From positions 1-64,000 of the forward strand of contig NIVC01000806.1 in NCBI GenBank assembly GCA_002269645.1: a DNA stretch of 64,000 nucleotides, in the 5' to 3' direction. The translations under genes were made by a program, and so were the position numbers. Positions 1-64,000 of the stretch are shown here, piece after piece. Under the pieces are notes generated by a model that had not been told where the DNA came from, did no database searches, and worked only from the letters and a program-made list of their open reading frames with translations. Origin of the DNA: Macrostomum lignano. Taxonomy: Eukaryota. Numbering within the stretch: the first letter of the stretch is position 1; each line of letters opens with the position of its first letter.

Positions 1-721
1 CACAAGGTTTGGATGGGAAAAGGACAAAGCATTGGCATGTCCCATTGAAGTGACACATTTTGGCTCTAGAAAGTTCCCATCCAGATTGAATGTATTTTAA
101 CCAATGAATGCGCTCCAAATAGCAAAAGCTGAGGACACGACCCCAACCTCAACCAATGAAAAGCAGTGATGTACCATCCAATGCGATTAAGACTGAAAAG
201 TACTATAAAAGCTCATGTTAACCAACCAAGAAGCTCGCCTTTTCTCTTCTCCGCGCCTCTTCTCACCCTCGCCTCTCTTTTGCCCTTCTCCTAGCCTACC
301 TCCTTTGACTATTTTGATTGACACAGTTAGGGTCTCAACCCAAACGCTAAAACTGATAAATTGACTCACTAAAGCTAAACCAACACCGAATCCACGTTCT
401 ACAATAGACTGAACCTTCGGTTCACCTGAACTATTAGAAACCCCTTGTAACTTAAGCTGAACGAGCTTCTTATTTGGAATTCCATCTTAGACACTATATT
501 TTGTAAGATAACACCTCGAGATTGTGACCATCAAATACAACGGTCTGTAAGTTACCATAAAGTGTTTGCATCATCAGGAAAAGTCAGTTGAATCCGCCGC
601 CTCAGTTATTTGGCTCTCACATTGATATTTGAAGTACAATAGAACAAGAGCCATAGAAGTGAGAGACCAGAAGAAGAAAATAACCCACATATATATTTTA
701 AAATATTTCACTATAGCTTTT

Positions 722-917
722 ACTGGGGGGGGGTATTTATCCCCCTGTTCCCCGGTGGCGACGCACCTGGCTGGCACCCATTTTACAGCTCGGTGAACTG
801 AAGCAGTGCAGAGTTAAGACTCTAGCGTAAGGACAAAAATTGTTCCAGTGGGATCAGGAATCGAACTCCAGACCTTCAAGTCGTGAGTCCGACGCTCTAA
901 CCACTGGGCTACAACCC
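722..917 (-). mobile_element. tRNA-derived SINE (family A)
   Basis: The reverse complement of 850-917 is tRNA-like (GGGTTGTAGCCCAGTGGTTAGAGCGTCGGACTCACGACTTGAAGGTCTGGAGTTCGATTCC) with Pol III A and B boxes. It is followed by the body ...AACTCTGCACTGCTTCAGTTCACCGAGCTG, which recurs at 48374-48402. Confidence 0.7.
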
Positions 918-1007
918 ATACTGCAACCCCTACTTGACCTAAGAATAACTTTCAATTTGACCTTTGACATCTCAAATAATAATTAGTAAATAAATTCTCT
1001 CGCCCAG

Positions 1008-3151
1008 GACGGCAAGCTCGTTGAACGCGAAGTTCGTCGTTGGCCGCGTCAGAAGTTGCCAAATCTGATGGTTCGCTACAAGGTGTGCGAGCCGTACGCC
1101 AGCAACTACGGCAAGCGATCGGTTAAGCGCGCCGCCTCCCTAGCTATGCGACCAATCCTGCCGTCGACCAGGCGAATCTACGAACGCCCGATCTACATGG
1201 TGCCGCGCTCCATTGTCAACGATAATAAGCGACGCCTGCTGGCCAGGCACGCGATGAAGGATATTCGAGAGCCTGGACCGGGCTGTGCTTACCGTTTGCC
1301 AGCTAAAGTGACTCTGCAGGAAGGAGAGCAGTGCAAGCGCTATCGAGAGCATCAGGCAGTGAGTAATTCTACTGAGTACGAGAGCGTAAATCGGGGGTCG
1401 GCGAACTTTTTTACCTGAAGAACCAGATGAAGAACCTAGCTAATAGCCACGGGTCAGGAGAGAAGGGGAGGGAATAGAGGAGAGAAGAGGGGCGAGAGGA
1501 GAGGAGAGAAAGAGACAGGTTGCTAAGAGAGCTAAGAAGAGATGCAAACCTTGAGCGGGCCGGATTGCTATGTCCTTTATGTCTTTCTGAAATCGTTGAA
1601 ATCTTTCTTCATTTCAGGCGAAGTACATTAGGGAGACCAGGTAAGTTTTACCGTTTTTCTTAATCTGTTGACGACAAAAGCCTAAAATATTTAAACGGTT
1701 CTGAGAAACATTCAGAAGGTTAGCATCAGCTCCATTGCTATCCAACTATTCGAGTAGCTGCCAAGTAATCACGATTCCGCATCACGATCAACAAACAAAC
1801 AAACAAAATTCGAAGCAAATAACAACAAAGTGCGAATGGCTTGGACCACCAAGAGCGGAATTACGATTGTACAGCTCGTCTTATTCGTCAGGTGGACGGT
1901 GGACGGTCTTGTTGTAGTTGATTAATGCCATAGAGAGCTCATTCACTCGTAGATGTAGTTCCAGGATCGACCAACTTTTTTCCCTCAAGGGCCAGATAAA
2001 ATATCTAGCTCATTGCTGCAGGGGCCAGGTGTGAAAGGAAAGGAGAGGAGAGGGAAAAAGAGGAGAGAAATTCGAGCTAAAAGGAGAGAAGAGATAAGAG
2101 ACGATTAGAGAAGAGAGGAGAGAGGGAGAAGAGAGAAGAGAAAATATACAAGAGAGCTGAGAAGAGACACAAAGCTTCGCTGGCAGCATGTTAGGTATCG
2201 CGGGCCAGAGTTTATATGATACACAAGGCAGTCCAGATGCTGAAAACGATTTGTTTTCATGCTTTCCTCAAGATGAGCATGCTTAGAGAACAACACTGTC
2301 AAAGCGAGCTATGTCGGCTCACAAGTCTCACTCTGGAAACAACAACAGCAGCATTCCCAGTGGGATTTACTCTCAAGCTTCCTGCAGGTAACTAGCCAGC
2401 CCTATTCGGCGGCGCGTCTTTGTCGCTTAGGGGTAGGGGGCAGCATCAAGTCCTGGCAGCGAAGAGCGCGGGACAACGTTGCGGCTTCTGGATCAGTGGC
2501 AGGGGGAATTTGACTCAATTTGACAGGTACATATCTGGCCGATGCTGGCGTCAAATAGTTCGAGACAGCGCCGCAGGGAGCAGCAGCAACAACAACAAAA
2601 ACAACAACAGTAAAAAATCATCAGGAACAGAGGATGAAACAAAGAAATAGGAGAACAATGCCGTAACCTAACATGTAATAAGTAAATGAACAATACTATA
2701 GCGACCACAGCATGAGGAATACCGCAGGAGGAAAGCGTGGAACACTTGTTGGACTGCCCGGCGACCCGGTGGAAGAGAGAGGAGATGGACATCCGGGATC
2801 TCGCGGATCTTAACAACAAGGCCGAGAGGGTGCTCGACTTCTGGAGATGGATCAGGGGCAGGAAGGTCAATTGCATCAACAAAACATGCTGTTACAAGAG
2901 TATCATATAGTTAATTGATTGCAATTTCAAAAGAGGCTAAACGAACAACTTAAACAAAAATGATGTGGATTCTCTAGCAGTGCGTTTATTAATAATTCAT
3001 TACCACTCGCTCAACGCGTCCCTGCAGAGAACGAATTGAATACGAGGAGCAACGGAAGGAGAAGCACAGGCAAGCGGAAGCCAGCTTCAGTAGCGGAACG
3101 ATTAGCCCAGCGCGCCTGTCAGTTGAGCAATGCATAAATAATGCCTTGTAG
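1008..3151 (+). CDS. 3' portion of an uncharacterised spliced gene (basic region plus charged coiled-coil-like C-terminus); upstream exons not identified
   Basis: Three phase-compatible GT-AG exons: 1008-1358 (DGKLVERE...REHQA), 1618-1640 (AKYIRET+AG) and 3028-3151 (A+ERIEYEEQRKEKHRQ...CINNAL*). No family recognised. Confidence 0.65.
2710..2890 (+). mobile_element. 5'-truncated non-LTR retrotransposon stub (C-terminal Zn-knuckle region)
   Basis: Translates as ...QEESVEHLLDCPATRWKREEMDIRDLADLNNKAERVLDFWRWI, resembling the E-x-x-E-H-L-L-x-C-P end of LINE ORF2 proteins. Confidence 0.5.
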
Positions 3152-3809
3152 GAAGGAACTGGAGGAACTGCTCAAACTCGTCACCTCTAAAGCTATTATT
3201 TTTCCTTTAATAAATAGTTACATTAATAGCTCTTTATTATAAATAGAGTTCTTTAAGTACTACACGTACAACCAAAATTAGTTATAAAGTTAGTTTTTTT
3301 GCAAAAAACGTCTACCAATATTTGCATTGTCAGTGCAGTGACTTGTCGGTTGAAAACTAACCCAAAACAGTTTATTAAGTTTTTTCTTTATTTTAATCTG
3401 TTAGTATAAACTGTGTGTGGGTGGTATTATATTTATTTTGACTACATTGTTCTATCAACTGTCAAAACTGAATTGCTTGCTTTCTACCGTGCCCAAATAC
3501 ATTTCACGCGTATCTATACTTTTACTGCAACTTTCAATAAACCACAGCATTTACAGCACTGATAATAAAATAATATTATCATTAATTATAATAATGATAT
3601 TATAGTGACTAACAATCATTGGGTCCTTCACTTTCCTATCATTTCCTATCATAAATGCTAACTTTATAAAACGCATTTTTTATCGTAAGCCTTGTTAAAT
3701 ACAGTAAATATGGAAAAATGTACCCTATGAATTAATGACAAAGAATTCATAATATTCAATAATTTGCAATCAGCATACTAAGCCTTCTACGGCACTGCAA
3801 TAATAGTAA

Positions 3810-6075
3810 ATCTCTACGCGAGATCATGTCCATGAGAATTATGGACTGTGATGTTATCGGTCTCCAGGAGGTGTCTATCAAGGCTGATCCGGGGCTTCAC
3901 TGCAAGGATCTGGGCGCCGGATGGATCCTTTACTACACATCGGCGGACCAACGAGGCCGTGTAGGAGTTGGAGCGCTGGTCGGACCGAGGCTGCATCAGA
4001 GCTGTCGCTGCGTCTCTCTGTCCCCTCGGCTGCTTCGGGTGGACGTCCGGCTTCGCGGCCGGAACGTTTGCCTGTTCTGCGCGTATGTGTGCCCCTGCCA
4101 CCCGTCCTTATGAGGTGCTCAAGACTTCTTCGAGCAGCTTTCGGTACAGGTAGCGCAGCGTGATACAGTGATCATCCTCGGAGACCTGTACAGGGTTTTG
4201 CGTAGGTTTGAGCGGTCTCTGTTTGTTACACCGCGTGAGAACAGCAACACCGGAGCGCTGGAGGACTTCCTAGAGAGGCAGGACATGGTGTCGGCCAAAT
4301 ACTCTTTTCCGCAAGCCGCCGGGCAGGCTCGTAACGTGTTGTGGGCTGCAAGTGCAGGCGGCGAAATGCGCGTGGACGGAAGGCAACACAGGCACAGCTC
4401 GATCACGTGCTGGTGCGCTTCCGAGAGCGCCGCCGCGTCATCAATTGGGCCGCGCCATCATGTCGCTGGCTCTGCGGTCCGATTATCGGTTCCTCTTCTG
4501 CGACCTTCGTCTTCGCGATCCGCTCTACCGTCCGCTGAAGTGGCCATCGCGGCGCTACTACCATGCGCTAAGGGACTCCGACACGAACAGCCGCTTTGCC
4601 AGCGCTTTCATAACTGCGCTCGGCGGCAAGCGTGGAGGTACCGAGTACGCGGAGGTGTGTGCTACAGTTCGAGCCGCCGCGGAACAAGCAGTCCCGCTGA
4701 TGCGACCGGCCCAGCGGAGGCAGTCGGTATGGCAAGACAACCCTGCGATTCGGCAAGCGAGGTAAGAGCTAGAAAGGTTTCGTTTGAGCTGGCGACCAAC
4801 CCGCGGGCAGAGGAGGCCTTGGCGGCTGTCTATCTGCAGCGCCAGCAGGCTGCTGTTGATGACGCCATTCGGGCCGTCTCCGCCACTGAGCCTGTGGCCT
4901 GGTCGGCGGCTATCAACGCTCTGACAGGGTGAAATCGGCGCATTCGTCTAAACCTGGCAGGCGACTCTGCGGACAAGCACAGGAACGAGCTGCGTGAGTT
5001 CTTCGCCGCTATTGTCAACGCGCCGCCACCCCCGCTGCCAGACATTCTGACGCTGCCGCCGGAGATACCGCTGCCGGCAGAGGTGAGTTTCAGCCTAGAA
5101 CCAGTCAGCACAGCCGACGTTGTGAGGCTCGCCCAACAGTTACCGGCGGGAATGCGCTGGGTCCGGACGAGGTGCCCATCGAGGCGCTGCGCATTCACTG
5201 TGTGGCCGGTGAGGTCGCCAGAGTGATGAATCGCGTGCTCTTCGGTGAGGAGGCACCCAACGAATGAACCACGGTGCACATCGTTGCATTTTCTAAGATG
5301 CCGGGCACCACATGGTATGAAAAGCATCGAGGTATCTGCCTTCAGACCTGCCCTGTTCAACCGGATGCTGCTATCTTGGTTTCAGCCCGTGTTGGATCCG
5401 TACCTGCGCCAGAGCAGCTGATTTCCGCCATCATGGCGATGTACTGCGATACGAAAGCTGCTGTTTCAAAACCTGACGGCCTATCGGACTTCTTTGAGAC
5501 ATCCTTTGGGGTGTTTCAGGGAGATACGCTTGCGCCGTTCCTGTTCGTTTTGGTGCTTGACTGGGTGCTGCGGACCGCTCTTCCTACCAACGACGACGGC
5601 TTTCTGCTGTTGCGGCGACGCGTGGGTCGACGTCAACCGGAGAGGCGTCTCAGCGTGCTTGGCTACGCTAACGATCTCGTTCTGCTGTCCTCAACTGTCG
5701 AGGGCGCACAGCGACAACTGGACAAGCTAGTTGCTGTTGCGGCGAGTGTCGGCCTGGTGGTCAACACGCAGAAAACCGTCGTGCTCTGCGTGCCGGACGA
5801 CATTGGGGCTGCGATTTTGTGCCCAGGCGCTGACGGAGCCTCCGCGTTGTCAGCAGTTCGTCTACCTCGGCGGTCTGGTTCCCGGCGTCCGCGAGGATCT
5901 GCGGCGTCGCCGCGGGCTTGCCTGGGCTGCCTTTTGTTCTGTGAGAGCGGTCCTGCAGTACGAGGCCTTACCTGACCGCCAGAGGGCGGCGCTGTTCCAG
6001 GCGGTGATCGAGACCGTCCTGTTGTATAGTACAACGCCGAGCCCTGGACGCTAACGGAGTCGCTCGAGCAACAAG
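3810..6075 (+). mobile_element. Decayed RTE-like non-LTR retrotransposon (APE endonuclease + RT), frameshifted and 3'-truncated
   Basis: APE motifs DVIGLQEV and IILGDL. RT motifs GVFQGDTLAPFLFVLVLDWVLR and LGYANDL (YADD mutated). Spread over several frames. Confidence 0.9.
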
Positions 6076-6272
6076 AATGAGTTAGGAATCAACTGGCAGA
6101 GCCACACCCGGGTTCAAATTAATATGTTAAATAATCCGAATTTTCTGACAAAATGTTAATTTCGGACGTTTGAAAGTTGGCGTTTCGAAAGTCCAATGAA
6201 AGCAATCAATGCAGAGCTGATGCTTTCTGCTTTGATTGCACGATTCACATAATTTGCGAGTACATAGCGTCA

Positions 6273-7818
6273 CAGGGACAACTTAAACTACCGGGACGCG
6301 AAACAAACCAAATCATGGCGAAAAAAGTTGGGGGCTCGTTTGAGTCTATGGGCGCCCGATTTCTCATGCATCAAATGCTTAGCTTAGCTGCTGAAAAGAC
6401 TAAGGCCACAGTATTATTTTTGCTTTAAAAGGTTCAGTAAGTTGTCTAAAAGGTTTTTTATTCAGTTTTAAATATGCTTTTTCAGAGCACAATGACATAC
6501 AATTAGACACGCGAGATATTCACGTAGAAAAGGTTTAAACTTAGCATGGTGTATATATGGTGGAACGGAACTGAACATAACTTTTTTGAGGAGGAACTTA
6601 TACGGGGACCTGTATACTGTATAGGAAAAACTGGTGTACGAAGCGAAAATTACATATATTTAAGCATGTGAGATAAGCACGAGAAAAAAGTTTAAAAGCA
6701 TGAAATGGTGAGTGTACAAAAGTACAACGCAACTCGTACTTGTAGAATAGAACACAGAAAATAGGACTAAACAGAACGAATTTTAGGAGGAACCCAGATA
6801 AGGAGCAGCTAGATATGAAAGACTTCGGATTGGAAAATTTGAAACTCCTAAGACAGAATACTAAAAACTATTTGGCCTCCCAGTTTGCGTAGCTTTCTGT
6901 CGTGCGATGTAGTCGGCGCAGGTGCAACCTTCGATGAGCGCTTTACAGGCCTTTAAAATAAACATTCGTAAGCCGACGACTCATTGAAGACTTGGAGAGC
7001 GAGTGTTACCTTCGTTTTTCTGTATGCTTGAACTGAAGGATAGCAAGCTTCGTGGGTTAATTCCGTTCGTTTGACGACGTGATATTCTTCTGATTTGTAC
7101 AGTCGGATCACGTCCATCCATTTGGCCGATATAACTGTCTGCACCTGGCGGTTGAATTTAAGGTTCCATTGGATTCAGTTTGCCAATTATTGCAAGTCTC
7201 GAATCAAAACTGGCGTATGCATAATGAATGCGCGAACGGAGAAGTTTGGGGCAATAAAAACTGTCTGTCTGTCCGTCTGTATCAAGCACGAAGAGGGAAA
7301 GCCAGAGAAGACAGAAGGCGGATCTTTCGGTCTTTCATGTCGACCATTCTTTAACATCGGGTGTCACTTGGCCAGTGCTTTTGGCATATGTCCATGTGTT
7401 CAGTCACTTTCTAGAATGGTAAATTTTATCGCAGTGGTTATTTTTAACAATTAGTTTGTAAATAAATTCATCCACGCATACCAGCGTATGATCGCTTAGA
7501 ATTAACATCCTCTTTACCTCAAAAATATTTGGTAGAGTTTGTCTCCAACGCTCCCGTTCTCGTGCATCTCAAGGAAGAGCAAATATCGTTGTTCGGCTTT
7601 CTTCTGAGTTATAGTTTGATCTGCAGTTAAAGACGCTGCACTTTCTCGACATTTTTCAGTCGCACAAGAGTTGAGGGCTTTTTATTTGCCCTCACACCTC
7701 TTTATAGACTGAAGAGTTGTAGTTGGAACGGCCATAGAACACTGCTTTCAAACGAGCCCCCAACTTTTTTCACCATGATTTGGCTTGTTTCGCGTCCCGG
7801 TAGTTTTAGTTGTCCCTG
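6273..7818 (-). mobile_element. Non-autonomous, internally deleted P-element-superfamily DNA transposon
   Basis: 71-bp TIRs starting CAGGG (6273-6343 / 7748-7818, 3 mismatches) and 8-bp TSD TAGCGTCA (6265-6272 / 7819-7826). The minus strand from 7652 reads MSRKCSVFNCRSNY...IFALP*DARERERWRQTLPN...LVCV (THAP domain with a stop). A P-transposase-like fragment lies at 6953-7144 (IRLYKSEE..VKRTELT..CYPS...KVTLALQVFNE). Confidence 0.85.
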
Positions 7819-8077
7819 TAGCGTCATTATTCTATATAATGTTCATTAATCCCCCGACAAAAGTACTAAACCTTTGAAAAGAGAATTTGACAACGTCTGG
7901 CACTACAGTGCAGATGGGATTTGATGGGTATGCCATCAAACTGTGTCCATCGACTTATGCAGAATAGCATATTAGGTACGTATTAGACGTCAAATTTAAT
8001 TTTTTTTCGGAAAAGTATAGTTAAGACAAAGCCAATGCAAGTTATCGTTCTTTCATCGTTCCTATAAGTCATAGGTC

Positions 8078-8150
8078 GGCAAACTCCGGCCCGTGGGCCA
8101 CATGTGGCCCGCAGAGCATCTCTATCTGGCCCTCGGGTCCTTTGAAACTT
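8078..8150. mobile_element. hAT/Charlie-like MITE terminal fragment
   Basis: GGTCGGCAAACTCCGGCCCGTGGGCCACATGTGGCCCG resembles hAT-family terminal sequence. Recognised from memory only; the partner end was not found. Confidence 0.4.
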
Positions 8151-8396
8151 CGCAATAGCCATCCGGTCCGCGATCTATGTTTATATCTCTTCTTAGCACT
8201 CTTCTCTCTAATCTCCTCGCTCCTCTCTCCTCTTCTCTCCACTCCTTTCATCTACTTTATTTACTCGCCTCTCCTTTCTCTTATCTCCCTTCTCTCTTCG
8301 CTATTCTCTCTCCTCTCTCCCCTCTTCCGGCCATTCAGCTATTCTCTAGGTTCTCTATTTGACCCTTGAAGTAAACGCCGAACCCAGCTACATGTG

Positions 8397-8589
8397 TGTA
8401 GTGCACTGCTATTGCGGGTCTCTCCTTCGCTCTCTCACTTTAGCCTTCCCCCACGTGCGTGTACGCCCTCGCACTATTACGCAACAGTGGCACGTTGTGC
8501 TCACTAGCTCGTTGTGCTCACTAGTATATATAATGCTTAAATATACGGCCATGAGAGCCTAACTTCTGCACCTACACAAGCGCACTACA
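8397..8589 (+). repeat. 5' LTR of gypsy element 1 (193 bp)
   Basis: Matches 10602-10773 and 15063-15104; TG...CA ends with 8-bp terminal inverted repeats. Confidence 0.92.
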
Positions 8590-10224
8590 ATGGCGTCGCA
8601 GCTAAACTTACCAAGCCCAGCGCGCTTGGACCAGCGAACAGACCCTAACACGGCCCAGACTAAATGGAAAAAGTGGTACGCACAATTTGAACTTTTCGCT
8701 GTGGCTGCAAACATCGAAGACAAAAAGCGGCTTCGCCAGCTTTTGCTGTATACAGCCGGAGAGGACTTGCAGACGATTGCGGCCGGTCTCGGCGACAAAG
8801 AGGCAGCAGGCAAAGACGTTGAAACACTCGTAGCCGCGCTTAACGACCACTTCGACAGCAAGCGGAATCTCCCGTTCACCCGCTATCAGTTCAGGTTGTG
8901 CACGCAGCGGTCTGGCGAGCCCATCGACGAATGGCTCCAGCGCCTCAAAGATGCTGCCGACTGCTGCGGCTTCGAGGGCCTCAGAGACTCCCTGATCCGT
9001 GACCAGATGATCGCCGGCTGCAGTTCAAAGCAGCTTCGCCGCAAGCTGCTAGCGATCGACAACGTCGACCTGGAGCAGGCGCTTCGGGTGGCCAGGGCCA
9101 TGGAGGCAGCGGAGTCGCAGGCCAGCCTCATGGAGACCAGCGCAGCGACCGTGCAGCGGCTGCGCAAGCGCGAGTCCAGCCCGCCAGAGCAGCCGCAGGA
9201 ATCAGCCACACAGACAGCCGATCGCAAGCAGCCAAAGTGCATTTGCTGCGGCAACTTCGGCCACCGCAGCTGCAGCGCAGCGGTAGGCAAGACCTGCAAC
9301 CGATGCGGCAAGCCGAATCACCTCGCCAAGGCCTGCTTGTCCAGGCCAGAGGACGTGCGAGCTCTGCGAGTCGGCAGCGACAGTTTAGGTGAAGAGGACG
9401 ACGTCTTCTGCCTTACCGTGATGGCCTCTGACACGAGCGCGGCAGCGGCTCGGGCTACCGTGCTGGTAGAAGCGACTCCAGCGCAGGTGCTGGTGGACAG
9501 CGGAGCCGACTGTAACATCCTCACCGAGGCAGCCTGGCGGAAGCTCCCGGGGCCCCCAGGCCTGCAGCCGACGACAAAGAGGATATTCCCATATCGCTCA
9601 GCAAAACCTCTGCGCACTCGGGGAGTCTGCAGCCTGCGAGTCTCAGTTGGCCCGAGGGTTCAGCGGGCCAGCTTCATCATCGTCCCCGGTAGCGGCATCA
9701 GTGTGCTCGGCTGTGCAACCTCTACATCCCTGCAGCTGCTGAGTCTGGAGACGCAGGCCCGGGCACCGGCCAGAGAGGCTACAAGTCTGACCGATGCTCT
9801 TAATGACGAGCAACCAGCCCCACGACAGAGTATCGCTGCAGCAGCTCAGCACCGGCGAGTTCGCATTGGAAGGCCCGACCAACAACAGCATCCGCGAGGC
9901 CACTGCTCGGGACCCGGCTCTGAACTTCGTCATGCAGGCGCTGGCGACTGGCAACTGGCGCTTCGGCGCTACAGCCCAGGCGAGCAGCTTCCATTCGCTC
10001 AAGCGAGAGCTTCTGGTGCGGGACGACATGCTGCTCAGGGGCGGCAGGATCGTTGTACCCGCAGCGCTTCAGCAGCAGACCATCAGTTGGGCCCACCAGG
10101 GTCAATTCGGCAGGAGAAAGGCCATCGACCGGCTGCGGAAGGAGTTCTGGTGGCCCGGCATGGTCCGGCAGGCGCAGGCGGCTCTGTCAAGGCGACGCCT
10201 GCACCAGAACATCGGAGGCGGTGA
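8590..10224 (+). CDS. Retrotransposon Gag (CCHC knuckles) fused to aspartic protease; reads out of frame past a deletion junction near 9760-9800
   Basis: Gag core (WKKWYAQFELF...RYQFRLCTQRSGEPIDEWLQRL...IRDQMIAG), Zn knuckles (CNRCGKPNHLAKAC) and protease LVDSGADCNIL. An overlapping frame 9794-10363 has an integrase Zn-binding remnant (WAHQGQFGRRKAIDRLRKEFWWPGM). No RT or RNase H motifs. Confidence 0.85.
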   Translation: MASQLNLPSPARLDQRTDPNTAQTKWKKWYAQFELFAVAANIEDKKRLRQLLLYTAGEDLQTIAAGLGDKEAAGKDVETLVAALNDHFDSKRNLPFTRYQFRLCTQRSGEPIDEWLQRLKDAADCCGFEGLRDSLIRDQMIAGCSSKQLRRKLLAIDNVDLEQALRVARAMEAAESQASLMETSAATVQRLRKRESSPPEQPQESATQTADRKQPKCICCGNFGHRSCSAAVGKTCNRCGKPNHLAKACLSRPEDVRALRVGSDSLGEEDDVFCLTVMASDTSAAAARATVLVEATPAQVLVDSGADCNILTEAAWRKLPGPPGLQPTTKRIFPYRSAKPLRTRGVCSLRVSVGPRVQRASFIIVPGSGISVLGCATSTSLQLLSLETQARAPAREATSLTDALNDEQPAPRQSIAAAAQHRRVRIGRPDQQQHPRGHCSGPGSELRHAGAGDWQLALRRYSPGEQLPFAQARASGAGRHAAQGRQDRCTRSASAADHQLGPPGSIRQEKGHRPAAEGVLVARHGPAGAGGSVKATPAPEHRRR

Positions 10225-10773
10225 CGCGCGCGAGACACTCCCAGCCGGCCAACAGCGGATGGCAGACACAGCAGGAGACGTTCAGCAGCCGTCAGAGCGC
10301 GACTGGAAGCTGGTGACCAGACGGCGCGCCGCTAATTTCAATCGGCGCTGCGCCAGCAAGTAACCGAAGCTGTGCGATTGGCTATTGGAAGTCCACCGGC
10401 TGAGCAGCAACACGTCAGCGGGACACAATGCCACAGCAGCACAGCCGGGCTCTATTAATTGAACAAATTACATATGCGCAAATTACATAAATTTACTTAA
10501 ATGTATCAAATGTTTAAGTTTTTGTTATGCTTAACCTGCGAAGTTATCTAATTTCTACTTCCTAACTCTAAGGCTTTGTACTTTTTTGGTTGGGGGAGAG
10601 ATGTAGTGCACTGCTATTGCGGGTCTCTCCTTCGCTCTCTCACTTTAGCCTTCCCCCACGTGCGTGTACGCCCTCGCACTATTACGCAACAGTGGCACGT
10701 TGTGCTCACTAGCTCGTTGTGCTCACTAGTATATATAATGCTTAAATATACGGCCATGAGAGCCTAACTTCTG

Positions 10774-13700
10774 TGGTTTTGTCTCGCATAGAGACGCCTA
10801 ACCGCAGTACCCCCGTGAAACTTGTCTCTGCCTGGCTGAAAGCTTGTAATGAGTGAGTAGGCTGGGTTGGAGGGTAATAGTGGATCGGGAAGGGCTGTGG
10901 GTAGCTGTATAGGAAGGCAGGCCTATACCTGTACCAAGGTGCTCTGACGGTATCCCTCAGGCGCCCTCTGAGCGTACAGCCAGCGACCCTATTAAAGCTG
11001 GAGTGTGCCAGAACCAGGACCGAGTCTGAGCAGGACGAGACCGTTGGCACGGTCACTATAGAAATGGCGGGTTGGCGAAGCAAAGGGTGAAACAGTCCCG
11101 GCGAATAGCCCTCCTGCCGCTTCAAAGATAAGAGACTGTCTGGCAAGAGTACCCGGGGCTTAGTTGGGGGGAGGCTCCTTCGGGTTGCCACGGCCGTGGG
11201 GGCGGTCAAATGACCGGCATTCTGGCTATTCTAACCCTGGAGAAGGCACGGGCTTCCCTGATTGGTTCTCTCAACCCCCTCCGGCCTCGGGGAGGTTTAT
11301 GATTTGTACCCGGGGGTGGTGGGCGGTCGGCCCCAGCATGGATGCCACGGCTCTAGGCCTTCCACATGGTGACGCGAATTGCGCAAAATTGCACAAAATT
11401 ACGTGAGAAAATTGAAAAAAATTGGGCAAGAATTGCGCAATAATTGCACTCAAATTGTTCATTAAGTGCAATAAAATTACACGAAATCACGCTTAAAATT
11501 ACAATTTAATTGAGCATAAAATTGCAATTCAAGAGCTTAGAAATAGCCGTTGGAGTGGCACTTCAGAATATTGATACGCTCGTATTATAGTGCAGGTAAA
11601 TTTTAAGACTTCCCAAATTTAGCACTCGATCTGCAATTTTCATTATATCTGCTCAGAATTGAACCCAGAAAAGTAATTAAGACACAGTAAAAACCACCTG
11701 TGTTTTTTCGGAATACATTAAATTTTGCAATTTTTCAATAAGATGTTATAATCATTTTTCAATCCAATACATTTCATTGTAATTTTTTATTTCACTTTAC
11801 TACATATTAAAAAATAAAACTACAAACAGATACTAAATATAAACCTTTATGGGCAAAAAACGATGCATAAGATACAAGAAAATACTTGCATAGATTAGTA
11901 AAAATTATTATTATTAAAATATTACTATTTAACTATTTAGAAAAATTATTATTAAACCATTAATAAGCACACTGAACATTGAAACTAATTGAAAAATTCT
12001 TTTACATTTGAAGTGCAAAAGCGTTCTAAATAAACATAATTTATTAGTTAAACAATATTTTAACTTTCAGGGGTGCTGGCTGCATCAGCATGTTTATCTA
12101 AGCAGTTAAAACTTTAAAGATGAAGCCTTTTACACATCTATGATGAAGCTTTTGGATACTTTTAAGTTCAAAACCTTTCTAGATTCCGAAATGAGACTTT
12201 CTAAGAACCCACAGGTAATTATTTTGTAGAATTGAATATTTAAAAAAAGATCCCAGATAAAGTTAGGATTCACTTTTCGCTTATTTATAATTTTTTATCG
12301 CCTTTCCATGATCTTACTTAGACATTACTTTTTAAGGCTACCCAACATTGCCAGCCTGAAGCTCGTTAGAGCTTCCAGAAGTCAATTACAGTGATTACCT
12401 TGCAGTGATTTAGTGATTGCTTATTTAATGTTATTCCTATAGGCTATAACTGATACTTAATGGTTTCCAGTATTGTCTTTCTTACGCTTGCCAGAAATGT
12501 CACGAAACATTTGATTTAACGATGCTCGCACAGATCTCCAGTTGTAGGCTGCAAACCATTCGGACAAAACAGCTCGAAGCTCCTCAACAGATTGCTCGTC
12601 CATCGCAATGCGCTCCGTTAAGCCATTCAGCTCAATAATTGCAGAAATGCAATACTCCTCACCGAAGCGTCAAAGAACGTACTTTATGTACATTGGAGTT
12701 TATGTACATTGGCCCGCTATGAGAATTCGATTTAGGAAACTATAGAAGCACAAACTTGAAAGGCAACGGTTGGTCAAATTTGTCTGCAGCATGCCTTCGC
12801 TTTTGTGTGTTCATTTCTTGGCATGAAGAGAAACACAATTGAGTATTGAGTTGAAGTTGCACTGCTTTATAATTATAAAAGAGTATTATATTATAAATAA
12901 TAATTATAAAATAATGATATAATTAATAATTATAAAATAATTATATAATTAATAATTATAAAATAATTATAATAGATTATAAAAACAAAGTAGCTTTTTG
13001 AGCCACTTATTTTATTTATTTATATAGATTTCATTTTAGAATTTTGGCATACCATTAATTTGTATATGGAATCATAAAATATTATTTTGAAAACTTGCAA
13101 CCAAGATTTTCATAAAACAATCTAGATATAGTGATATGATATATAGTCTAACAGACAATATATCAATAGAAGCCAAAATATTAAATACCTTAAAATAGTA
13201 GCTAATTAGTAAACAGAAGCTATACAAATGATTATACGCTCATAGCTAGGCCTAGTCATTAAGTCATTGATTAAGTTAGTAATCTAGTATATACCTACTT
13301 ACTCAACTATCTTTTGCATATATTATGCTGTACCATTTAATAACCTGATAAGCTTCAGTTTGACTTTTAGACAATACATCAATTAATTTAATTAGAAAAA
13401 AGTAAATGTTTTTAAAATAGCTATAGCTACATTAATTAAAAACCTATTTGTAAGCCTAGCTAATTGCCTATTAAACAATGATGTTCAATTTCATGCTTCA
13501 CTAATTTAATTTAATGTATAGCTCCTATAAATAGTAGAGCTACTAAAATAATTTTGAATTGAAATACATAATGTAATGACCAATGACAATGTAATTACAA
13601 TAAAAGTATAACTTATTAATACAAAATTTTAGTCTACAAAGTGCCACTGCAGTATTAAAATTAATTGTATGCACTTGCCTGATACTGAGAGAGCTCTAGT

Positions 13701-15062
13701 CCTAGATATAAGAAAATGATAGAAAAGTGTAATTACATGTATGAAACTAAAAGATAAAGTTCAAATACAGAGTTGACAAAACATTAACAATGACATAGTA
13801 CATAGACAATTGGTAGCTTTTAGTATTTTATAAAAGGAGCTATGAAAAATGAATTGGACAAACTCCAATAATGCTAGCTAGACTAGTCAATACTTATTAG
13901 TAATAGCTAGCAATAATAGGACTAGAATTAGATAAACTAAAAAACTTTTTTTGAGTTTTACAATCTTAAGTCAAGACTACAAGAGTAAATAGCAAGGCTA
14001 AGTTCTTGTCATTTACGATAAGTGAAAAGCAAGTGGCATTACTAGCCTTCAATTTCAATTACAATGATAAAAAAAGCTAGTAAAAACAACTAAGGAGAAG
14101 GCAACAACAACAAGCAAGAGCAAGAAAGCAGCAATACGTCGACCAATATGGAGCAATAAGGCGCGCTGCTTTTTAAATTTAGCAAAGTTGTTACACTTTT
14201 AAACAAAAAATTCCTAAAATGGTAGATACACTTTCTATTGAATATACAAAGCAGATAGATTTCTAAGAAAAATCAATTTTATTTGTTTGTAAGAATTTAG
14301 AACACTTTAAATTTGTTCAGGGAGTCGTGAAAATTCAGTCATGTAAGTACAACTTATATTGTGCATATTTGCAGCTTATATAAATCATTTTATACCTCAA
14401 TTTCGAAGACTTTGTCTATCCTATGCTTCAATATATTGCAATTCATTTTCTGTACTCGTCAGAATCTGCATGTAATCGTTAAAAAATAATTTCTTTTGGC
14501 AATCTACATGTAATAGATGCGATGTAAATGTACCAGTAGCAAGGATATTTTTTATCTACTACTATACAAGTAATATTTAAAGCATATTTGAAATTGAAAA
14601 AATTGCAATATTCTTTGCAATGCGATTGCAAGAATTTCACTTTCTTGATATGTCTTTAACACTACTTACATAAGCATCTAAAGCGCACATGAAAGTTGAG
14701 AAAATTGCAAGTTCTATGAGAAAGAAATTGCAATTAAGTCAATTATTGTGAATAAAATTGCAAGTTTCAAATTTTTTCCTCAATTTCGGGTATCATGTGT
14801 CGGGCCATCCCTATTAGGCAGGGGGTCTTCTAACCTGGTTTTTGGGCACGGGCTCCTGACTGGTTCGTCGAACCGCTGTCACTGTCCCCCGAGGAGGTTT
14901 GGTTTTTGTGATACTGCCCTGTACAGTCCTCTATATTCTATCTAGGCTTTAGTGTACATTAGTGCACTCCCAATCTGGAACCTAATTTATAACTAGTGGC
15001 GTAAGAGCCTATTTACTAAGGCTGAGGCGCCGGAATTACTTATCAATAGTCAATAGTCAATA
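10774..15062 (+). mobile_element. Unclassified non-coding retroposon-like insertion (~850 bp when the inner element is removed)
   Basis: Flanked by a 21-bp target duplication GCCATGAGAGCCTAACTTCTG (10753-10773 / 15063-15083). Ends in a (TCAATAG)n tail. Confidence 0.7.
11363..14799. mobile_element. Putative CMC(CACTA-like)-type non-autonomous DNA element
   Basis: Imperfect inverted ends CACATGGTGACGCGAATT / rc CACATGATACCCGAAATT, 2-bp TC duplication (11361-62 / 14800-01), and AATTGCA-rich subterminal blocks at both ends. The interior is AT-rich with no intact ORF. Confidence 0.55.
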
Positions 15063-18000
15063 GCCATGAGAGCCTAACTTCTGCACCTACACAAGCGCAC
15101 TACAATGTGTAAGTGCTTTTTCTTAAAGGAATTTAATGAAGAGTAATTAGAATCATGCCATAAAAGTGTTAATTTGCCATACGTCGGTTGCATGTACGTC
15201 GTTACGTTGGGGGAACTTTGAATGTTGTACAAGCCGCGATGCAGCTCTCTCAGATCGGCGGGCTTTGTCAGCGGCATGATGGCGGATGACCGTCCGTGCT
15301 TTTCAGAAAGTTTCGCTGTTTGGCCTGAGCGCTCTAACTCCTACCCGTTCCCAATAGCCTTGTGCAGCAAAACCCTTGAAGTGGGCTGCCGATGAGGTTC
15401 GCGAAGACTCGGCAATAGTCTGCAGAGCCAGCCCGGCTTAAGAACCTCCAACTGTTTGACGAAGCTGCTGTTGCATGGTAGTGGGCTTGAAGTACGCAGC
15501 TAGAGATGAAGATCGGATGAATGTCGGCTTGCTGCTGCCTTCAGCAGTTCGCAATTTGGCGCAACAAAAGTAAAGTACATGGCGATGGAATGAAGGACTA
15601 CTGCGTAACCACAAATAATTTATTTAAACTCAAGCTAATTTGAGAATGCATTTAAACATTTTAACAAAGGCACAACAAAAGCGCCGTATCTATCTTATAA
15701 TGATGAATAATGATGTGCTACTATAATTAAGTTGCACTCTTTTAAATCTTAATATTTTTGTGGCTTTATTTTCATGTTTTTCTTGACAACAACGTTGATG
15801 CTAGGGTAGGGGGTAAGGCGGCCTGTGGTATGTAGCATGTAGGCCTATGTTCATGTTGATGCATAATTTACAATATGACCTAATAGACCCTCGTCATTTG
15901 CGCGTTATTATTATCTTATCAGTAGCACCCAACCAGAGGTTTTTAAATACCAAGTATGCCTTAGTTTTTAACCTGTAATCTGTAGTGTAGCCGTAGGCAG
16001 CCATACCATTGGCATTTAGGCAATAGGCCTAGCCTAGGCAGGGCTGGCACCTGCCACCTGGTAGGTAGGGTTATGCCTTAGTTAGACTAATTGTAGTTGT
16101 AGCCACTTGTAGGGTAGGCGCAGGCCTAGCTAGTTAGTCAGAAGTCAGCTAGTGCTAGGCCTACTTTAACCTTATACTATTATAGTATTACTATTACTAT
16201 ATAGTATTACTATAGGCTTTTAAAAGGCCACTTTTTTAATAGATGGGCCTATGGCTATGCTGTGCTGTGCCCTGTGGCCTGTGATTGCTTATTTTTATTT
16301 TATGCCCTTTAGATGCTGTCTATTATTAAAAAAGAAATAGGGTATAGGCCTAGGCCTAATATAGAAAGAATTTAAAGAAAGATAGGCCTAATCTAGGCCC
16401 CCCTATGCCTAGGCTAAGGTAGACTACCCTATAGCATAGCTACAGTATAGCCTATGACTATACATGTAGATGTGTATATATAAAATGCAATTTAAAAATA
16501 GAGTTGTTGCTACAAAAAGTGAATATATTTTTTTGGCCCCTATAAATATTTATAAAGTGAAATGTATCTAAATTTTTTAAATATTTTTAGTTTTTAGGTC
16601 TATAGATTTGATTTATAATAATATAAGCCCTAGCCTAGCTGCCTAATGAATTTGTGACTATTAGGCCTAGATGATTTGCTTATAATAGGCCTATTTTGAC
16701 CCAGTTGCCTTGGCTATATCATCTTTATTATATTATTCAAAAAGGAATTAGAAATATAAACCTACAAGGGCTGTTTCAAAAGTAATATTAATTTTCACTG
16801 TTTCTTAGGCCTATTTTGATAATCCAATGTGACATTGCTAGTTTAAGTGGTCCCGAGAGGGCCGTTGGACTATAGTTTCCCTTGCTATTTCTCATTTTAA
16901 TTTCTCCAATAGTTTATTTTAACGTTTACTTGTAGTAGAGCCCAATGAATTTGTACTTATCGCTAACTCACTGCGCATTTTGCTATCCTTTCATGCGACC
17001 GTAGAAAACTGGCATGATCGATAATTTTAAGTTCTTTAGCCAGCCAATGAGAACCGCTCATGCTTCGTGCTACCCCCTCTCTGTGTTCCTTTTTTAACCC
17101 TCGCCTGGCGAGCTGGGGGTCTCCTTCCTCCCTTCTTTCCTGGTTTTGCTCTCTCTCTCCTTAGGCTTGTCTGCCTTGTTCTCTGTCTGGCTGCCTCGAG
17201 CCTCCTTATCTCACGCCATGGCTGACGCCAATCCTGCCTACTGTGTCTCACCGCCTTCACTATGCTCATTGCCATTGCTCATTACGTTACATCGCCATTG
17301 CATCACTCGTCTGTCACTTGACTTCATCTCCAATTATATTCAAAACCATTGTTGCAGCCGCCAGTGCCCAGAAGATAGTTTGTGTATTGACAGTAATAAC
17401 CAAGCCTAATATTGATTTTAACAATAAAACAACTACGGCAGTTTCCTGCCTTTGTTGCCAAGTGCTCCGCTACACAATCCGCTTTGCAAGAGTTGACTTC
17501 AACTTATTTTGGAACTACGACTTACTGCAACGCTTGTCAAAATGGCCCTTTTAAGGGTCCTAGCCATAGTTAGCCGCTACGCCAACATCAACATCGTGAC
17601 ACCAAAAATATCATTTTGTAGAATTTTATAGTGGCAACCGTTTTTTATATTAACTTAAATATTCCTAAAATCTAACAAGGAAACTAAAGCTAACTAAGGG
17701 TAATTGGCTAGGCCTACAGTAAATGTGTAAAATGACTTTAGTAAATGACTGCATTAGACCTATGAGTTCATGAAAGTTGCGCATGAATCTTGGTTACACT
17801 ATGCTTTGTCCTTTAAAAGGTATAAATTTCACTCCCCTGAGCAACACTTGAATATACAATATATCCATGATTTTTGGCTTAGCAAAAAAGGGAACAAAAA
17901 GCAATGAAGCTGAAGCCCAATAGGAAATATTTTGTTGCTTTAAAAGTTTTGTTTCTCTTAATTTTTCTATGTCACTATTTAAACAGCCTAACAAAGAAGT

Positions 18001-19196
18001 CTAAGTGCATTAAATCTAAAGTAATTTTGTAAATTTCCACTAGCTTATTAATTTATTGTAAGTTTATAGTTCAGCTTTTGTTTCCACTTTTGTTTCCATT
18101 GTTTGATTTTTGGCCTATGTTAAAATTAATATGAAGAAAATAGTTGCCACTATAAAATTGTGCAAAATAATGTTTTTAGATCATCAGAATGAGAAATATA
18201 ATGAAAAGTATAGATTGTACTTTTAGAATGCAATATAAACCAGGAAGGTTTAAGACTAACTTTTGTAAATATTGTTATACTATTATCAAGATGATATAGC
18301 TTGCATTAGGAAAAATACTAGAAAAAATTAAGCTCTGCACTCTAAAACCTAGAAAGGCAATTTTTTGTTGTCTAATTTGTGCCACAAAAATAAAATTTTG
18401 CAATAAAATTTGAAATAATTAAATAAACAATTACATAAAAAATATATTGAATTTGCTATCTTCTCTAAAAAATATATATAAATCTAAAAACTAGATATTA
18501 AATTTGATAGAATCCACTATTATGGAAAGTTTCATTTAGGAGGCTTTTAGATAAAGCATGCAGATAGAGATACTTGTATGGTTATAAGAATACATAGTTT
18601 TGATGTATAGTAGTTATCTAGTAATATTTGCCACTTAATAAACTAGACTTGAAGATTTTAAAGATCTTTAGAGGTTTTGATTTAATAGATAAAAAGGGGT
18701 AGAGGAAGTAAATCAATGGATATTGATATTGCCTGTTTAAAAGCAAGACTCTTTAGTCCCTGGGGTTGGGGACTCAAGGAACAGAGATCTTGTAGGGCAT
18801 GTATGGGCTAAAATTACCATAAGATAAATGAGATGCTATTAATGAGTGATAGTGTAAAATATTGCTGTCACTTTTTATTTCAATCCAATATTATAGTGAG
18901 TGATAGCAGAACTGTTACCATTAGATTTGACATCATTAAAACTTAAAACTTAAAATAAATTTATAAGCTATCAATGCAGATACAGATAGGCAATGGCAAA
19001 AATCAGATACATGCTTTTTCAAGCTATGGCAAAAAAATTAGGATTTTTTATCCAACCTCTAAATGCATACTGGACTCCCAGACCAGCTGCTGATTGTGTA
19101 TAAAAATGCCACTTATTCTATGTGGCTATGTTAAAATTGTTCAGATTAAATTGGTAATAATTCAATTAATATTTTCAATGAAATCCAACTGCAGCC

Positions 19197-20876
19197 ATGA
19201 CCAGTTTAAACTGCCTGTTTTGGTCCAGCTGGTTCTGGCTGCCCAATAGCACTAGTTGGCAGGAATTTGCCGAATTGAAACAGCCCAGCGAGTACAAGCC
19301 GCGGCTGCAAGATCTATGGATTATGTTTCCATGCACCGTCGCTATTCATATTGTTCGCCTAGCAACCGAGCGCTTCCTGCTAAAGCCTATTGGCCGTCAT
19401 TATGGTCTGCGCGAATTTGTCAGCCCGAAGTCGGCCCCGGGTCAGGCTAGCAAACTGCAGAAATTTGCAGAGGCGTCTTGGCACGGCTGCTTCTATATAA
19501 TGTCCAGTATCTATGGCGTTGCTGCGCTATGGGACAAGGCCCACCTGTGGGATACTAGACTGCTGTGGCGGGATTGGCCTCATCATGCTGTGCCCACAGA
19601 GATCTACTGGTACTACATGCTTGAGCTAGGCTATTACTGGGCCGCTCTGTTTTATATTTCGTTTGAATCAAAAAAGAAAGACTTCTTTGAAATGGTGCTG
19701 CACCATGTGGTCACAATCTGGCTGCTGGTGTTCTCTTGGTCCACTAATTTTGTACGCGTCGGCTCTCTTGTACTGCTGGTTCACGATGTGGTTGATCCGT
19801 TTCTGCAGGTGCGACTGGCTTTCTATTGATATATCTGTATTGATCAAGTGTATTGTGTTTATTTCACAACGAACAAGCTCATCACAATCTCTAAAATTTA
19901 CAAGCTAGCTCACAAGCTCGCATTGTAAAAACACTTTAAAATGTGAAGGACACTTTAAAAATTGTGCACTTCACAGACTGTGCACTTCACAGACTGAACA
20001 CTTCACAGACTGGACACCTCACAAACTGGACACTTCACAAACTGGACACTTCACAAACTGTACACTTCTCAAACTGGACTCTTCACAAACTGTACTCTTC
20101 ACAAACTGTGCTCTTTACAAACTGGATACTTCACAGACTGTGCACTTCACAGACTGGACACTTCACAGACTGGACACCTCACAAACTGGACACTTCACAA
20201 ACTGGACACTTCACAAACTGGACACTTCACAAACTAAACACTTCACAAACTGGACACTTCACAAACTGGACACTTTACAAACTGGACACTTCACAAACTG
20301 GACTCTTCACAGACTGGACACTTCACAAACTGGACACTTCACAAACTGGACGCTTAGTTCAAAGATTATTATTGGTTGATAAGTACATCCTAAATCTGTA
20401 AAGTACTAATTAACCCACTTAATTAACTTATCAATATCAACCTGTGCTCATCGAACTTGACATCGCTAAACCCACAGGGTGCAAAGGTGTTCAAATACCT
20501 GGGCATGCAGAGCCTGTGCAACCTGTCTTTCACCCTGTTCACGCTCGGCTGGCTACTCACACGGCTGTCGGCCTATCCGCTAGTCATCTTGCGCAGCAGC
20601 CTTTGGCAGAGTGTAGAAGAATTCGGCATGTTCCCAGCTCACCTGCTATTCAATGGCGCCCTGATATTGCTGCAATGCCTGCACATTGTCTGGTTCTACT
20701 TCATTGTTAAAATTCTAATCCGCTCTCTGAGGGTCGGTAAAGTTGTGAACGATACTCGATCGGATTCTGAGCAGTCTGATTGCTCCGATGACGAGCCACA
20801 TTCGCCTGTTGCTAACGGCGCTCAGGCTGTTAGGCGTCGGCATAGAAACGGATTGGCAAAAAATTCTTCTACTTAA
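19197..20876 (+). CDS. CERS: Ceramide synthase (LAG1/TLC domain), 2 exons
   Basis: Exons 19197-19808 and 20478-20876 (phase 0). Lag1p motif KKKDFFEMVLHHVVT...NFVRVGSLVLLVHDVVDPFLQ|GAKVFKY and an acidic C-terminal RSDSEQSD. No homeobox insert. Confidence 0.95.
19960..20350. repeat. 16-bp tandem repeat in CERS intron
   Basis: (CTGGACACTTCACAAA)n. Confidence 0.95.
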
Positions 20877-21142
20877 CTTTGCCCCTAAAAGTACTTTTGT
20901 ACAAGAAAACGTACTTTTTAAGCTGAGATACTGATATCCTTTACCTAAAAAATTGTTGGCTAGATGGCGTATTAGCTAGATAGTTTAATCCATTTAATAT
21001 TTGCTTCACTCGTAGTTTGCAGCTTAAATTTATGTATATATTATTGGCATATTAATAATTTCATGACAAATATGATTTTTAGTATTTTTGCGGATTGCTA
21101 TATACCATTCAAGAATGGGATTTTTCTGTAGGATTAACTTTA

Positions 21143-22270
21143 GTGTGTACCCTCTCCCTGAACATTCAGTGTGTACCCTCTCCCTGAACATTCAGTGTGT
21201 ACCCTCTCCCTGAACATTCAGCGTGTATCCTCTCCCTGAACCTTCAGTGTGTACCCTCTCCCTGAACATTCAGTGTGTACCCTCTCCCTGAACATTCAGT
21301 GTGCACTGTGTACCCTCTCCCTGAGACTTCAGTGTGTACCCTCTCCCTGAACATTCAGTGTGTACCCTCTCCCTGAGACTTCAGTGTGTACCCTCTCCCT
21401 GAACATTCAGCGTGTACCCTCTCCCTGAACATTCAGTGTGTACCCTCTCCCTGAGACTTCAGCGTGTATCCTCTCCCTGAACCTTCAGTGTGCACTGTGT
21501 ACCCTCTCCCTGAGACTTCAGTGTGTACCCTCTCCCTGAACATTCAGTGTGTACCCTCTCCCTGAGACTTCAGTGTGTACCCTCTCCCTGAACATTCAGT
21601 GTGTGTGTGTACCCTCTCCCTGAACATTCAGTGTGTACCCTCTCCCTGAGACTTCAGTGTGTACCCTCTCCCTGAACATTCAGTGTGTACCCTCTCCCTG
21701 AGACTTCAGCGTGTATCCTCTCCCTGAACCTTCAGTGTGCACTGTGTACCCTCTCCCTGAGACTTCAGTGTGTACCCTCTCCCTGAACATTCAGTGTGTA
21801 CCCTCTCCCTGAGACTTCAGTGTGTACCCTCTCCCTGAACATTCAGTGTGTACCCTCTCCCTGAACATTCAGTGTGTACCCTCTCCCTGAGACTTCAGTG
21901 TGTACCCTCTCCCTGAACATTCAGTGTGTACCCTCTCCCTGAACATTCAGTGTGCACTGTGTACCCTCTCCCTGAGACTTCAGTGTGTACCCTCTCCCTG
22001 AACATTCAGTGTGTACCCTCTCCCTGAACATTCAGTGTGTACCCTCTCCCTGAGACTTCAGTGTGTACCCTCTCCCTGAACATTCAGTGTGTACCCTCTC
22101 CCTAAGACTTCAGTGTGTACCCTCTCCCTGAACATTCAGTGTGTACCCTCTCCCTGAACATTCAGTGTGTACCCTCTCCCTAAACATTCAGTCGGTACTT
22201 TCTCCTGAACATTCAGTGTGTACCCTCTCCCTGAACCTTCAGTGTTTACTTTCTCCTGAACATTCAGTGA
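21143..22270. repeat. 26-bp tandem repeat
   Basis: (GTGTACCCTCTCCCTGAACATTCAGT)n with GAGACTTC variants. Confidence 0.95.
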
Positions 22271-23739
22271 GACTTTAAATTAATTTTGTTTCGCAAAAAG
22301 CCACGGCAGAAACTCGGACTTAACTTTTTTGATTTGATCTGCTTTTTTTACCTATTGTTTACTATATTACAATCATGATATGCTGTTGTAACTGTCTTGA
22401 GTACCTGTTCACTTGTCAATGCATTGGTTTGATTTGAACCGTTTTCGATTAGCCAATATTTGTTATATTATACTCGATCAATTACTCGATCAATTATTTT
22501 CGATCAATTTATTATTTTTTTATCTCTCTTTTCAAGGTGTCACGTCAGCTTTACTCTTGCATGCTAATTAATTACTGTATGCTTATATATTTGTTTTCTG
22601 TAAGTATCATCCCTGCAGTTTATTATTTTTTTATATTTCTGTGTCTACCACTTCCATTTTGTGATCCTCTCTGAGATGTAGAGGTTTGCTCTTTACTATT
22701 GACTAGAGACCAAGCGTCGTAGTTTATCAGAAGCAAAAAGTGGTTATTTATTTAGCATTTTTTGTATGCTCTACTTATACGAGCGTAGTAGAAATAACTG
22801 AAAATTATGCTAATAATAATAATAATAAACTTTAACTTAGTACTCTACTTATAGTAGAAATGACAGAAAAATATGCGTATAAAATTAATAATAAACATTA
22901 ACTTAGTACTCTACTTATAGTAGAAATATGAGGAAATGCGATAAAAATTTGCAATCCTAAGCTATACTAAATCGAGACAATGCCTATTAGAATAATTTCA
23001 ATATGTAATGTAGGCAGGTATTTCAGTGATATTAAAGGTCACGTGATCTTCAGGCCGCTGGAAAACCCCAGTTTAAGCCTAACTTTTTATCTTTCTCACA
23101 TTTTCAAACAGAAGCTATAAAAAGGAAGAGAGCGGAATCAGTTCTGTTGCTTTTTTACTTTCTCAGCTAATTTCTTGATTCTACAGTCAGTTAATGTTAT
23201 TAAAATGCTGATTTTGTCTATTTTATAACCCGAAGCACCAATTTGATCAGTTGAACTTTTTAAAAGTCTACTTAACATTGCAGCTAAATAAGCGTAAAGC
23301 ACTTTTTTCTATGCTTATTTATTTGCATGAATATTTATATAAATATATATTATTATATATACCCTGCTGGATGTTTTGCTATACAATTTTGCACTTTTTG
23401 CACTTTCAGCTTCTGTTCTTTGCGCGTTCGCTATTTTTGCGATTTTCAAAAATAAAAATTAGTACCAGTTATCGCTTTTAGTCACGCTTCTAGAGTTGCT
23501 CTTGTAACTTCTCTGTGAAATTATTTTTTACAATTAACCCAAACTTCACACTCCGGAGGCAAAATTGATATTGTGTCGGTTTTGTACCGAAAAAAATAAA
23601 TTATTTATCTATTGTCCTAATTGTTTCAGTTTAAATACTAATGTTCCGAACATACCTTGACAATGGCTTTATTAGTAGTTGTTTTAGTCTGTATCTTAAT
23701 CGGCTATTGTTTGCGTTCAATTATTTGGGCTGAACTTTG

Positions 23740-24505
23740 CAGAAGCTGGCGCAGGTAGGGTGATGAAGTTGGTGCAGGTAGGGTGATGAAGCTGGGTGCA
23801 GGTAGGGTGATGAAGCTGGTGCAGGTAGGGTGAAGCAGGTGCAGGTAGGGTGATGAAGCTTGTGCAGGTAGGGTGATGAAGCTGGTTTAGGTAGGGTGAA
23901 GCTGGTGCAGGTAGGGTGATGAAGCTGGTTCAGGTAGGGTGAAGCTGGTGCAGGTAGGGTGATGAAGCTAGTGCAGGTAGGGTGATGAAGCTGGTGCAGG
24001 TAGGGTGATGAAGCTAGTGCAGGTAGGGTGATGAAGCTGGTGCAGGTGTGGTGATGAGGAAGCTGGTGCATGTAGGGTGATGAAGCTGGTGCAGGTAGGG
24101 ATATGAAGCTAGTGCAGGTGTGGTGATGAAGCTGGTGCATGTAGGGTGATGAAGCTGATGCAGGTGTGGTGATGAAGCTGATGTAGGTGTGGTGATGAAG
24201 CTGGTGCATGTAGGGTGATGAAGCTGATGCAGGTGTGGTGATGAAGCTGATGTAGGTGTGGTGATGAAGCTGGTGCATGTAGTGTGATGAAGCTGATGCA
24301 GGTGTGGTGATGAAGCTGATGTAGGTGTGGTGATGAAGCTGGTGCAGGTGTGGTGATGAAGCTGGTGCATGTAGGGTGATGAAGCTGGTGCAGGTGTGGT
24401 GATGAAGCTGGTGCAGGTAGGGTGATGAAGCTGGTGCAGCTGTGGTGATGAAGCTGGTGCAGGTAGGGTGATGAAGCTGGTGCAGCTGTGGTGATGAAGC
24501 TGGCA
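23740..24505. repeat. 23-bp tandem repeat
   Basis: (GATGAAGCTGGTGCAGGTAGGGT)n. Confidence 0.95.
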
Positions 24506-24635
24506 CAGATAGATAAAACTTAGACAATGATACAAAGATTCTTAATATTTTTGTAAATATGTAGGCAGCAATAAAAATTAGTAAATTTAATACAGATAAG
24601 GAAGAACGTTAAATTTAACAGTAAATATTGAAATA

Positions 24636-27600
24636 ATGCAGACTCCTTTGCTTCATGCTCAAAATATGGCTTTTATTGGCCGGTGCTTCAATTTGTTGAT
24701 TTGGTTTCTGGTTTCTATCTACGTAATTGTGCCTCTGATCGTCTACTTGTATCCTGGAATCCTTACGAGCGTGGTGTTCTTCAATTTGTGTAAGATTTTT
24801 GTTTGATACCACCATGAGAATCAGTTTGATCCCACCACGAAAATTAGTTTGATCCCATCATGAGAATCAGTTTGATCCCATCATGAGAATCAGTTTGATC
24901 CCACCATGAGAATGAGTTTGATCCCATCATAAAAATTAGTTTGATCCCATCATGAGAATGAGTTTGATCCCATCATGAGTATCAGTTTGATCCCATCATG
25001 AGAATGAGTTTGATACCACCATGAGAATCAGTTTGATCCCATCATGAGAATCAGTTTGATCCCACCATGAAAATTAGTTTGATCCCACCATGAGAATCAG
25101 TTTGATCCCACCATGAAAATTAGTTTGATCCCACCATGAGAATCAGTTTGATCCCATCATGAGAATCAGTTTGATCCCATCATGAGAATCAGTTTGATCC
25201 CATCATGAGAATCAGTTTGATCCCACCATGAGAATCAGTTTGATCCCATCATGAGAATCAGTTTGATCCCATCATGAGAATCAGTTTGATCCCATCATGA
25301 GAATCAGTTTGATCCCACCATGAGAATCAGTTTGATCCCACCATGAAAATTAGTTTGATCCCACCATGAGAATCAGTTTGATCCCATCATGAGAATCAGT
25401 TTGATCCCATCATGAGAATCAGTTTGATCCCATCATGAGAATCAGTTTGATCCCACCATGAAAATTAGTTTGATCCCACCATGAGAATCAGTTTGATCCC
25501 ATCATGAGAATCAGTTTGATCCCATCATGAGAATCAGTTTGATCCCATCATGAGAATCAGTTTGATCCCACCATGAAAATTAGTTTGATCCCACCATGAG
25601 AATCAGTTTGATCCCATCATGAGAATCAGTTTGATCTCATCATGAGAATCAGTTTGATCCCATCATGAGAATGAGTTTGATCCCATCATAAAAATTAGTT
25701 TGATCCCATCATGAGAATGAGTTTGATCCCATCATGAGTATCAGTTTGATCCCATCATGAGAATGAGTTTGATACCACCATGAGAATCAGTTTGATCCCA
25801 TCATGAGAATCAGTTTGATCCCACCATGAAAATTAGTTTGATCCCACCATGAGAATCAGTTTGATCCCACCATGAAAATTAGTTTGATCCCACCATGAGA
25901 ATCAGTTTGATCCCATCATGAGAATCAGTTTGATCCCATCATGAGAATCAGTTTGATCCCATCATGAGAATCAGTTTGATCCCACCATGAAAATTAGTTT
26001 GATCCCACCATGAGAATCAGTTTGATCCCATCATGAGAATCAGTTTGATCCCATCATGAGAATCAGTTTGATCCCATCATGAGAATCAGTTTGATCCCAC
26101 CATGAAAATTAGTTTGATCCCACCATGAGAATCAGTTTGATCCCATCATGAGAATCAGCTTGATCCCACTGTGAGAATCATTTGCGAATCATATTTACCT
26201 TTGACCCGAAGCCTCACTCTACTCCGCTCCTGGCAGACTATTGTCCGCACTTCTCGAGAAACTTCTCAGACTTTGAGCACTACGGACTTTCGCCAAACTC
26301 GACTCGGAATTTCTATTTGGCTAATTCTTTAGGTCACAAACTGGGCGTATGGCAGCTGGAGTCTGAGCCCTGCTCAACTCAGACCGAATTCGAAGCTAAG
26401 CTACTCGACGGCCGGCCAGTGCTGCTCTATTACCATGGCAACGCTTTGAATCGAGGCGGCCACCATATGGTTGACTTGTACAAGCGCCTGCTTAAGGAGA
26501 ATGATGTGCATATTTTGGCTTTGGATTATCGAGGTGTGTAGAGCCATTCAGGATGTGTCTGGCGCTATCTAGAATTTGTGTACCGACAAACTTAAAAACC
26601 AGACATTTAAAAAGAATTTCAAAATAACTAAAACATTTTAGCGGTTTCCCTTCTACCCAATCCAGGTTACGGTGACTCAGAAGGCCTTCTAGAAACTGAG
26701 ATTGACGCAGTGGACGACGCTGAAGTGTTATTTAACTATGTCACAAAATCGGGAGTCAAGCGGCTGTACTTATGGGGCCATTCGTTAGGCACCGGGTGAG
26801 TGAGTGACGATCGATGCCCTTCATATAACACACCAATCCTTCCCCTGATAACACGCCCACCACCTCGAAACACGCCCACCACCCCAAAACATGCCCACCA
26901 CCCCAAAACACGCCCACCACCCCTCAAACACGCCCACCACCTCAAAACACGTCCACCACCCTAAACACGCCCACCACCCCTTAAACACGCTCACCACCAC
27001 CAAACCTGCTCACCTCCCCAATACAAGCCCACCACCCCAAAACACGCCCACCCCTAAAACACGCCCACCCCTAAAACACCCCGACGGCCCCACCTCTAAA
27101 ACACACCAATCACCCCAAAACACGCCCACCACCCCAAAACACGCCTATCACCCGAAAACACGCCAATCACCCCAAAACACGCCCACCACCCCAAAACACG
27201 CCCACCCCTAAAACACGCCGAGGGCCCCAAAACACGCCCACCACCCCAAAACACCCCCACCCCTAAAACACGCCGACGGCCCCAAAACAAGCCTACCACC
27301 CCAAAACACCCCACCCCTAAAACACGCCGACGGCCCCAAAACACGCCTACCAGCCCAAAACACCCCACCCCTAAAACACGCCGACGGCCCCAAAACACGC
27401 CTACCACCCCAAAACACCCCCACCCCTAAAACACACCGACGGCCCCAAAACACGCCCACCACCCGAAAACACGTAAATTACCTCTAAACAGGCTCACCAT
27501 TGCCACCACCTTAAAACAAGCTGCCCCGAAAATCCACTGCTTGTATGTACGTTCTGTACATGTTAGAAAGCGTACAATATGTATAACCTTACAACATAAC

Positions 27601-28009
27601 AATTCTTCAGGCACAACTCTCCTTTCGTCTTCAGTGTCGTGTCCCATCTGGCCAAACGCCTGTCTGACAGTGGCCGCTTAAACCCAATAGCTGGCCTGGT
27701 ACTGGAGTCGCCATTTAATAACATTCGCGACGGTGTGCGTATGCATCATTTCAGCCTAGTAAGTGCCTTTTTGTAACAAAAATTATGAACAAGAATTTCG
27801 TATGTACGACAGTACACACCCAGATGATCGAGGATAGTAGCTATCCCCAAGACGGGTCTACGAAGTTTGCTACGACGTTTGCCAGCCGACGTTTGCCAGC
27901 CGGACATTTGCAGGCGGCAATTGGTTAAAGAAGTATGCCCTCTCTAGGCTTACATGTATTTGCATTTAAAAACTGTGGACATAGCACTAATCTAATTCCA
28001 CCTCGCTCC

Positions 28010-28065
<56 letters not shown>

Positions 28066-28190
28066 GCTACTGCTGCTACTACTACTACTACTACTACTGC
28101 TACTACTACTACTAATACTGCTACTACTACTACTACTACTGCTACTACTACTACTAATACTGCTACTACTACTACTACTACTGCTACTAC

Positions 28191-28268
<78 letters not shown>

Positions 28269-31082
28269 AGGTTATTAACAAACTACTGTTCAGGCTTATT
28301 GAAGTTATTGCTCTTGTCTGCCTAAATAGATAGGTAAAACTACAAAATAGAAGTTTCCATTGTCACAGTTGATGTCTATGAATGCCATGGAATGGCCCTT
28401 TCCATCTCAGTGGCCAAACAAGCTAAGTGTTTACAAGCTAAATGGGAAAAGACTGAGACATCCATAATGGTATTGGCTTAGTCTCGCCTATATATACTTA
28501 ACTCAAAAGCCAAACTCTGCTTAACGGAGTTAAGCCATGACAGCGTGCACTTGACAAGCTACATTGGAATTAATTCGCTTACGTTTGGATCTCCCAATGA
28601 ACTGGGAAATATATAAGCCAGAATTATCGTTCAACTTTATAATATTTTCACATTCAAAGAAATTGTTGTTAAACTGGATGCTAGATTGATGAACTGCATA
28701 ATTTGTGTAGCTTTTGTTTTCGAACTTTGATACATGCGAATAATCGTCAAAAAGTTGGACTAAAAAACCGCTAAACTGCGAATATTTCAGTATCAAATTT
28801 TTCACTCACTGACTTAATGTTGGCTGGCAAACGTCGGCAGGCAAACGTCGCTATCCCCCCAAGACGTCAGGATCACGAACATGTGGGCGACCTATCCTAG
28901 GCTGTCCTTCCATCTTGAAGCTAGTAGTATTCATGGATAAATTCGCTGAGATTCAGTAGATAGATTCAGTGAGATTCAGTAGATAGATTCACTGAGATTC
29001 AGTAGACAGATTCACTGAGATTCAGTAGATAGATTCACTGAGATTCAGTAGATAGATTCACTGAGATTCAGTAGATACGAGCGTAGATTCAGTGAGATTC
29101 AGTAGATAGATTCACTGAGATTCAGTAGATAGATTCACTGAGATTCAGTAGATAGATTCACTGAGATTCAGTAGATAGATTCAGTGAGATTCAGTAGATA
29201 GATTCACTGAGATTCAGTAGATAAATTCAGTGAGATTCAGATAGATAGATTCTCTGAGATTCAGATAGATAGATTCAGTGAGATTCAGATAGATAGATTC
29301 ACTGAGATTCAGTAGATAGATTCAGGGAGGTTCAGTGAGATCCTTGAGATTTACTGACGTTCAGTGAGATTCAATGAGAGTTAGTGAGATTCTGTGGGGC
29401 TCAGTGAGATTCAGTGGGGCTGAGTGAGATTCAGTGGGGCTGAGTGAGATTCAGTGAGATTCTGTGGGGCTCAGTGAGATTCAGTGGGGCTGAGTGAGAT
29501 TCAGTGAAATTCTGTGGGGCTCAGTGAGATTCAGTGGGGCTGAGTGAGATTCAGTGAGATTCAGTGGGGCTGAGTGAGATTCAGTGGGGCTGAGTGAGAT
29601 TCAGTGGGGCTGAGTGAGATTCTGTGGGGCTGAGTGAGATTCAGTGAAATTCTGTGGGGCTCAGTGAGATTCAGTGGGGCTGAGTGAGATTCAGTGAGAT
29701 TCAGTGGGGCTGAGTGAGATTCAGTGAGATTCAGTGGGGCTGAGTGAGATTCAGTGAGATTCAGTGGGGCTGAGTGAGATTCAGTGGGGCTGAGTGAGAT
29801 TCAGTGGGGCTGAGTGAGATTCTGTGGGGCTGAGTGAGATTCTGTGGGGCTCAGTGAGATTCTGTGGGGCTGAGTGAGATTCAGTGGGGCTCAGTGAGAT
29901 TCAGTGGGGCTGAGTGAGATTCAGTGAGGCTCAGTGAGATTCAGTGGGGCTAAGTGAGATTCAGTGAGATTCAGTAGAATCTGTCATACGGCCAATTGCT
30001 AGGCTGTCCTTCCGTGCGGCTTCAATTTAGTCGCACGCAGAAGTGATATTAATTAAGCTAATTAGTCAAATTCCCTCACCTCCTTGCTAAAGACTGAGAG
30101 ACAGAGCGAGTATACAGGGGCAACGAAACCTTCGCGATTTAATATAAAAGAAAAAACGAAGCTACGGTTGTCTAATTGCATGTAGGTCTGTTAATTAAAG
30201 CCTCTAAAACTGACTGACTGACTTCTTTTACTTTGCTAATTGTAACGAGCATTGCTTTCGAGTTGCATAACGGATTTAAAAAATTAAAGAGGAGAAAAAA
30301 AGAGAGTAGACATCTAAGAGCATCATTTTTATTTAGTATATAAGACTGCAGGTCTGAGTCATAAGTTTTCGATCTTATAATGCTGTCTAGGGCCGTAGCT
30401 CAGCGGTCTAGCGTAGCGCTCTGATGTGCCAGCGGCCCAGGCTCGATTCCTAATTCTGCAGTCAAATTCATTTGGGGCTAAATTGGAATCTCGGCTTGGC
30501 TCTGCTCGTGCAATTAACGCCCTTGAGGCCCAACCATTAAGGCACAGTGAAGTGTACATGCCTAACGATAATATAAAGTTAGGGCCGCTGTACACTCCTG
30601 TGCGAGTGTGTGCCTGTGCGTATGACTGCGTACGTATCCGCGTGCTTGTATGCCTGCTCAGGGGAGTCGGCGTTTGTGTAACAATATTGCACAGGATGCT
30701 CATAGCCTCTTGCTTCGAATTAAATAAAGGCCTTCCTACCTCTCCTTGGCAGCCCTACCGTCTGCTGCCCTACTTCGAGCCCGTATTTGTAGACGGAGTC
30801 GGCAAATGCGGCATCCGATTCGATTCGGATCGGAATCTGGCCAGGTTGAGCAGCCCGGTGCCCGTGCTGATCATTCACGCCCAGGACGATCGGGTGGTGC
30901 CCATAGAGCTGGGCAGACAGCTCAGAGACTATCTGAACACGGCACGGGGTGGCGCCGATATTAGCGCCGTTCGTTTCTTAGAATTGCCGGCCAACAAAGG
31001 CTACAAGCACACCAGGGCGGTGGATGCGCCAGAGGTTTACGTTGAATTTCAGCGTCTAATTGAAACCACTCGAGGTTTATAG
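24636..31082 (+). CDS. ABHD12: ABHD12-like alpha/beta-hydrolase (lysophosphatidylserine/monoacylglycerol lipase family), 5 exons
   Basis: Exons 24636-24789, 26237-26533, 26666-26795, 27635-27758 and 30753-31082, all phase-compatible. N-terminal TM helix, LYYHGNA, DYRG|YGDS, nucleophile WGHSLGTG, LESPF, IIHAQDDRVVP and GYKH. The start codon could be 24636 or 24666. Confidence 0.92.
24803..26175. repeat. 23-bp tandem repeat in ABHD12 intron 1
   Basis: (ATGAGAATCAGTTTGATCCCATC)n. Confidence 0.95.
26850..27470. repeat. ~19-bp C/A-rich degenerate tandem repeat in ABHD12 intron 3
   Basis: (AAAACACGCCCACCACCCC)n-like. Confidence 0.9.
28010..28268. repeat. (CTA)n microsatellite
   Basis: Direct reading; gives spurious poly-Leu and poly-Ser ORFs. 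Confidence 0.97.
28945..29975. repeat. Two adjacent related arrays (23-bp then 20-bp units) in ABHD12 intron 4
   Basis: (GATTCACTGAGATTCAGTAGATA)n to ~29330, then (GAGATTCAGTGGGGCTGAGT)n. Confidence 0.93.
30390..30690 (+). mobile_element. tRNA-headed SINE-like element (family B)
   Basis: The head GGGCCGTAGCTCAGCGGTCTAG...GGCTCGATTCC has A/B boxes. The 3' body (GCTCGTGCAATTAACG...TGCGTATGACTGCGTACG...GCCTGCTCAGGGGAGTCGGCG) recurs inverted at ~49045-49185. Confidence 0.6.
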
Positions 31083-31734
31083 ATTATTTATTAGTGCAAG
31101 TCGTTACTAATAGTAGTTTTATGAGATTGAAAATTTCTATTTTTATACGGCTCAAAAATAGGATGGATTATTAATTACTGGTTTTGAAATTTATTGTTTT
31201 TACGATTTATAAGAAAGATTTGTAAGTTCCTATAATGCTGTCTAGGGCCGTAGCTCAGCGGTACATAGCTACCGATATGTAGTGTAAATCTCTTTATTAA
31301 ATAGCGATTTTTAATAGTATGCTGTTATAAAAATTTTAGAACAAACGGAGAATAAAGAGAATTTTCAGTGATAGTGGAATTGTAATTCACTCAGAATAGA
31401 TTGGTGCTATCTGCCGATATGTATCGTAGGACACTTTGTTCGGGCGTATACGGATTTTTTTTCAAATTTCGTTTCTCAGAAATTTTCGAGCTAAATAATT
31501 AATTTTCTCGCGTGAAAATGTTTTTTATTTGCAAATAGGTATTCCGTTTCTATGCTTTGTGCTTAATTTCTCAAAACTAGTGATATGTCAAGCAGTGCAT
31601 AACTATTAGTTATTAATTAATCTAATTTCTTCTTTCACGATTTTTTAAGGATTTTACGTTTTGTCAACTCAATGTTTAATTCCTAATTTATGGTTAAAAG
31701 CTAAAAAGTAGTAAGCTTAAGCGTTGAAGTTAAA

Positions 31735-32110
31735 GCGGATATAACCAGAAGGATCTAGAATACAACACGGATGTAACCCGAAAGATCTAGAATACAACAC
31801 GGATATAACCCAAAGGGTCTAGAATATAACACGGATATAACCCAAAGGGTCTAGAATATAACACGGATGTAACCCAAAGGGTCTAGAATATAACACGGAT
31901 ATAACCCAAAGGGTCTAGAATATAACACGGATATAACCCAAAGGGTCTAGAATATAACACGGATATAATCCAAAGGGTCTAGAATATAACACGGATATAA
32001 CCCAAAGGGTCTAGAATATAACACGGATATAACCCAAAGGGTCTAGAATATAACACGGATATAACCCATAGATCTAGAATATAACATGGATATAACCCAA
32101 AGATCTAGAA
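31735..32110. repeat. 32-bp tandem repeat between ABHD12 and FUCA
   Basis: (GGATATAACCCAAAGGGTCTAGAATATAACAC)n. Confidence 0.95.
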
Positions 32111-32518
32111 TAGGTTTTAATCTCCTTACTTTAGCTTGCCTTGCAAAAGTTCTATAATAGTAGTCATCTATATAACGGTATAGTAGTCATATAATTGTTT
32201 ACATTCGATGTTACACCCGTTATATAAGCTATACTGTAGTTGATTTTTGTCACAAAATGCATTGCGCTGTTACATGTACTATGATTTCCTATTTACTAGA
32301 TTTTTATATTGCTACAAATACTTTAATTGTTAGCGTTTTATTATCTAATTAGCAAATAAACTTCTAGCAGATTCAATATACTTTAAGCCATAATAGTTTA
32401 AATTTAATTTCGTCAATTTTTCGTGAAATCAATAAAGTCAAAAATTATAGATCGTGCATAATATTATACCTACTATACTTATGATAATATTTCAGCTTCT
32501 CTCGTAAAAAATCCTGAA

Positions 32519-35500
32519 ATGCGCTTAACAAAGCTACTAACAGTAGCATCATTTGCATTCTGTCTGGCCTCGCTCTGCCAGTGCCGCTACACGCCCGATT
32601 GGGCCTCGTTGGATTCGCGCCCTCTGCCCGCCTGGTACGACCAGAGTAAAATTGGCATCTTTATCCACTGGGGCGTGTTCTCGGTGCCCTCCTACCACAG
32701 CGAGTGGTTCTGGTGGGACTGGCAGGGCACGGACAAACAGAAGGACGTGGTGAACTTTATGAAACAGAATTATCCTCCCGGTTTCACCTACGCCGATTTT
32801 GCGCCAAAGTTTAAGGCGACATTTTTTAATCCGGACCAATGGGCGGAGCTTTTCGACTCGGCTGGTGCAAAGTACGTCGTGTTCACTAGCAAGCATCACG
32901 AGGGCTATTGCAACTGGGATACTGCTTATAGTTTCAATTGGAACTCGGTACGTTTCAAGGTCGATTTTGTTGTATTTTAAGAAGGCCTAATTTTTCTGTC
33001 TTTTAAAGGCCGAATTTCGTATCTTCAATGCCGATTTTCCAGCGTTTTGAAGGCCGATATTTGCTGGGTTTTGAAGGCCGATTGTTGCAGGGTTTTGAAG
33101 GCCGATATTCGCAGGGTTTTGAAGGCCGATTGTTGCAAGGTTTTGAAGGCCGATATTCGCAGGGTTTTGAAGGCCGATTGTTGCAAGGTTTTGAAGGCCG
33201 ATATTCGCAGGGTTTTGAAGGCCGATTGTTGCAGGGTTTTGAAGGCCGATATTCGCTGGGTTTTGAAGGCCGATTGTTGCAAGGTTTTGAAGGCCGATAT
33301 TCGCAGGGTTTTGAAGGCCGATTGTTGCAGGGTTTTCAAGGCCGATTGTTCCAGGGTTTTGAAGTCCGATTGTTGCAGGGTTTTGAAGGCCATTTATTGC
33401 AGGTTTTTGAAGGCCGATAGTTGCAGGTTTTTGAAGGCCGATTGTTTCAGGGTTTTGAAGGCCGATCGTTCCAGGGTTTTGAAGGCCGATATTCGCAGGG
33501 TTTTGAAGGCCGATATTCGCAGGGTTTTGAAGGCCGATTGTTGCAGGGTTTTGAAGACCGATTGTTGCAGGGTTTTGAAGACCGATTGTTGCAGGTTTTT
33601 GAAGGCCGATATTCGCGGGGTTTTGAAGGCCGATTGTTGCAGGGTTTTGAAGGCTGATTGTTGCAGGGCTTTGAAGGCCGATTGTTGCAGGGTTTTCAAG
33701 GCCGATTGTTCCAGGGTTTTGAAGGCCGATTGTTGCAGGGTTTTGAAGGCCGTTTATTGCAGGTTTTTGAAGGCCGATAGTTGCAGGTTTTTGAAGGCCG
33801 ATTGTTCTAGGGTTTTGAAGGCCGATTGTTCCAGGGTTTTGAAGGCCGATCGTTCCAGGGTTTTGAAGGCCGATTGTTGCAGGGTTTTGAAGGCCGATTG
33901 TTGCAGGGTTTTGAAGGCCGATTGTTGCAGGGTTTTGAAGGCCGATTGTTGCAGGGTTTTGAAGGCCGATATTCGCGGGGTTTTGAAGGCCGATTGTTGC
34001 TGGGTTTTGAAGGCCTATTGTTGCAGGGTTTTCAAGGCCGATTGTTGCAGGGTTTTCAAGGCCGATTGTTGCAGGGTTTTGAAGACCGATTGTTGCAGGG
34101 TTTTGAAGACCGATTGTTGCAGGGTTTTGAAGACCGATTGTTGCAGGGTTTTGAAGACCGATTGTTGCAAGGTTTTGTAGGCCGATCTTTGCGACCTTTT
34201 CAAAGCCAATTCTCGCTGCATTTTAAACATTGTTTTTTGTTTTACTCCAAGGGACAACTTTTGAGCTATTGACCTCCTAGAGACAATTTTACATCCTTTG
34301 GAAGAGAAATTCTTTTAGTTAGAAGAATGTGTTTGTTACATTTTTAACAAGTTGTTTATAGTTAATCGACCCCTGGTCCGATTCCGTGCGTTACAATATT
34401 GTCAAACCTATTTTATTGTCAAAATTATCAAATTGGCGCGCTTGTACATGCTCAGTCAGCGGAATGGCATATCAAAATCAGGCTCCGATGTGAACTCATA
34501 TTTTCAATGCTTAAAACCTGGATTCGCAGAAGCAAGTCGGCCCCAACCGCGACCTCGTTGCTGATTTGGCGGCCGCGATCCGGAAGCGTCCCGGCCTTCG
34601 GTTCGGCCTCTACCATTCCCTGTACGAATGGTTCAACCCGCTGTACCAGAATGACCAGCGCTCCCAGTTCAAGACCAGAGATTTTGTCCTGTCTAAAACC
34701 ATGCCGGAGCTGTACGAGTTGGTTAATCGCTTCAAACCTGATGTCGTATGGAGCGATGGAGACTGGGACGCCCCGGCGGAGTATTGGAATTCCACCGGGT
34801 TCTTAGCCTGGCTTTATAACGACAGTCCAGTCAATGATAGCGTAGTTACTAACGATCGTTGGGGCAAAGGTGTCATGTGCAATCACGGCGGTTATTACAC
34901 CTGTCAGGACCGGTACAATCCGGGCATTTTGCAGCCTCATAAATGGGAGAATTGCATGACTCTGGATAAGCAGAGCTGGGGCTATCGGCGGGATGCCCGG
35001 CTGGCCGACTATCTGACGCCTCAGGAGCTGCTGAGTGAGTAGGCCTGATTGTAATTGATCATTTTAGTGCCCTGATTTGACGTCGGTATATTGACTCTTG
35101 ATTTCTTGCTCTTTGAAGTCACGTGACTTAGTTTACTTTAGTTGGGTCTAACGTAACCTGCTCCGTTGACTTTGGTGTCACGTGACTGCATTCTCCATAG
35201 TTTTTTATAGTTGTTTGTCACGTGACCTCATAGATTGCTGTAGTTGTGTGTGGCACGTGACCTCATAGATTGCTGTAGTTGTGTGTGGCACGTGACCTCA
35301 TAAATTGCTGTAGTTGTGTGTGTCACGTGACCTCATAGATTGCTGTAGTTGTGTGTGTCACGTGACCTCATAGATTGCTGTAGTTGTGTGTGTCACGTGA
35401 CCTCATGGATTGCTGTAGTTGTGTGTGTCACGTGACCTCATAGATTGCTGTAGTTGTGTGTGTCACGTGACCTCATGGATTGCTGTAGTTGTGTGTGTCA

Positions 35501-37094
35501 CGTGACCTCATAGATTGCTGTAGTTGTGTGTGTCACGTGACCTCATGGATTGCTGTAGTTGTGTGCGTCACGTGACCTCATAGATTGCTGTAGTTGTGTG
35601 TGTCACGTGACCTCATAGATTGCTGTAGTTGTGTGTGTCACGTGACCTCATGGATTGCTGTAGTTGTGTGTGTCACGTGACCTCATAGATTGCTGTAGTT
35701 GTGTGTGTCACGTGACCTCATGGATTGCTGTAGTTGTGTGCGTCACGTGACCTCATAGATTGCTGTAGTTGTGTGTGTCACGTGACCTCATGGATTTCTG
35801 TAGTTGTGTGTGTCACGTGACTTCATAGATTGCTGTAGTTGTGTGTGTCACGTGACCTCATGGATTGCTGTAGTTGTGTGTGTCACGTGACCTCATGGAT
35901 TGCTGTAGTTGTATGCGTCACGTGACCTCATAGATTGCTGTAGTTGTGTGTGTCACGTGACCTCATGGATTGCTGTAGTTGTGTGTGTCACGTGACCTCA
36001 TAGATTGCTGTAGTTGTGTGTGTCACGTGACCTCATGGATTGCTGTAGTTGTGTGTGTCACGTGACCTCATGGATTGCTGTAGTTGTGTGTGTCACGTGA
36101 CCTCATAGATTGCTGTAGTTGTGTGTGTCACGTGACCTCATGGATTGCTGTAGTTGTGTGCGTCACGTGACCTCATAGATTGCTGTAGTTGTGTGTGTCA
36201 CGTGACCTCATGGATTTCTGTAGTTGTGTGTCACGTGACTTCATAGATTGCTGTAGTTGTGTGTGTCACGTGACCTCATGGATTGCTGTAGTTGTGTGTG
36301 TTACGTGACCTCATGGATTGCTGTAGTTGTATGCGTCACGTGACCTCATAGATTGCTGTAGTTGTGTGTGTCACGTGACCTCATGGATTGCTGTAGTTGT
36401 GTGTGTCACGTGACCTCATAGATTGCTGTAGTTGTGTGTGTCACGTGACCTCATGGATTGCTGTAGTTGTGTGTGTCACGTGACCTCATGGATTGCTGTA
36501 GTTGTGTGTGTCACTTGACCTCATGGATTGCTGTAGTTGTGTGTGTCACGTGACCTCATGGATTGCTGTAGTTGTGTGTGTCACTACTAGATGTTCTCTC
36601 CCCCCACAGGCACCCTAGCAACCACAATCAGCTGCGGCGGCAACCTGCTAGTTAACGTCGGTCCAACAGCCGACGGCACAATCGACCCGGTGATGGAGGA
36701 GCGGCTCAGGCAACTGGGCAGCTGGCTCAGAACCAACGGCGAAGCGGTGTACAACTCGACACCCTGGAGTAGGCAGAATGACACCGCCACCAGCGGAGTG
36801 TGGTACACACAGCGGGCCGGCTCTGTGTACGCCTTCTTGCTGACCTGGCCGGCTAACGATCGGCTGTTGCTAGGCTCCGTTGCCATGGCAACCAATGTCA
36901 CCCTTTTGGGTCATCCGAAGCGACCGGCATTTTCAGCTACGCCGAAGGGTTTGTCGGTGGCTCTGCCAAGTCTGGATGGCACAGGGCTGCGCTGGGCTTG
37001 GGTGCTGCGGCTCGACGGAGTGAAGCCTCCAAAGTCAGCGGAGCGGCCGCGCATCTTCGAGCCGATGCCGAATAGAGAGTTCGATCGGCTGTAG
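32519..37094 (+). CDS. FUCA1: Alpha-L-fucosidase (GH29), 3 exons, with signal peptide
   Basis: Exons 32519-32947, 34530-35034 and 36610-37094. Motifs [41 protein letters not shown], catalytic VWSDGDW, TNDRWG, HKWENC and [10 protein letters not shown]. Confidence 0.97.
33040..34185. repeat. 24-bp tandem repeat in FUCA intron 1
   Basis: (AGGCCGATTGTTGCAGGGTTTTGA)n. Confidence 0.95.
35217..36585. repeat. 35-bp tandem repeat in FUCA intron 2; most units carry GTCACGTGAC
   Basis: (GTCACGTGACCTCATAGATTGCTGTAGTTGTGTGT)n, about 39 units. Confidence 0.96.
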
Positions 37095-37189
37095 ATTGGG
37101 AAGCAGAGTTGGGGACTGTTGGTGACTCTTTTTATATACTGTGCGATTGCCATTGTCACTCTTGCAATACGGTTTTCACTCCAGGTCTG

Positions 37190-37650
37190 TCACTCTGATA
37201 TTGTCACTGCGATTGTCACTCTAAGATTGTCACTCTGAGATTTTCACTCTGAAATTGTCACTCTGAGATTGTCACGCTAAGTTTGTCACTCTGAGATTGT
37301 CACTCTGAGATTGTCACTCTAAGCTTGTCACTCTAAGCTTGTCACTCTGAGATTGTCACGCTAAGTTTGTCACTATGAGATTGTCACTCTAAGATTGTCA
37401 CTCTAAGCTTGTCACTCTGAGATTGTCACTAAGATTTTCACTCTAAGATTGTCACTCTAAGCTTGTCACTCTGAGATTGTCACTAAGATTTTCACTCTAA
37501 GATTGTCACTCTAAAATTATCACTCTGAGATTGTCACTCTAAGCTTGTCACTCTGAGATTGTCACGCTAAGTTTGTCACTCTGATATTGTCACTAATTTT
37601 GTCACTCTGAGATTGTCAGTAAGATTGTCACTCTGAGATTGTCACTCTGG
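37190..37650. repeat. 14-bp tandem repeat downstream of FUCA
   Basis: (ATTGTCACTCTGAG)n. Confidence 0.92.
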
Positions 37651-38424
37651 GATTTTCACTGAAGTTTTTTATTACGAGTATCCCTTCTTGATTCTCATTT
37701 ATTAATTTTTCCACTCTTCACGTATGTTTGTCACTCCGGAACTTTTACTTCGAGATTGTCACTCTCGCGTATTTTTATTCCAGGTCACTCTCGTGGTTTG
37801 AAGCCAAATGCGATCAGACTGCACTTGTAGCAGTTCAAATTTATATTTGGTCGTTTTTATTGTCAATTTGGCATTACGAATATTATTAGTAAAGACGTAA
37901 TACTCAGACAAACATTCGATTACTTGTATTTGCTCAGGTGACTCAAATCATGTATCACTATTACCGGTACCAGATAATGAATTAAAGTTTTTATATAATT
38001 ATACTTGTCAATAAATTGAAAATCTGTGAAGTTGCTTTCATCGTAAAAAATCAATCCTCGTAAAAATTTAATACCTTTTTTTTCTCAGGTTCTTTATATT
38101 TTATTAAATTATTATCGGTTAATGCGTTGCAGACTACTAGGCATCTATGTGATGGTATGCTGCTTCAAATTGAAAGTGCAGTTGCCGTGACTCTTGAAGC
38201 AGTTGTTGGCAAACTTGGCTTATATCTGCATGCCAAAGCAGAGGACAGGAGAGGGGAGAGAGCTGGTCACAACCTGAAGCACATGTGCATATAGCCTGAA
38301 GCTTAGCCCTAAGTCCACTTGCACGCGACTATTTTCTCGCCATAAACTCTTCAAGGCCAACTCGACCGCCACCGCCGCCAACTCCGAGTCGGATTTTGTC
38401 CCTTCGCCAGCTCTCCGCCTAGCC

Positions 38425-38850
38425 ATGTGGACTCTCGAGTCTGTGTGCTCACAGCTGTCAGACGCGTCAGACAGGCGCGACAACAATGACGTCACCCTGA
38501 CTGACGAGCACCTGGAACGGCTGGCCTATCATTTCGGCGCCAATTTGCTGACATCGGCACTCGAGCTAGTCGACTCGGCGGTGAAGTCGTCATCAACAAT
38601 GACTCTGATTAGCGCGGCACAATCTGGTCGATGGTTGCACCGGATTTCTGGCAGCTCAGGTGCGGTTTATTACTGCCTGATGGAGCGCCATTATTGCGCC
38701 TGCCCGGCGCACAGACTGGGCGTTGTACGCCGCGCCGAGGCGCCGATGTGTAAGCACGCGCTGGCGCTCCGCCTGGCCGATGCGTTGCGCCTAATTGGCT
38801 CCGAGACCGTTGATGAAGATCAGTTTGATGAGATGCTCAAGCACATGTGA
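38425..38850 (+). CDS. ZSWIM7: SWIM zinc-finger protein ZSWIM7/SWS1 (Shu complex), single coding exon
   Basis: HFGANLLTSALELVD...ISGSSGAVYYC...HYCACPAH...MCKHALALRLA: CxC-x17-CxH SWIM motif in a 141-aa protein. Confidence 0.88.
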   Translation: MWTLESVCSQLSDASDRRDNNDVTLTDEHLERLAYHFGANLLTSALELVDSAVKSSSTMTLISAAQSGRWLHRISGSSGAVYYCLMERHYCACPAHRLGVVRRAEAPMCKHALALRLADALRLIGSETVDEDQFDEMLKHM

Positions 38851-38929
38851 TGGCAATTCCTCTCTGCTTTGCATTTTCTTCATTTATTGCTCATTATGCT
38901 GCTCATGTGTTAACCTTCCTTGTTCTGCC

Positions 38930-39495
38930 TATTTTTGTTCTTTGTTTTCCTTCTGTTGCCCCTCTCTGTCTCCTCTCCTCCCCCTCTATTTCCCTTATTT
39001 TCCCATCTCTTTTACTTTTCGTTTTCCCCCTCTTTTTCCCCTCTAAATTCCCCTCTCTCCCCTCACTCCCCTCTTTTTCCCCTCTCTTTACCCTCTCTTT
39101 TCCCGCTCTTTCCCTCTCTTTCCCCTCTCTCCCCTCTTTTTCCCCTCTCTTTACCCTCTCTTTTCCCTCTCTTTCCCCGCTCTTTCCCTCTCTTTCCCCT
39201 CTCTCCCCTCTTTTTCCCCTCTCTTTCCCCTCTCTTTCACCTTTCTCCCCTCTCTCCCCTCTTTACCCCTCTCTCCAATCTCTCACTCTTTCCCCCTCTC
39301 TTTACCCTCTCTTTCCCCTCTCTTTCCCCTCTCTTTCCCCTCTCTCCCCTCTTTTTCCCCCCTCTTTCCCCTCTCTTTCACCTTTCTCCCCTCTCTCCCC
39401 TCTTTACCCCTCTCTCCAATCTCTCACTCTTTCCCCCTCTCTTTACCCTCTCTTTCCCCTCTCTTTCCTCGCTCTTTCCCCTCTCTTTCCCCTTT
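38930..39495. repeat. CT-rich low-complexity tract, interrupted by gypsy element 2 and continuing at 43885-44090
   Basis: Direct reading; internal duplications. Confidence 0.9.
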
Positions 39496-39749
39496 TGTTG
39501 TATCGTGACTTGACTTGAAGTGCGCAGTGTGGGGCTGCACCCCAATTGTTATTGGCGCTGAGTTTAGGACTGCTTGCTCTCTCCCCGCCTGCTCTGTCTG
39601 TCAATGTACGCTTATGCCTAACCGTCTAATCTATTAGCTGATGCTTTACTCGTATCTGCATGTACATCTATGTGCAATGCCAACTACAATAAATAACAAC
39701 CTCTCGCCCATTTGCGGCTCAAGTTTGGCTAGCCAGCCACGACACGACA

Positions 39750-40580
39750 ATGGCGTCGCAAGCAGCCAGTGAATTACCTCTCAATGATCCAGCCATGGCT
39801 GAGGCCTGGCTGCAAAGTTTTGAAGCACTGTGCAGGCACAAAAAACTGCGAGATACAAACGAAGAGAAGCAGGTGACAGACCTCTTCCTTGCTCGAGCAG
39901 GAATCAATGCAGTCCGATCCGTCTCTATCATGGCAAAGCCGAAAAACATTGAGGATATGACCTTCAAGGACATCAAGAAAATGATCATCGGGCGACTCCA
40001 GCCCAAAAAGAAACTGGTGATTGCAGAGCGCACAAGGTTCATGTCCCAGCGGCAGCTGTCAACAGAGTCGGCCCAGCAGTTCGCGGAGCGCTTGAGAGAC
40101 GCGGCAAAGCACTGTGAGTTTGACAAGCTCAACGAAAAAGACTGCAAACAGTCAGCCGAGGATGACTTGATCCAAACACTGCTGATCAGCGGCTTGTGCG
40201 ACCACAGCCAGCGGACTAAAACACTTGAGCACATTCAGAGCTCTGAGAATCCAGTGACTCTGGACACGTGTCTGCAGTACATCCAGCAGTTAGAGCTCAT
40301 CCAGAGCTACAGCTCAAGCGACCGATCTGCTGAAGCCCGAGAGCCTAGCAGAAGCTCCGAGACGGCTGAGAGTTCGACACCAGTTGCCAGCATCGACAGG
40401 AACCGCAATAGCGGTGCTCAGTGCAGGTCGTGTGGTCTGCAGCACCAGCCAGGCAAATGCCCTGCATTCGGGAAGACCTGTAACAAGTGCCACCGCAGGA
40501 ACCACTTTGCTGCAGTCTGCAGGAGCAGCGCCAAGTCCAAGTCGGTTGCACCTGCCCATGAAATCGACACGAGTGAGTGA
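39750..40580 (+). CDS. Gag of gypsy element 2
   Basis: 276 aa; ERTRFMSQRQ...FAERLRDAAKHCEF and CCHC knuckles (CRSCG..H..GKC; CNKCHRRNHFAAVC). Confidence 0.92.
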   Translation: MASQAASELPLNDPAMAEAWLQSFEALCRHKKLRDTNEEKQVTDLFLARAGINAVRSVSIMAKPKNIEDMTFKDIKKMIIGRLQPKKKLVIAERTRFMSQRQLSTESAQQFAERLRDAAKHCEFDKLNEKDCKQSAEDDLIQTLLISGLCDHSQRTKTLEHIQSSENPVTLDTCLQYIQQLELIQSYSSSDRSAEAREPSRSSETAESSTPVASIDRNRNSGAQCRSCGLQHQPGKCPAFGKTCNKCHRRNHFAAVCRSSAKSKSVAPAHEIDTSE

Positions 40581-43500
40581 GCAGGCAGGCATCTACACCA
40601 TCGTCGGCAACGAGAGCGGAAGCGGCAGCATAAAAACTGTGCTCATTGAAGGCAAGCCGTTCAAAATGCAGCTCGACTCTGGATCCGGTGCGAGCATCAT
40701 TCCGATAAACTTCTGGAGGAGCCTCGGTGAGCCCAAGCTACGAAAGTCCAAGCTGAGACTGCGACAATTTGACGGAACGGTCATCAGAACTAGAGGATGC
40801 TTCACGGCGCTCATCGAAGTCGGGAGACAAATCGCCTGTGCGGACGTGACGGTCACCGAATGCACAAAGGAGCACGGCCTCATCGGAACAGACGTGCTGG
40901 ACTTCAAGCTGGACACAGCGACTGTCAATCAAGTGGAGCGCAGCAGCAAACCGCTAGGCAAGCTCAAAGGTTTCCGTGCTCGGGTCCTGCTCAGGGAGAA
41001 CGCTCAGCCCAGCTTCTTCGATGCCCGGCCGCTCCCGATTCATCTCAAGCCGCTGGTGGTGGCTAAGCTGCGGACGATGATCGACGCCGGGATCCTCGAG
41101 CCCGTGCCGCCAGGCGGCAGCAGTTGGGCGTCGCCCATTGTGGTGGTGCGCAAGGCCGACGGAGACCTGAGAATCTGCTCCGACTACAAGGTCGGGGTGA
41201 ACCCGAAGATCTGCTCTGACGCCTACCCACTGCCCAACATCGAGCAAGCCTTCAGTGCCCTGGCAGGTATGAAGCACTTCGCAATTGTAGACTTAACAAA
41301 TGCCTACAACCAGATTGAGCTAGACGAGGCCTCCAGAGAAATACTCACCATCAACACGCCCCTAGGCCTGCTCAGATGGACGCGCATGCCATACGGGGTG
41401 AAGACGGCCAGTGCGCAGTTCCAGGCTGCCATGGAGGCAACGGTCGGCGGTGCGGTCAGCAACCTGGTGATCTACCAAGACGACATGTGCGTTGGCGCCA
41501 CCACAGCGGACGAATTGGACAGCAAAGTCCGGGACCTGCTGAGAGCGCTTTCTGATGCCGGCATGTCAATCAACGAAAAAAAGTGCGTTTTCCGCAGCAC
41601 GGAAATCAGTTTCCTTGGCTACCGCATCGCGGCTGACGGCGTGCGCCCTGATCGGAAGCTGGTGGAGAAAATCCTCGGCGTGAGCACCCCGGCGAGCAAA
41701 AAGGAACTCGAATCGTTTCTGGGAATGACGGTGTACTACTCGCGCTACATCAAGTCCTACTCGGAGAAGACCGAGCCGCTGACCGAGCTGCGGAGCAAGA
41801 AAGTCGCGTTCCATTGGGGACCTCGGCAGCAGAAAGCGTTTGACGAGCTCAAGCAGGCGCTTGCAGCTTCCCCAGTGGTCCGAATCTTCGATGCAAGAAA
41901 GCGCACAACTCTGACTACTGACGCCAGCGAAAAGGCCATAGCAGCAATCCTCTCTCAGGACGAGCACCCAGTGATGTACCTGTCAAGACGGCTGACACCG
42001 GCTGAGAGAAATTACTCGAATATCGAGCGGGAGGCCCTGGCTGTGGTGTGGGCCACTCAGAGAGCCAGACACTTTCTTCTCGGCAGCAAGTTTGTGCTCC
42101 AGTGCGATCATCAACCATTGGAGTTCATTTTTAGTCCGTCTCGGGAGCTTCCAAAGGTCACATCGGCTAGGATAATGCGCTGGGCGTTGCAGCTGTCGGC
42201 CTTCGACTACGAAATCTCGTACATCAAGGGCAGCTGCATCCCGCATGTCGACGCGCTGTCTCGAATTGAATTCAAGGAGGAAGGCGATGGAGACGACTGC
42301 CAGGAAAGCTTCGTTCACTGGACAGAGACGGAGGTGCTCAAGCTGGAGCAGATCAGAGACGCCACTGACAATGACCCGGTACTCGCCAGCGTCAAGCGCA
42401 GGATCCGCAGCAATGCGTGGAACAACTGCTCGGCAGCGGAGCGACCGTATAAAGCCGTCCGCCAGCAGCTCTCAGTGGAGAATGGCGTCGTCTGCCTGAG
42501 AGACCTGGTGGTCCCGCCTAGCCGGCTGCGGCAAGACGTGCTGCGAGCGGCTCACGGCGACTCGCACTGCGGTGCCCTAGCGACAAGAAATCGACTCAAG
42601 CTGGAAGCCTGGTGGCCGGGTCACTGCGAGGACGTCGAAAACTTCGTCAAGCAATGCCAGCGATGCGCGGAGATCCGTCCAATGCCTGCCAGAACGTGCC
42701 ACACCTGGCCGGCTGAAGATGGTCCCTGGAGACGTGTGCACATGGACCATGCTCACGTTCCCGGCTTCGGCCTGCTGCTCATTGTGGTGGACGCCTTCTC
42801 CGGCTGGCCGGAAGCGGTGCCTGTTGCCGACAAGAGCGCGACGACGGTCATCAAGGTACTCCGCCTGATTTTCTCCCGCCTGGGTGTGCCGCATACCTTG
42901 GTGGCGGACAATGCTCCGGAGTTCCGTGACCAGCAGCTGCACGAGTGGCTCAAGAAGATCGGCTGCTCGCCGATGCACTCGCCGCCGTATCATCCGCAGT
43001 CAAACGGGTGCGCCGAGCGCATGGTCCAGACCGTCAAGAAGGGGCTGCGGGCCTTCGCCGTGCACCAGGGCCGGTTCGACGCGTACCTCGCCAAGCTGCT
43101 GCTTAACTACCGGGCCACTCCGCGGGGCGACGGGCGTGGCAGTCCATCTGCGCTTATGGGGCGACAGCTGCGAAGTCCGCTGACCCTCCAATTCGACACC
43201 GATGCGCCGCTCGTCTACCGGTCGCGACCGGGGGGGCCGGCTGAGACCGTCCGCTTTGTGGTACAGGCCGGCCACAACACGGCCGTGGTCACCCGGGACA
43301 AGGATGACAGGCCTGTGCTGGCACACCGGGATCAGCTGCGCTTGCGTCCGAGTCCAAGCCGGGCGGAAGTTACGGACAACACTGACGACAGCGGCCGGGA
43401 CCCTGACGATGCCGGCCGGAGCCCTGACGACGGCGACCGGAACCCTGACGAAGGCGGCCGGAACCCTGACGAAGGCGGCCGGAACCCGGAACCTGATAGC

Positions 43501-43617
43501 CAGCGGCCAGACGCAGCGGCACCACCGCAGCAGGCCGCTGAAGCTACACCGGAGCCCCGACGAAGCTGCAGGTCGACCAAAGGGGTCGCCCCAGACCGAC
43601 TGTCTCCTCGTTGGTGA
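40384..43617 (+). CDS. Pol of gypsy element 2 (PR-RT-RNaseH-IN); the real coding part probably begins near 40580
   Basis: Protease QLDSGSGASII, RT WASPIVVV/CSDY/YQDD, RNase H TTDAS...EREAL...CDH, integrase H-C zinc motif and D-D-E (HMDH, ADNAPEF, NGCAERMVQ). Five 21-nt repeats (DDSGRDP-like) lie in the C-terminal tail. Confidence 0.95.
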   Translation: MPASTGTAIAVLSAGRVVCSTSQANALHSGRPVTSATAGTTLLQSAGAAPSPSRLHLPMKSTRVSEQAGIYTIVGNESGSGSIKTVLIEGKPFKMQLDSGSGASIIPINFWRSLGEPKLRKSKLRLRQFDGTVIRTRGCFTALIEVGRQIACADVTVTECTKEHGLIGTDVLDFKLDTATVNQVERSSKPLGKLKGFRARVLLRENAQPSFFDARPLPIHLKPLVVAKLRTMIDAGILEPVPPGGSSWASPIVVVRKADGDLRICSDYKVGVNPKICSDAYPLPNIEQAFSALAGMKHFAIVDLTNAYNQIELDEASREILTINTPLGLLRWTRMPYGVKTASAQFQAAMEATVGGAVSNLVIYQDDMCVGATTADELDSKVRDLLRALSDAGMSINEKKCVFRSTEISFLGYRIAADGVRPDRKLVEKILGVSTPASKKELESFLGMTVYYSRYIKSYSEKTEPLTELRSKKVAFHWGPRQQKAFDELKQALAASPVVRIFDARKRTTLTTDASEKAIAAILSQDEHPVMYLSRRLTPAERNYSNIEREALAVVWATQRARHFLLGSKFVLQCDHQPLEFIFSPSRELPKVTSARIMRWALQLSAFDYEISYIKGSCIPHVDALSRIEFKEEGDGDDCQESFVHWTETEVLKLEQIRDATDNDPVLASVKRRIRSNAWNNCSAAERPYKAVRQQLSVENGVVCLRDLVVPPSRLRQDVLRAAHGDSHCGALATRNRLKLEAWWPGHCEDVENFVKQCQRCAEIRPMPARTCHTWPAEDGPWRRVHMDHAHVPGFGLLLIVVDAFSGWPEAVPVADKSATTVIKVLRLIFSRLGVPHTLVADNAPEFRDQQLHEWLKKIGCSPMHSPPYHPQSNGCAERMVQTVKKGLRAFAVHQGRFDAYLAKLLLNYRATPRGDGRGSPSALMGRQLRSPLTLQFDTDAPLVYRSRPGGPAETVRFVVQAGHNTAVVTRDKDDRPVLAHRDQLRLRPSPSRAEVTDNTDDSGRDPDDAGRSPDDGDRNPDEGGRNPDEGGRNPEPDSQRPDAAAPPQQAAEATPEPRRSCRSTKGVAPDRLSPRW

Positions 43618-44480
43618 TGAGGGGATGTTGTATCGTGACTTGACTTGAAGTGCGCAGTGTGGGGCTGCACCCCAATTGTTATTGGCGCTGAGTTTAGGAC
43701 TGCTTGCTCTCTCCCCGCCTGCTCTGTCTGTCAATGTACGCTTATGCCTAACCGTCTAATCTATTAGCTGATGCTTTACTCGTATCTGCATGTACATCTA
43801 TGTGCAATGCCAACTACAATAAATAACAACCTCTCGCCCATTTGCGGCTCAAGTTTGGCTAGCCAGCCACGACACGACACCTTTCTTTCACCTTTCTCCC
43901 CTCTCTCCCCTCTCTCTCGCCTCTACCCCTCTCTCTAATCTCTCACTCTTTCCCTCCTCTTTCCCCCTCTCTTTACCCTCTCTTTTCCCTCTCTTTCCCC
44001 TCTCTTTCACCTTTCTCCCCTCTCTCCCCTCTTTACCCCTCTCTTTACCCTCTCGTTTCCCCTTTTTCCTTCCCCCTTCTTTATCCTCTCCTCTCTCCCA
44101 TCTACCCCGTTTGCCAATGCTTTCCAATTCTTCCAAGTCTGTATCAATCTTCATTCCATTTCTTAATTATGCTTTAAAATTAAAAAAAAGTTGTTGGACA
44201 TTTTTGTCTGCTTACACATAATAACAATCTTTAGCATCGCATTGTGTCATAGTTAAGCATTTGCTGTAAATCAGAGTTACTAGGGTGCAATAACTAATTT
44301 TTTCAGCAACAACAAAAAATAAACTAAATTTTTTGTTTAGGTTTGTAATTGTTTGTTTGTCTTTATTTATTCAGTTTTTAGCCAAACAACAGTGGTTAAC
44401 GTCAGCAAATGTACTCGAAGTAGTAAAATGATATTTAGTACTTTGAATCTGCATTTCAGGTAAATATGTGCACCTGACAC

Positions 44481-47400
44481 ATGCCATTGCTGTTAATTGT
44501 TAAGTCTGCAGAGGATCCCCTTGATGATCCCTATCTGCAGGTAACTTTTTGTCTTCCTCTGTCACCCTCTGCAATCCGTCAGTTTCTCCCTCTGTCACCA
44601 TCTGCCATCTCAGTTTCTCCCTCTGTCACCCTCTGCAATCTGTCAGTTTCTCCCTCTGTCACCATCTGCCATCTCAGTTTCTCACTCTGTCACCCTCTGC
44701 AATCTGTCAGTTTCTCCCTCTGTCACCCTCTGCAATCTGTCAGTTTCTCCCTCTGTCACCCTCTGCAATCTGTCAGTTTCTCTCTCTGTTACCCTCTGCA
44801 ATCTGTCAGTTTCTCCCTCTGTCACCCTCTGCAATCTGTCAGTTTCTCCCTCTGTCACCATCTGCAATCTGTCAGTTTCTCCCTCTGTCACCCTCTGCAA
44901 TCTGTCAGTTTCTCCCTCTGTCACCCTCTGCAATCTGTCAGTTTCTCTCTCTGTTACCCTCTGCAATCTGTCAGTTTCTCCCTCTGTTACCCTCTGCAAT
45001 CTGTCAGTTTCTCTCTCTGTTACCCTCTGCAATCTGTCAGTTTCTCCCTCTGTTACCCTCTGCAATCTGTCAGTTTCTCCCTCTGTCACCCTCTGCAATC
45101 TGTCAGTTTCTCCCTCTGTCACCCTCTGCAATCTGTCAGTTTCTCCCTCTGTCACCCTCTGCAATCTGTCAGTTTCTCCCTCTGTTACCCTCTGCAATCT
45201 GTCAGTTTCTCCCTCTGTCACCCTCTGCAATCTGTCAGTTTCTCCCTCTGTCACCCTCTGCAATCTGTCAGTTTCTCCCTCTGTCACCCTCTGCAATCTG
45301 TCAGTTTCTCCCTCTGTTACCCTCTGCAATCTGTCAGTTTCCGTTATTGCAATTTTACAAACAATTTGCTCTACCCATCAGGCTGTGCAGTCGAACTTCT
45401 CAACCTCCGAGTTCGAACCCGCCGTCCTCAGTCCGCACGAGTTCCTACCGTGCAAACGCAACGACAGCGACGAAACTTCCCGTGATGTCGTTGGCGACTC
45501 CTCAGAGGAGGATTCAAATCTAGCAGTCATTTTCACCAGCAAACGGGCCGTGCAGTTCTTTTCCGCTGTCTGCCGCAGCCCACGCCGCCTCTGCTACGCT
45601 GTGGGCCCTGCCACCGCCCAGGCTGCCGCCAGCGTTGCCGGCTTCGTAGAAGTTCGCGGCGGAGCCGCCTGCGGCAATGCTGACGCTCTGTGCGACTTGG
45701 TTGAGGCTGGTTGGTGCTGGACCTCAGTTGCTGGGCCAGCCTCCCAGATCCTCAGTTGCTGTGCCAGCCTCCCATATCCTCAGTTGCTGGGCCAGCCTCC
45801 CAGATCCTCAGTTGATGGGCCAGCCTCCCAGATCCTCAGTTGCTGGGCCAGCCTCCCATATCCTCAGTTGCTGGGCCAGCCTCCCAGATCCTCAGTTGAT
45901 GGGCCAGCCTCCCAGATCCTCAGTTGCTGGGCCAGCCTCCCAAATCCTCAGTTGCTGGGCCAGCCTCCCAGATCCTCAGTTGCTGGGCCAGCCTCCCAGA
46001 TCCTCAGTTGCTGGGCCAGCCTCCCAGATCCTCAGTCGCTGGGCCAGCCTCCCAGATCCTCAGTTGCTGGGCCAGCCTCCCAGAGTGTCAGTTGCTGGGC
46101 CAGCCTCCCAGAGTGTCAGTTGCTGGGCCAGCCTCCCAGATCCTCAGTTGCTGGGCCAGCCTCCCAGATCCTCAGTTGCTGGGCCAGCCTCCCAGATCCT
46201 CAGTCGCTGGGCCAGCCTCCCAGATCCTCAGTTGCTGGGCCAGCCTCCCAGAGTGTCAGTTGCTGGGCCAGCCTCCCAAATCCTCAGTTGCTGGGCCAGC
46301 CTCCCAGAGTGTCAGTTGCTGGGCCAGCCTCCCAGATCCTCAGTTGCTGGGCCAGCCTCCCAGATCCTCAGTTGCTGGGCCAGCCTCCCAGATCCCCAGT
46401 TGCTGGGCCAGCCTCCCAGAGTGTCAGTTGCTGGGCCAGCCTCCCAGAGTGTCAGTTGCTGGGCCAGCCTCCCAGATCCTCAGTTGCTGGGCCAGCCTCC
46501 CAGATCCTCAGTTGCTGGGCCAGCCTCCCAGATCCTCAGTTGCTGGGCCAGCCTCCCAGATCCCCAGTTGCTGGGCCAGCCTCCCAGAGTGTCAGTTGCT
46601 GGGCCAGCCTCCCAGAGTGTCAGTTGCTGGGCCAGCCTCCCAGATCCTCAGTTGCTGGGCCAGCCTCCCAGATCCTCAGTCGCTGGGCCAGCCTCCCAGA
46701 GTGTCAGTTGCTGGGCCAGCCTCCCAGAGTGTCAGTTGCTGGGCCAGCCTCCCAGAGTGTCAGTTGCTGGGCCAGCCTCCCAGATCCTCAGTTGCTGGGC
46801 CAGCCTCCCAGATCCTCAGTCGCTGGGCCAGCCTCCCAGAGTGTCAGTTGCTGGGCCAGCCTCCCAGAGTGTCAGTTGCTGGGCCAGCCTCCCAGAGTGT
46901 CAGTTGCTGGGCCAGCCTCCCAGAGTGTCAGTTGCTGGGCCAGCCTCCCAGAGTGTCAGTTGCTGGGCCAGCCTCCCAGATCCTCAGTCGCTGGGCCAGC
47001 CTCCCAGAGTGTCAGTTGCTGGGCCAGCCTCCCAGAGTGTCAGTTGCTGGGCCAGCCTCCCAAATCCTCAGTTGCTGGGCCAGCCTCCCAAATCCTCAGT
47101 TGCTGGGCCAGCCTCCCAAATCCTCAGTTGCTGGGCCAGCCTCCCAGAACTAAATCGTGGGTAATTTTGTGCCCATAAACCCAATCAAAGCAGTATGAAT
47201 AAAGTGCAATCTTTGCAGAGCTGCAACCTGAGGTTCACAAGCTGCTGTTTCCATGCGGCAGGGTGCGCAAGAGCACGGTGGAGACCCGTCTGGCCAGCTT
47301 CCGCCTCACAGTGATGGAGCTTTACGATGCTGTGGAGAAGAAAGATTTGGGCCGAGAAATCCAGCAAATTGTAAGTGCATTGAAACGCTTGACACTTGTT

Positions 47401-47768
47401 TTATAATTTGTCGGGGTTATTTTTACAAATGGGGTTTTGCTACACCTGTTGAATTGATTCAGGAGCCGCAGCACAAGCAGCTTGTCTTGGCCTTCTTCAG
47501 CCCTAGTTCGGTTTCCATGGTGATGAAGCACCTGTACACGAGCTGTTACGATGATGTAAAGGTAACGAGTAACAATAATGAATATCCGTTTTCAAGCTGT
47601 AAAATTCTTAGAAACTATCAGCTCAAATTTCGATCGTTTTAGCTAATCTCGATTGGTCCGTCAACCAGTCACCGACTCAAGGAGTTGCTGCCGCACAATC
47701 AGTGTTTCGAATGTCGAACACCTTCTGTTGATGCATTTTTACATGCTCTGCGTCTTTGTCGTCAGTAG
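44481..47768 (+). CDS. UROS: Uroporphyrinogen-III synthase (HemD), 5 exons
   Basis: Exons 44481-44540, 45382-45709, 47219-47370, 47463-47561 and 47643-47768, phase-compatible. Motifs DPY, VIFTSKRAV, YAVGPATA, GNADAL, LLFPCG, AFFSPS and SIGPST. Confidence 0.9.
44545..45340. repeat. 33-bp tandem repeat filling UROS intron 1
   Basis: (CTCTGTCACCCTCTGCAATCTGTCAGTTTCTCC)n. Confidence 0.95.
45720..47150. repeat. 28-bp tandem repeat filling UROS intron 2
   Basis: (CAGTTGCTGGGCCAGCCTCCCAGATCCT)n with GAGTGT variants. Confidence 0.95.
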
Positions 47769-47891
47769 TATATTGGTAACTTGTAATCGAATTAATTCGT
47801 CTAAAATATAAGATTGCGATTTTTCTAACTGCTCTGCTGTTAGTGCAAATACGACTAAACATACTATAAAATATTATAATATCGTTTTTTA

Positions 47892-48406
47892 GGGGCTGTA
47901 GCCTAGTGGTCAGAGCGTCGGAATCACGACTGAAAGGTCACGGGTTCGATTCTCGACACACTTGAAGCTATTTGTGTCCTTGAGCAAGACTATGGACTTC
48001 TGCGGTATAAATTTAACATCGAACTGGTGCTGGCGCCCCTGGTTCTGGCACCCCTGGTGCTAAATCCCCTGGTGCTAAATCCCCTGGTGCTAAAGCCCCT
48101 GGTGCTAAAGCCCCTGGTGCTAAAGCCCCTGGTGCTAAAGCCCCTGGTGCTAAAGCCCCTGGTGCTAAAGCCCCTGGTGCTAAAGCCCCTGGTGCTAAAG
48201 CCCCTGGTGCTAAAGCCCCTGGTGCTAAAGCCCCTGGTGCTAAAGCCCCTGGTGCTAAAGCCCCTGGTGCTAAAGCCCCTGGTGCTAAAGCCCCAGTACC
48301 ACCAAAATAGTTTGAATGGTTCTATTATTTGGTAAATTTATATTTTAGAAGTCCCTGGTAAGAAAGACACCCCAACTCTGCATTGCTTCAGTTCACCCAG
48401 CTGGGG
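47892..48406 (+). mobile_element. tRNA-derived SINE (family A) interrupted by a 15-bp minisatellite
   Basis: Head GGGGCTGTAGCCTAGTGGTCAGAGCGTCGGAATCACGACTGAAAGGTCACGGGTTCGATTC matches the 850-917 copy. (CCCCTGGTGCTAAAG)n lies at 48025-48295 and the body resumes near 48370. Confidence 0.7.
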
Positions 48407-48703
48407 TAATTGATTGAGGGTTCAGATGCTGTTAAAATTACTAAATATTAATATTGTTTGTAAACATTATCCACGCCACTGAAAATACTGCATACGAGAA
48501 AAACGTCTTGAACATTTAGGATGGTAAATAAATCCTCTCTTACAAATGACCGTCAGTAATATAATTATGTTTTTATTTGATGCTTTTCAAGCATTGCAAT
48601 TGGCAATATAGAAAGTTAAGCCATTGTTTCTGTTGCAATAACTATAGGTAACTAAGGTCACGTTAGCTGCGTAGAACATGCATCAGCCGCTAGGACGTCA
48701 TCT

Positions 48704-49380
48704 TCAACCCCGCCAGGCATTCTCAGCCGGGGTCCCATAACAGGACGCCGGATGCATGAAGAAGTTCCGGCAGAGTTTCGAGCGTTTCATTGCCTGTCGA
48801 AGCTCCTGACTCTTCCAGTTGGCGCTGATGCCGGCAGGAATAGGTGGCGAATTTCTCCGATACTTCGCATAGGCCCGAGCAGGAGCCGGTATGAACTGGA
48901 ACTCGATGAAATTTGAAGTAGCAAACATTGAAGTCACTACTGATTAAACTATAATAAGAGCGACAAACGTGGAAAACTAAAGTAGAAGGACGCACTTTTA
49001 GCGACATTGTCACACAACCAGCGAGAGGCATTGCTGCCCATTCCGCCGACTCCCCCTGAGCAGGCACACAAGCGCGCGGATGCGTACGCAGTCATACGCA
49101 CAGGCATATGGCGTCAGGCATGTACCTATGTTGTCTTGGGGGTTGGCCCTCGAGGACGTTAATTGCACGAGCCGAGCCAAGCTTCTACCGATCTTTCTAT
49201 CTTCCCATTGTCGCTGTTGTGCCTCATACTTATTTGGCAGTGCTATAAAGGGTTGTTGTACGAGTAATACGGACTTACGATGCCGAACTTGCGATCTTCG
49301 GGCAGCGCCAGAGCTTCTTGGGCAGCCACCGCCAAGAGTCCAAGAGCAACCAGCACAAGTAGAGCAAATCTGCAACTCAT
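48704..49380 (-). CDS. Secreted neuropeptide precursor (97 aa) with a somatostatin/allatostatin-C-like disulfide peptide
   Basis: Exon 1, 49380-49279 (MSCRFALLVLVALGLLAVAAQEALALPEDRKFGI|GTAAGT), joins in phase 0 to exon 2, 48895-48704 (CAG|FIPAPARAYAKYRR...QAMKR-SKLCRNFFMHPASCYGTPAENAWRG*). Signal peptide, RR and KR dibasic sites and one Cys pair. Confidence 0.75.
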
Positions 49381-50699
49381 AATTCCTTTGAGAGTCTGGT
49401 TGCGCCGGAGAATGAGTCGCTGTGAACAAGTCATTTTTAGGGCAGAAGATTTGCCAATTTTTATAGATTTGAAAGATCAAAGGCGTCGGACCGCCCACGG
49501 AACTGCTGGGCCTCTGCTGTTTGCGGATTCCGATAAACTGGATTATTTTTCAGTTTTTTTGGAAACCTTCAAAAAATTCCTGACAATTCGTAACACAATG
49601 CTTTTGCGCAAATATGGAAGCAAAATTTCGGATCGGATGAAGATGAAATGCCCGTTTTGTTACATTGCATGCAGGATCTTTTGCTACAATATCGATTTTT
49701 TTATTCTGAGAGATTTGTCCAGGCTCAATTGATGATGGATTGGGTTGCTTGCGCAGAACCGTCTTTTGCGGGCTTGTAGCTAAGGTTAAGCAAGGGTTCT
49801 GGGGCGCTGTCCCAACCAGCTAGGAGGCAAAGAAGTCATGTCCTGTCGCTTATCCATATGCCTCTTGAGCAGGCACTCGCTCACACAGGGTTTACAGCGG
49901 CTCTGCCTTTCTAATCGTCAGGGCATGTACACTGTCGTGGCCCTCGTGAGCGAGAATCACATTTAAATACGAGCTCCATGGGTAGGCCAATATTCTTGTA
50001 CTCAAAATGGCTTGTTTCTTCACTTTATCTCTCGAGAAACTTCTGCAATCAGAGTTTGTAATGTATACCTACCGTCCTAATTAGTCACTGATCTCATAAT
50101 CTCGGATCGCAGGTTAAACACAGAAGCTGTTCACCAACACTTCCTACTAATAGTAGCATTTAATGTCCTTATGTACGATAGCGATCCTCGTGTAGCGATA
50201 AGAGTGGAGAGACAGACCCAAGAGCTGAGTAAAGAGTGGAGAGGCTGATTCAAGAGCTGAGTAAGGAGCGGAGAGTCATCCGAGAGCTGAGCAGGATTCA
50301 AATTTTGGTAGAAAAATTAGAACCATAAAGGGCATATTGCAAATTCGCAGTCAGACAGAATGCTCAGACTTCACACACTAAGCCTAAGGCTATAGACGTT
50401 CTCAGACTCTTGAATAGAATTGCTTGTCAGATTCGCCAACCTAAACTGTCCTGGGAAACAAAAACAATGAGGATGGCAAGACCATAAAGATATTCCTTAG
50501 GAGATGGAGACCCGCCGCTCCCCGTGAAATTCATTGAATTTTTTTAAGTTTCGAGTTTTAAATTAAAAACCTCACTGCAGACGGTAGTGTTTTACCCAAT
50601 TACTCAAGAAGACAGACTGCCAAGGTTTACTGAGGGAAATGCTGTGTCTCATGAGGGAATTTTTGAGATTAATGTGCAGGGGAATCGATTAGATATAAC

Positions 50700-52060
50700 A
50701 ACAAAGCCCGTCCCGTTGGCAGTGTCGGGCGCCCCAGCGTCGCGTAGCAGGCAGTCCACGTATCGACGGGTTTGAGCCTGACCCCGCCTGAACGGGCCCT
50801 GCAAGGTGAGCAGCAAAAGTCCTGAGCAGGTTGGGGGTAGGAGTTCTCGGCCCGGATTATGTGGCCCGCCAGTTGAAGACGCCGCCGGCGCAGGATGGTG
50901 GACGGGCGCTGTTGGCCCGATCGTACAGGGCCTCGGTCCCGACGCTCTCGTCAGCTCGAAAGGCCGCACGGAGCAGCCCTGAGTGCGCCGAGTGCAGCTG
51001 CCGCTCTAGCCTAGCCGTCAGCGTCCACTCTCAGCGTTGTAGAGCAGGACGGATCTACCACCGCCTGCAACAGCCGAGCCCTCTGGCGGTCGGGCAGCGC
51101 TTCGGACTGGAGGACGGCTCGGATCGAACGGAAGGCCGCCCAGGCAAGTCCTCTGCGCCGCCGGAGGTCTTCCTCCACGTGAGACACCAGACCGCCGAGG
51201 TAGGTGAACCGCTGGCAGCGTGCGAGCCTGGTCGTCTGCCCGTCTGCGCCGCGGCACGTCAGGTCCGTTGGGATGTCGGCCGGCACAGTCAGCACCTCGG
51301 TCTTCAGCGTGTTGACAACCAGACCGACGCTCGATGCCACCTCGACGGGCCTGTCGATCTGGCGCTTGGCGCCTTCAACGGACGAGGAGAGGAGGGCGAG
51401 GTCGTCGGCGTAGCCAAGCACACTCAGGCGCTCAGATGCGTCTGCGCAGCAGGAAGCCGTCGTCAGAGGAGGGGAGTGCGGTCCGAAGCACCCAGTCCAG
51501 CAGCAGCACGAAGAGGAACGGCGCCAGCGTGTTGCCCTGCAGAACTCTTGATGAAGTGTCGAACAGACCACACAAACCGTTCGCCGTCACCACAGCAGCT
51601 TGAGTATCGCAAGTCTCAGAGCAGGAGTTGGTGGTCTGACCGGAGAGTCAGCGGAGCCATGGTGTCGCAGTTGGTGACGCGGCGGCGCTCGCGAGCGCGA
51701 ATCAGCGCATGATCGAGTTGCGCCAGTCTCCTAGTGGCGTTCCGCCCGCGTGCGTTCCGTCAGCTTCTCTTGCAGCCCGAAAAGGTAGCCAGGCGGGCAG
51801 GGGGCTTGCGGAACTGGGTGTTCGCGGACACCGGGTCCAGCCGGTCAAGCGGGTCCTCTAGCGCATCGGTGTTGGCGTTCTCGCGTCCCGCAACAAAGGG
51901 CGAGCGCTCGGACCTCCGCGGGACTGCGTTCAGGTCTCCGAGCACAGCCAGGGTGTCGCGGTTTGGCACTTCTTCCGGCTGCCCAGCCAGAAAGTCGAAG
52001 GCTCAAGCCTCCTCGGGGTGAGCAGCTAGTGGTGGGTGCATACGCGCAGAACAGCCAAAC
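50700..52060 (-). mobile_element. Second decayed, internally deleted copy of the RTE-like LINE
   Basis: Minus-strand LAVLGDLNAV (APE), QGNTLAPFLFVLLLDWVL, LGYADDLALL (RT) and C-terminal TLQGPFRRGQAQTRRYVDCLLRDAG. Clearly homologous to 3810-6075. Confidence 0.88.
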
Positions 52061-52657
52061 GTCAAAAGGACTGAAAGAGTTTAGAGGTTAAGCCATGGCT
52101 CCAACGTAGAAGCTCAAAGGAGATGCTGACATCTTAGGCTGGACAGCTAACTTTCAGGGTGGTGCCTTTTTGCTTTAAAAATTTTCGGCCTTCGGTCCTC
52201 TGGCCGGACCCACTTCGAACTCTGAGCGGAAGATCGCGTCTTCGTTGGGATCGACCCGTCCCCAGGCAGACACAATGCAGTACGAATCTCCAGCCCTCTA
52301 ATAAATAACGCAGCTCACTCAACTATCTACATGCATAGTTCATTTAAATATTTATTACTTTCTTTTTTGCCTCCCAACACGGGGCGGGGCGCAGATTGCT
52401 AGTGTAATGCTGAAACTTCCAGTGAAAATATCAGACAGACTTTATAATTGCGGAATAAATGTATTGAAATTTAGCTCAACTCGATATTGCTCAAATATTC
52501 AAGAATAAAGTTTCTGGAATTCACTTTCAAAGGAATGCGCCACGTGACGCAGCCAAGAGATCCCGCAACCTCAGCATAAATTGGTTCAGCAAATACCCAA
52601 AACAGCCAACCACAGTCAGGCCCGACCTGTTCAACATTCACTCTGCAGGCATTCAGC

Positions 52658-55600
52658 ATGCGGCTTCTTCTGTTCGTTTCGGTCTTCATTCTGGCAGCTT
52701 CCGGCACCTCCGGGTCTGAGCTGGGTGAGTTTGAGATGCGCCTCATCTGAGCTGGGTGAGTTTGAGATGCGCCTCACCTGAGCTGGGTGAGTTTGAGATG
52801 CGCCTCATCTGAGCTGGGTGAGTTTTCATCTGAGCTGGGTGAGTTTTCATCTGAGCTGGGTGAGTTTGAGATGCGCCTTACCTGAGCTGGGTGAGTTTGA
52901 GATACGCCTCATCTGAGCTGGGTGAGTTTGAGATGCGCCTTACCTGAGCTGGGTGAGTTTGAGGTGCGCCTCACCTGAGCTGGGTGAGTTTGAGATGCGC
53001 CTTACCTGAGCTGGGTGAGTTTGAGGTGCGCCTTACCTTAGCTGGGTGAGTTTGAGATACGCCTGTGAGCTGCAACTATCTACATGCATGCTGAAACGAT
53101 CAGCTCAGCCGGCCTCTAAGACAGAAAATGCGATTTCACCAAGTCTTGATTTCCCTTGAGTGAGCTCTGCAGTAGCCGACCCACTAATTACTGTACATCA
53201 GGTTACATCAGGGTTAGGTTCGAGCCATGGCTTAAGATGAGTTGCTGAGCTGTCGAGACTCAGAAGTGGTGCTGTTACATGCATCTGAGGCTGGAAAGCT
53301 GGCTTTCAGGACTGGTGATTTTTTACTTTAACATATTTTTTAAGAATCTTTAAGATGGGACCAGGAGCTCTAGTGACTGTGCGAGTCTTTCTGTGTGAGT
53401 TCACGTTAGAACATTTGACGCAGGCAAATGGCTGCATGTCTCTGTTGCAGAGCACCCGAAATGTAAGTTCATCATCAATTCACCAATGTATAATATTGTC
53501 GTGCTATTGAAAGTGCAAACGCTTTACTCAACCTTTTGAATGTTTGGTTATTTACACTGGTGTTGGGACAATGGCAGAAACAGACCTCACGCTCACTCAT
53601 AAATTTACCCAATTAATGAGCGTCAGAGCACGAGCTCTGGCCGAACCCACTTTGAACTCTGAGCTGAAGATCGCGTCTTCGTTGGGATCGACCCGTCCCC
53701 AGGCACACACAATGCAGTACGAATCTCCTGCCCTCTAAGAAATAACGCAGCTCACTCAACATGCTCTTGGATTCCACGAGTCCGACAGGCAAGCGAGCGA
53801 CGGGCTTGGTTGCACGGAGCGCTGAGTAGTATCGTAGTTGACTGACTCAGCTGAGTGAGCTCTCGATCGTCTGAGTTTATCTGAGGATCTGAGTCTGAGT
53901 AGACTCTGTGCACCACCCACCATCCATGCCATCAAGCTCGACACACAAATCATATAAATATTGTGCACTGTTTCATCCTATTTCACCCTTGGGTGCACCG
54001 ACCCCGACTACAACTGACTGGCGACTGTAGCGCCCTTCCACTTTACTTGTCCCTGAGTTTGAGCATGAGCAGTTCGCTTTCTTATTCGATTTTGTTTAAT
54101 TATACGAATTTAAATTTCAGTAAACTGAAAGGTTGCTACTATGAGGGCACTAGCGCATATAATTTGGAACGTCCTGTGTTTGTCATCAGCGAGTCAATGA
54201 CAATTGATAGCTGTCAGAAAAGCTGCAATCTCACTACTAATCCCTACTTTGGAGTAGCAAGAGGAACAGAATGCTTCTGTGGCAAAAAGACAGCTCATAT
54301 GAAAAGGTATCTACACTATTGTCATAGGAGATGTCCGGGAAACCCAACGCAGATCTGCGGTGGTAAAGACTCGATGATTGTGTACGAGCAGCCCGCTGCA
54401 CTCGTTAAAACCTCTATTGGTGAGAATATTATAATTAATGTTAATGTCTGGAGTGTACGATGGATAGATCCACTCTTGATCGTGCACGTGCAGAGCGATT
54501 TCAATTCGTCAGTTGCTTGTTTTAATTTACGCGTGTCTACTTTTTGTAGAAAGCATAGCTTCAAAAAGTTGAATACCTCAAAAATACCTCCACGAATTAG
54601 ATATAGGAACCATCCATCCACCATCCAGGAAGCATCTACCAAAAGCAAACCGACATAGTTGTTGGAGAGCCAACAGAGAATGCAACAAAAGATCGAACAA
54701 AAAACATGTAGCTTCTGACCTCTGAGTCTTGACATCTCAGCAATTTCTTTGTAAGCCTTGAAATCTTAGCGATCCCCCTAAAAGCATTGACATCTGCGCA
54801 ATTCCACTCTTGACACCTCAGCGATTCCTCCCGTAAGCCTCGACTTTCCAGCAATTCCCCCAGGATGGATGGATGGATGGATGGATGGATGGATGGATGG
54901 ATGGATGGATGGATCAATGGTTGAAAGTGATAGTAAACTGCAGCCGACAGTCAAATTGTGGCAGTCTATTGCAGCTGACAGTCAAATCAAACAAATTGTA
55001 ATTTCACCAAGACTTGAGCACTGTACTGAGCTCAGTAGCCGACCTGCTATTGACATGTATGATAATTCTGAAATACCTATTATCCATTTTAAATTTCACC
55101 CCAAGTAACTTGCTGTCTCTTGTTGCAGAGCACCCGAAATGTAAGTTAATCATCAATCTACCAATGTATGATTATAATTTCCTTCATGGTATTTAAAGTG
55201 CAAACTCTTTACTCAACCTTTTGAATTTTTAATAAATTTAAACTTGTGTGCGACAATGGCAGAAACAGACCTCACTGTCACTCATAAATTTACCCAATTA
55301 ATGAGCGTCAGAGCAAGAGCTCAAGGTACCTTCGGTCCTCTGGCCGGACCCACTTCGAACTCTGAGCGGAAGATCGCGTATTCGTTGGAATCGACCCGTC
55401 CCCAGGCAGACACAATACAGTACGAATCTCCAGCCCTCTAAGAAATAACGCAGCTCACTCAACATGCTCTTGGATTCCACGAGTCCGACAGGCGAGCGAC
55501 AGGGCTTGGTTGCACGGAGCGCTGAGTAGTATCGTAGTTGACTGACTCAGCTGAGTGAGCTCTCTATCGTCTGAGTTTATCTGAGTATCTGAGTCTGAGT

Positions 55601-55966
55601 AGACTCTGCGCCCCACCTCAATACGCAACCTCGAACTCAACACAAAAATGTTTAACCCTTTGCATTAAAACTTCAGTTAAACTGGAGGGTTGCTTCTTTG
55701 TTGCCGAGCAGCCAGACAACCGCTACATCAGATCATCCAGCGAGTCAATGACAATAGACAGATGCTACAATGACTGCATTGACTTAGTTTATCGCGGGAG
55801 GCCCACGTACTTTGGAGTTGAAAATAGAACACGTTGCATTTGCCAGTTTACGGTATTGTCCACGAATGGTATTTATTTACAATATTGCGATAACAAATGT
55901 CCTGGAGATTCGAAGCAGATCTGCGGTGCACCTCGGACCGCGGTGGTGTACGAGCATCCGAAATAA
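52658..55966 (+). CDS. Secreted two-WSC-domain protein with 12-nt microexons (one phase conflict unresolved)
   Basis: Signal-peptide exon 52658-52724 ([22 protein letters not shown]), microexons 53451-53462 and 55129-55140, and WSC exons 54121-54419 and 55677-55966 (GCY/F...MTIDxC..C...YFGV..T.C.C...C...CPG...ICG..VYE). Confidence 0.7.
52715..53070. repeat. 31-bp tandem repeat derived from the exon-1/intron-1 junction of the WSC gene
   Basis: (CTGAGCTGGGTGAGTTTGAGATGCGCCTCAT)n. Confidence 0.93.
54865..54914. repeat. (GGAT)n microsatellite
   Basis: Direct reading. Confidence 0.95.
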
Positions 55967-56164
55967 CTGAGTACTGCTTCGTTTGTCAGAGTAGTAACTG
56001 ACTTGTAAAGACAAATTGATAACAAACTTGAACGAATAATATACTCTGATACATCATTAAAAAACTTGGATGATTCTAATTATTGAAAAAAAATTCAAAC
56101 GAAGTACAATGTTTTTCCATTTTTTAAAGTCTTTGCTTGAATTAAAGCGCTGGAGCTGAGCTGC

Positions 56165-59100
56165 AGAGCTGATGAAAAACCAGTCAAGCTGATGAAAAAC
56201 CAGTCAAGCTGATAAAAAACCAGTCAAGCTGATGAAAAACCAATCAAGCTGATGAAAAACCAGTCAAGCTGATGAAAAACCAGTCAAGCTGATGAAAAAC
56301 CAGTCAAGCTGATGAAAAACCAGTCAAGCTGATGAAAAACCAGTCAAGCTGATGAAAAACCAATCAAGCTGATGAAAAACCAGTCAAGCTGATGAAAAAC
56401 CAGTCAAGCTGATGAAAAACCAGTCAAGCTGATGAAAAACCAGTCAAGCTGATGAAAAACCAATCAAGCTGATGAAGAGCCAATCAAGCTGATAAAAAGC
56501 CAGTCAAGCTGATGAAAAGTCAATCAAGCTAATAAAAAGCCAGTCAAGCTGATGAAAAGCCAATCAATCTGATAAAAAGCCATTCAAGCTGATGAAGAGC
56601 CAATCAAGCTGATAAAAAGCCAGTCAAGCTGATGAAAAGTCAATCAAGCTGATAAAAAGTCTTTCAAGCTGATGAAAAGCCAATCAAGCTGATAAAAAGC
56701 CATTCAAGCTGATAAAAAGCCAATCAAGCTGATAAAAAGCCAGTCAAGCTGATGAAAAGCCAATCAAGCTGATAAAAGCCAATCAAGCTGATAAAAAGCC
56801 AATCAAGCTGATAAAAAGCCATTCAAGCTAATAAAAAGTCTTTCAAGCTGATGAAGAGCCAATCAAGCTGATAAAAAGCCATTCAAGCTGATGAAGAGCC
56901 AATCAAGCTGATAAAAAGCCAGTCAAGCTGATGAAAAGCCAATCAAGCTGATGAAAAGCCAATCAAGCTGATGAAGAGCCAATCAAGCTGATGAAAAGCC
57001 AATCAAGCTGATGAAGAGCCAATCAAGCTGATAAAAAGTCTTTCAAGCTGATGAAGAGCCACTCAAGCTGATAAAAAGCCATTCAAGCTGATGAAGAGCC
57101 AATCAAGCTGATAAAAAGCCAGTCAAGCTGATGAAGAGCCAATCAAGCTGATAAAAAGTCTTTCAAGCTGATGAAGAGCCAATCAAGCTGATAAAAAGCC
57201 ATTCAAGCTGATGAAGAGCCAATCAAGCTGATAAAAGTTTTTCAAGCTGATGAAGAGCCAATCAAGCTGATAAAAAGCCATTCAAGCTGATGAAGAGCCA
57301 ATCAAGCTGATAAAAAGCCAGTCAAGCTGATGAAAAGCCAATCAAGCTGATAAAAAGCCAGTCAAGCTGATGAAAAGCCAATCAATCTGATAAAAAGCCA
57401 TTCAAGCTGATGAAGAGCCAATCAAGCTGATAAAAAGCCAGTCAAGCTGATGAAAAACCAGTCAAGCTGATAAAAAACCAGTCAAGCTGATGAAAAACCA
57501 GTCAAGCTGATGAAAAACCAGTCAAGCTGATGAAAAACCAGTCAAGCTGATGAAAAACCAGTCAAGCTGATGAAAAACCAGTCAAGCTGATGAAAAACCA
57601 ATCAAGCTGATGAAAAACCAATCAAGCTGATGAAAAGCCAATCAGGCTGATGAAAAGCCAATCAAGCTGATAAAAAGCCATTCAAGCTGATGAAGAGCCA
57701 ATCAAGCTGATAAAAGTCTTTCAAGCTGATGAAGAGCCAATCAAGCTGATAAAAAGCCAGTCAAGCTGATGAAAAGCCAATCAAGCTGATAAAAAGCCAG
57801 TCAAGCTGATGAAAAGCCAATCAATCTGATAAAAAGCCATTCAAGCTGATGAAGAGCCAATCAAGCTGATAAAAAGCCAGTCAAGCTGATGAAAAACCAG
57901 TCAAGCTGATGAAAAACCAGTCAAGCTGATGAAAAACCAGTCAAGCTGATGAAAAACCAATCAAGCTGATGAAAAACCAGTCAAGCTGATGAAAAACCAG
58001 TCAAGCTGATGAAAAACCAGTCAAGCTGATGAAAAACCAGTCAAGCTGATGAAAAACCAGTCAAGCTGATGAAAAACCAGTCAAGCTGATGAAAAACCAG
58101 TCAAGCTGATGAAAAACCAATCAAGCTGATGAAAAACCAATCAAGCTGATGAAAAACCAGTCAAGCTGATGAAAAACCAGTCAAGCTGATGAAAAACCAA
58201 TCAAGCTGATGAAAAACCAGTCAAGCTGATGAAAAACCAGTCAAGCTGATGAAAAACCAGTCAAGCTGATGAAAAGCCAATCAAGCTGATGAAAAGCCAG
58301 TCAAGCTGATGAAAAGCCAATCAAGCTAAAAAAAAGTCTTTCAAGCTGATGAAAAGCCAATCAAGCTGATAAAAAGCCATTCAAGCTGATAAAAAGCCAA
58401 TCAAGCTGATAAAAAGCCAGTAAAGCTGATGAAAAGCCAATCAAGCTGATAAAAAGCCAGTCAAGCTGATGAAAAGCCAATCAATCTGATAAAAAGCCAT
58501 TCAAGCTGATGAAGAGCCAATCAAGCTGATAAAAAGCCAGTCAAGCTGATGAAAAGTCAATCAAGCTGATAAAAAGTCTTTCAAGCTGATGAAAAGCCAA
58601 TCAAGCTGATAAAAAGCCATTCAAGCTGATAAAAAGCCAATCAAGCTGATAAAAAGCCAGTCAAGCTGATGAAAAGCCAATCAAGCTGATGAAAAGCCAA
58701 TCAAGCTGATAAAAAGCCAATCAAGCTGATAAAAAGCCAGTCAAGCTGATGAAAAGTCAATCAAGCTGATAAAAAGTCTTTCAAGCTGATGAAAAGCCAA
58801 TCAAGCTGATAAAAAGCCATTCAAGCTGATAAAAAGCCAATCAAGCTGATAAAAAGCCAGTCAAGCTGATGAAAAGCCAATCAAGCTGATGAAAAGCCAG
58901 TCAAGCTGATGAAAAGCCAATCAAGCTGATGAAAAGCCAATCAAGCTGATGAAAAACCAGTCAAGCTGATGAAAAACCAGTCAAGCTGATGAAAAACCAG
59001 TCAAGCTGATGAAAAACCAGTCAAGCTGATGAAAAACCAGTCAAGCTGATGAAAAACCAATCAAGCTGATGAAAAACCAGTCAAGCTGATGAAAAACCAG

Positions 59101-62100
59101 TCAAGCTGATGAAAAACCAGTCAAGCTGATGAAAAACCAGTCAAGCTGATGAAAAACCAATCAAGCTGATGAAGAGCCAATCAAGCTGATAAAAAGCCAG
59201 TCAAGCTGATGAAAAGTCAATCAAGCTAATAAAAAGCCAGTCAAGCTGATGAAAAGCCAATCAATCTGATAAAAAGCCATTCAAGCTGATGAAGAGCCAA
59301 TCAAGCTGATAAAAAGCCAGTCAAGCTGATGAAAAGTCAATCAAGCTGATAAAAAGTCTTTCAAGCTGATGAAAAGCCAATCAAGCTGATAAAAAGCCAT
59401 TCAAGCTGATAAAAAGCCAATCAAGCTGATAAAAAGCCAGTCAAGCTGATGAAGAGCCAATCAAGCTGATAAAAAGCCATTCAAGCTGATGAAGAGCCAA
59501 TCAAGCTGATAAAAGTTTTTCAAGCTGATGAAGAGCCAATCAAGCTGATAAAAAGCCATTCAAGCTGATGAAGAGCCAATCAAGCTGATAAAAAGCCAGT
59601 CAAGCTGATGAAAAGCCAATCAAGCTGATAAAAAGCCAGTCAAGCTGATGAAAAGCCAATCAATCTGATAAAAAGCCATTCAAGCTGATGAAGAGCCAAT
59701 CAAGCTGATAAAAAGCCAGTCAAGCTGATGAAAAACCAGTCAAGCTGATAAAAAACCAGTCAAGCTGATGAAAAACCAGTCAAGCTGATGAAAAACCAGT
59801 CAAGCTGATGAAAAACCAGTCAAGCTGATGAAAAACCAGTCAAGCTGATGAAAAACCAGTCAAGCTGATGAAAAACCAATCAAGCTGATGAAAAACCAAT
59901 CAAGCTGATGAAAAGCCAATCAGCTGATGAAAAGCCAATCAAGCTGATAAAAAGCCATTCAAGCTGATGAAGAGCCAATCAAGCTGATAAAAGTCTTTCA
60001 AGCTGATGAAGAGCCAATCAAGCTGATAAAAAGCCAGTCAAGCTGATGAAAAGCCAATCAAGCTGATAAAAAGCCAGTCAAGCTGATGAAAAGCCAATCA
60101 ATCTGATAAAAAGCCATTCAAGCTGATGAAGAGCCAATCAAGCTGATAAAAAGCCAGTCAAGCTGATGAAAAACCAGTCAAGCTGATGAAAAACCAGTCA
60201 AGCTGATGAAAAACCAGTCAAGCTGATGAAAAACCAATCAAGCTGATGAAAAACCAGTCAAGCTGATGAAAAACCAGTCAAGCTGATGAAAAACCAGTCA
60301 AGCTGATGAAAAACCAGTCAAGCTGATGAAAAACCAGTCAAGCTGATGAAAAACCAGTCAAGCTGATGAAAAACCAGTCAAGCTGATGAAAAACCAATCA
60401 AGCTGATGAAAAACCAATCAAGCTGATGAAAAACCAGTCAAGCTGATGAAAAACCAGTCAAGCTGATGAAAAACCAATCAAGCTGATGAAAAACCAGTCA
60501 AGCTGATGAAAAACCAGTCAAGCTGATGAAAAACCAGTCAAGCTGATGAAAAGCCAATCAAGCTGATGAAAAGCCAGTCAAGCTGATGAAAAGCCAATCA
60601 AGCTAAAAAAAAGTCTTTCAAGCTGATGAAAAGCCAATCAAGCTGATAAAAAGCCATTCAAGCTGATAAAAAGCCAATCAAGCTGATAAAAAGCCAGTAA
60701 AGCTGATGAAAAGCCAATCAAGCTGATAAAAAGCCAGTCAAGCTGATGAAAAGCCAATCAATCTGATAAAAAGCCATTCAAGCTGATGAAGAGCCAATCA
60801 AGCTGATAAAAAGCCAGTCAAGCTGATGAAAAGTCAATCAAGCTGATAAAAAGTCTTTCAAGCTGATGAAAAGCCAATCAAGCTGATAAAAAGCCATTCA
60901 AGCTGATAAAAAGCCAATCAAGCTGATAAAAAGCCAGTCAAGCTGATGAAAAGCCAATCAAGCTGATGAAAAGCCAATCAAGCTGATAAAAAGCCAATCA
61001 AGCTGATAAAAAGCCAGTCAAGCTGATGAAAAGTCAATCAAGCTGATAAAAAGTCTTTCAAGCTGATGAAAAGCCAATCAAGCTGATAAAAAGCCATTCA
61101 AGCTGATAAAAAGCCAATCAAGCTGATAAAAAGCCAGTCAAGCTGATGAAAAGCCAATCAAGCTGATGAAAAGCCAGTCAAGCTGATGAAAAGCCAATCA
61201 AGCTGATGAAAAGCCAATCAAGCTGATGAAAAACCAGTCAAGCTGATGAAAAACCAGTCAAGCTGATGAAAAACCAGTCAAGCTGATGAAAAACCAGTCA
61301 AGCTGATGAAAAACCAGTCAAGCTGATGAAAAACCAATCAAGCTGATGAAAAACCAGTCAAGCTGATGAAAAACCAGTCAAGCTGATGAAAAACCAGTCA
61401 AGCTGATGAAAAACCAGTCAAGCTGATGAAAAACCAATCAAGCTGATGAAGAGCCAATCAAGCTGATAAAAAGCCAGTCAAGCTGATGAAAAGTCAATCA
61501 AGCTAATAAAAAGCCAGTCAAGCTGATAAAAAGCCATTCAAGCTGATGAAGAGCCAATCAAGCTGATAAAAAGCCAGTCAAGCTGATGAAAAGCCAATCA
61601 AGCTGATGAAAAGCCAATCAAGCTGGTGAAGAGCCAATCAAGCTGATAAAAAGCCATTCAAGCTGATGAAGAGCCAATCAAGCTGATGAAAAGCCAATCA
61701 AGCTGATGAAGAGCCAATCAAGCTGATAAAAAGCCATTCAAGCTGATGAAGAGCCAATCAAGCTGATAAAAGTCTTTCAAGCTGATGAAGAGCCAATCAA
61801 GCTGATAAAAAGCCATTTAAGCTGATGAAGAGCCAATCAAGCTGATAAAAAGCCAGTCAAGCTGATGAAAAGCCAATCAAGCTGATAAAAAGCCAGTCAA
61901 GCTGATGAAAAGCCAATCAAGCTGATAAAAAGCCATTCAAGCTGATGAAGAGCCAATCAAGCTGATAAAAAGCCAGTCAAGCTGATGAAAAGCCAATCAA
62001 GCTGATGAAAAACCAGTCAAGCTGATGAAAAACCAGTCAAGCTGATGAAAAACCAGTCAAGCTGATGAAAAACCAGTCAAGCTGATGAAAAACCAGTCAA

Positions 62101-64000
62101 GCTGATGAAAAACCAATCAAGCTGATGAAAAGCCAATCAAGCTGATAAAAAGCCAATCAAGCTGATAAAAAGCCAGTCAAGCTGATGAAAAGCCAATCAA
62201 GCTGATAAAAAGTCTTTCAAGCTGATGAAAAGCCAATCAAGCTGATAAAAAGCCATTCAAGCTGATGAAAAGCCAATCAAGCTGATAAAAAGCCAGTCAA
62301 GCTGATGAAAAGCCAATCAAGCTGATGAAAAGCCAGTCAAGCTGATGAAAAGCCAATCAAGCTGATGAAAAGCCAATCAAGCTGATGAAAACCAGTCAAG
62401 CTGATGAAAAACCAGTCAAGCTGATGAAAAACCAGTCAAGCTGATGAAAAACCAGTCAAGCTGATGAAAAACCAGTCAAGCTGATGAAAAACCAATCAAG
62501 CTGATGAAAAACCAGTCAAGCTGATGAAAAACCAGTCAAGCTGATGAAAAACCAGTCAAGCTGATGAAAAACCAGTCAAGCTGATGAAAAACCAATCAAG
62601 CTGATGAAGAGCCAATCAAGCTGATAAAAAGCCAGTCAAGCTGATGAAAAGCCAATCAAGCTGATGAAAAGCCAATCAAGCTGATAAAAAGCCAATCAAG
62701 CTGATAAAAAGCCATTCAAGCTAATAAAAAGTCTTTCAAGCTGATGAAGAGCCAATCAAGCTGATAAAAAGCCATTCAAGCTGATGAAGAGCCAATCAAG
62801 CTGATAAAAAGCCAGTCAAGCTGATGAAAAGCCAATCAAGCTGATAAAAAGCCATCAAGCTGATGAAGAGCCAATCAAGCTGATGAAAAGCCAATCAAGC
62901 TGATGAAGAGCCAATCAAGCTGATAAAAAGCCATTCAAGCTGATGAAGAGCCAATCAAGCTGAAAAAGTCTTTCAAGCTGATGAAGAGCCAATCAAGCTG
63001 ATAAAAAGCCATTTCAAGCTGATGAAGAGCCAATCAAGCTGATAAAAAGCCAGTCAAGCTGATGAAAAGCCAATCAAGCTGATAAAAAGCCAGTCAAGCT
63101 GATGAAAAGCCAATCAAGCTGATAAAAAGCCATTCAAGCTGATGAAGAGCCAATCAAGCTGATAAAAAGCCAGTCAAGCTGATGAAAAACAAGTCAAGCT
63201 GATGAAAAACCAGTCAAGCTGATGAAAAACCAGTCAAGCTGATGAAAAACCAGTCAAGCTGATGAAAAACCAGTCAAGCTGATGAAAAACCAGTCAAGCT
63301 GATGAAAAACCAATCAAGCTGATGAAAAACCAGTCAAGCTGATGAAAAACCAGTCAAGCTGATGAAAAACCAATCAAGCTGATGAAAAACCAGTCAAGCT
63401 GATGAAAAGCCAATCAAGCTGATAAAAGCCAATCAAGCTGATGAAAAGCCAATCAAGCTGATAAAAAGCCAATCAAGCTAATAAAAAGTCTTTCAAGCTG
63501 ATGAAGAGCCAATCAAGCTGATAAAAAGCCATTCAAGCTGATGAAGAGCCAATCAAGCTGATAAAAAGCCAGTCAAGCTGATGAAAGCCAATCAAGCTGA
63601 TAAAAAGCCAATCAAGCTGATGAAGAGCCAATCAAGCTGATGAAAAGCCAATCAAGCTGATGAAGAGCCAATCAAGCTGATAAAAAGCCATTCAAGCTGA
63701 TGAAGAGCCAATCAAGCTGATAAAAAGCCATTCAAGCTGATGAAGAGCCAATCAAGCTGATAAAAAGCCATTCAAGCTGATGAAGAGCCAATCAAGCTGA
63801 TAAAAAGCCATTCAAGCTGATGAAGAGCCAATCAAGCTGATAAAAAGCCATCAAGCTGATGAAAAGCCAATCAAGCTGATAAAAAGCCATTCAAGCTGAT
63901 GAAGAGCCAATCAAGCTGATAAAAAGTCTTTCAAGCTGATGAAGAGCCAATCAAGCTGATAAAAAGCCATTCAAGCTGATGAAGAGCCAATCAAGCTGAT
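56165..64000. repeat. Large 20-bp satellite with higher-order structure, running off the window end
   Basis: (GCTGATGAAAAACCAGTCAA)n and variants (GATAAAAAGCCATTCAA, GAAGAGCCAATCAA, AAAAAGTCTTTCAA); about 390 monomers. Confidence 0.98.

Follow-up and report, generated by a model that had tools for sequence, protein, structure and literature searches.

We read a locus on the minus strand of the Macrostomum lignano genome as a genuine two-exon gene whose 97-aa preprohormone would, with a probability of roughly 0.55, yield an orphan, disulfide-ring, amidated neuropeptide or hormone that is lineage-restricted on present data. The general layout is that of a somatostatin/allatostatin-C (SS/AstC) precursor, and membership of that family is unproven. 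Judged by its sequence, the peptide cannot be placed in the SS/AstC, elevenin or EP/CCHamide family; its likenesses to them are partial and fall off the residues which each family conserves across phyla. This verdict may be too cautious, since the pairwise similarities to elevenin and cortistatin exceed those of shuffled controls.

Gene structure and transcript signals

The 97-aa product is read from the ATG at 49380 after joining of two exons in the window, by which we mean the whole stretch of M. lignano DNA that was analyzed (64 kb). The sequence-only reading had proposed this join on the minus strand, and it was recovered exactly, with the GTAAGT donor at 49278..49273, the CAG acceptor at 48896 and a product of 97 aa. 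Its signal peptide, RK, RR and KR sites, C-terminal peptide with two cysteines and terminal Gly are likewise present in the sequence, and the flatworm origin which it supposed is also right. The features of the locus are given in Table 1.

Table 1. Positions of the gene features in the window
Feature	Position	Strand	Description	Basis
TATAAA	49460..49465	(-)	80 nt upstream of ATG 49380, 26 nt upstream of ATG 49434	pattern scan
Upstream in-frame ATG	49432..49434	(-)	start of the public 115-aa model, MTCSQRLILRRNQTLKGI + 97 aa	
Coding exon 1	49279..49380	(-)	34 codons, MSCRFALLVLVALGLLAVAAQEALALPEDRKFGI	sequence
Predicted signal peptide	49306..49380	(-)	n-region MSCR and hydrophobic core FALLVLVALGLLAVAA followed by A-L-A, in all residues 1-25	
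Intron	48896..49278	(-)	383 nt, GTAAGT...TTCCAG, phase 0, in the proregion	sequence
Coding exon 2	48704..48895	(-)	63 codons + TGA, stop at 48706..48704	sequence
Predicted prohormone-convertase site K71-R72	48782..48787	(-)	Arg at -6 (RQAMKR), immediately N-terminal to the ring peptide	pattern scan
Predicted bioactive peptide S73-G97	48707..48781	(-)	SKLCRNFFMHPASCYGTPAENAWR-Gly	sequence
AATAAA polyadenylation signal	48572..48577	(-)	127 nt past the stop codon	pattern scan

The TATAAA may act as the promoter element of the gene. From its position the ATG at 49434 would probably lie at or before the transcription start, therefore it is probably not the real start codon, and the start chosen in the public 115-aa model is probably mistaken. 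Retrotransposon and satellite DNA surround the locus, and when the locus was compared with the window by tblastn and blastn, a dispersed repeat came up inside the intron (49044..49182), with another copy at 30494..30672. No second or tandem paralogue of the gene was found in the 64-kb window by tblastn and blastn, and the overlapping and antisense ORFs at the locus gave, on both strands, no match to any family above its cut-off.

Predicted precursor and ring peptide

The precursor has the generic features of a neuropeptide precursor, namely a signal peptide, dibasic sites, an amidation Gly and no folded domain, with the sites judged by rule. Residues 1-21 have a hydropathy of 2.1-3.1, and in the structure model residues 3-24 form a confident helix (pLDDT about 85). 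Beyond this signal helix the model holds one short helix only (residues 62-70) and the remainder is of low confidence, as expected of a propeptide rather than of a folded domain. A Pfam scan of the 97-aa product returned no family at E <= 10, Somatostatin included.

The proposed maturation would run as follows. The signal peptide would be removed after Ala25, the -3/-1 rule placing the cleavage at Ala25|Leu26, and prohormone convertases would cut at the three dibasic sites of the precursor, R30K31, R47R48 and K71R72, the last being the predicted cleavage site in front of the peptide. After AMKR the precursor ends SKLCRNFFMHPASCYGTPAENAWRG-stop, and this C-terminal fragment would close a disulfide between Cys76 (48772..48770) and Cys86 (48742..48740). 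The loop between the two cysteines has nine residues, RNFFMHPAS, just as the sequence-only reading had counted, and it is followed by a tail of 11 residues after the second cysteine (Cys2). The final codon is Gly97, a putative amide donor, and its conversion would leave a 24-residue cyclic Arg-amide. Neurosecretory or endocrine cells would then release the peptide, and its target would be a G-protein-coupled receptor.

The tail pattern alone is not rare. A dibasic site, a Cys loop of 4-12 residues and Gly-stop occur together 2 times in the six-frame translation of the 64-kb window (19 times when Gly is not required), and the chance rate of the full pattern by itself is about one per 64 kb. The case for the gene rests on a combination of features: we take the gene to be real because an exon coding for a canonical signal peptide is joined in frame via consensus splice sites, because TATAAA and AATAAA accompany it, and because independent public models have the identical junction.

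Public records and homologue searches

UniProt entry A0A1I8IT71 (115 aa, from the upstream ATG, named "uncharacterized protein") matches the product identically across the splice junction GI|FI. A second copy, A0A1I8H222, has 97% identity, the same splice junction GI|FI and an unchanged peptide, and keeps the ORF and signal peptide together with all three dibasic sites, the two cysteines and the final Gly. Both entries are automatic, unreviewed predictions. The gene had been called hidden, which holds for the list of unspliced ORFs only and fails for public annotation, where A0A1I8IT71 contains the exact product and A0A1I8H222 is its paralogue. The two M. lignano copies differ at three positions only; a C-terminal half without any change has a chance expectation of about 9% by our own estimate.

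A word-indexed search among 5.8 billion proteins, with E up to 10, found no homologue outside M. lignano, and phmmer with proregion and peptide against 1.84 billion representatives gave no accepted homologue beyond this species; small flatworm precursors are poorly sampled in the collections searched, and other Macrostomum and flatworm transcriptomes lie outside them. A phmmer match to a Phytophthora capsici repeat protein was rejected as chance, its E-value being inflated by seven repeats of a weak proregion match. The peptide strings had no occurrence in the literature search, and the peptide motifs are absent from the planarian prohormone supplements.

Profile and pairwise comparison with ring-peptide families

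Profile HMMs of elevenin, AstC and somatostatin (SS) were supplemented with Cys-anchored position-specific scoring matrices (PSSMs), which tolerate differences in ring size, because the local alignments of the HMMs break at the ring-size indel and their scores come out near zero. Any true member scores at least 20.7 bits with the Cys-anchored PSSMs. For AstC the peptide scored 2.3 bits with the profile HMM and -8.7 bits with the Cys-anchored PSSM, and with the lophotrochozoan AstC PSSM it scored -14.4 bits (p = 0.14 vs shuffles) against at least 22.6 for members.

AstC rings have six residues in all protostomes (Koch et al.), a rule obeyed by 16/16 listed AstC peptides, as against nine residues here. 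The Asn stands at loop position 2, not 3, and F-M-H-P gives FxxP and not the FxP motif that many AstC peptides carry. Tyr follows directly after Cys2 with 10 further residues behind it, whereas in AstC the aromatic residue at this place ends the peptide. The lophotrochozoan relatives of flatworms have AstC rings without Pro, such as CLVNIVSCW and CMFNVVACY, and their consensus C-[LM]-[VF]-N-[IVL]-[VI]-[AS]-C-[WYF] does not match the peptide.

The sequence-only reading had likened the peptide to a hybrid of the SS and AstC types and inferred either a flatworm member of that family with an intermediate ring or a novel cyclic peptide. Against that membership stand the missing Pfam Somatostatin match, the ring of 9 against 6 and profile scores far below those of members. 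Of its two halves, the SS-like start survives as a real likeness in C-R-N-F-F and S-C, but this is the vertebrate-specific half of the ring and the FWK core is absent; the AstC-like end is true of arthropods in P-x-S-C-aromatic, but the proline is absent from lophotrochozoan AstC. Elevenin had not been considered in that reading, though it is the best pairwise match of the 15 reference peptides.

Other ring peptides were tried and set aside. Aplysia EP scored at chance (p = 0.39) and the layout differs, as EP/CCHamide peptides have a ring of 5-8 residues and a GG[N/H]-amide end and lie directly after the signal peptide. MCH, urotensin II, CCAP and vasopressin gave pairwise scores at chance. 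Calcitonin-type peptides were set aside by their layout.

Alternative explanations

The position of the locus amid retrotransposon and satellite DNA, the dispersed repeat within its intron and the unreviewed status of the UniProt predictions could suggest that this is not a functional gene at all but a chance pair of ORFs, or a decaying duplicate, caught by automatic annotation. We regard this as most improbable, as both copies keep an intact ORF, signal peptide, splice junction, cleavage sites and cysteines, and the putative promoter, like the splice and poly(A) signals, conforms to consensus at a sensible distance. It is also unlikely, though less so, that the product, whether a peptide or a small protein, is secreted for some purpose outside the nervous system, for example from a gland, in seminal fluid, for adhesion or against microbes, and that the dibasic sites and the Gly are incidental. 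M. lignano has many lineage-specific secreted proteins with non-neural roles, the want of a homologue outside the species is typical of fast-evolving secreted proteins, and the tail pattern arises by chance in the 64-kb window. This reading has to contend with three well-placed dibasic sites, one of them R-x-x-x-K-R, placed immediately in front of a peptide with two cysteines and a Gly-stop end, with a precursor for which the structure model has no folded domain, and with an above-shuffle similarity of the peptide to several ring neuropeptides.

The peptide could alternatively be a divergent member of the SS/AstC superfamily which, with a ring of intermediate size (9 residues), would serve SS/AstC-type receptors in flatworms as their ligand. 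Its C-R-N-F-F and S-C match vertebrate SS-14 and cortistatin-17, with pairwise scores of 31-35 and p = 0.005-0.01 (cortistatin p = 0.005 vs shuffled controls). The Cys-anchored SS PSSM gives +4.3 bits (p = 0.003 vs Cys-fixed shuffles), of which the positive part comes from C-R-N-F-F and S-C only, against 26.5 bits for the lowest true member in a profile based on only 4 peptides, 3 of them vertebrate; the SS profile HMM gives 4.7 bits. The peptide is C-terminal after KR (residues 73-97 of 97), and the proregion is split by a single phase-0 intron, here between codons 34 and 35 and nine residues past the predicted signal cleavage, an arrangement known from the genes of SS/cortistatin (SS/CST), echinoderm SS2 and spiralian AstC; Koch et al. 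found a C-terminal peptide and a phase-0 proregion intron in all SS/AstC-type genes, and according to them these families cannot be told apart by gene structure. Asn lies within the ring, P-A-S-C-Y resembles the arthropod P-I-S-C-F, the SS-type ring is variable in size from 10 to 15 (PMC9048919), and protostome somatostatin-related-peptide-like (SSRP-like) peptides are likewise extended at the C-terminal end by residues that include Pro and one Trp. SSTR2-like receptors were described in the planarian Schmidtea by one neighbour-joining study, and no flatworm SS/AstC ligand is reported in reviews and surveys. Against membership, F-M-H stands in place of F-W-K, while [F/Y/aliphatic]-W-K is the only motif common to chordate SS, echinoderm SS2, UII and protostome SSRP-like peptides (PMC9048919) and ArSS2 carries FWK. 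Loops have 10-15 residues in SS/CST/SS2 and 4 in UII/URP/SSRP-like peptides (PMC9048919), and the 9 residues found here agree with neither class, nor with the invariant 6 of protostome AstC. What matches SS is specific to vertebrates and what matches AstC is specific to arthropods, the peptide runs on for 11 residues past Cys2 where SS stops at that cysteine and AstC one residue beyond it, and the Pfam search found no Somatostatin match; we consider such membership decidedly unlikely. Still less credit is given to a divergent elevenin (L11) with one residue added to its ring and its place in the precursor shifted to the C-terminal end. Platynereis elevenin has the best pairwise score of the 15 reference peptides (40, p = 0.0004, family-wise 0.004), with PDCTRFVFHPSCRGVAA aligned to CRNFFMHPASCYGTPA. 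Shared with elevenins are Arg/Thr after the first cysteine (Cys1), Phe at ring position 3, H-P, S-C and the Gly two residues past Cys2, which is the most conserved and most function-critical residue of elevenin; C-x-G-T-x-A also occurs in ant elevenins (CRGTQA), and some elevenins have long C-terminal tails. Yet in 44/44 listed elevenins the ring is of exactly 8 residues and C-[R/L]-G, in which Leu is rare, follows, against 9 and C-Y-G here, and changing that Arg to Ala in Aplysia elevenin raised the EC50 5- to >1000-fold. Leu, not the Asp/Asn of elevenin, precedes Cys1, and elevenin lies directly after the signal peptide, not at the C-terminal end and 47 residues past the signal peptide as here. 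The Lautoconus elevenin gene has three exons and two phase-2 introns against two exons and one phase-0 intron, and the scores are -0.1 bits (p = 0.20) with the elevenin profile HMM and -22.4 bits with the Cys-anchored PSSM, where members have at least 24.3.

Value of the data

The links between the neuropeptides of flatworms and those of other animals are poorly established, and in the reviews and surveys consulted no ligand of the somatostatin, allatostatin-C or elevenin type is listed for the phylum. It is unlikely that the peptide fills the place of the ligand still missing in flatworms for a receptor of the SS/AstC or elevenin type. If it did, the ring size and the "defining" core motifs of these families would vary far more freely in Platyhelminthes than in any other animals, and the disputed relationship of somatostatin and allatostatin-C, which are held to be either orthologues or paralogues, would gain a new anchor. 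On the preferred reading, that of an orphan amidated ring peptide, a candidate of 24 residues can be synthesised and tried directly on the orphan receptors of the same flatworm, which is genetically tractable. If it paired with a receptor of either the SS/AstC or the elevenin type, that system would reach into Platyhelminthes with unusual plasticity of the ring, and if there is no such pairing the peptide would be ordinary, another lineage-specific orphan.

Comparison with known systems

Like arthropod AstC (QVRYRQCYFNPISCF), the M. lignano peptide is a predicted C-terminal disulfide-ring peptide after KR with an Asn in the ring and P-x-S-C-aromatic, and like spiralian AstC genes its gene has a proregion interrupted by a phase-0 intron. 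It differs from lophotrochozoan AstC in the presence of Pro, proline being a feature of arthropod AstC, and from AstC in general by running 10 residues past the aromatic residue and by its negative PSSM scores.

With elevenin (Platynereis PDCTRFVFHPSCRGVAA, Aplysia RPRIDCTRFVFAPACRGVSA) it has in common the single (here predicted) disulfide, Phe at ring position 3, H-P and S-C, and after Cys2 the Gly at +2 and the Ala at +5. It departs from elevenin in the Tyr that replaces the near-invariant Arg after Cys2 and in a ring of 9 against the invariant 8.

The protostome SSRP-like peptide of Capitella (QASSGAQICIWKVCPPTPW) is similarly extended on the C-terminal side, with C-PPTPW compared to C-YGTPAENAW, and its pairwise score is at chance (p = 0.60). 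SSRP-like rings have 4 residues and an obligatory W-K, both of which the M. lignano peptide lacks, and SSRP-like genes are divided into three exons by introns of phase 0 and phase 1.

Compared with SS-14 and cortistatin-17, the ring has 9 residues against 10-15, F-M-H-P takes the place of the pharmacophore F-W-K-T, and an 11-residue tail with a probable amide runs past Cys2; the residues that match are not those kept in echinoderm SS2 or in protostome SSRP-like peptides. The peptide resembles SS-14 and cortistatin-17 in C-[K/R]-N-F-F, which opens the ring, in S-C, which closes it, in its place as the C-terminal peptide of a small precursor after basic residues, and in the one phase-0 intron of the proregion.

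Gene structure and precursor layout

Minus-strand reading and joining of the two coding pieces reproduced exactly the two-exon gene proposed in the sequence-only reading. The joined product has 97 residues. Its dibasic sites are R30K31, R47R48 and K71R72; nine residues separate Cys76 from Cys86, as had been described, and Gly is the final residue before the stop. Unspliced exon 1 meets a stop 11 codons further on, so the ring peptide (S73-G97) is reachable via the splice only. The N-terminus is strongly hydrophobic and signal-peptide-like (hydropathy 2.1-3.1), and the signal helix at residues 3-24 is the sole confident element of the structure model; beyond it this single-sequence model, which is weak evidence, gives one further short helix (residues 62-70), immediately ahead of the KR site, and no confidently folded domain. 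Overlapping and antisense ORFs at the locus had no family match passing its cut-off.

Features of the peptide gene and its neighbourhood in the window
Feature	Position	Strand	Remarks
Exon 1	49380..49279	minus	MSCRFALLVLVALGLLAVAAQEALALPEDRKFGI
Splice donor GTAAGT	49278..49273	minus	directly after exon 1
Intron	ends with TTCCAG at 48896	minus	383 nt, phase 0 (between codons)
Exon 2	48895..48704	minus	FIPAPARAYAKYRRNSPPIPAGISANWKSQELRQAMKRSKLCRNFFMHPASCYGTPAENAWRG-stop
TATAAA	49465..49460	minus	pattern scan
AATAAA	48577..48572	minus	pattern scan
Ty3/gypsy-type LTR retrotransposon ORF	40384..43617	plus	1077 aa, apparently uninterrupted
Satellite array, 20-bp unit	56167..64000		AGCTGATGAAAAGCCAATCA, about 392 copies, 90% match
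Minisatellite, 33-bp unit	44552..45341
Minisatellite, 28-bp unit	45722..47148
Minisatellite, 15-bp unit	48024..48294
Minisatellite, 31/62-bp unit	52716..53064
Short dispersed repeat	49044..49182 and 30494..30672		first copy in peptide-gene intron
WSC-domain ORF	53963..54658	plus	E = 6e-16
TLC/ceramide-synthase-type domain ORF	19197..19829	plus	E = 1e-28

The neighbourhood is repeat-rich. Besides a gypsy-type retrotransposon, whose ORF carries domains for aspartyl protease, reverse transcriptase, RNase H and integrase, it holds a 7.8-kb satellite, several minisatellites and an intronic dispersed repeat. The satellite array is strongly AT-skewed (about 0.45) and continues past the window end. 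Just downstream of the peptide gene, a mechanical ORF (48027..48335) translates the 15-bp minisatellite into PLVLK repeats, and two intron stretches (63 and 42 bp, 90-94% identical) recur about 18 kb off on the opposite strand. The WSC and TLC ORFs are probably exons of neighbouring genes.

Public gene models and search for relatives

A search among 5.8 billion protein clusters matched one cluster, from Macrostomum lignano. The gene had been called hidden; it is already in public annotation as UniProt A0A1I8IT71 ("Uncharacterized protein", 115 aa), to which the window product, if started at the upstream in-frame ATG 49434, is identical, GI|FI junction included. The cluster representative, A0A1I8H222 (98 aa), is a second gene copy that differs at three places: the signal peptide carries L8V, and the proregion has an extra His and R->W; from residue 44 onward, ring peptide included, it is unchanged. 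The upstream ATG (49432..49434, minus) follows the TATA box by only 26 nt, roughly at the expected transcription start; from this we infer that the real product is the 97-aa form, and the 115-aa model probably has the wrong start codon. A candidate spliced-leader acceptor is the AG near 49416, which follows a pyrimidine-rich run (ttgttcacag); its use could remove ATG 49434 from the transcript.

Pfam gave no family at E <= 10 for the 97-aa product, and HMMER over 1.84 billion representative proteins returned only A0A1I8H222 and one Phytophthora capsici repeat protein, a restriction to M. lignano to be read in the light of the poor representation of small flatworm precursors in these collections. 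The Phytophthora protein (KAG1684570.1, 714 aa, repeats of about 83 residues) reached E = 2e-8 against the proregion through seven weak repeated matches (34-42% over about 33 residues) and was rejected as chance because the seven copies inflate the score; repeats can thus inflate HMMER whole-sequence E-values. No paralogue lies within the window, the ring-peptide string had no match in the literature searched, and the planarian prohormone supplements held none of its motifs.

Proposed processing

The predicted product is a disulfide-ring, amidated prohormone peptide. The signal peptide would be cut after Ala25 (A-L-A|L), a convertase would cut at K71R72 in an R-x-x-x-K-R context, Cys76 and Cys86 would be oxidised to a disulfide and Gly97 converted to an amide, giving SKLCRNFFMHPASCYGTPAENAWR-NH2, with regulated secretion and then action on a G-protein-coupled receptor. 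FGIFIPAPARAYAKY, which differs between the two gene copies, and NSPPIPAGISANWKSQELRQAM are possible further products. Since the literature surveyed reports no somatostatin (SS)-, allatostatin-C (AstC)- or elevenin-type ligand for flatworms, and SSTR2-like receptors are reported in a planarian by one neighbour-joining analysis, pairing of the ring peptide with such a receptor is possible. Known from one species, it is a clean, testable peptide candidate in a tractable flatworm.

Comparison with known peptide families

The ring peptide was aligned locally with 15 reference peptides against 5,000 shuffles with cysteines fixed. The cortistatin, UII, MCH, CCAP, CCHamide-2 and vasopressin sequences were taken from general knowledge, and Platynereis elevenin was confirmed against its source. 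In the Cys-anchored position-specific scoring matrix (PSSM) each ring half was scored from its own cysteine, so ring-size differences are forgiven. Pairwise scores were at chance for ArSS1, ArSS2 (RAKNARCMADFWKGRGLVDC), Capitella SSRPL1, UII, MCH, excitatory peptide (EP), CCAP and vasopressin. The order of residues resembles a neuropeptide more than the shuffled versions do, and the similarity signal is spread across three unrelated families, nowhere near member level.

Scores of the ring peptide (shuffle p values are for a locus picked because of its somatostatin look)
Reference	Pairwise score	HMM (bits)	PSSM (bits)	Lowest true member
Platynereis elevenin	40 (p = 0.0004; family-wise 0.004)
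Cortistatin-17	35 (p = 0.005)
Drosophila AstC	29 (p = 0.007)
Aplysia elevenin	30 (p = 0.010)
SS-14	31 (p = 0.010)
Elevenin profile		-0.1 (p = 0.20)	-22.4	24.3
AstC profile, all		2.3 (p = 0.035)	-8.7	20.7
AstC profile, lophotrochozoan			-14.4 (p = 0.14)	22.6
SS profile (four peptides, three vertebrate)		4.7 (p = 0.03)	+4.3 (p = 0.003)	26.5

An orphan cyclic neuropeptide or hormone precursor is the favoured explanation of the locus (probability about 0.55). The tail pattern alone is not beyond chance: the combination of dibasic site, Cys loop (4-12 residues) and Gly-stop turns up twice in the six-frame translation of the window, and 19 times without the Gly requirement. What makes the locus convincing is a signal peptide on a separate exon, joined in frame to exon 2 through consensus splice sites, with TATAAA and AATAAA at sensible distances, together with outside evidence from the public gene models. 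Judged overall, and separately from the single readings, this is very probably a genuine gene encoding a secreted precursor; a non-functional locus is highly improbable, and a secreted product of non-neural kind is unlikely.

Of the sequence-only reading, the gene, sites, cysteines and Gly were confirmed, and its interpretation holds in part. Membership in the SS/AstC family, one of its proposals, is not supported and appears quite unlikely. Across phyla the SS type is defined by a W-K motif within a disulfide loop (Koch et al. 2022, PMC9048919); here nine residues form the loop, with F-M-H at the motif position. The stretches that agree, C-R-N-F-F and S-C, have their counterpart in vertebrate SS-14 and cortistatin only; a distant orthologue would be expected to keep the deeply conserved FWK and not a vertebrate-specific flank. 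The P-x-S-C-aromatic ring end likewise matches AstC, but in its arthropod variant only, since AstC of lophotrochozoans, the relevant relatives of flatworms, lacks the proline (CLVNIVSCW or CMFNVVACY). Protostome AstC rings consistently have six residues, against nine here. The layout of a C-terminal peptide with a phase-0 proregion intron, which this gene shares with SS/AstC-type genes, does not discriminate between families (Koch et al. 2022).

Elevenin, a family that reading had not weighed, gave the highest pairwise score, and an elevenin-type peptide is nevertheless very unlikely. All 44 listed elevenins fit C-x8-C-[R/L]-G, and Asp/Asn usually precedes the first Cys, whereas here the ring holds nine residues, is followed by Y-G after the second Cys and is preceded by Leu; elevenin directly follows the signal peptide and a sequenced elevenin gene has two phase-2 introns, whereas here the peptide is C-terminal and the single intron is phase 0. 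EP/CCHamide peptides directly follow the signal peptide and end in GG[N/H]-amide. At least one tested defining feature failed for each named family, and the peptide is therefore filed under none of them.
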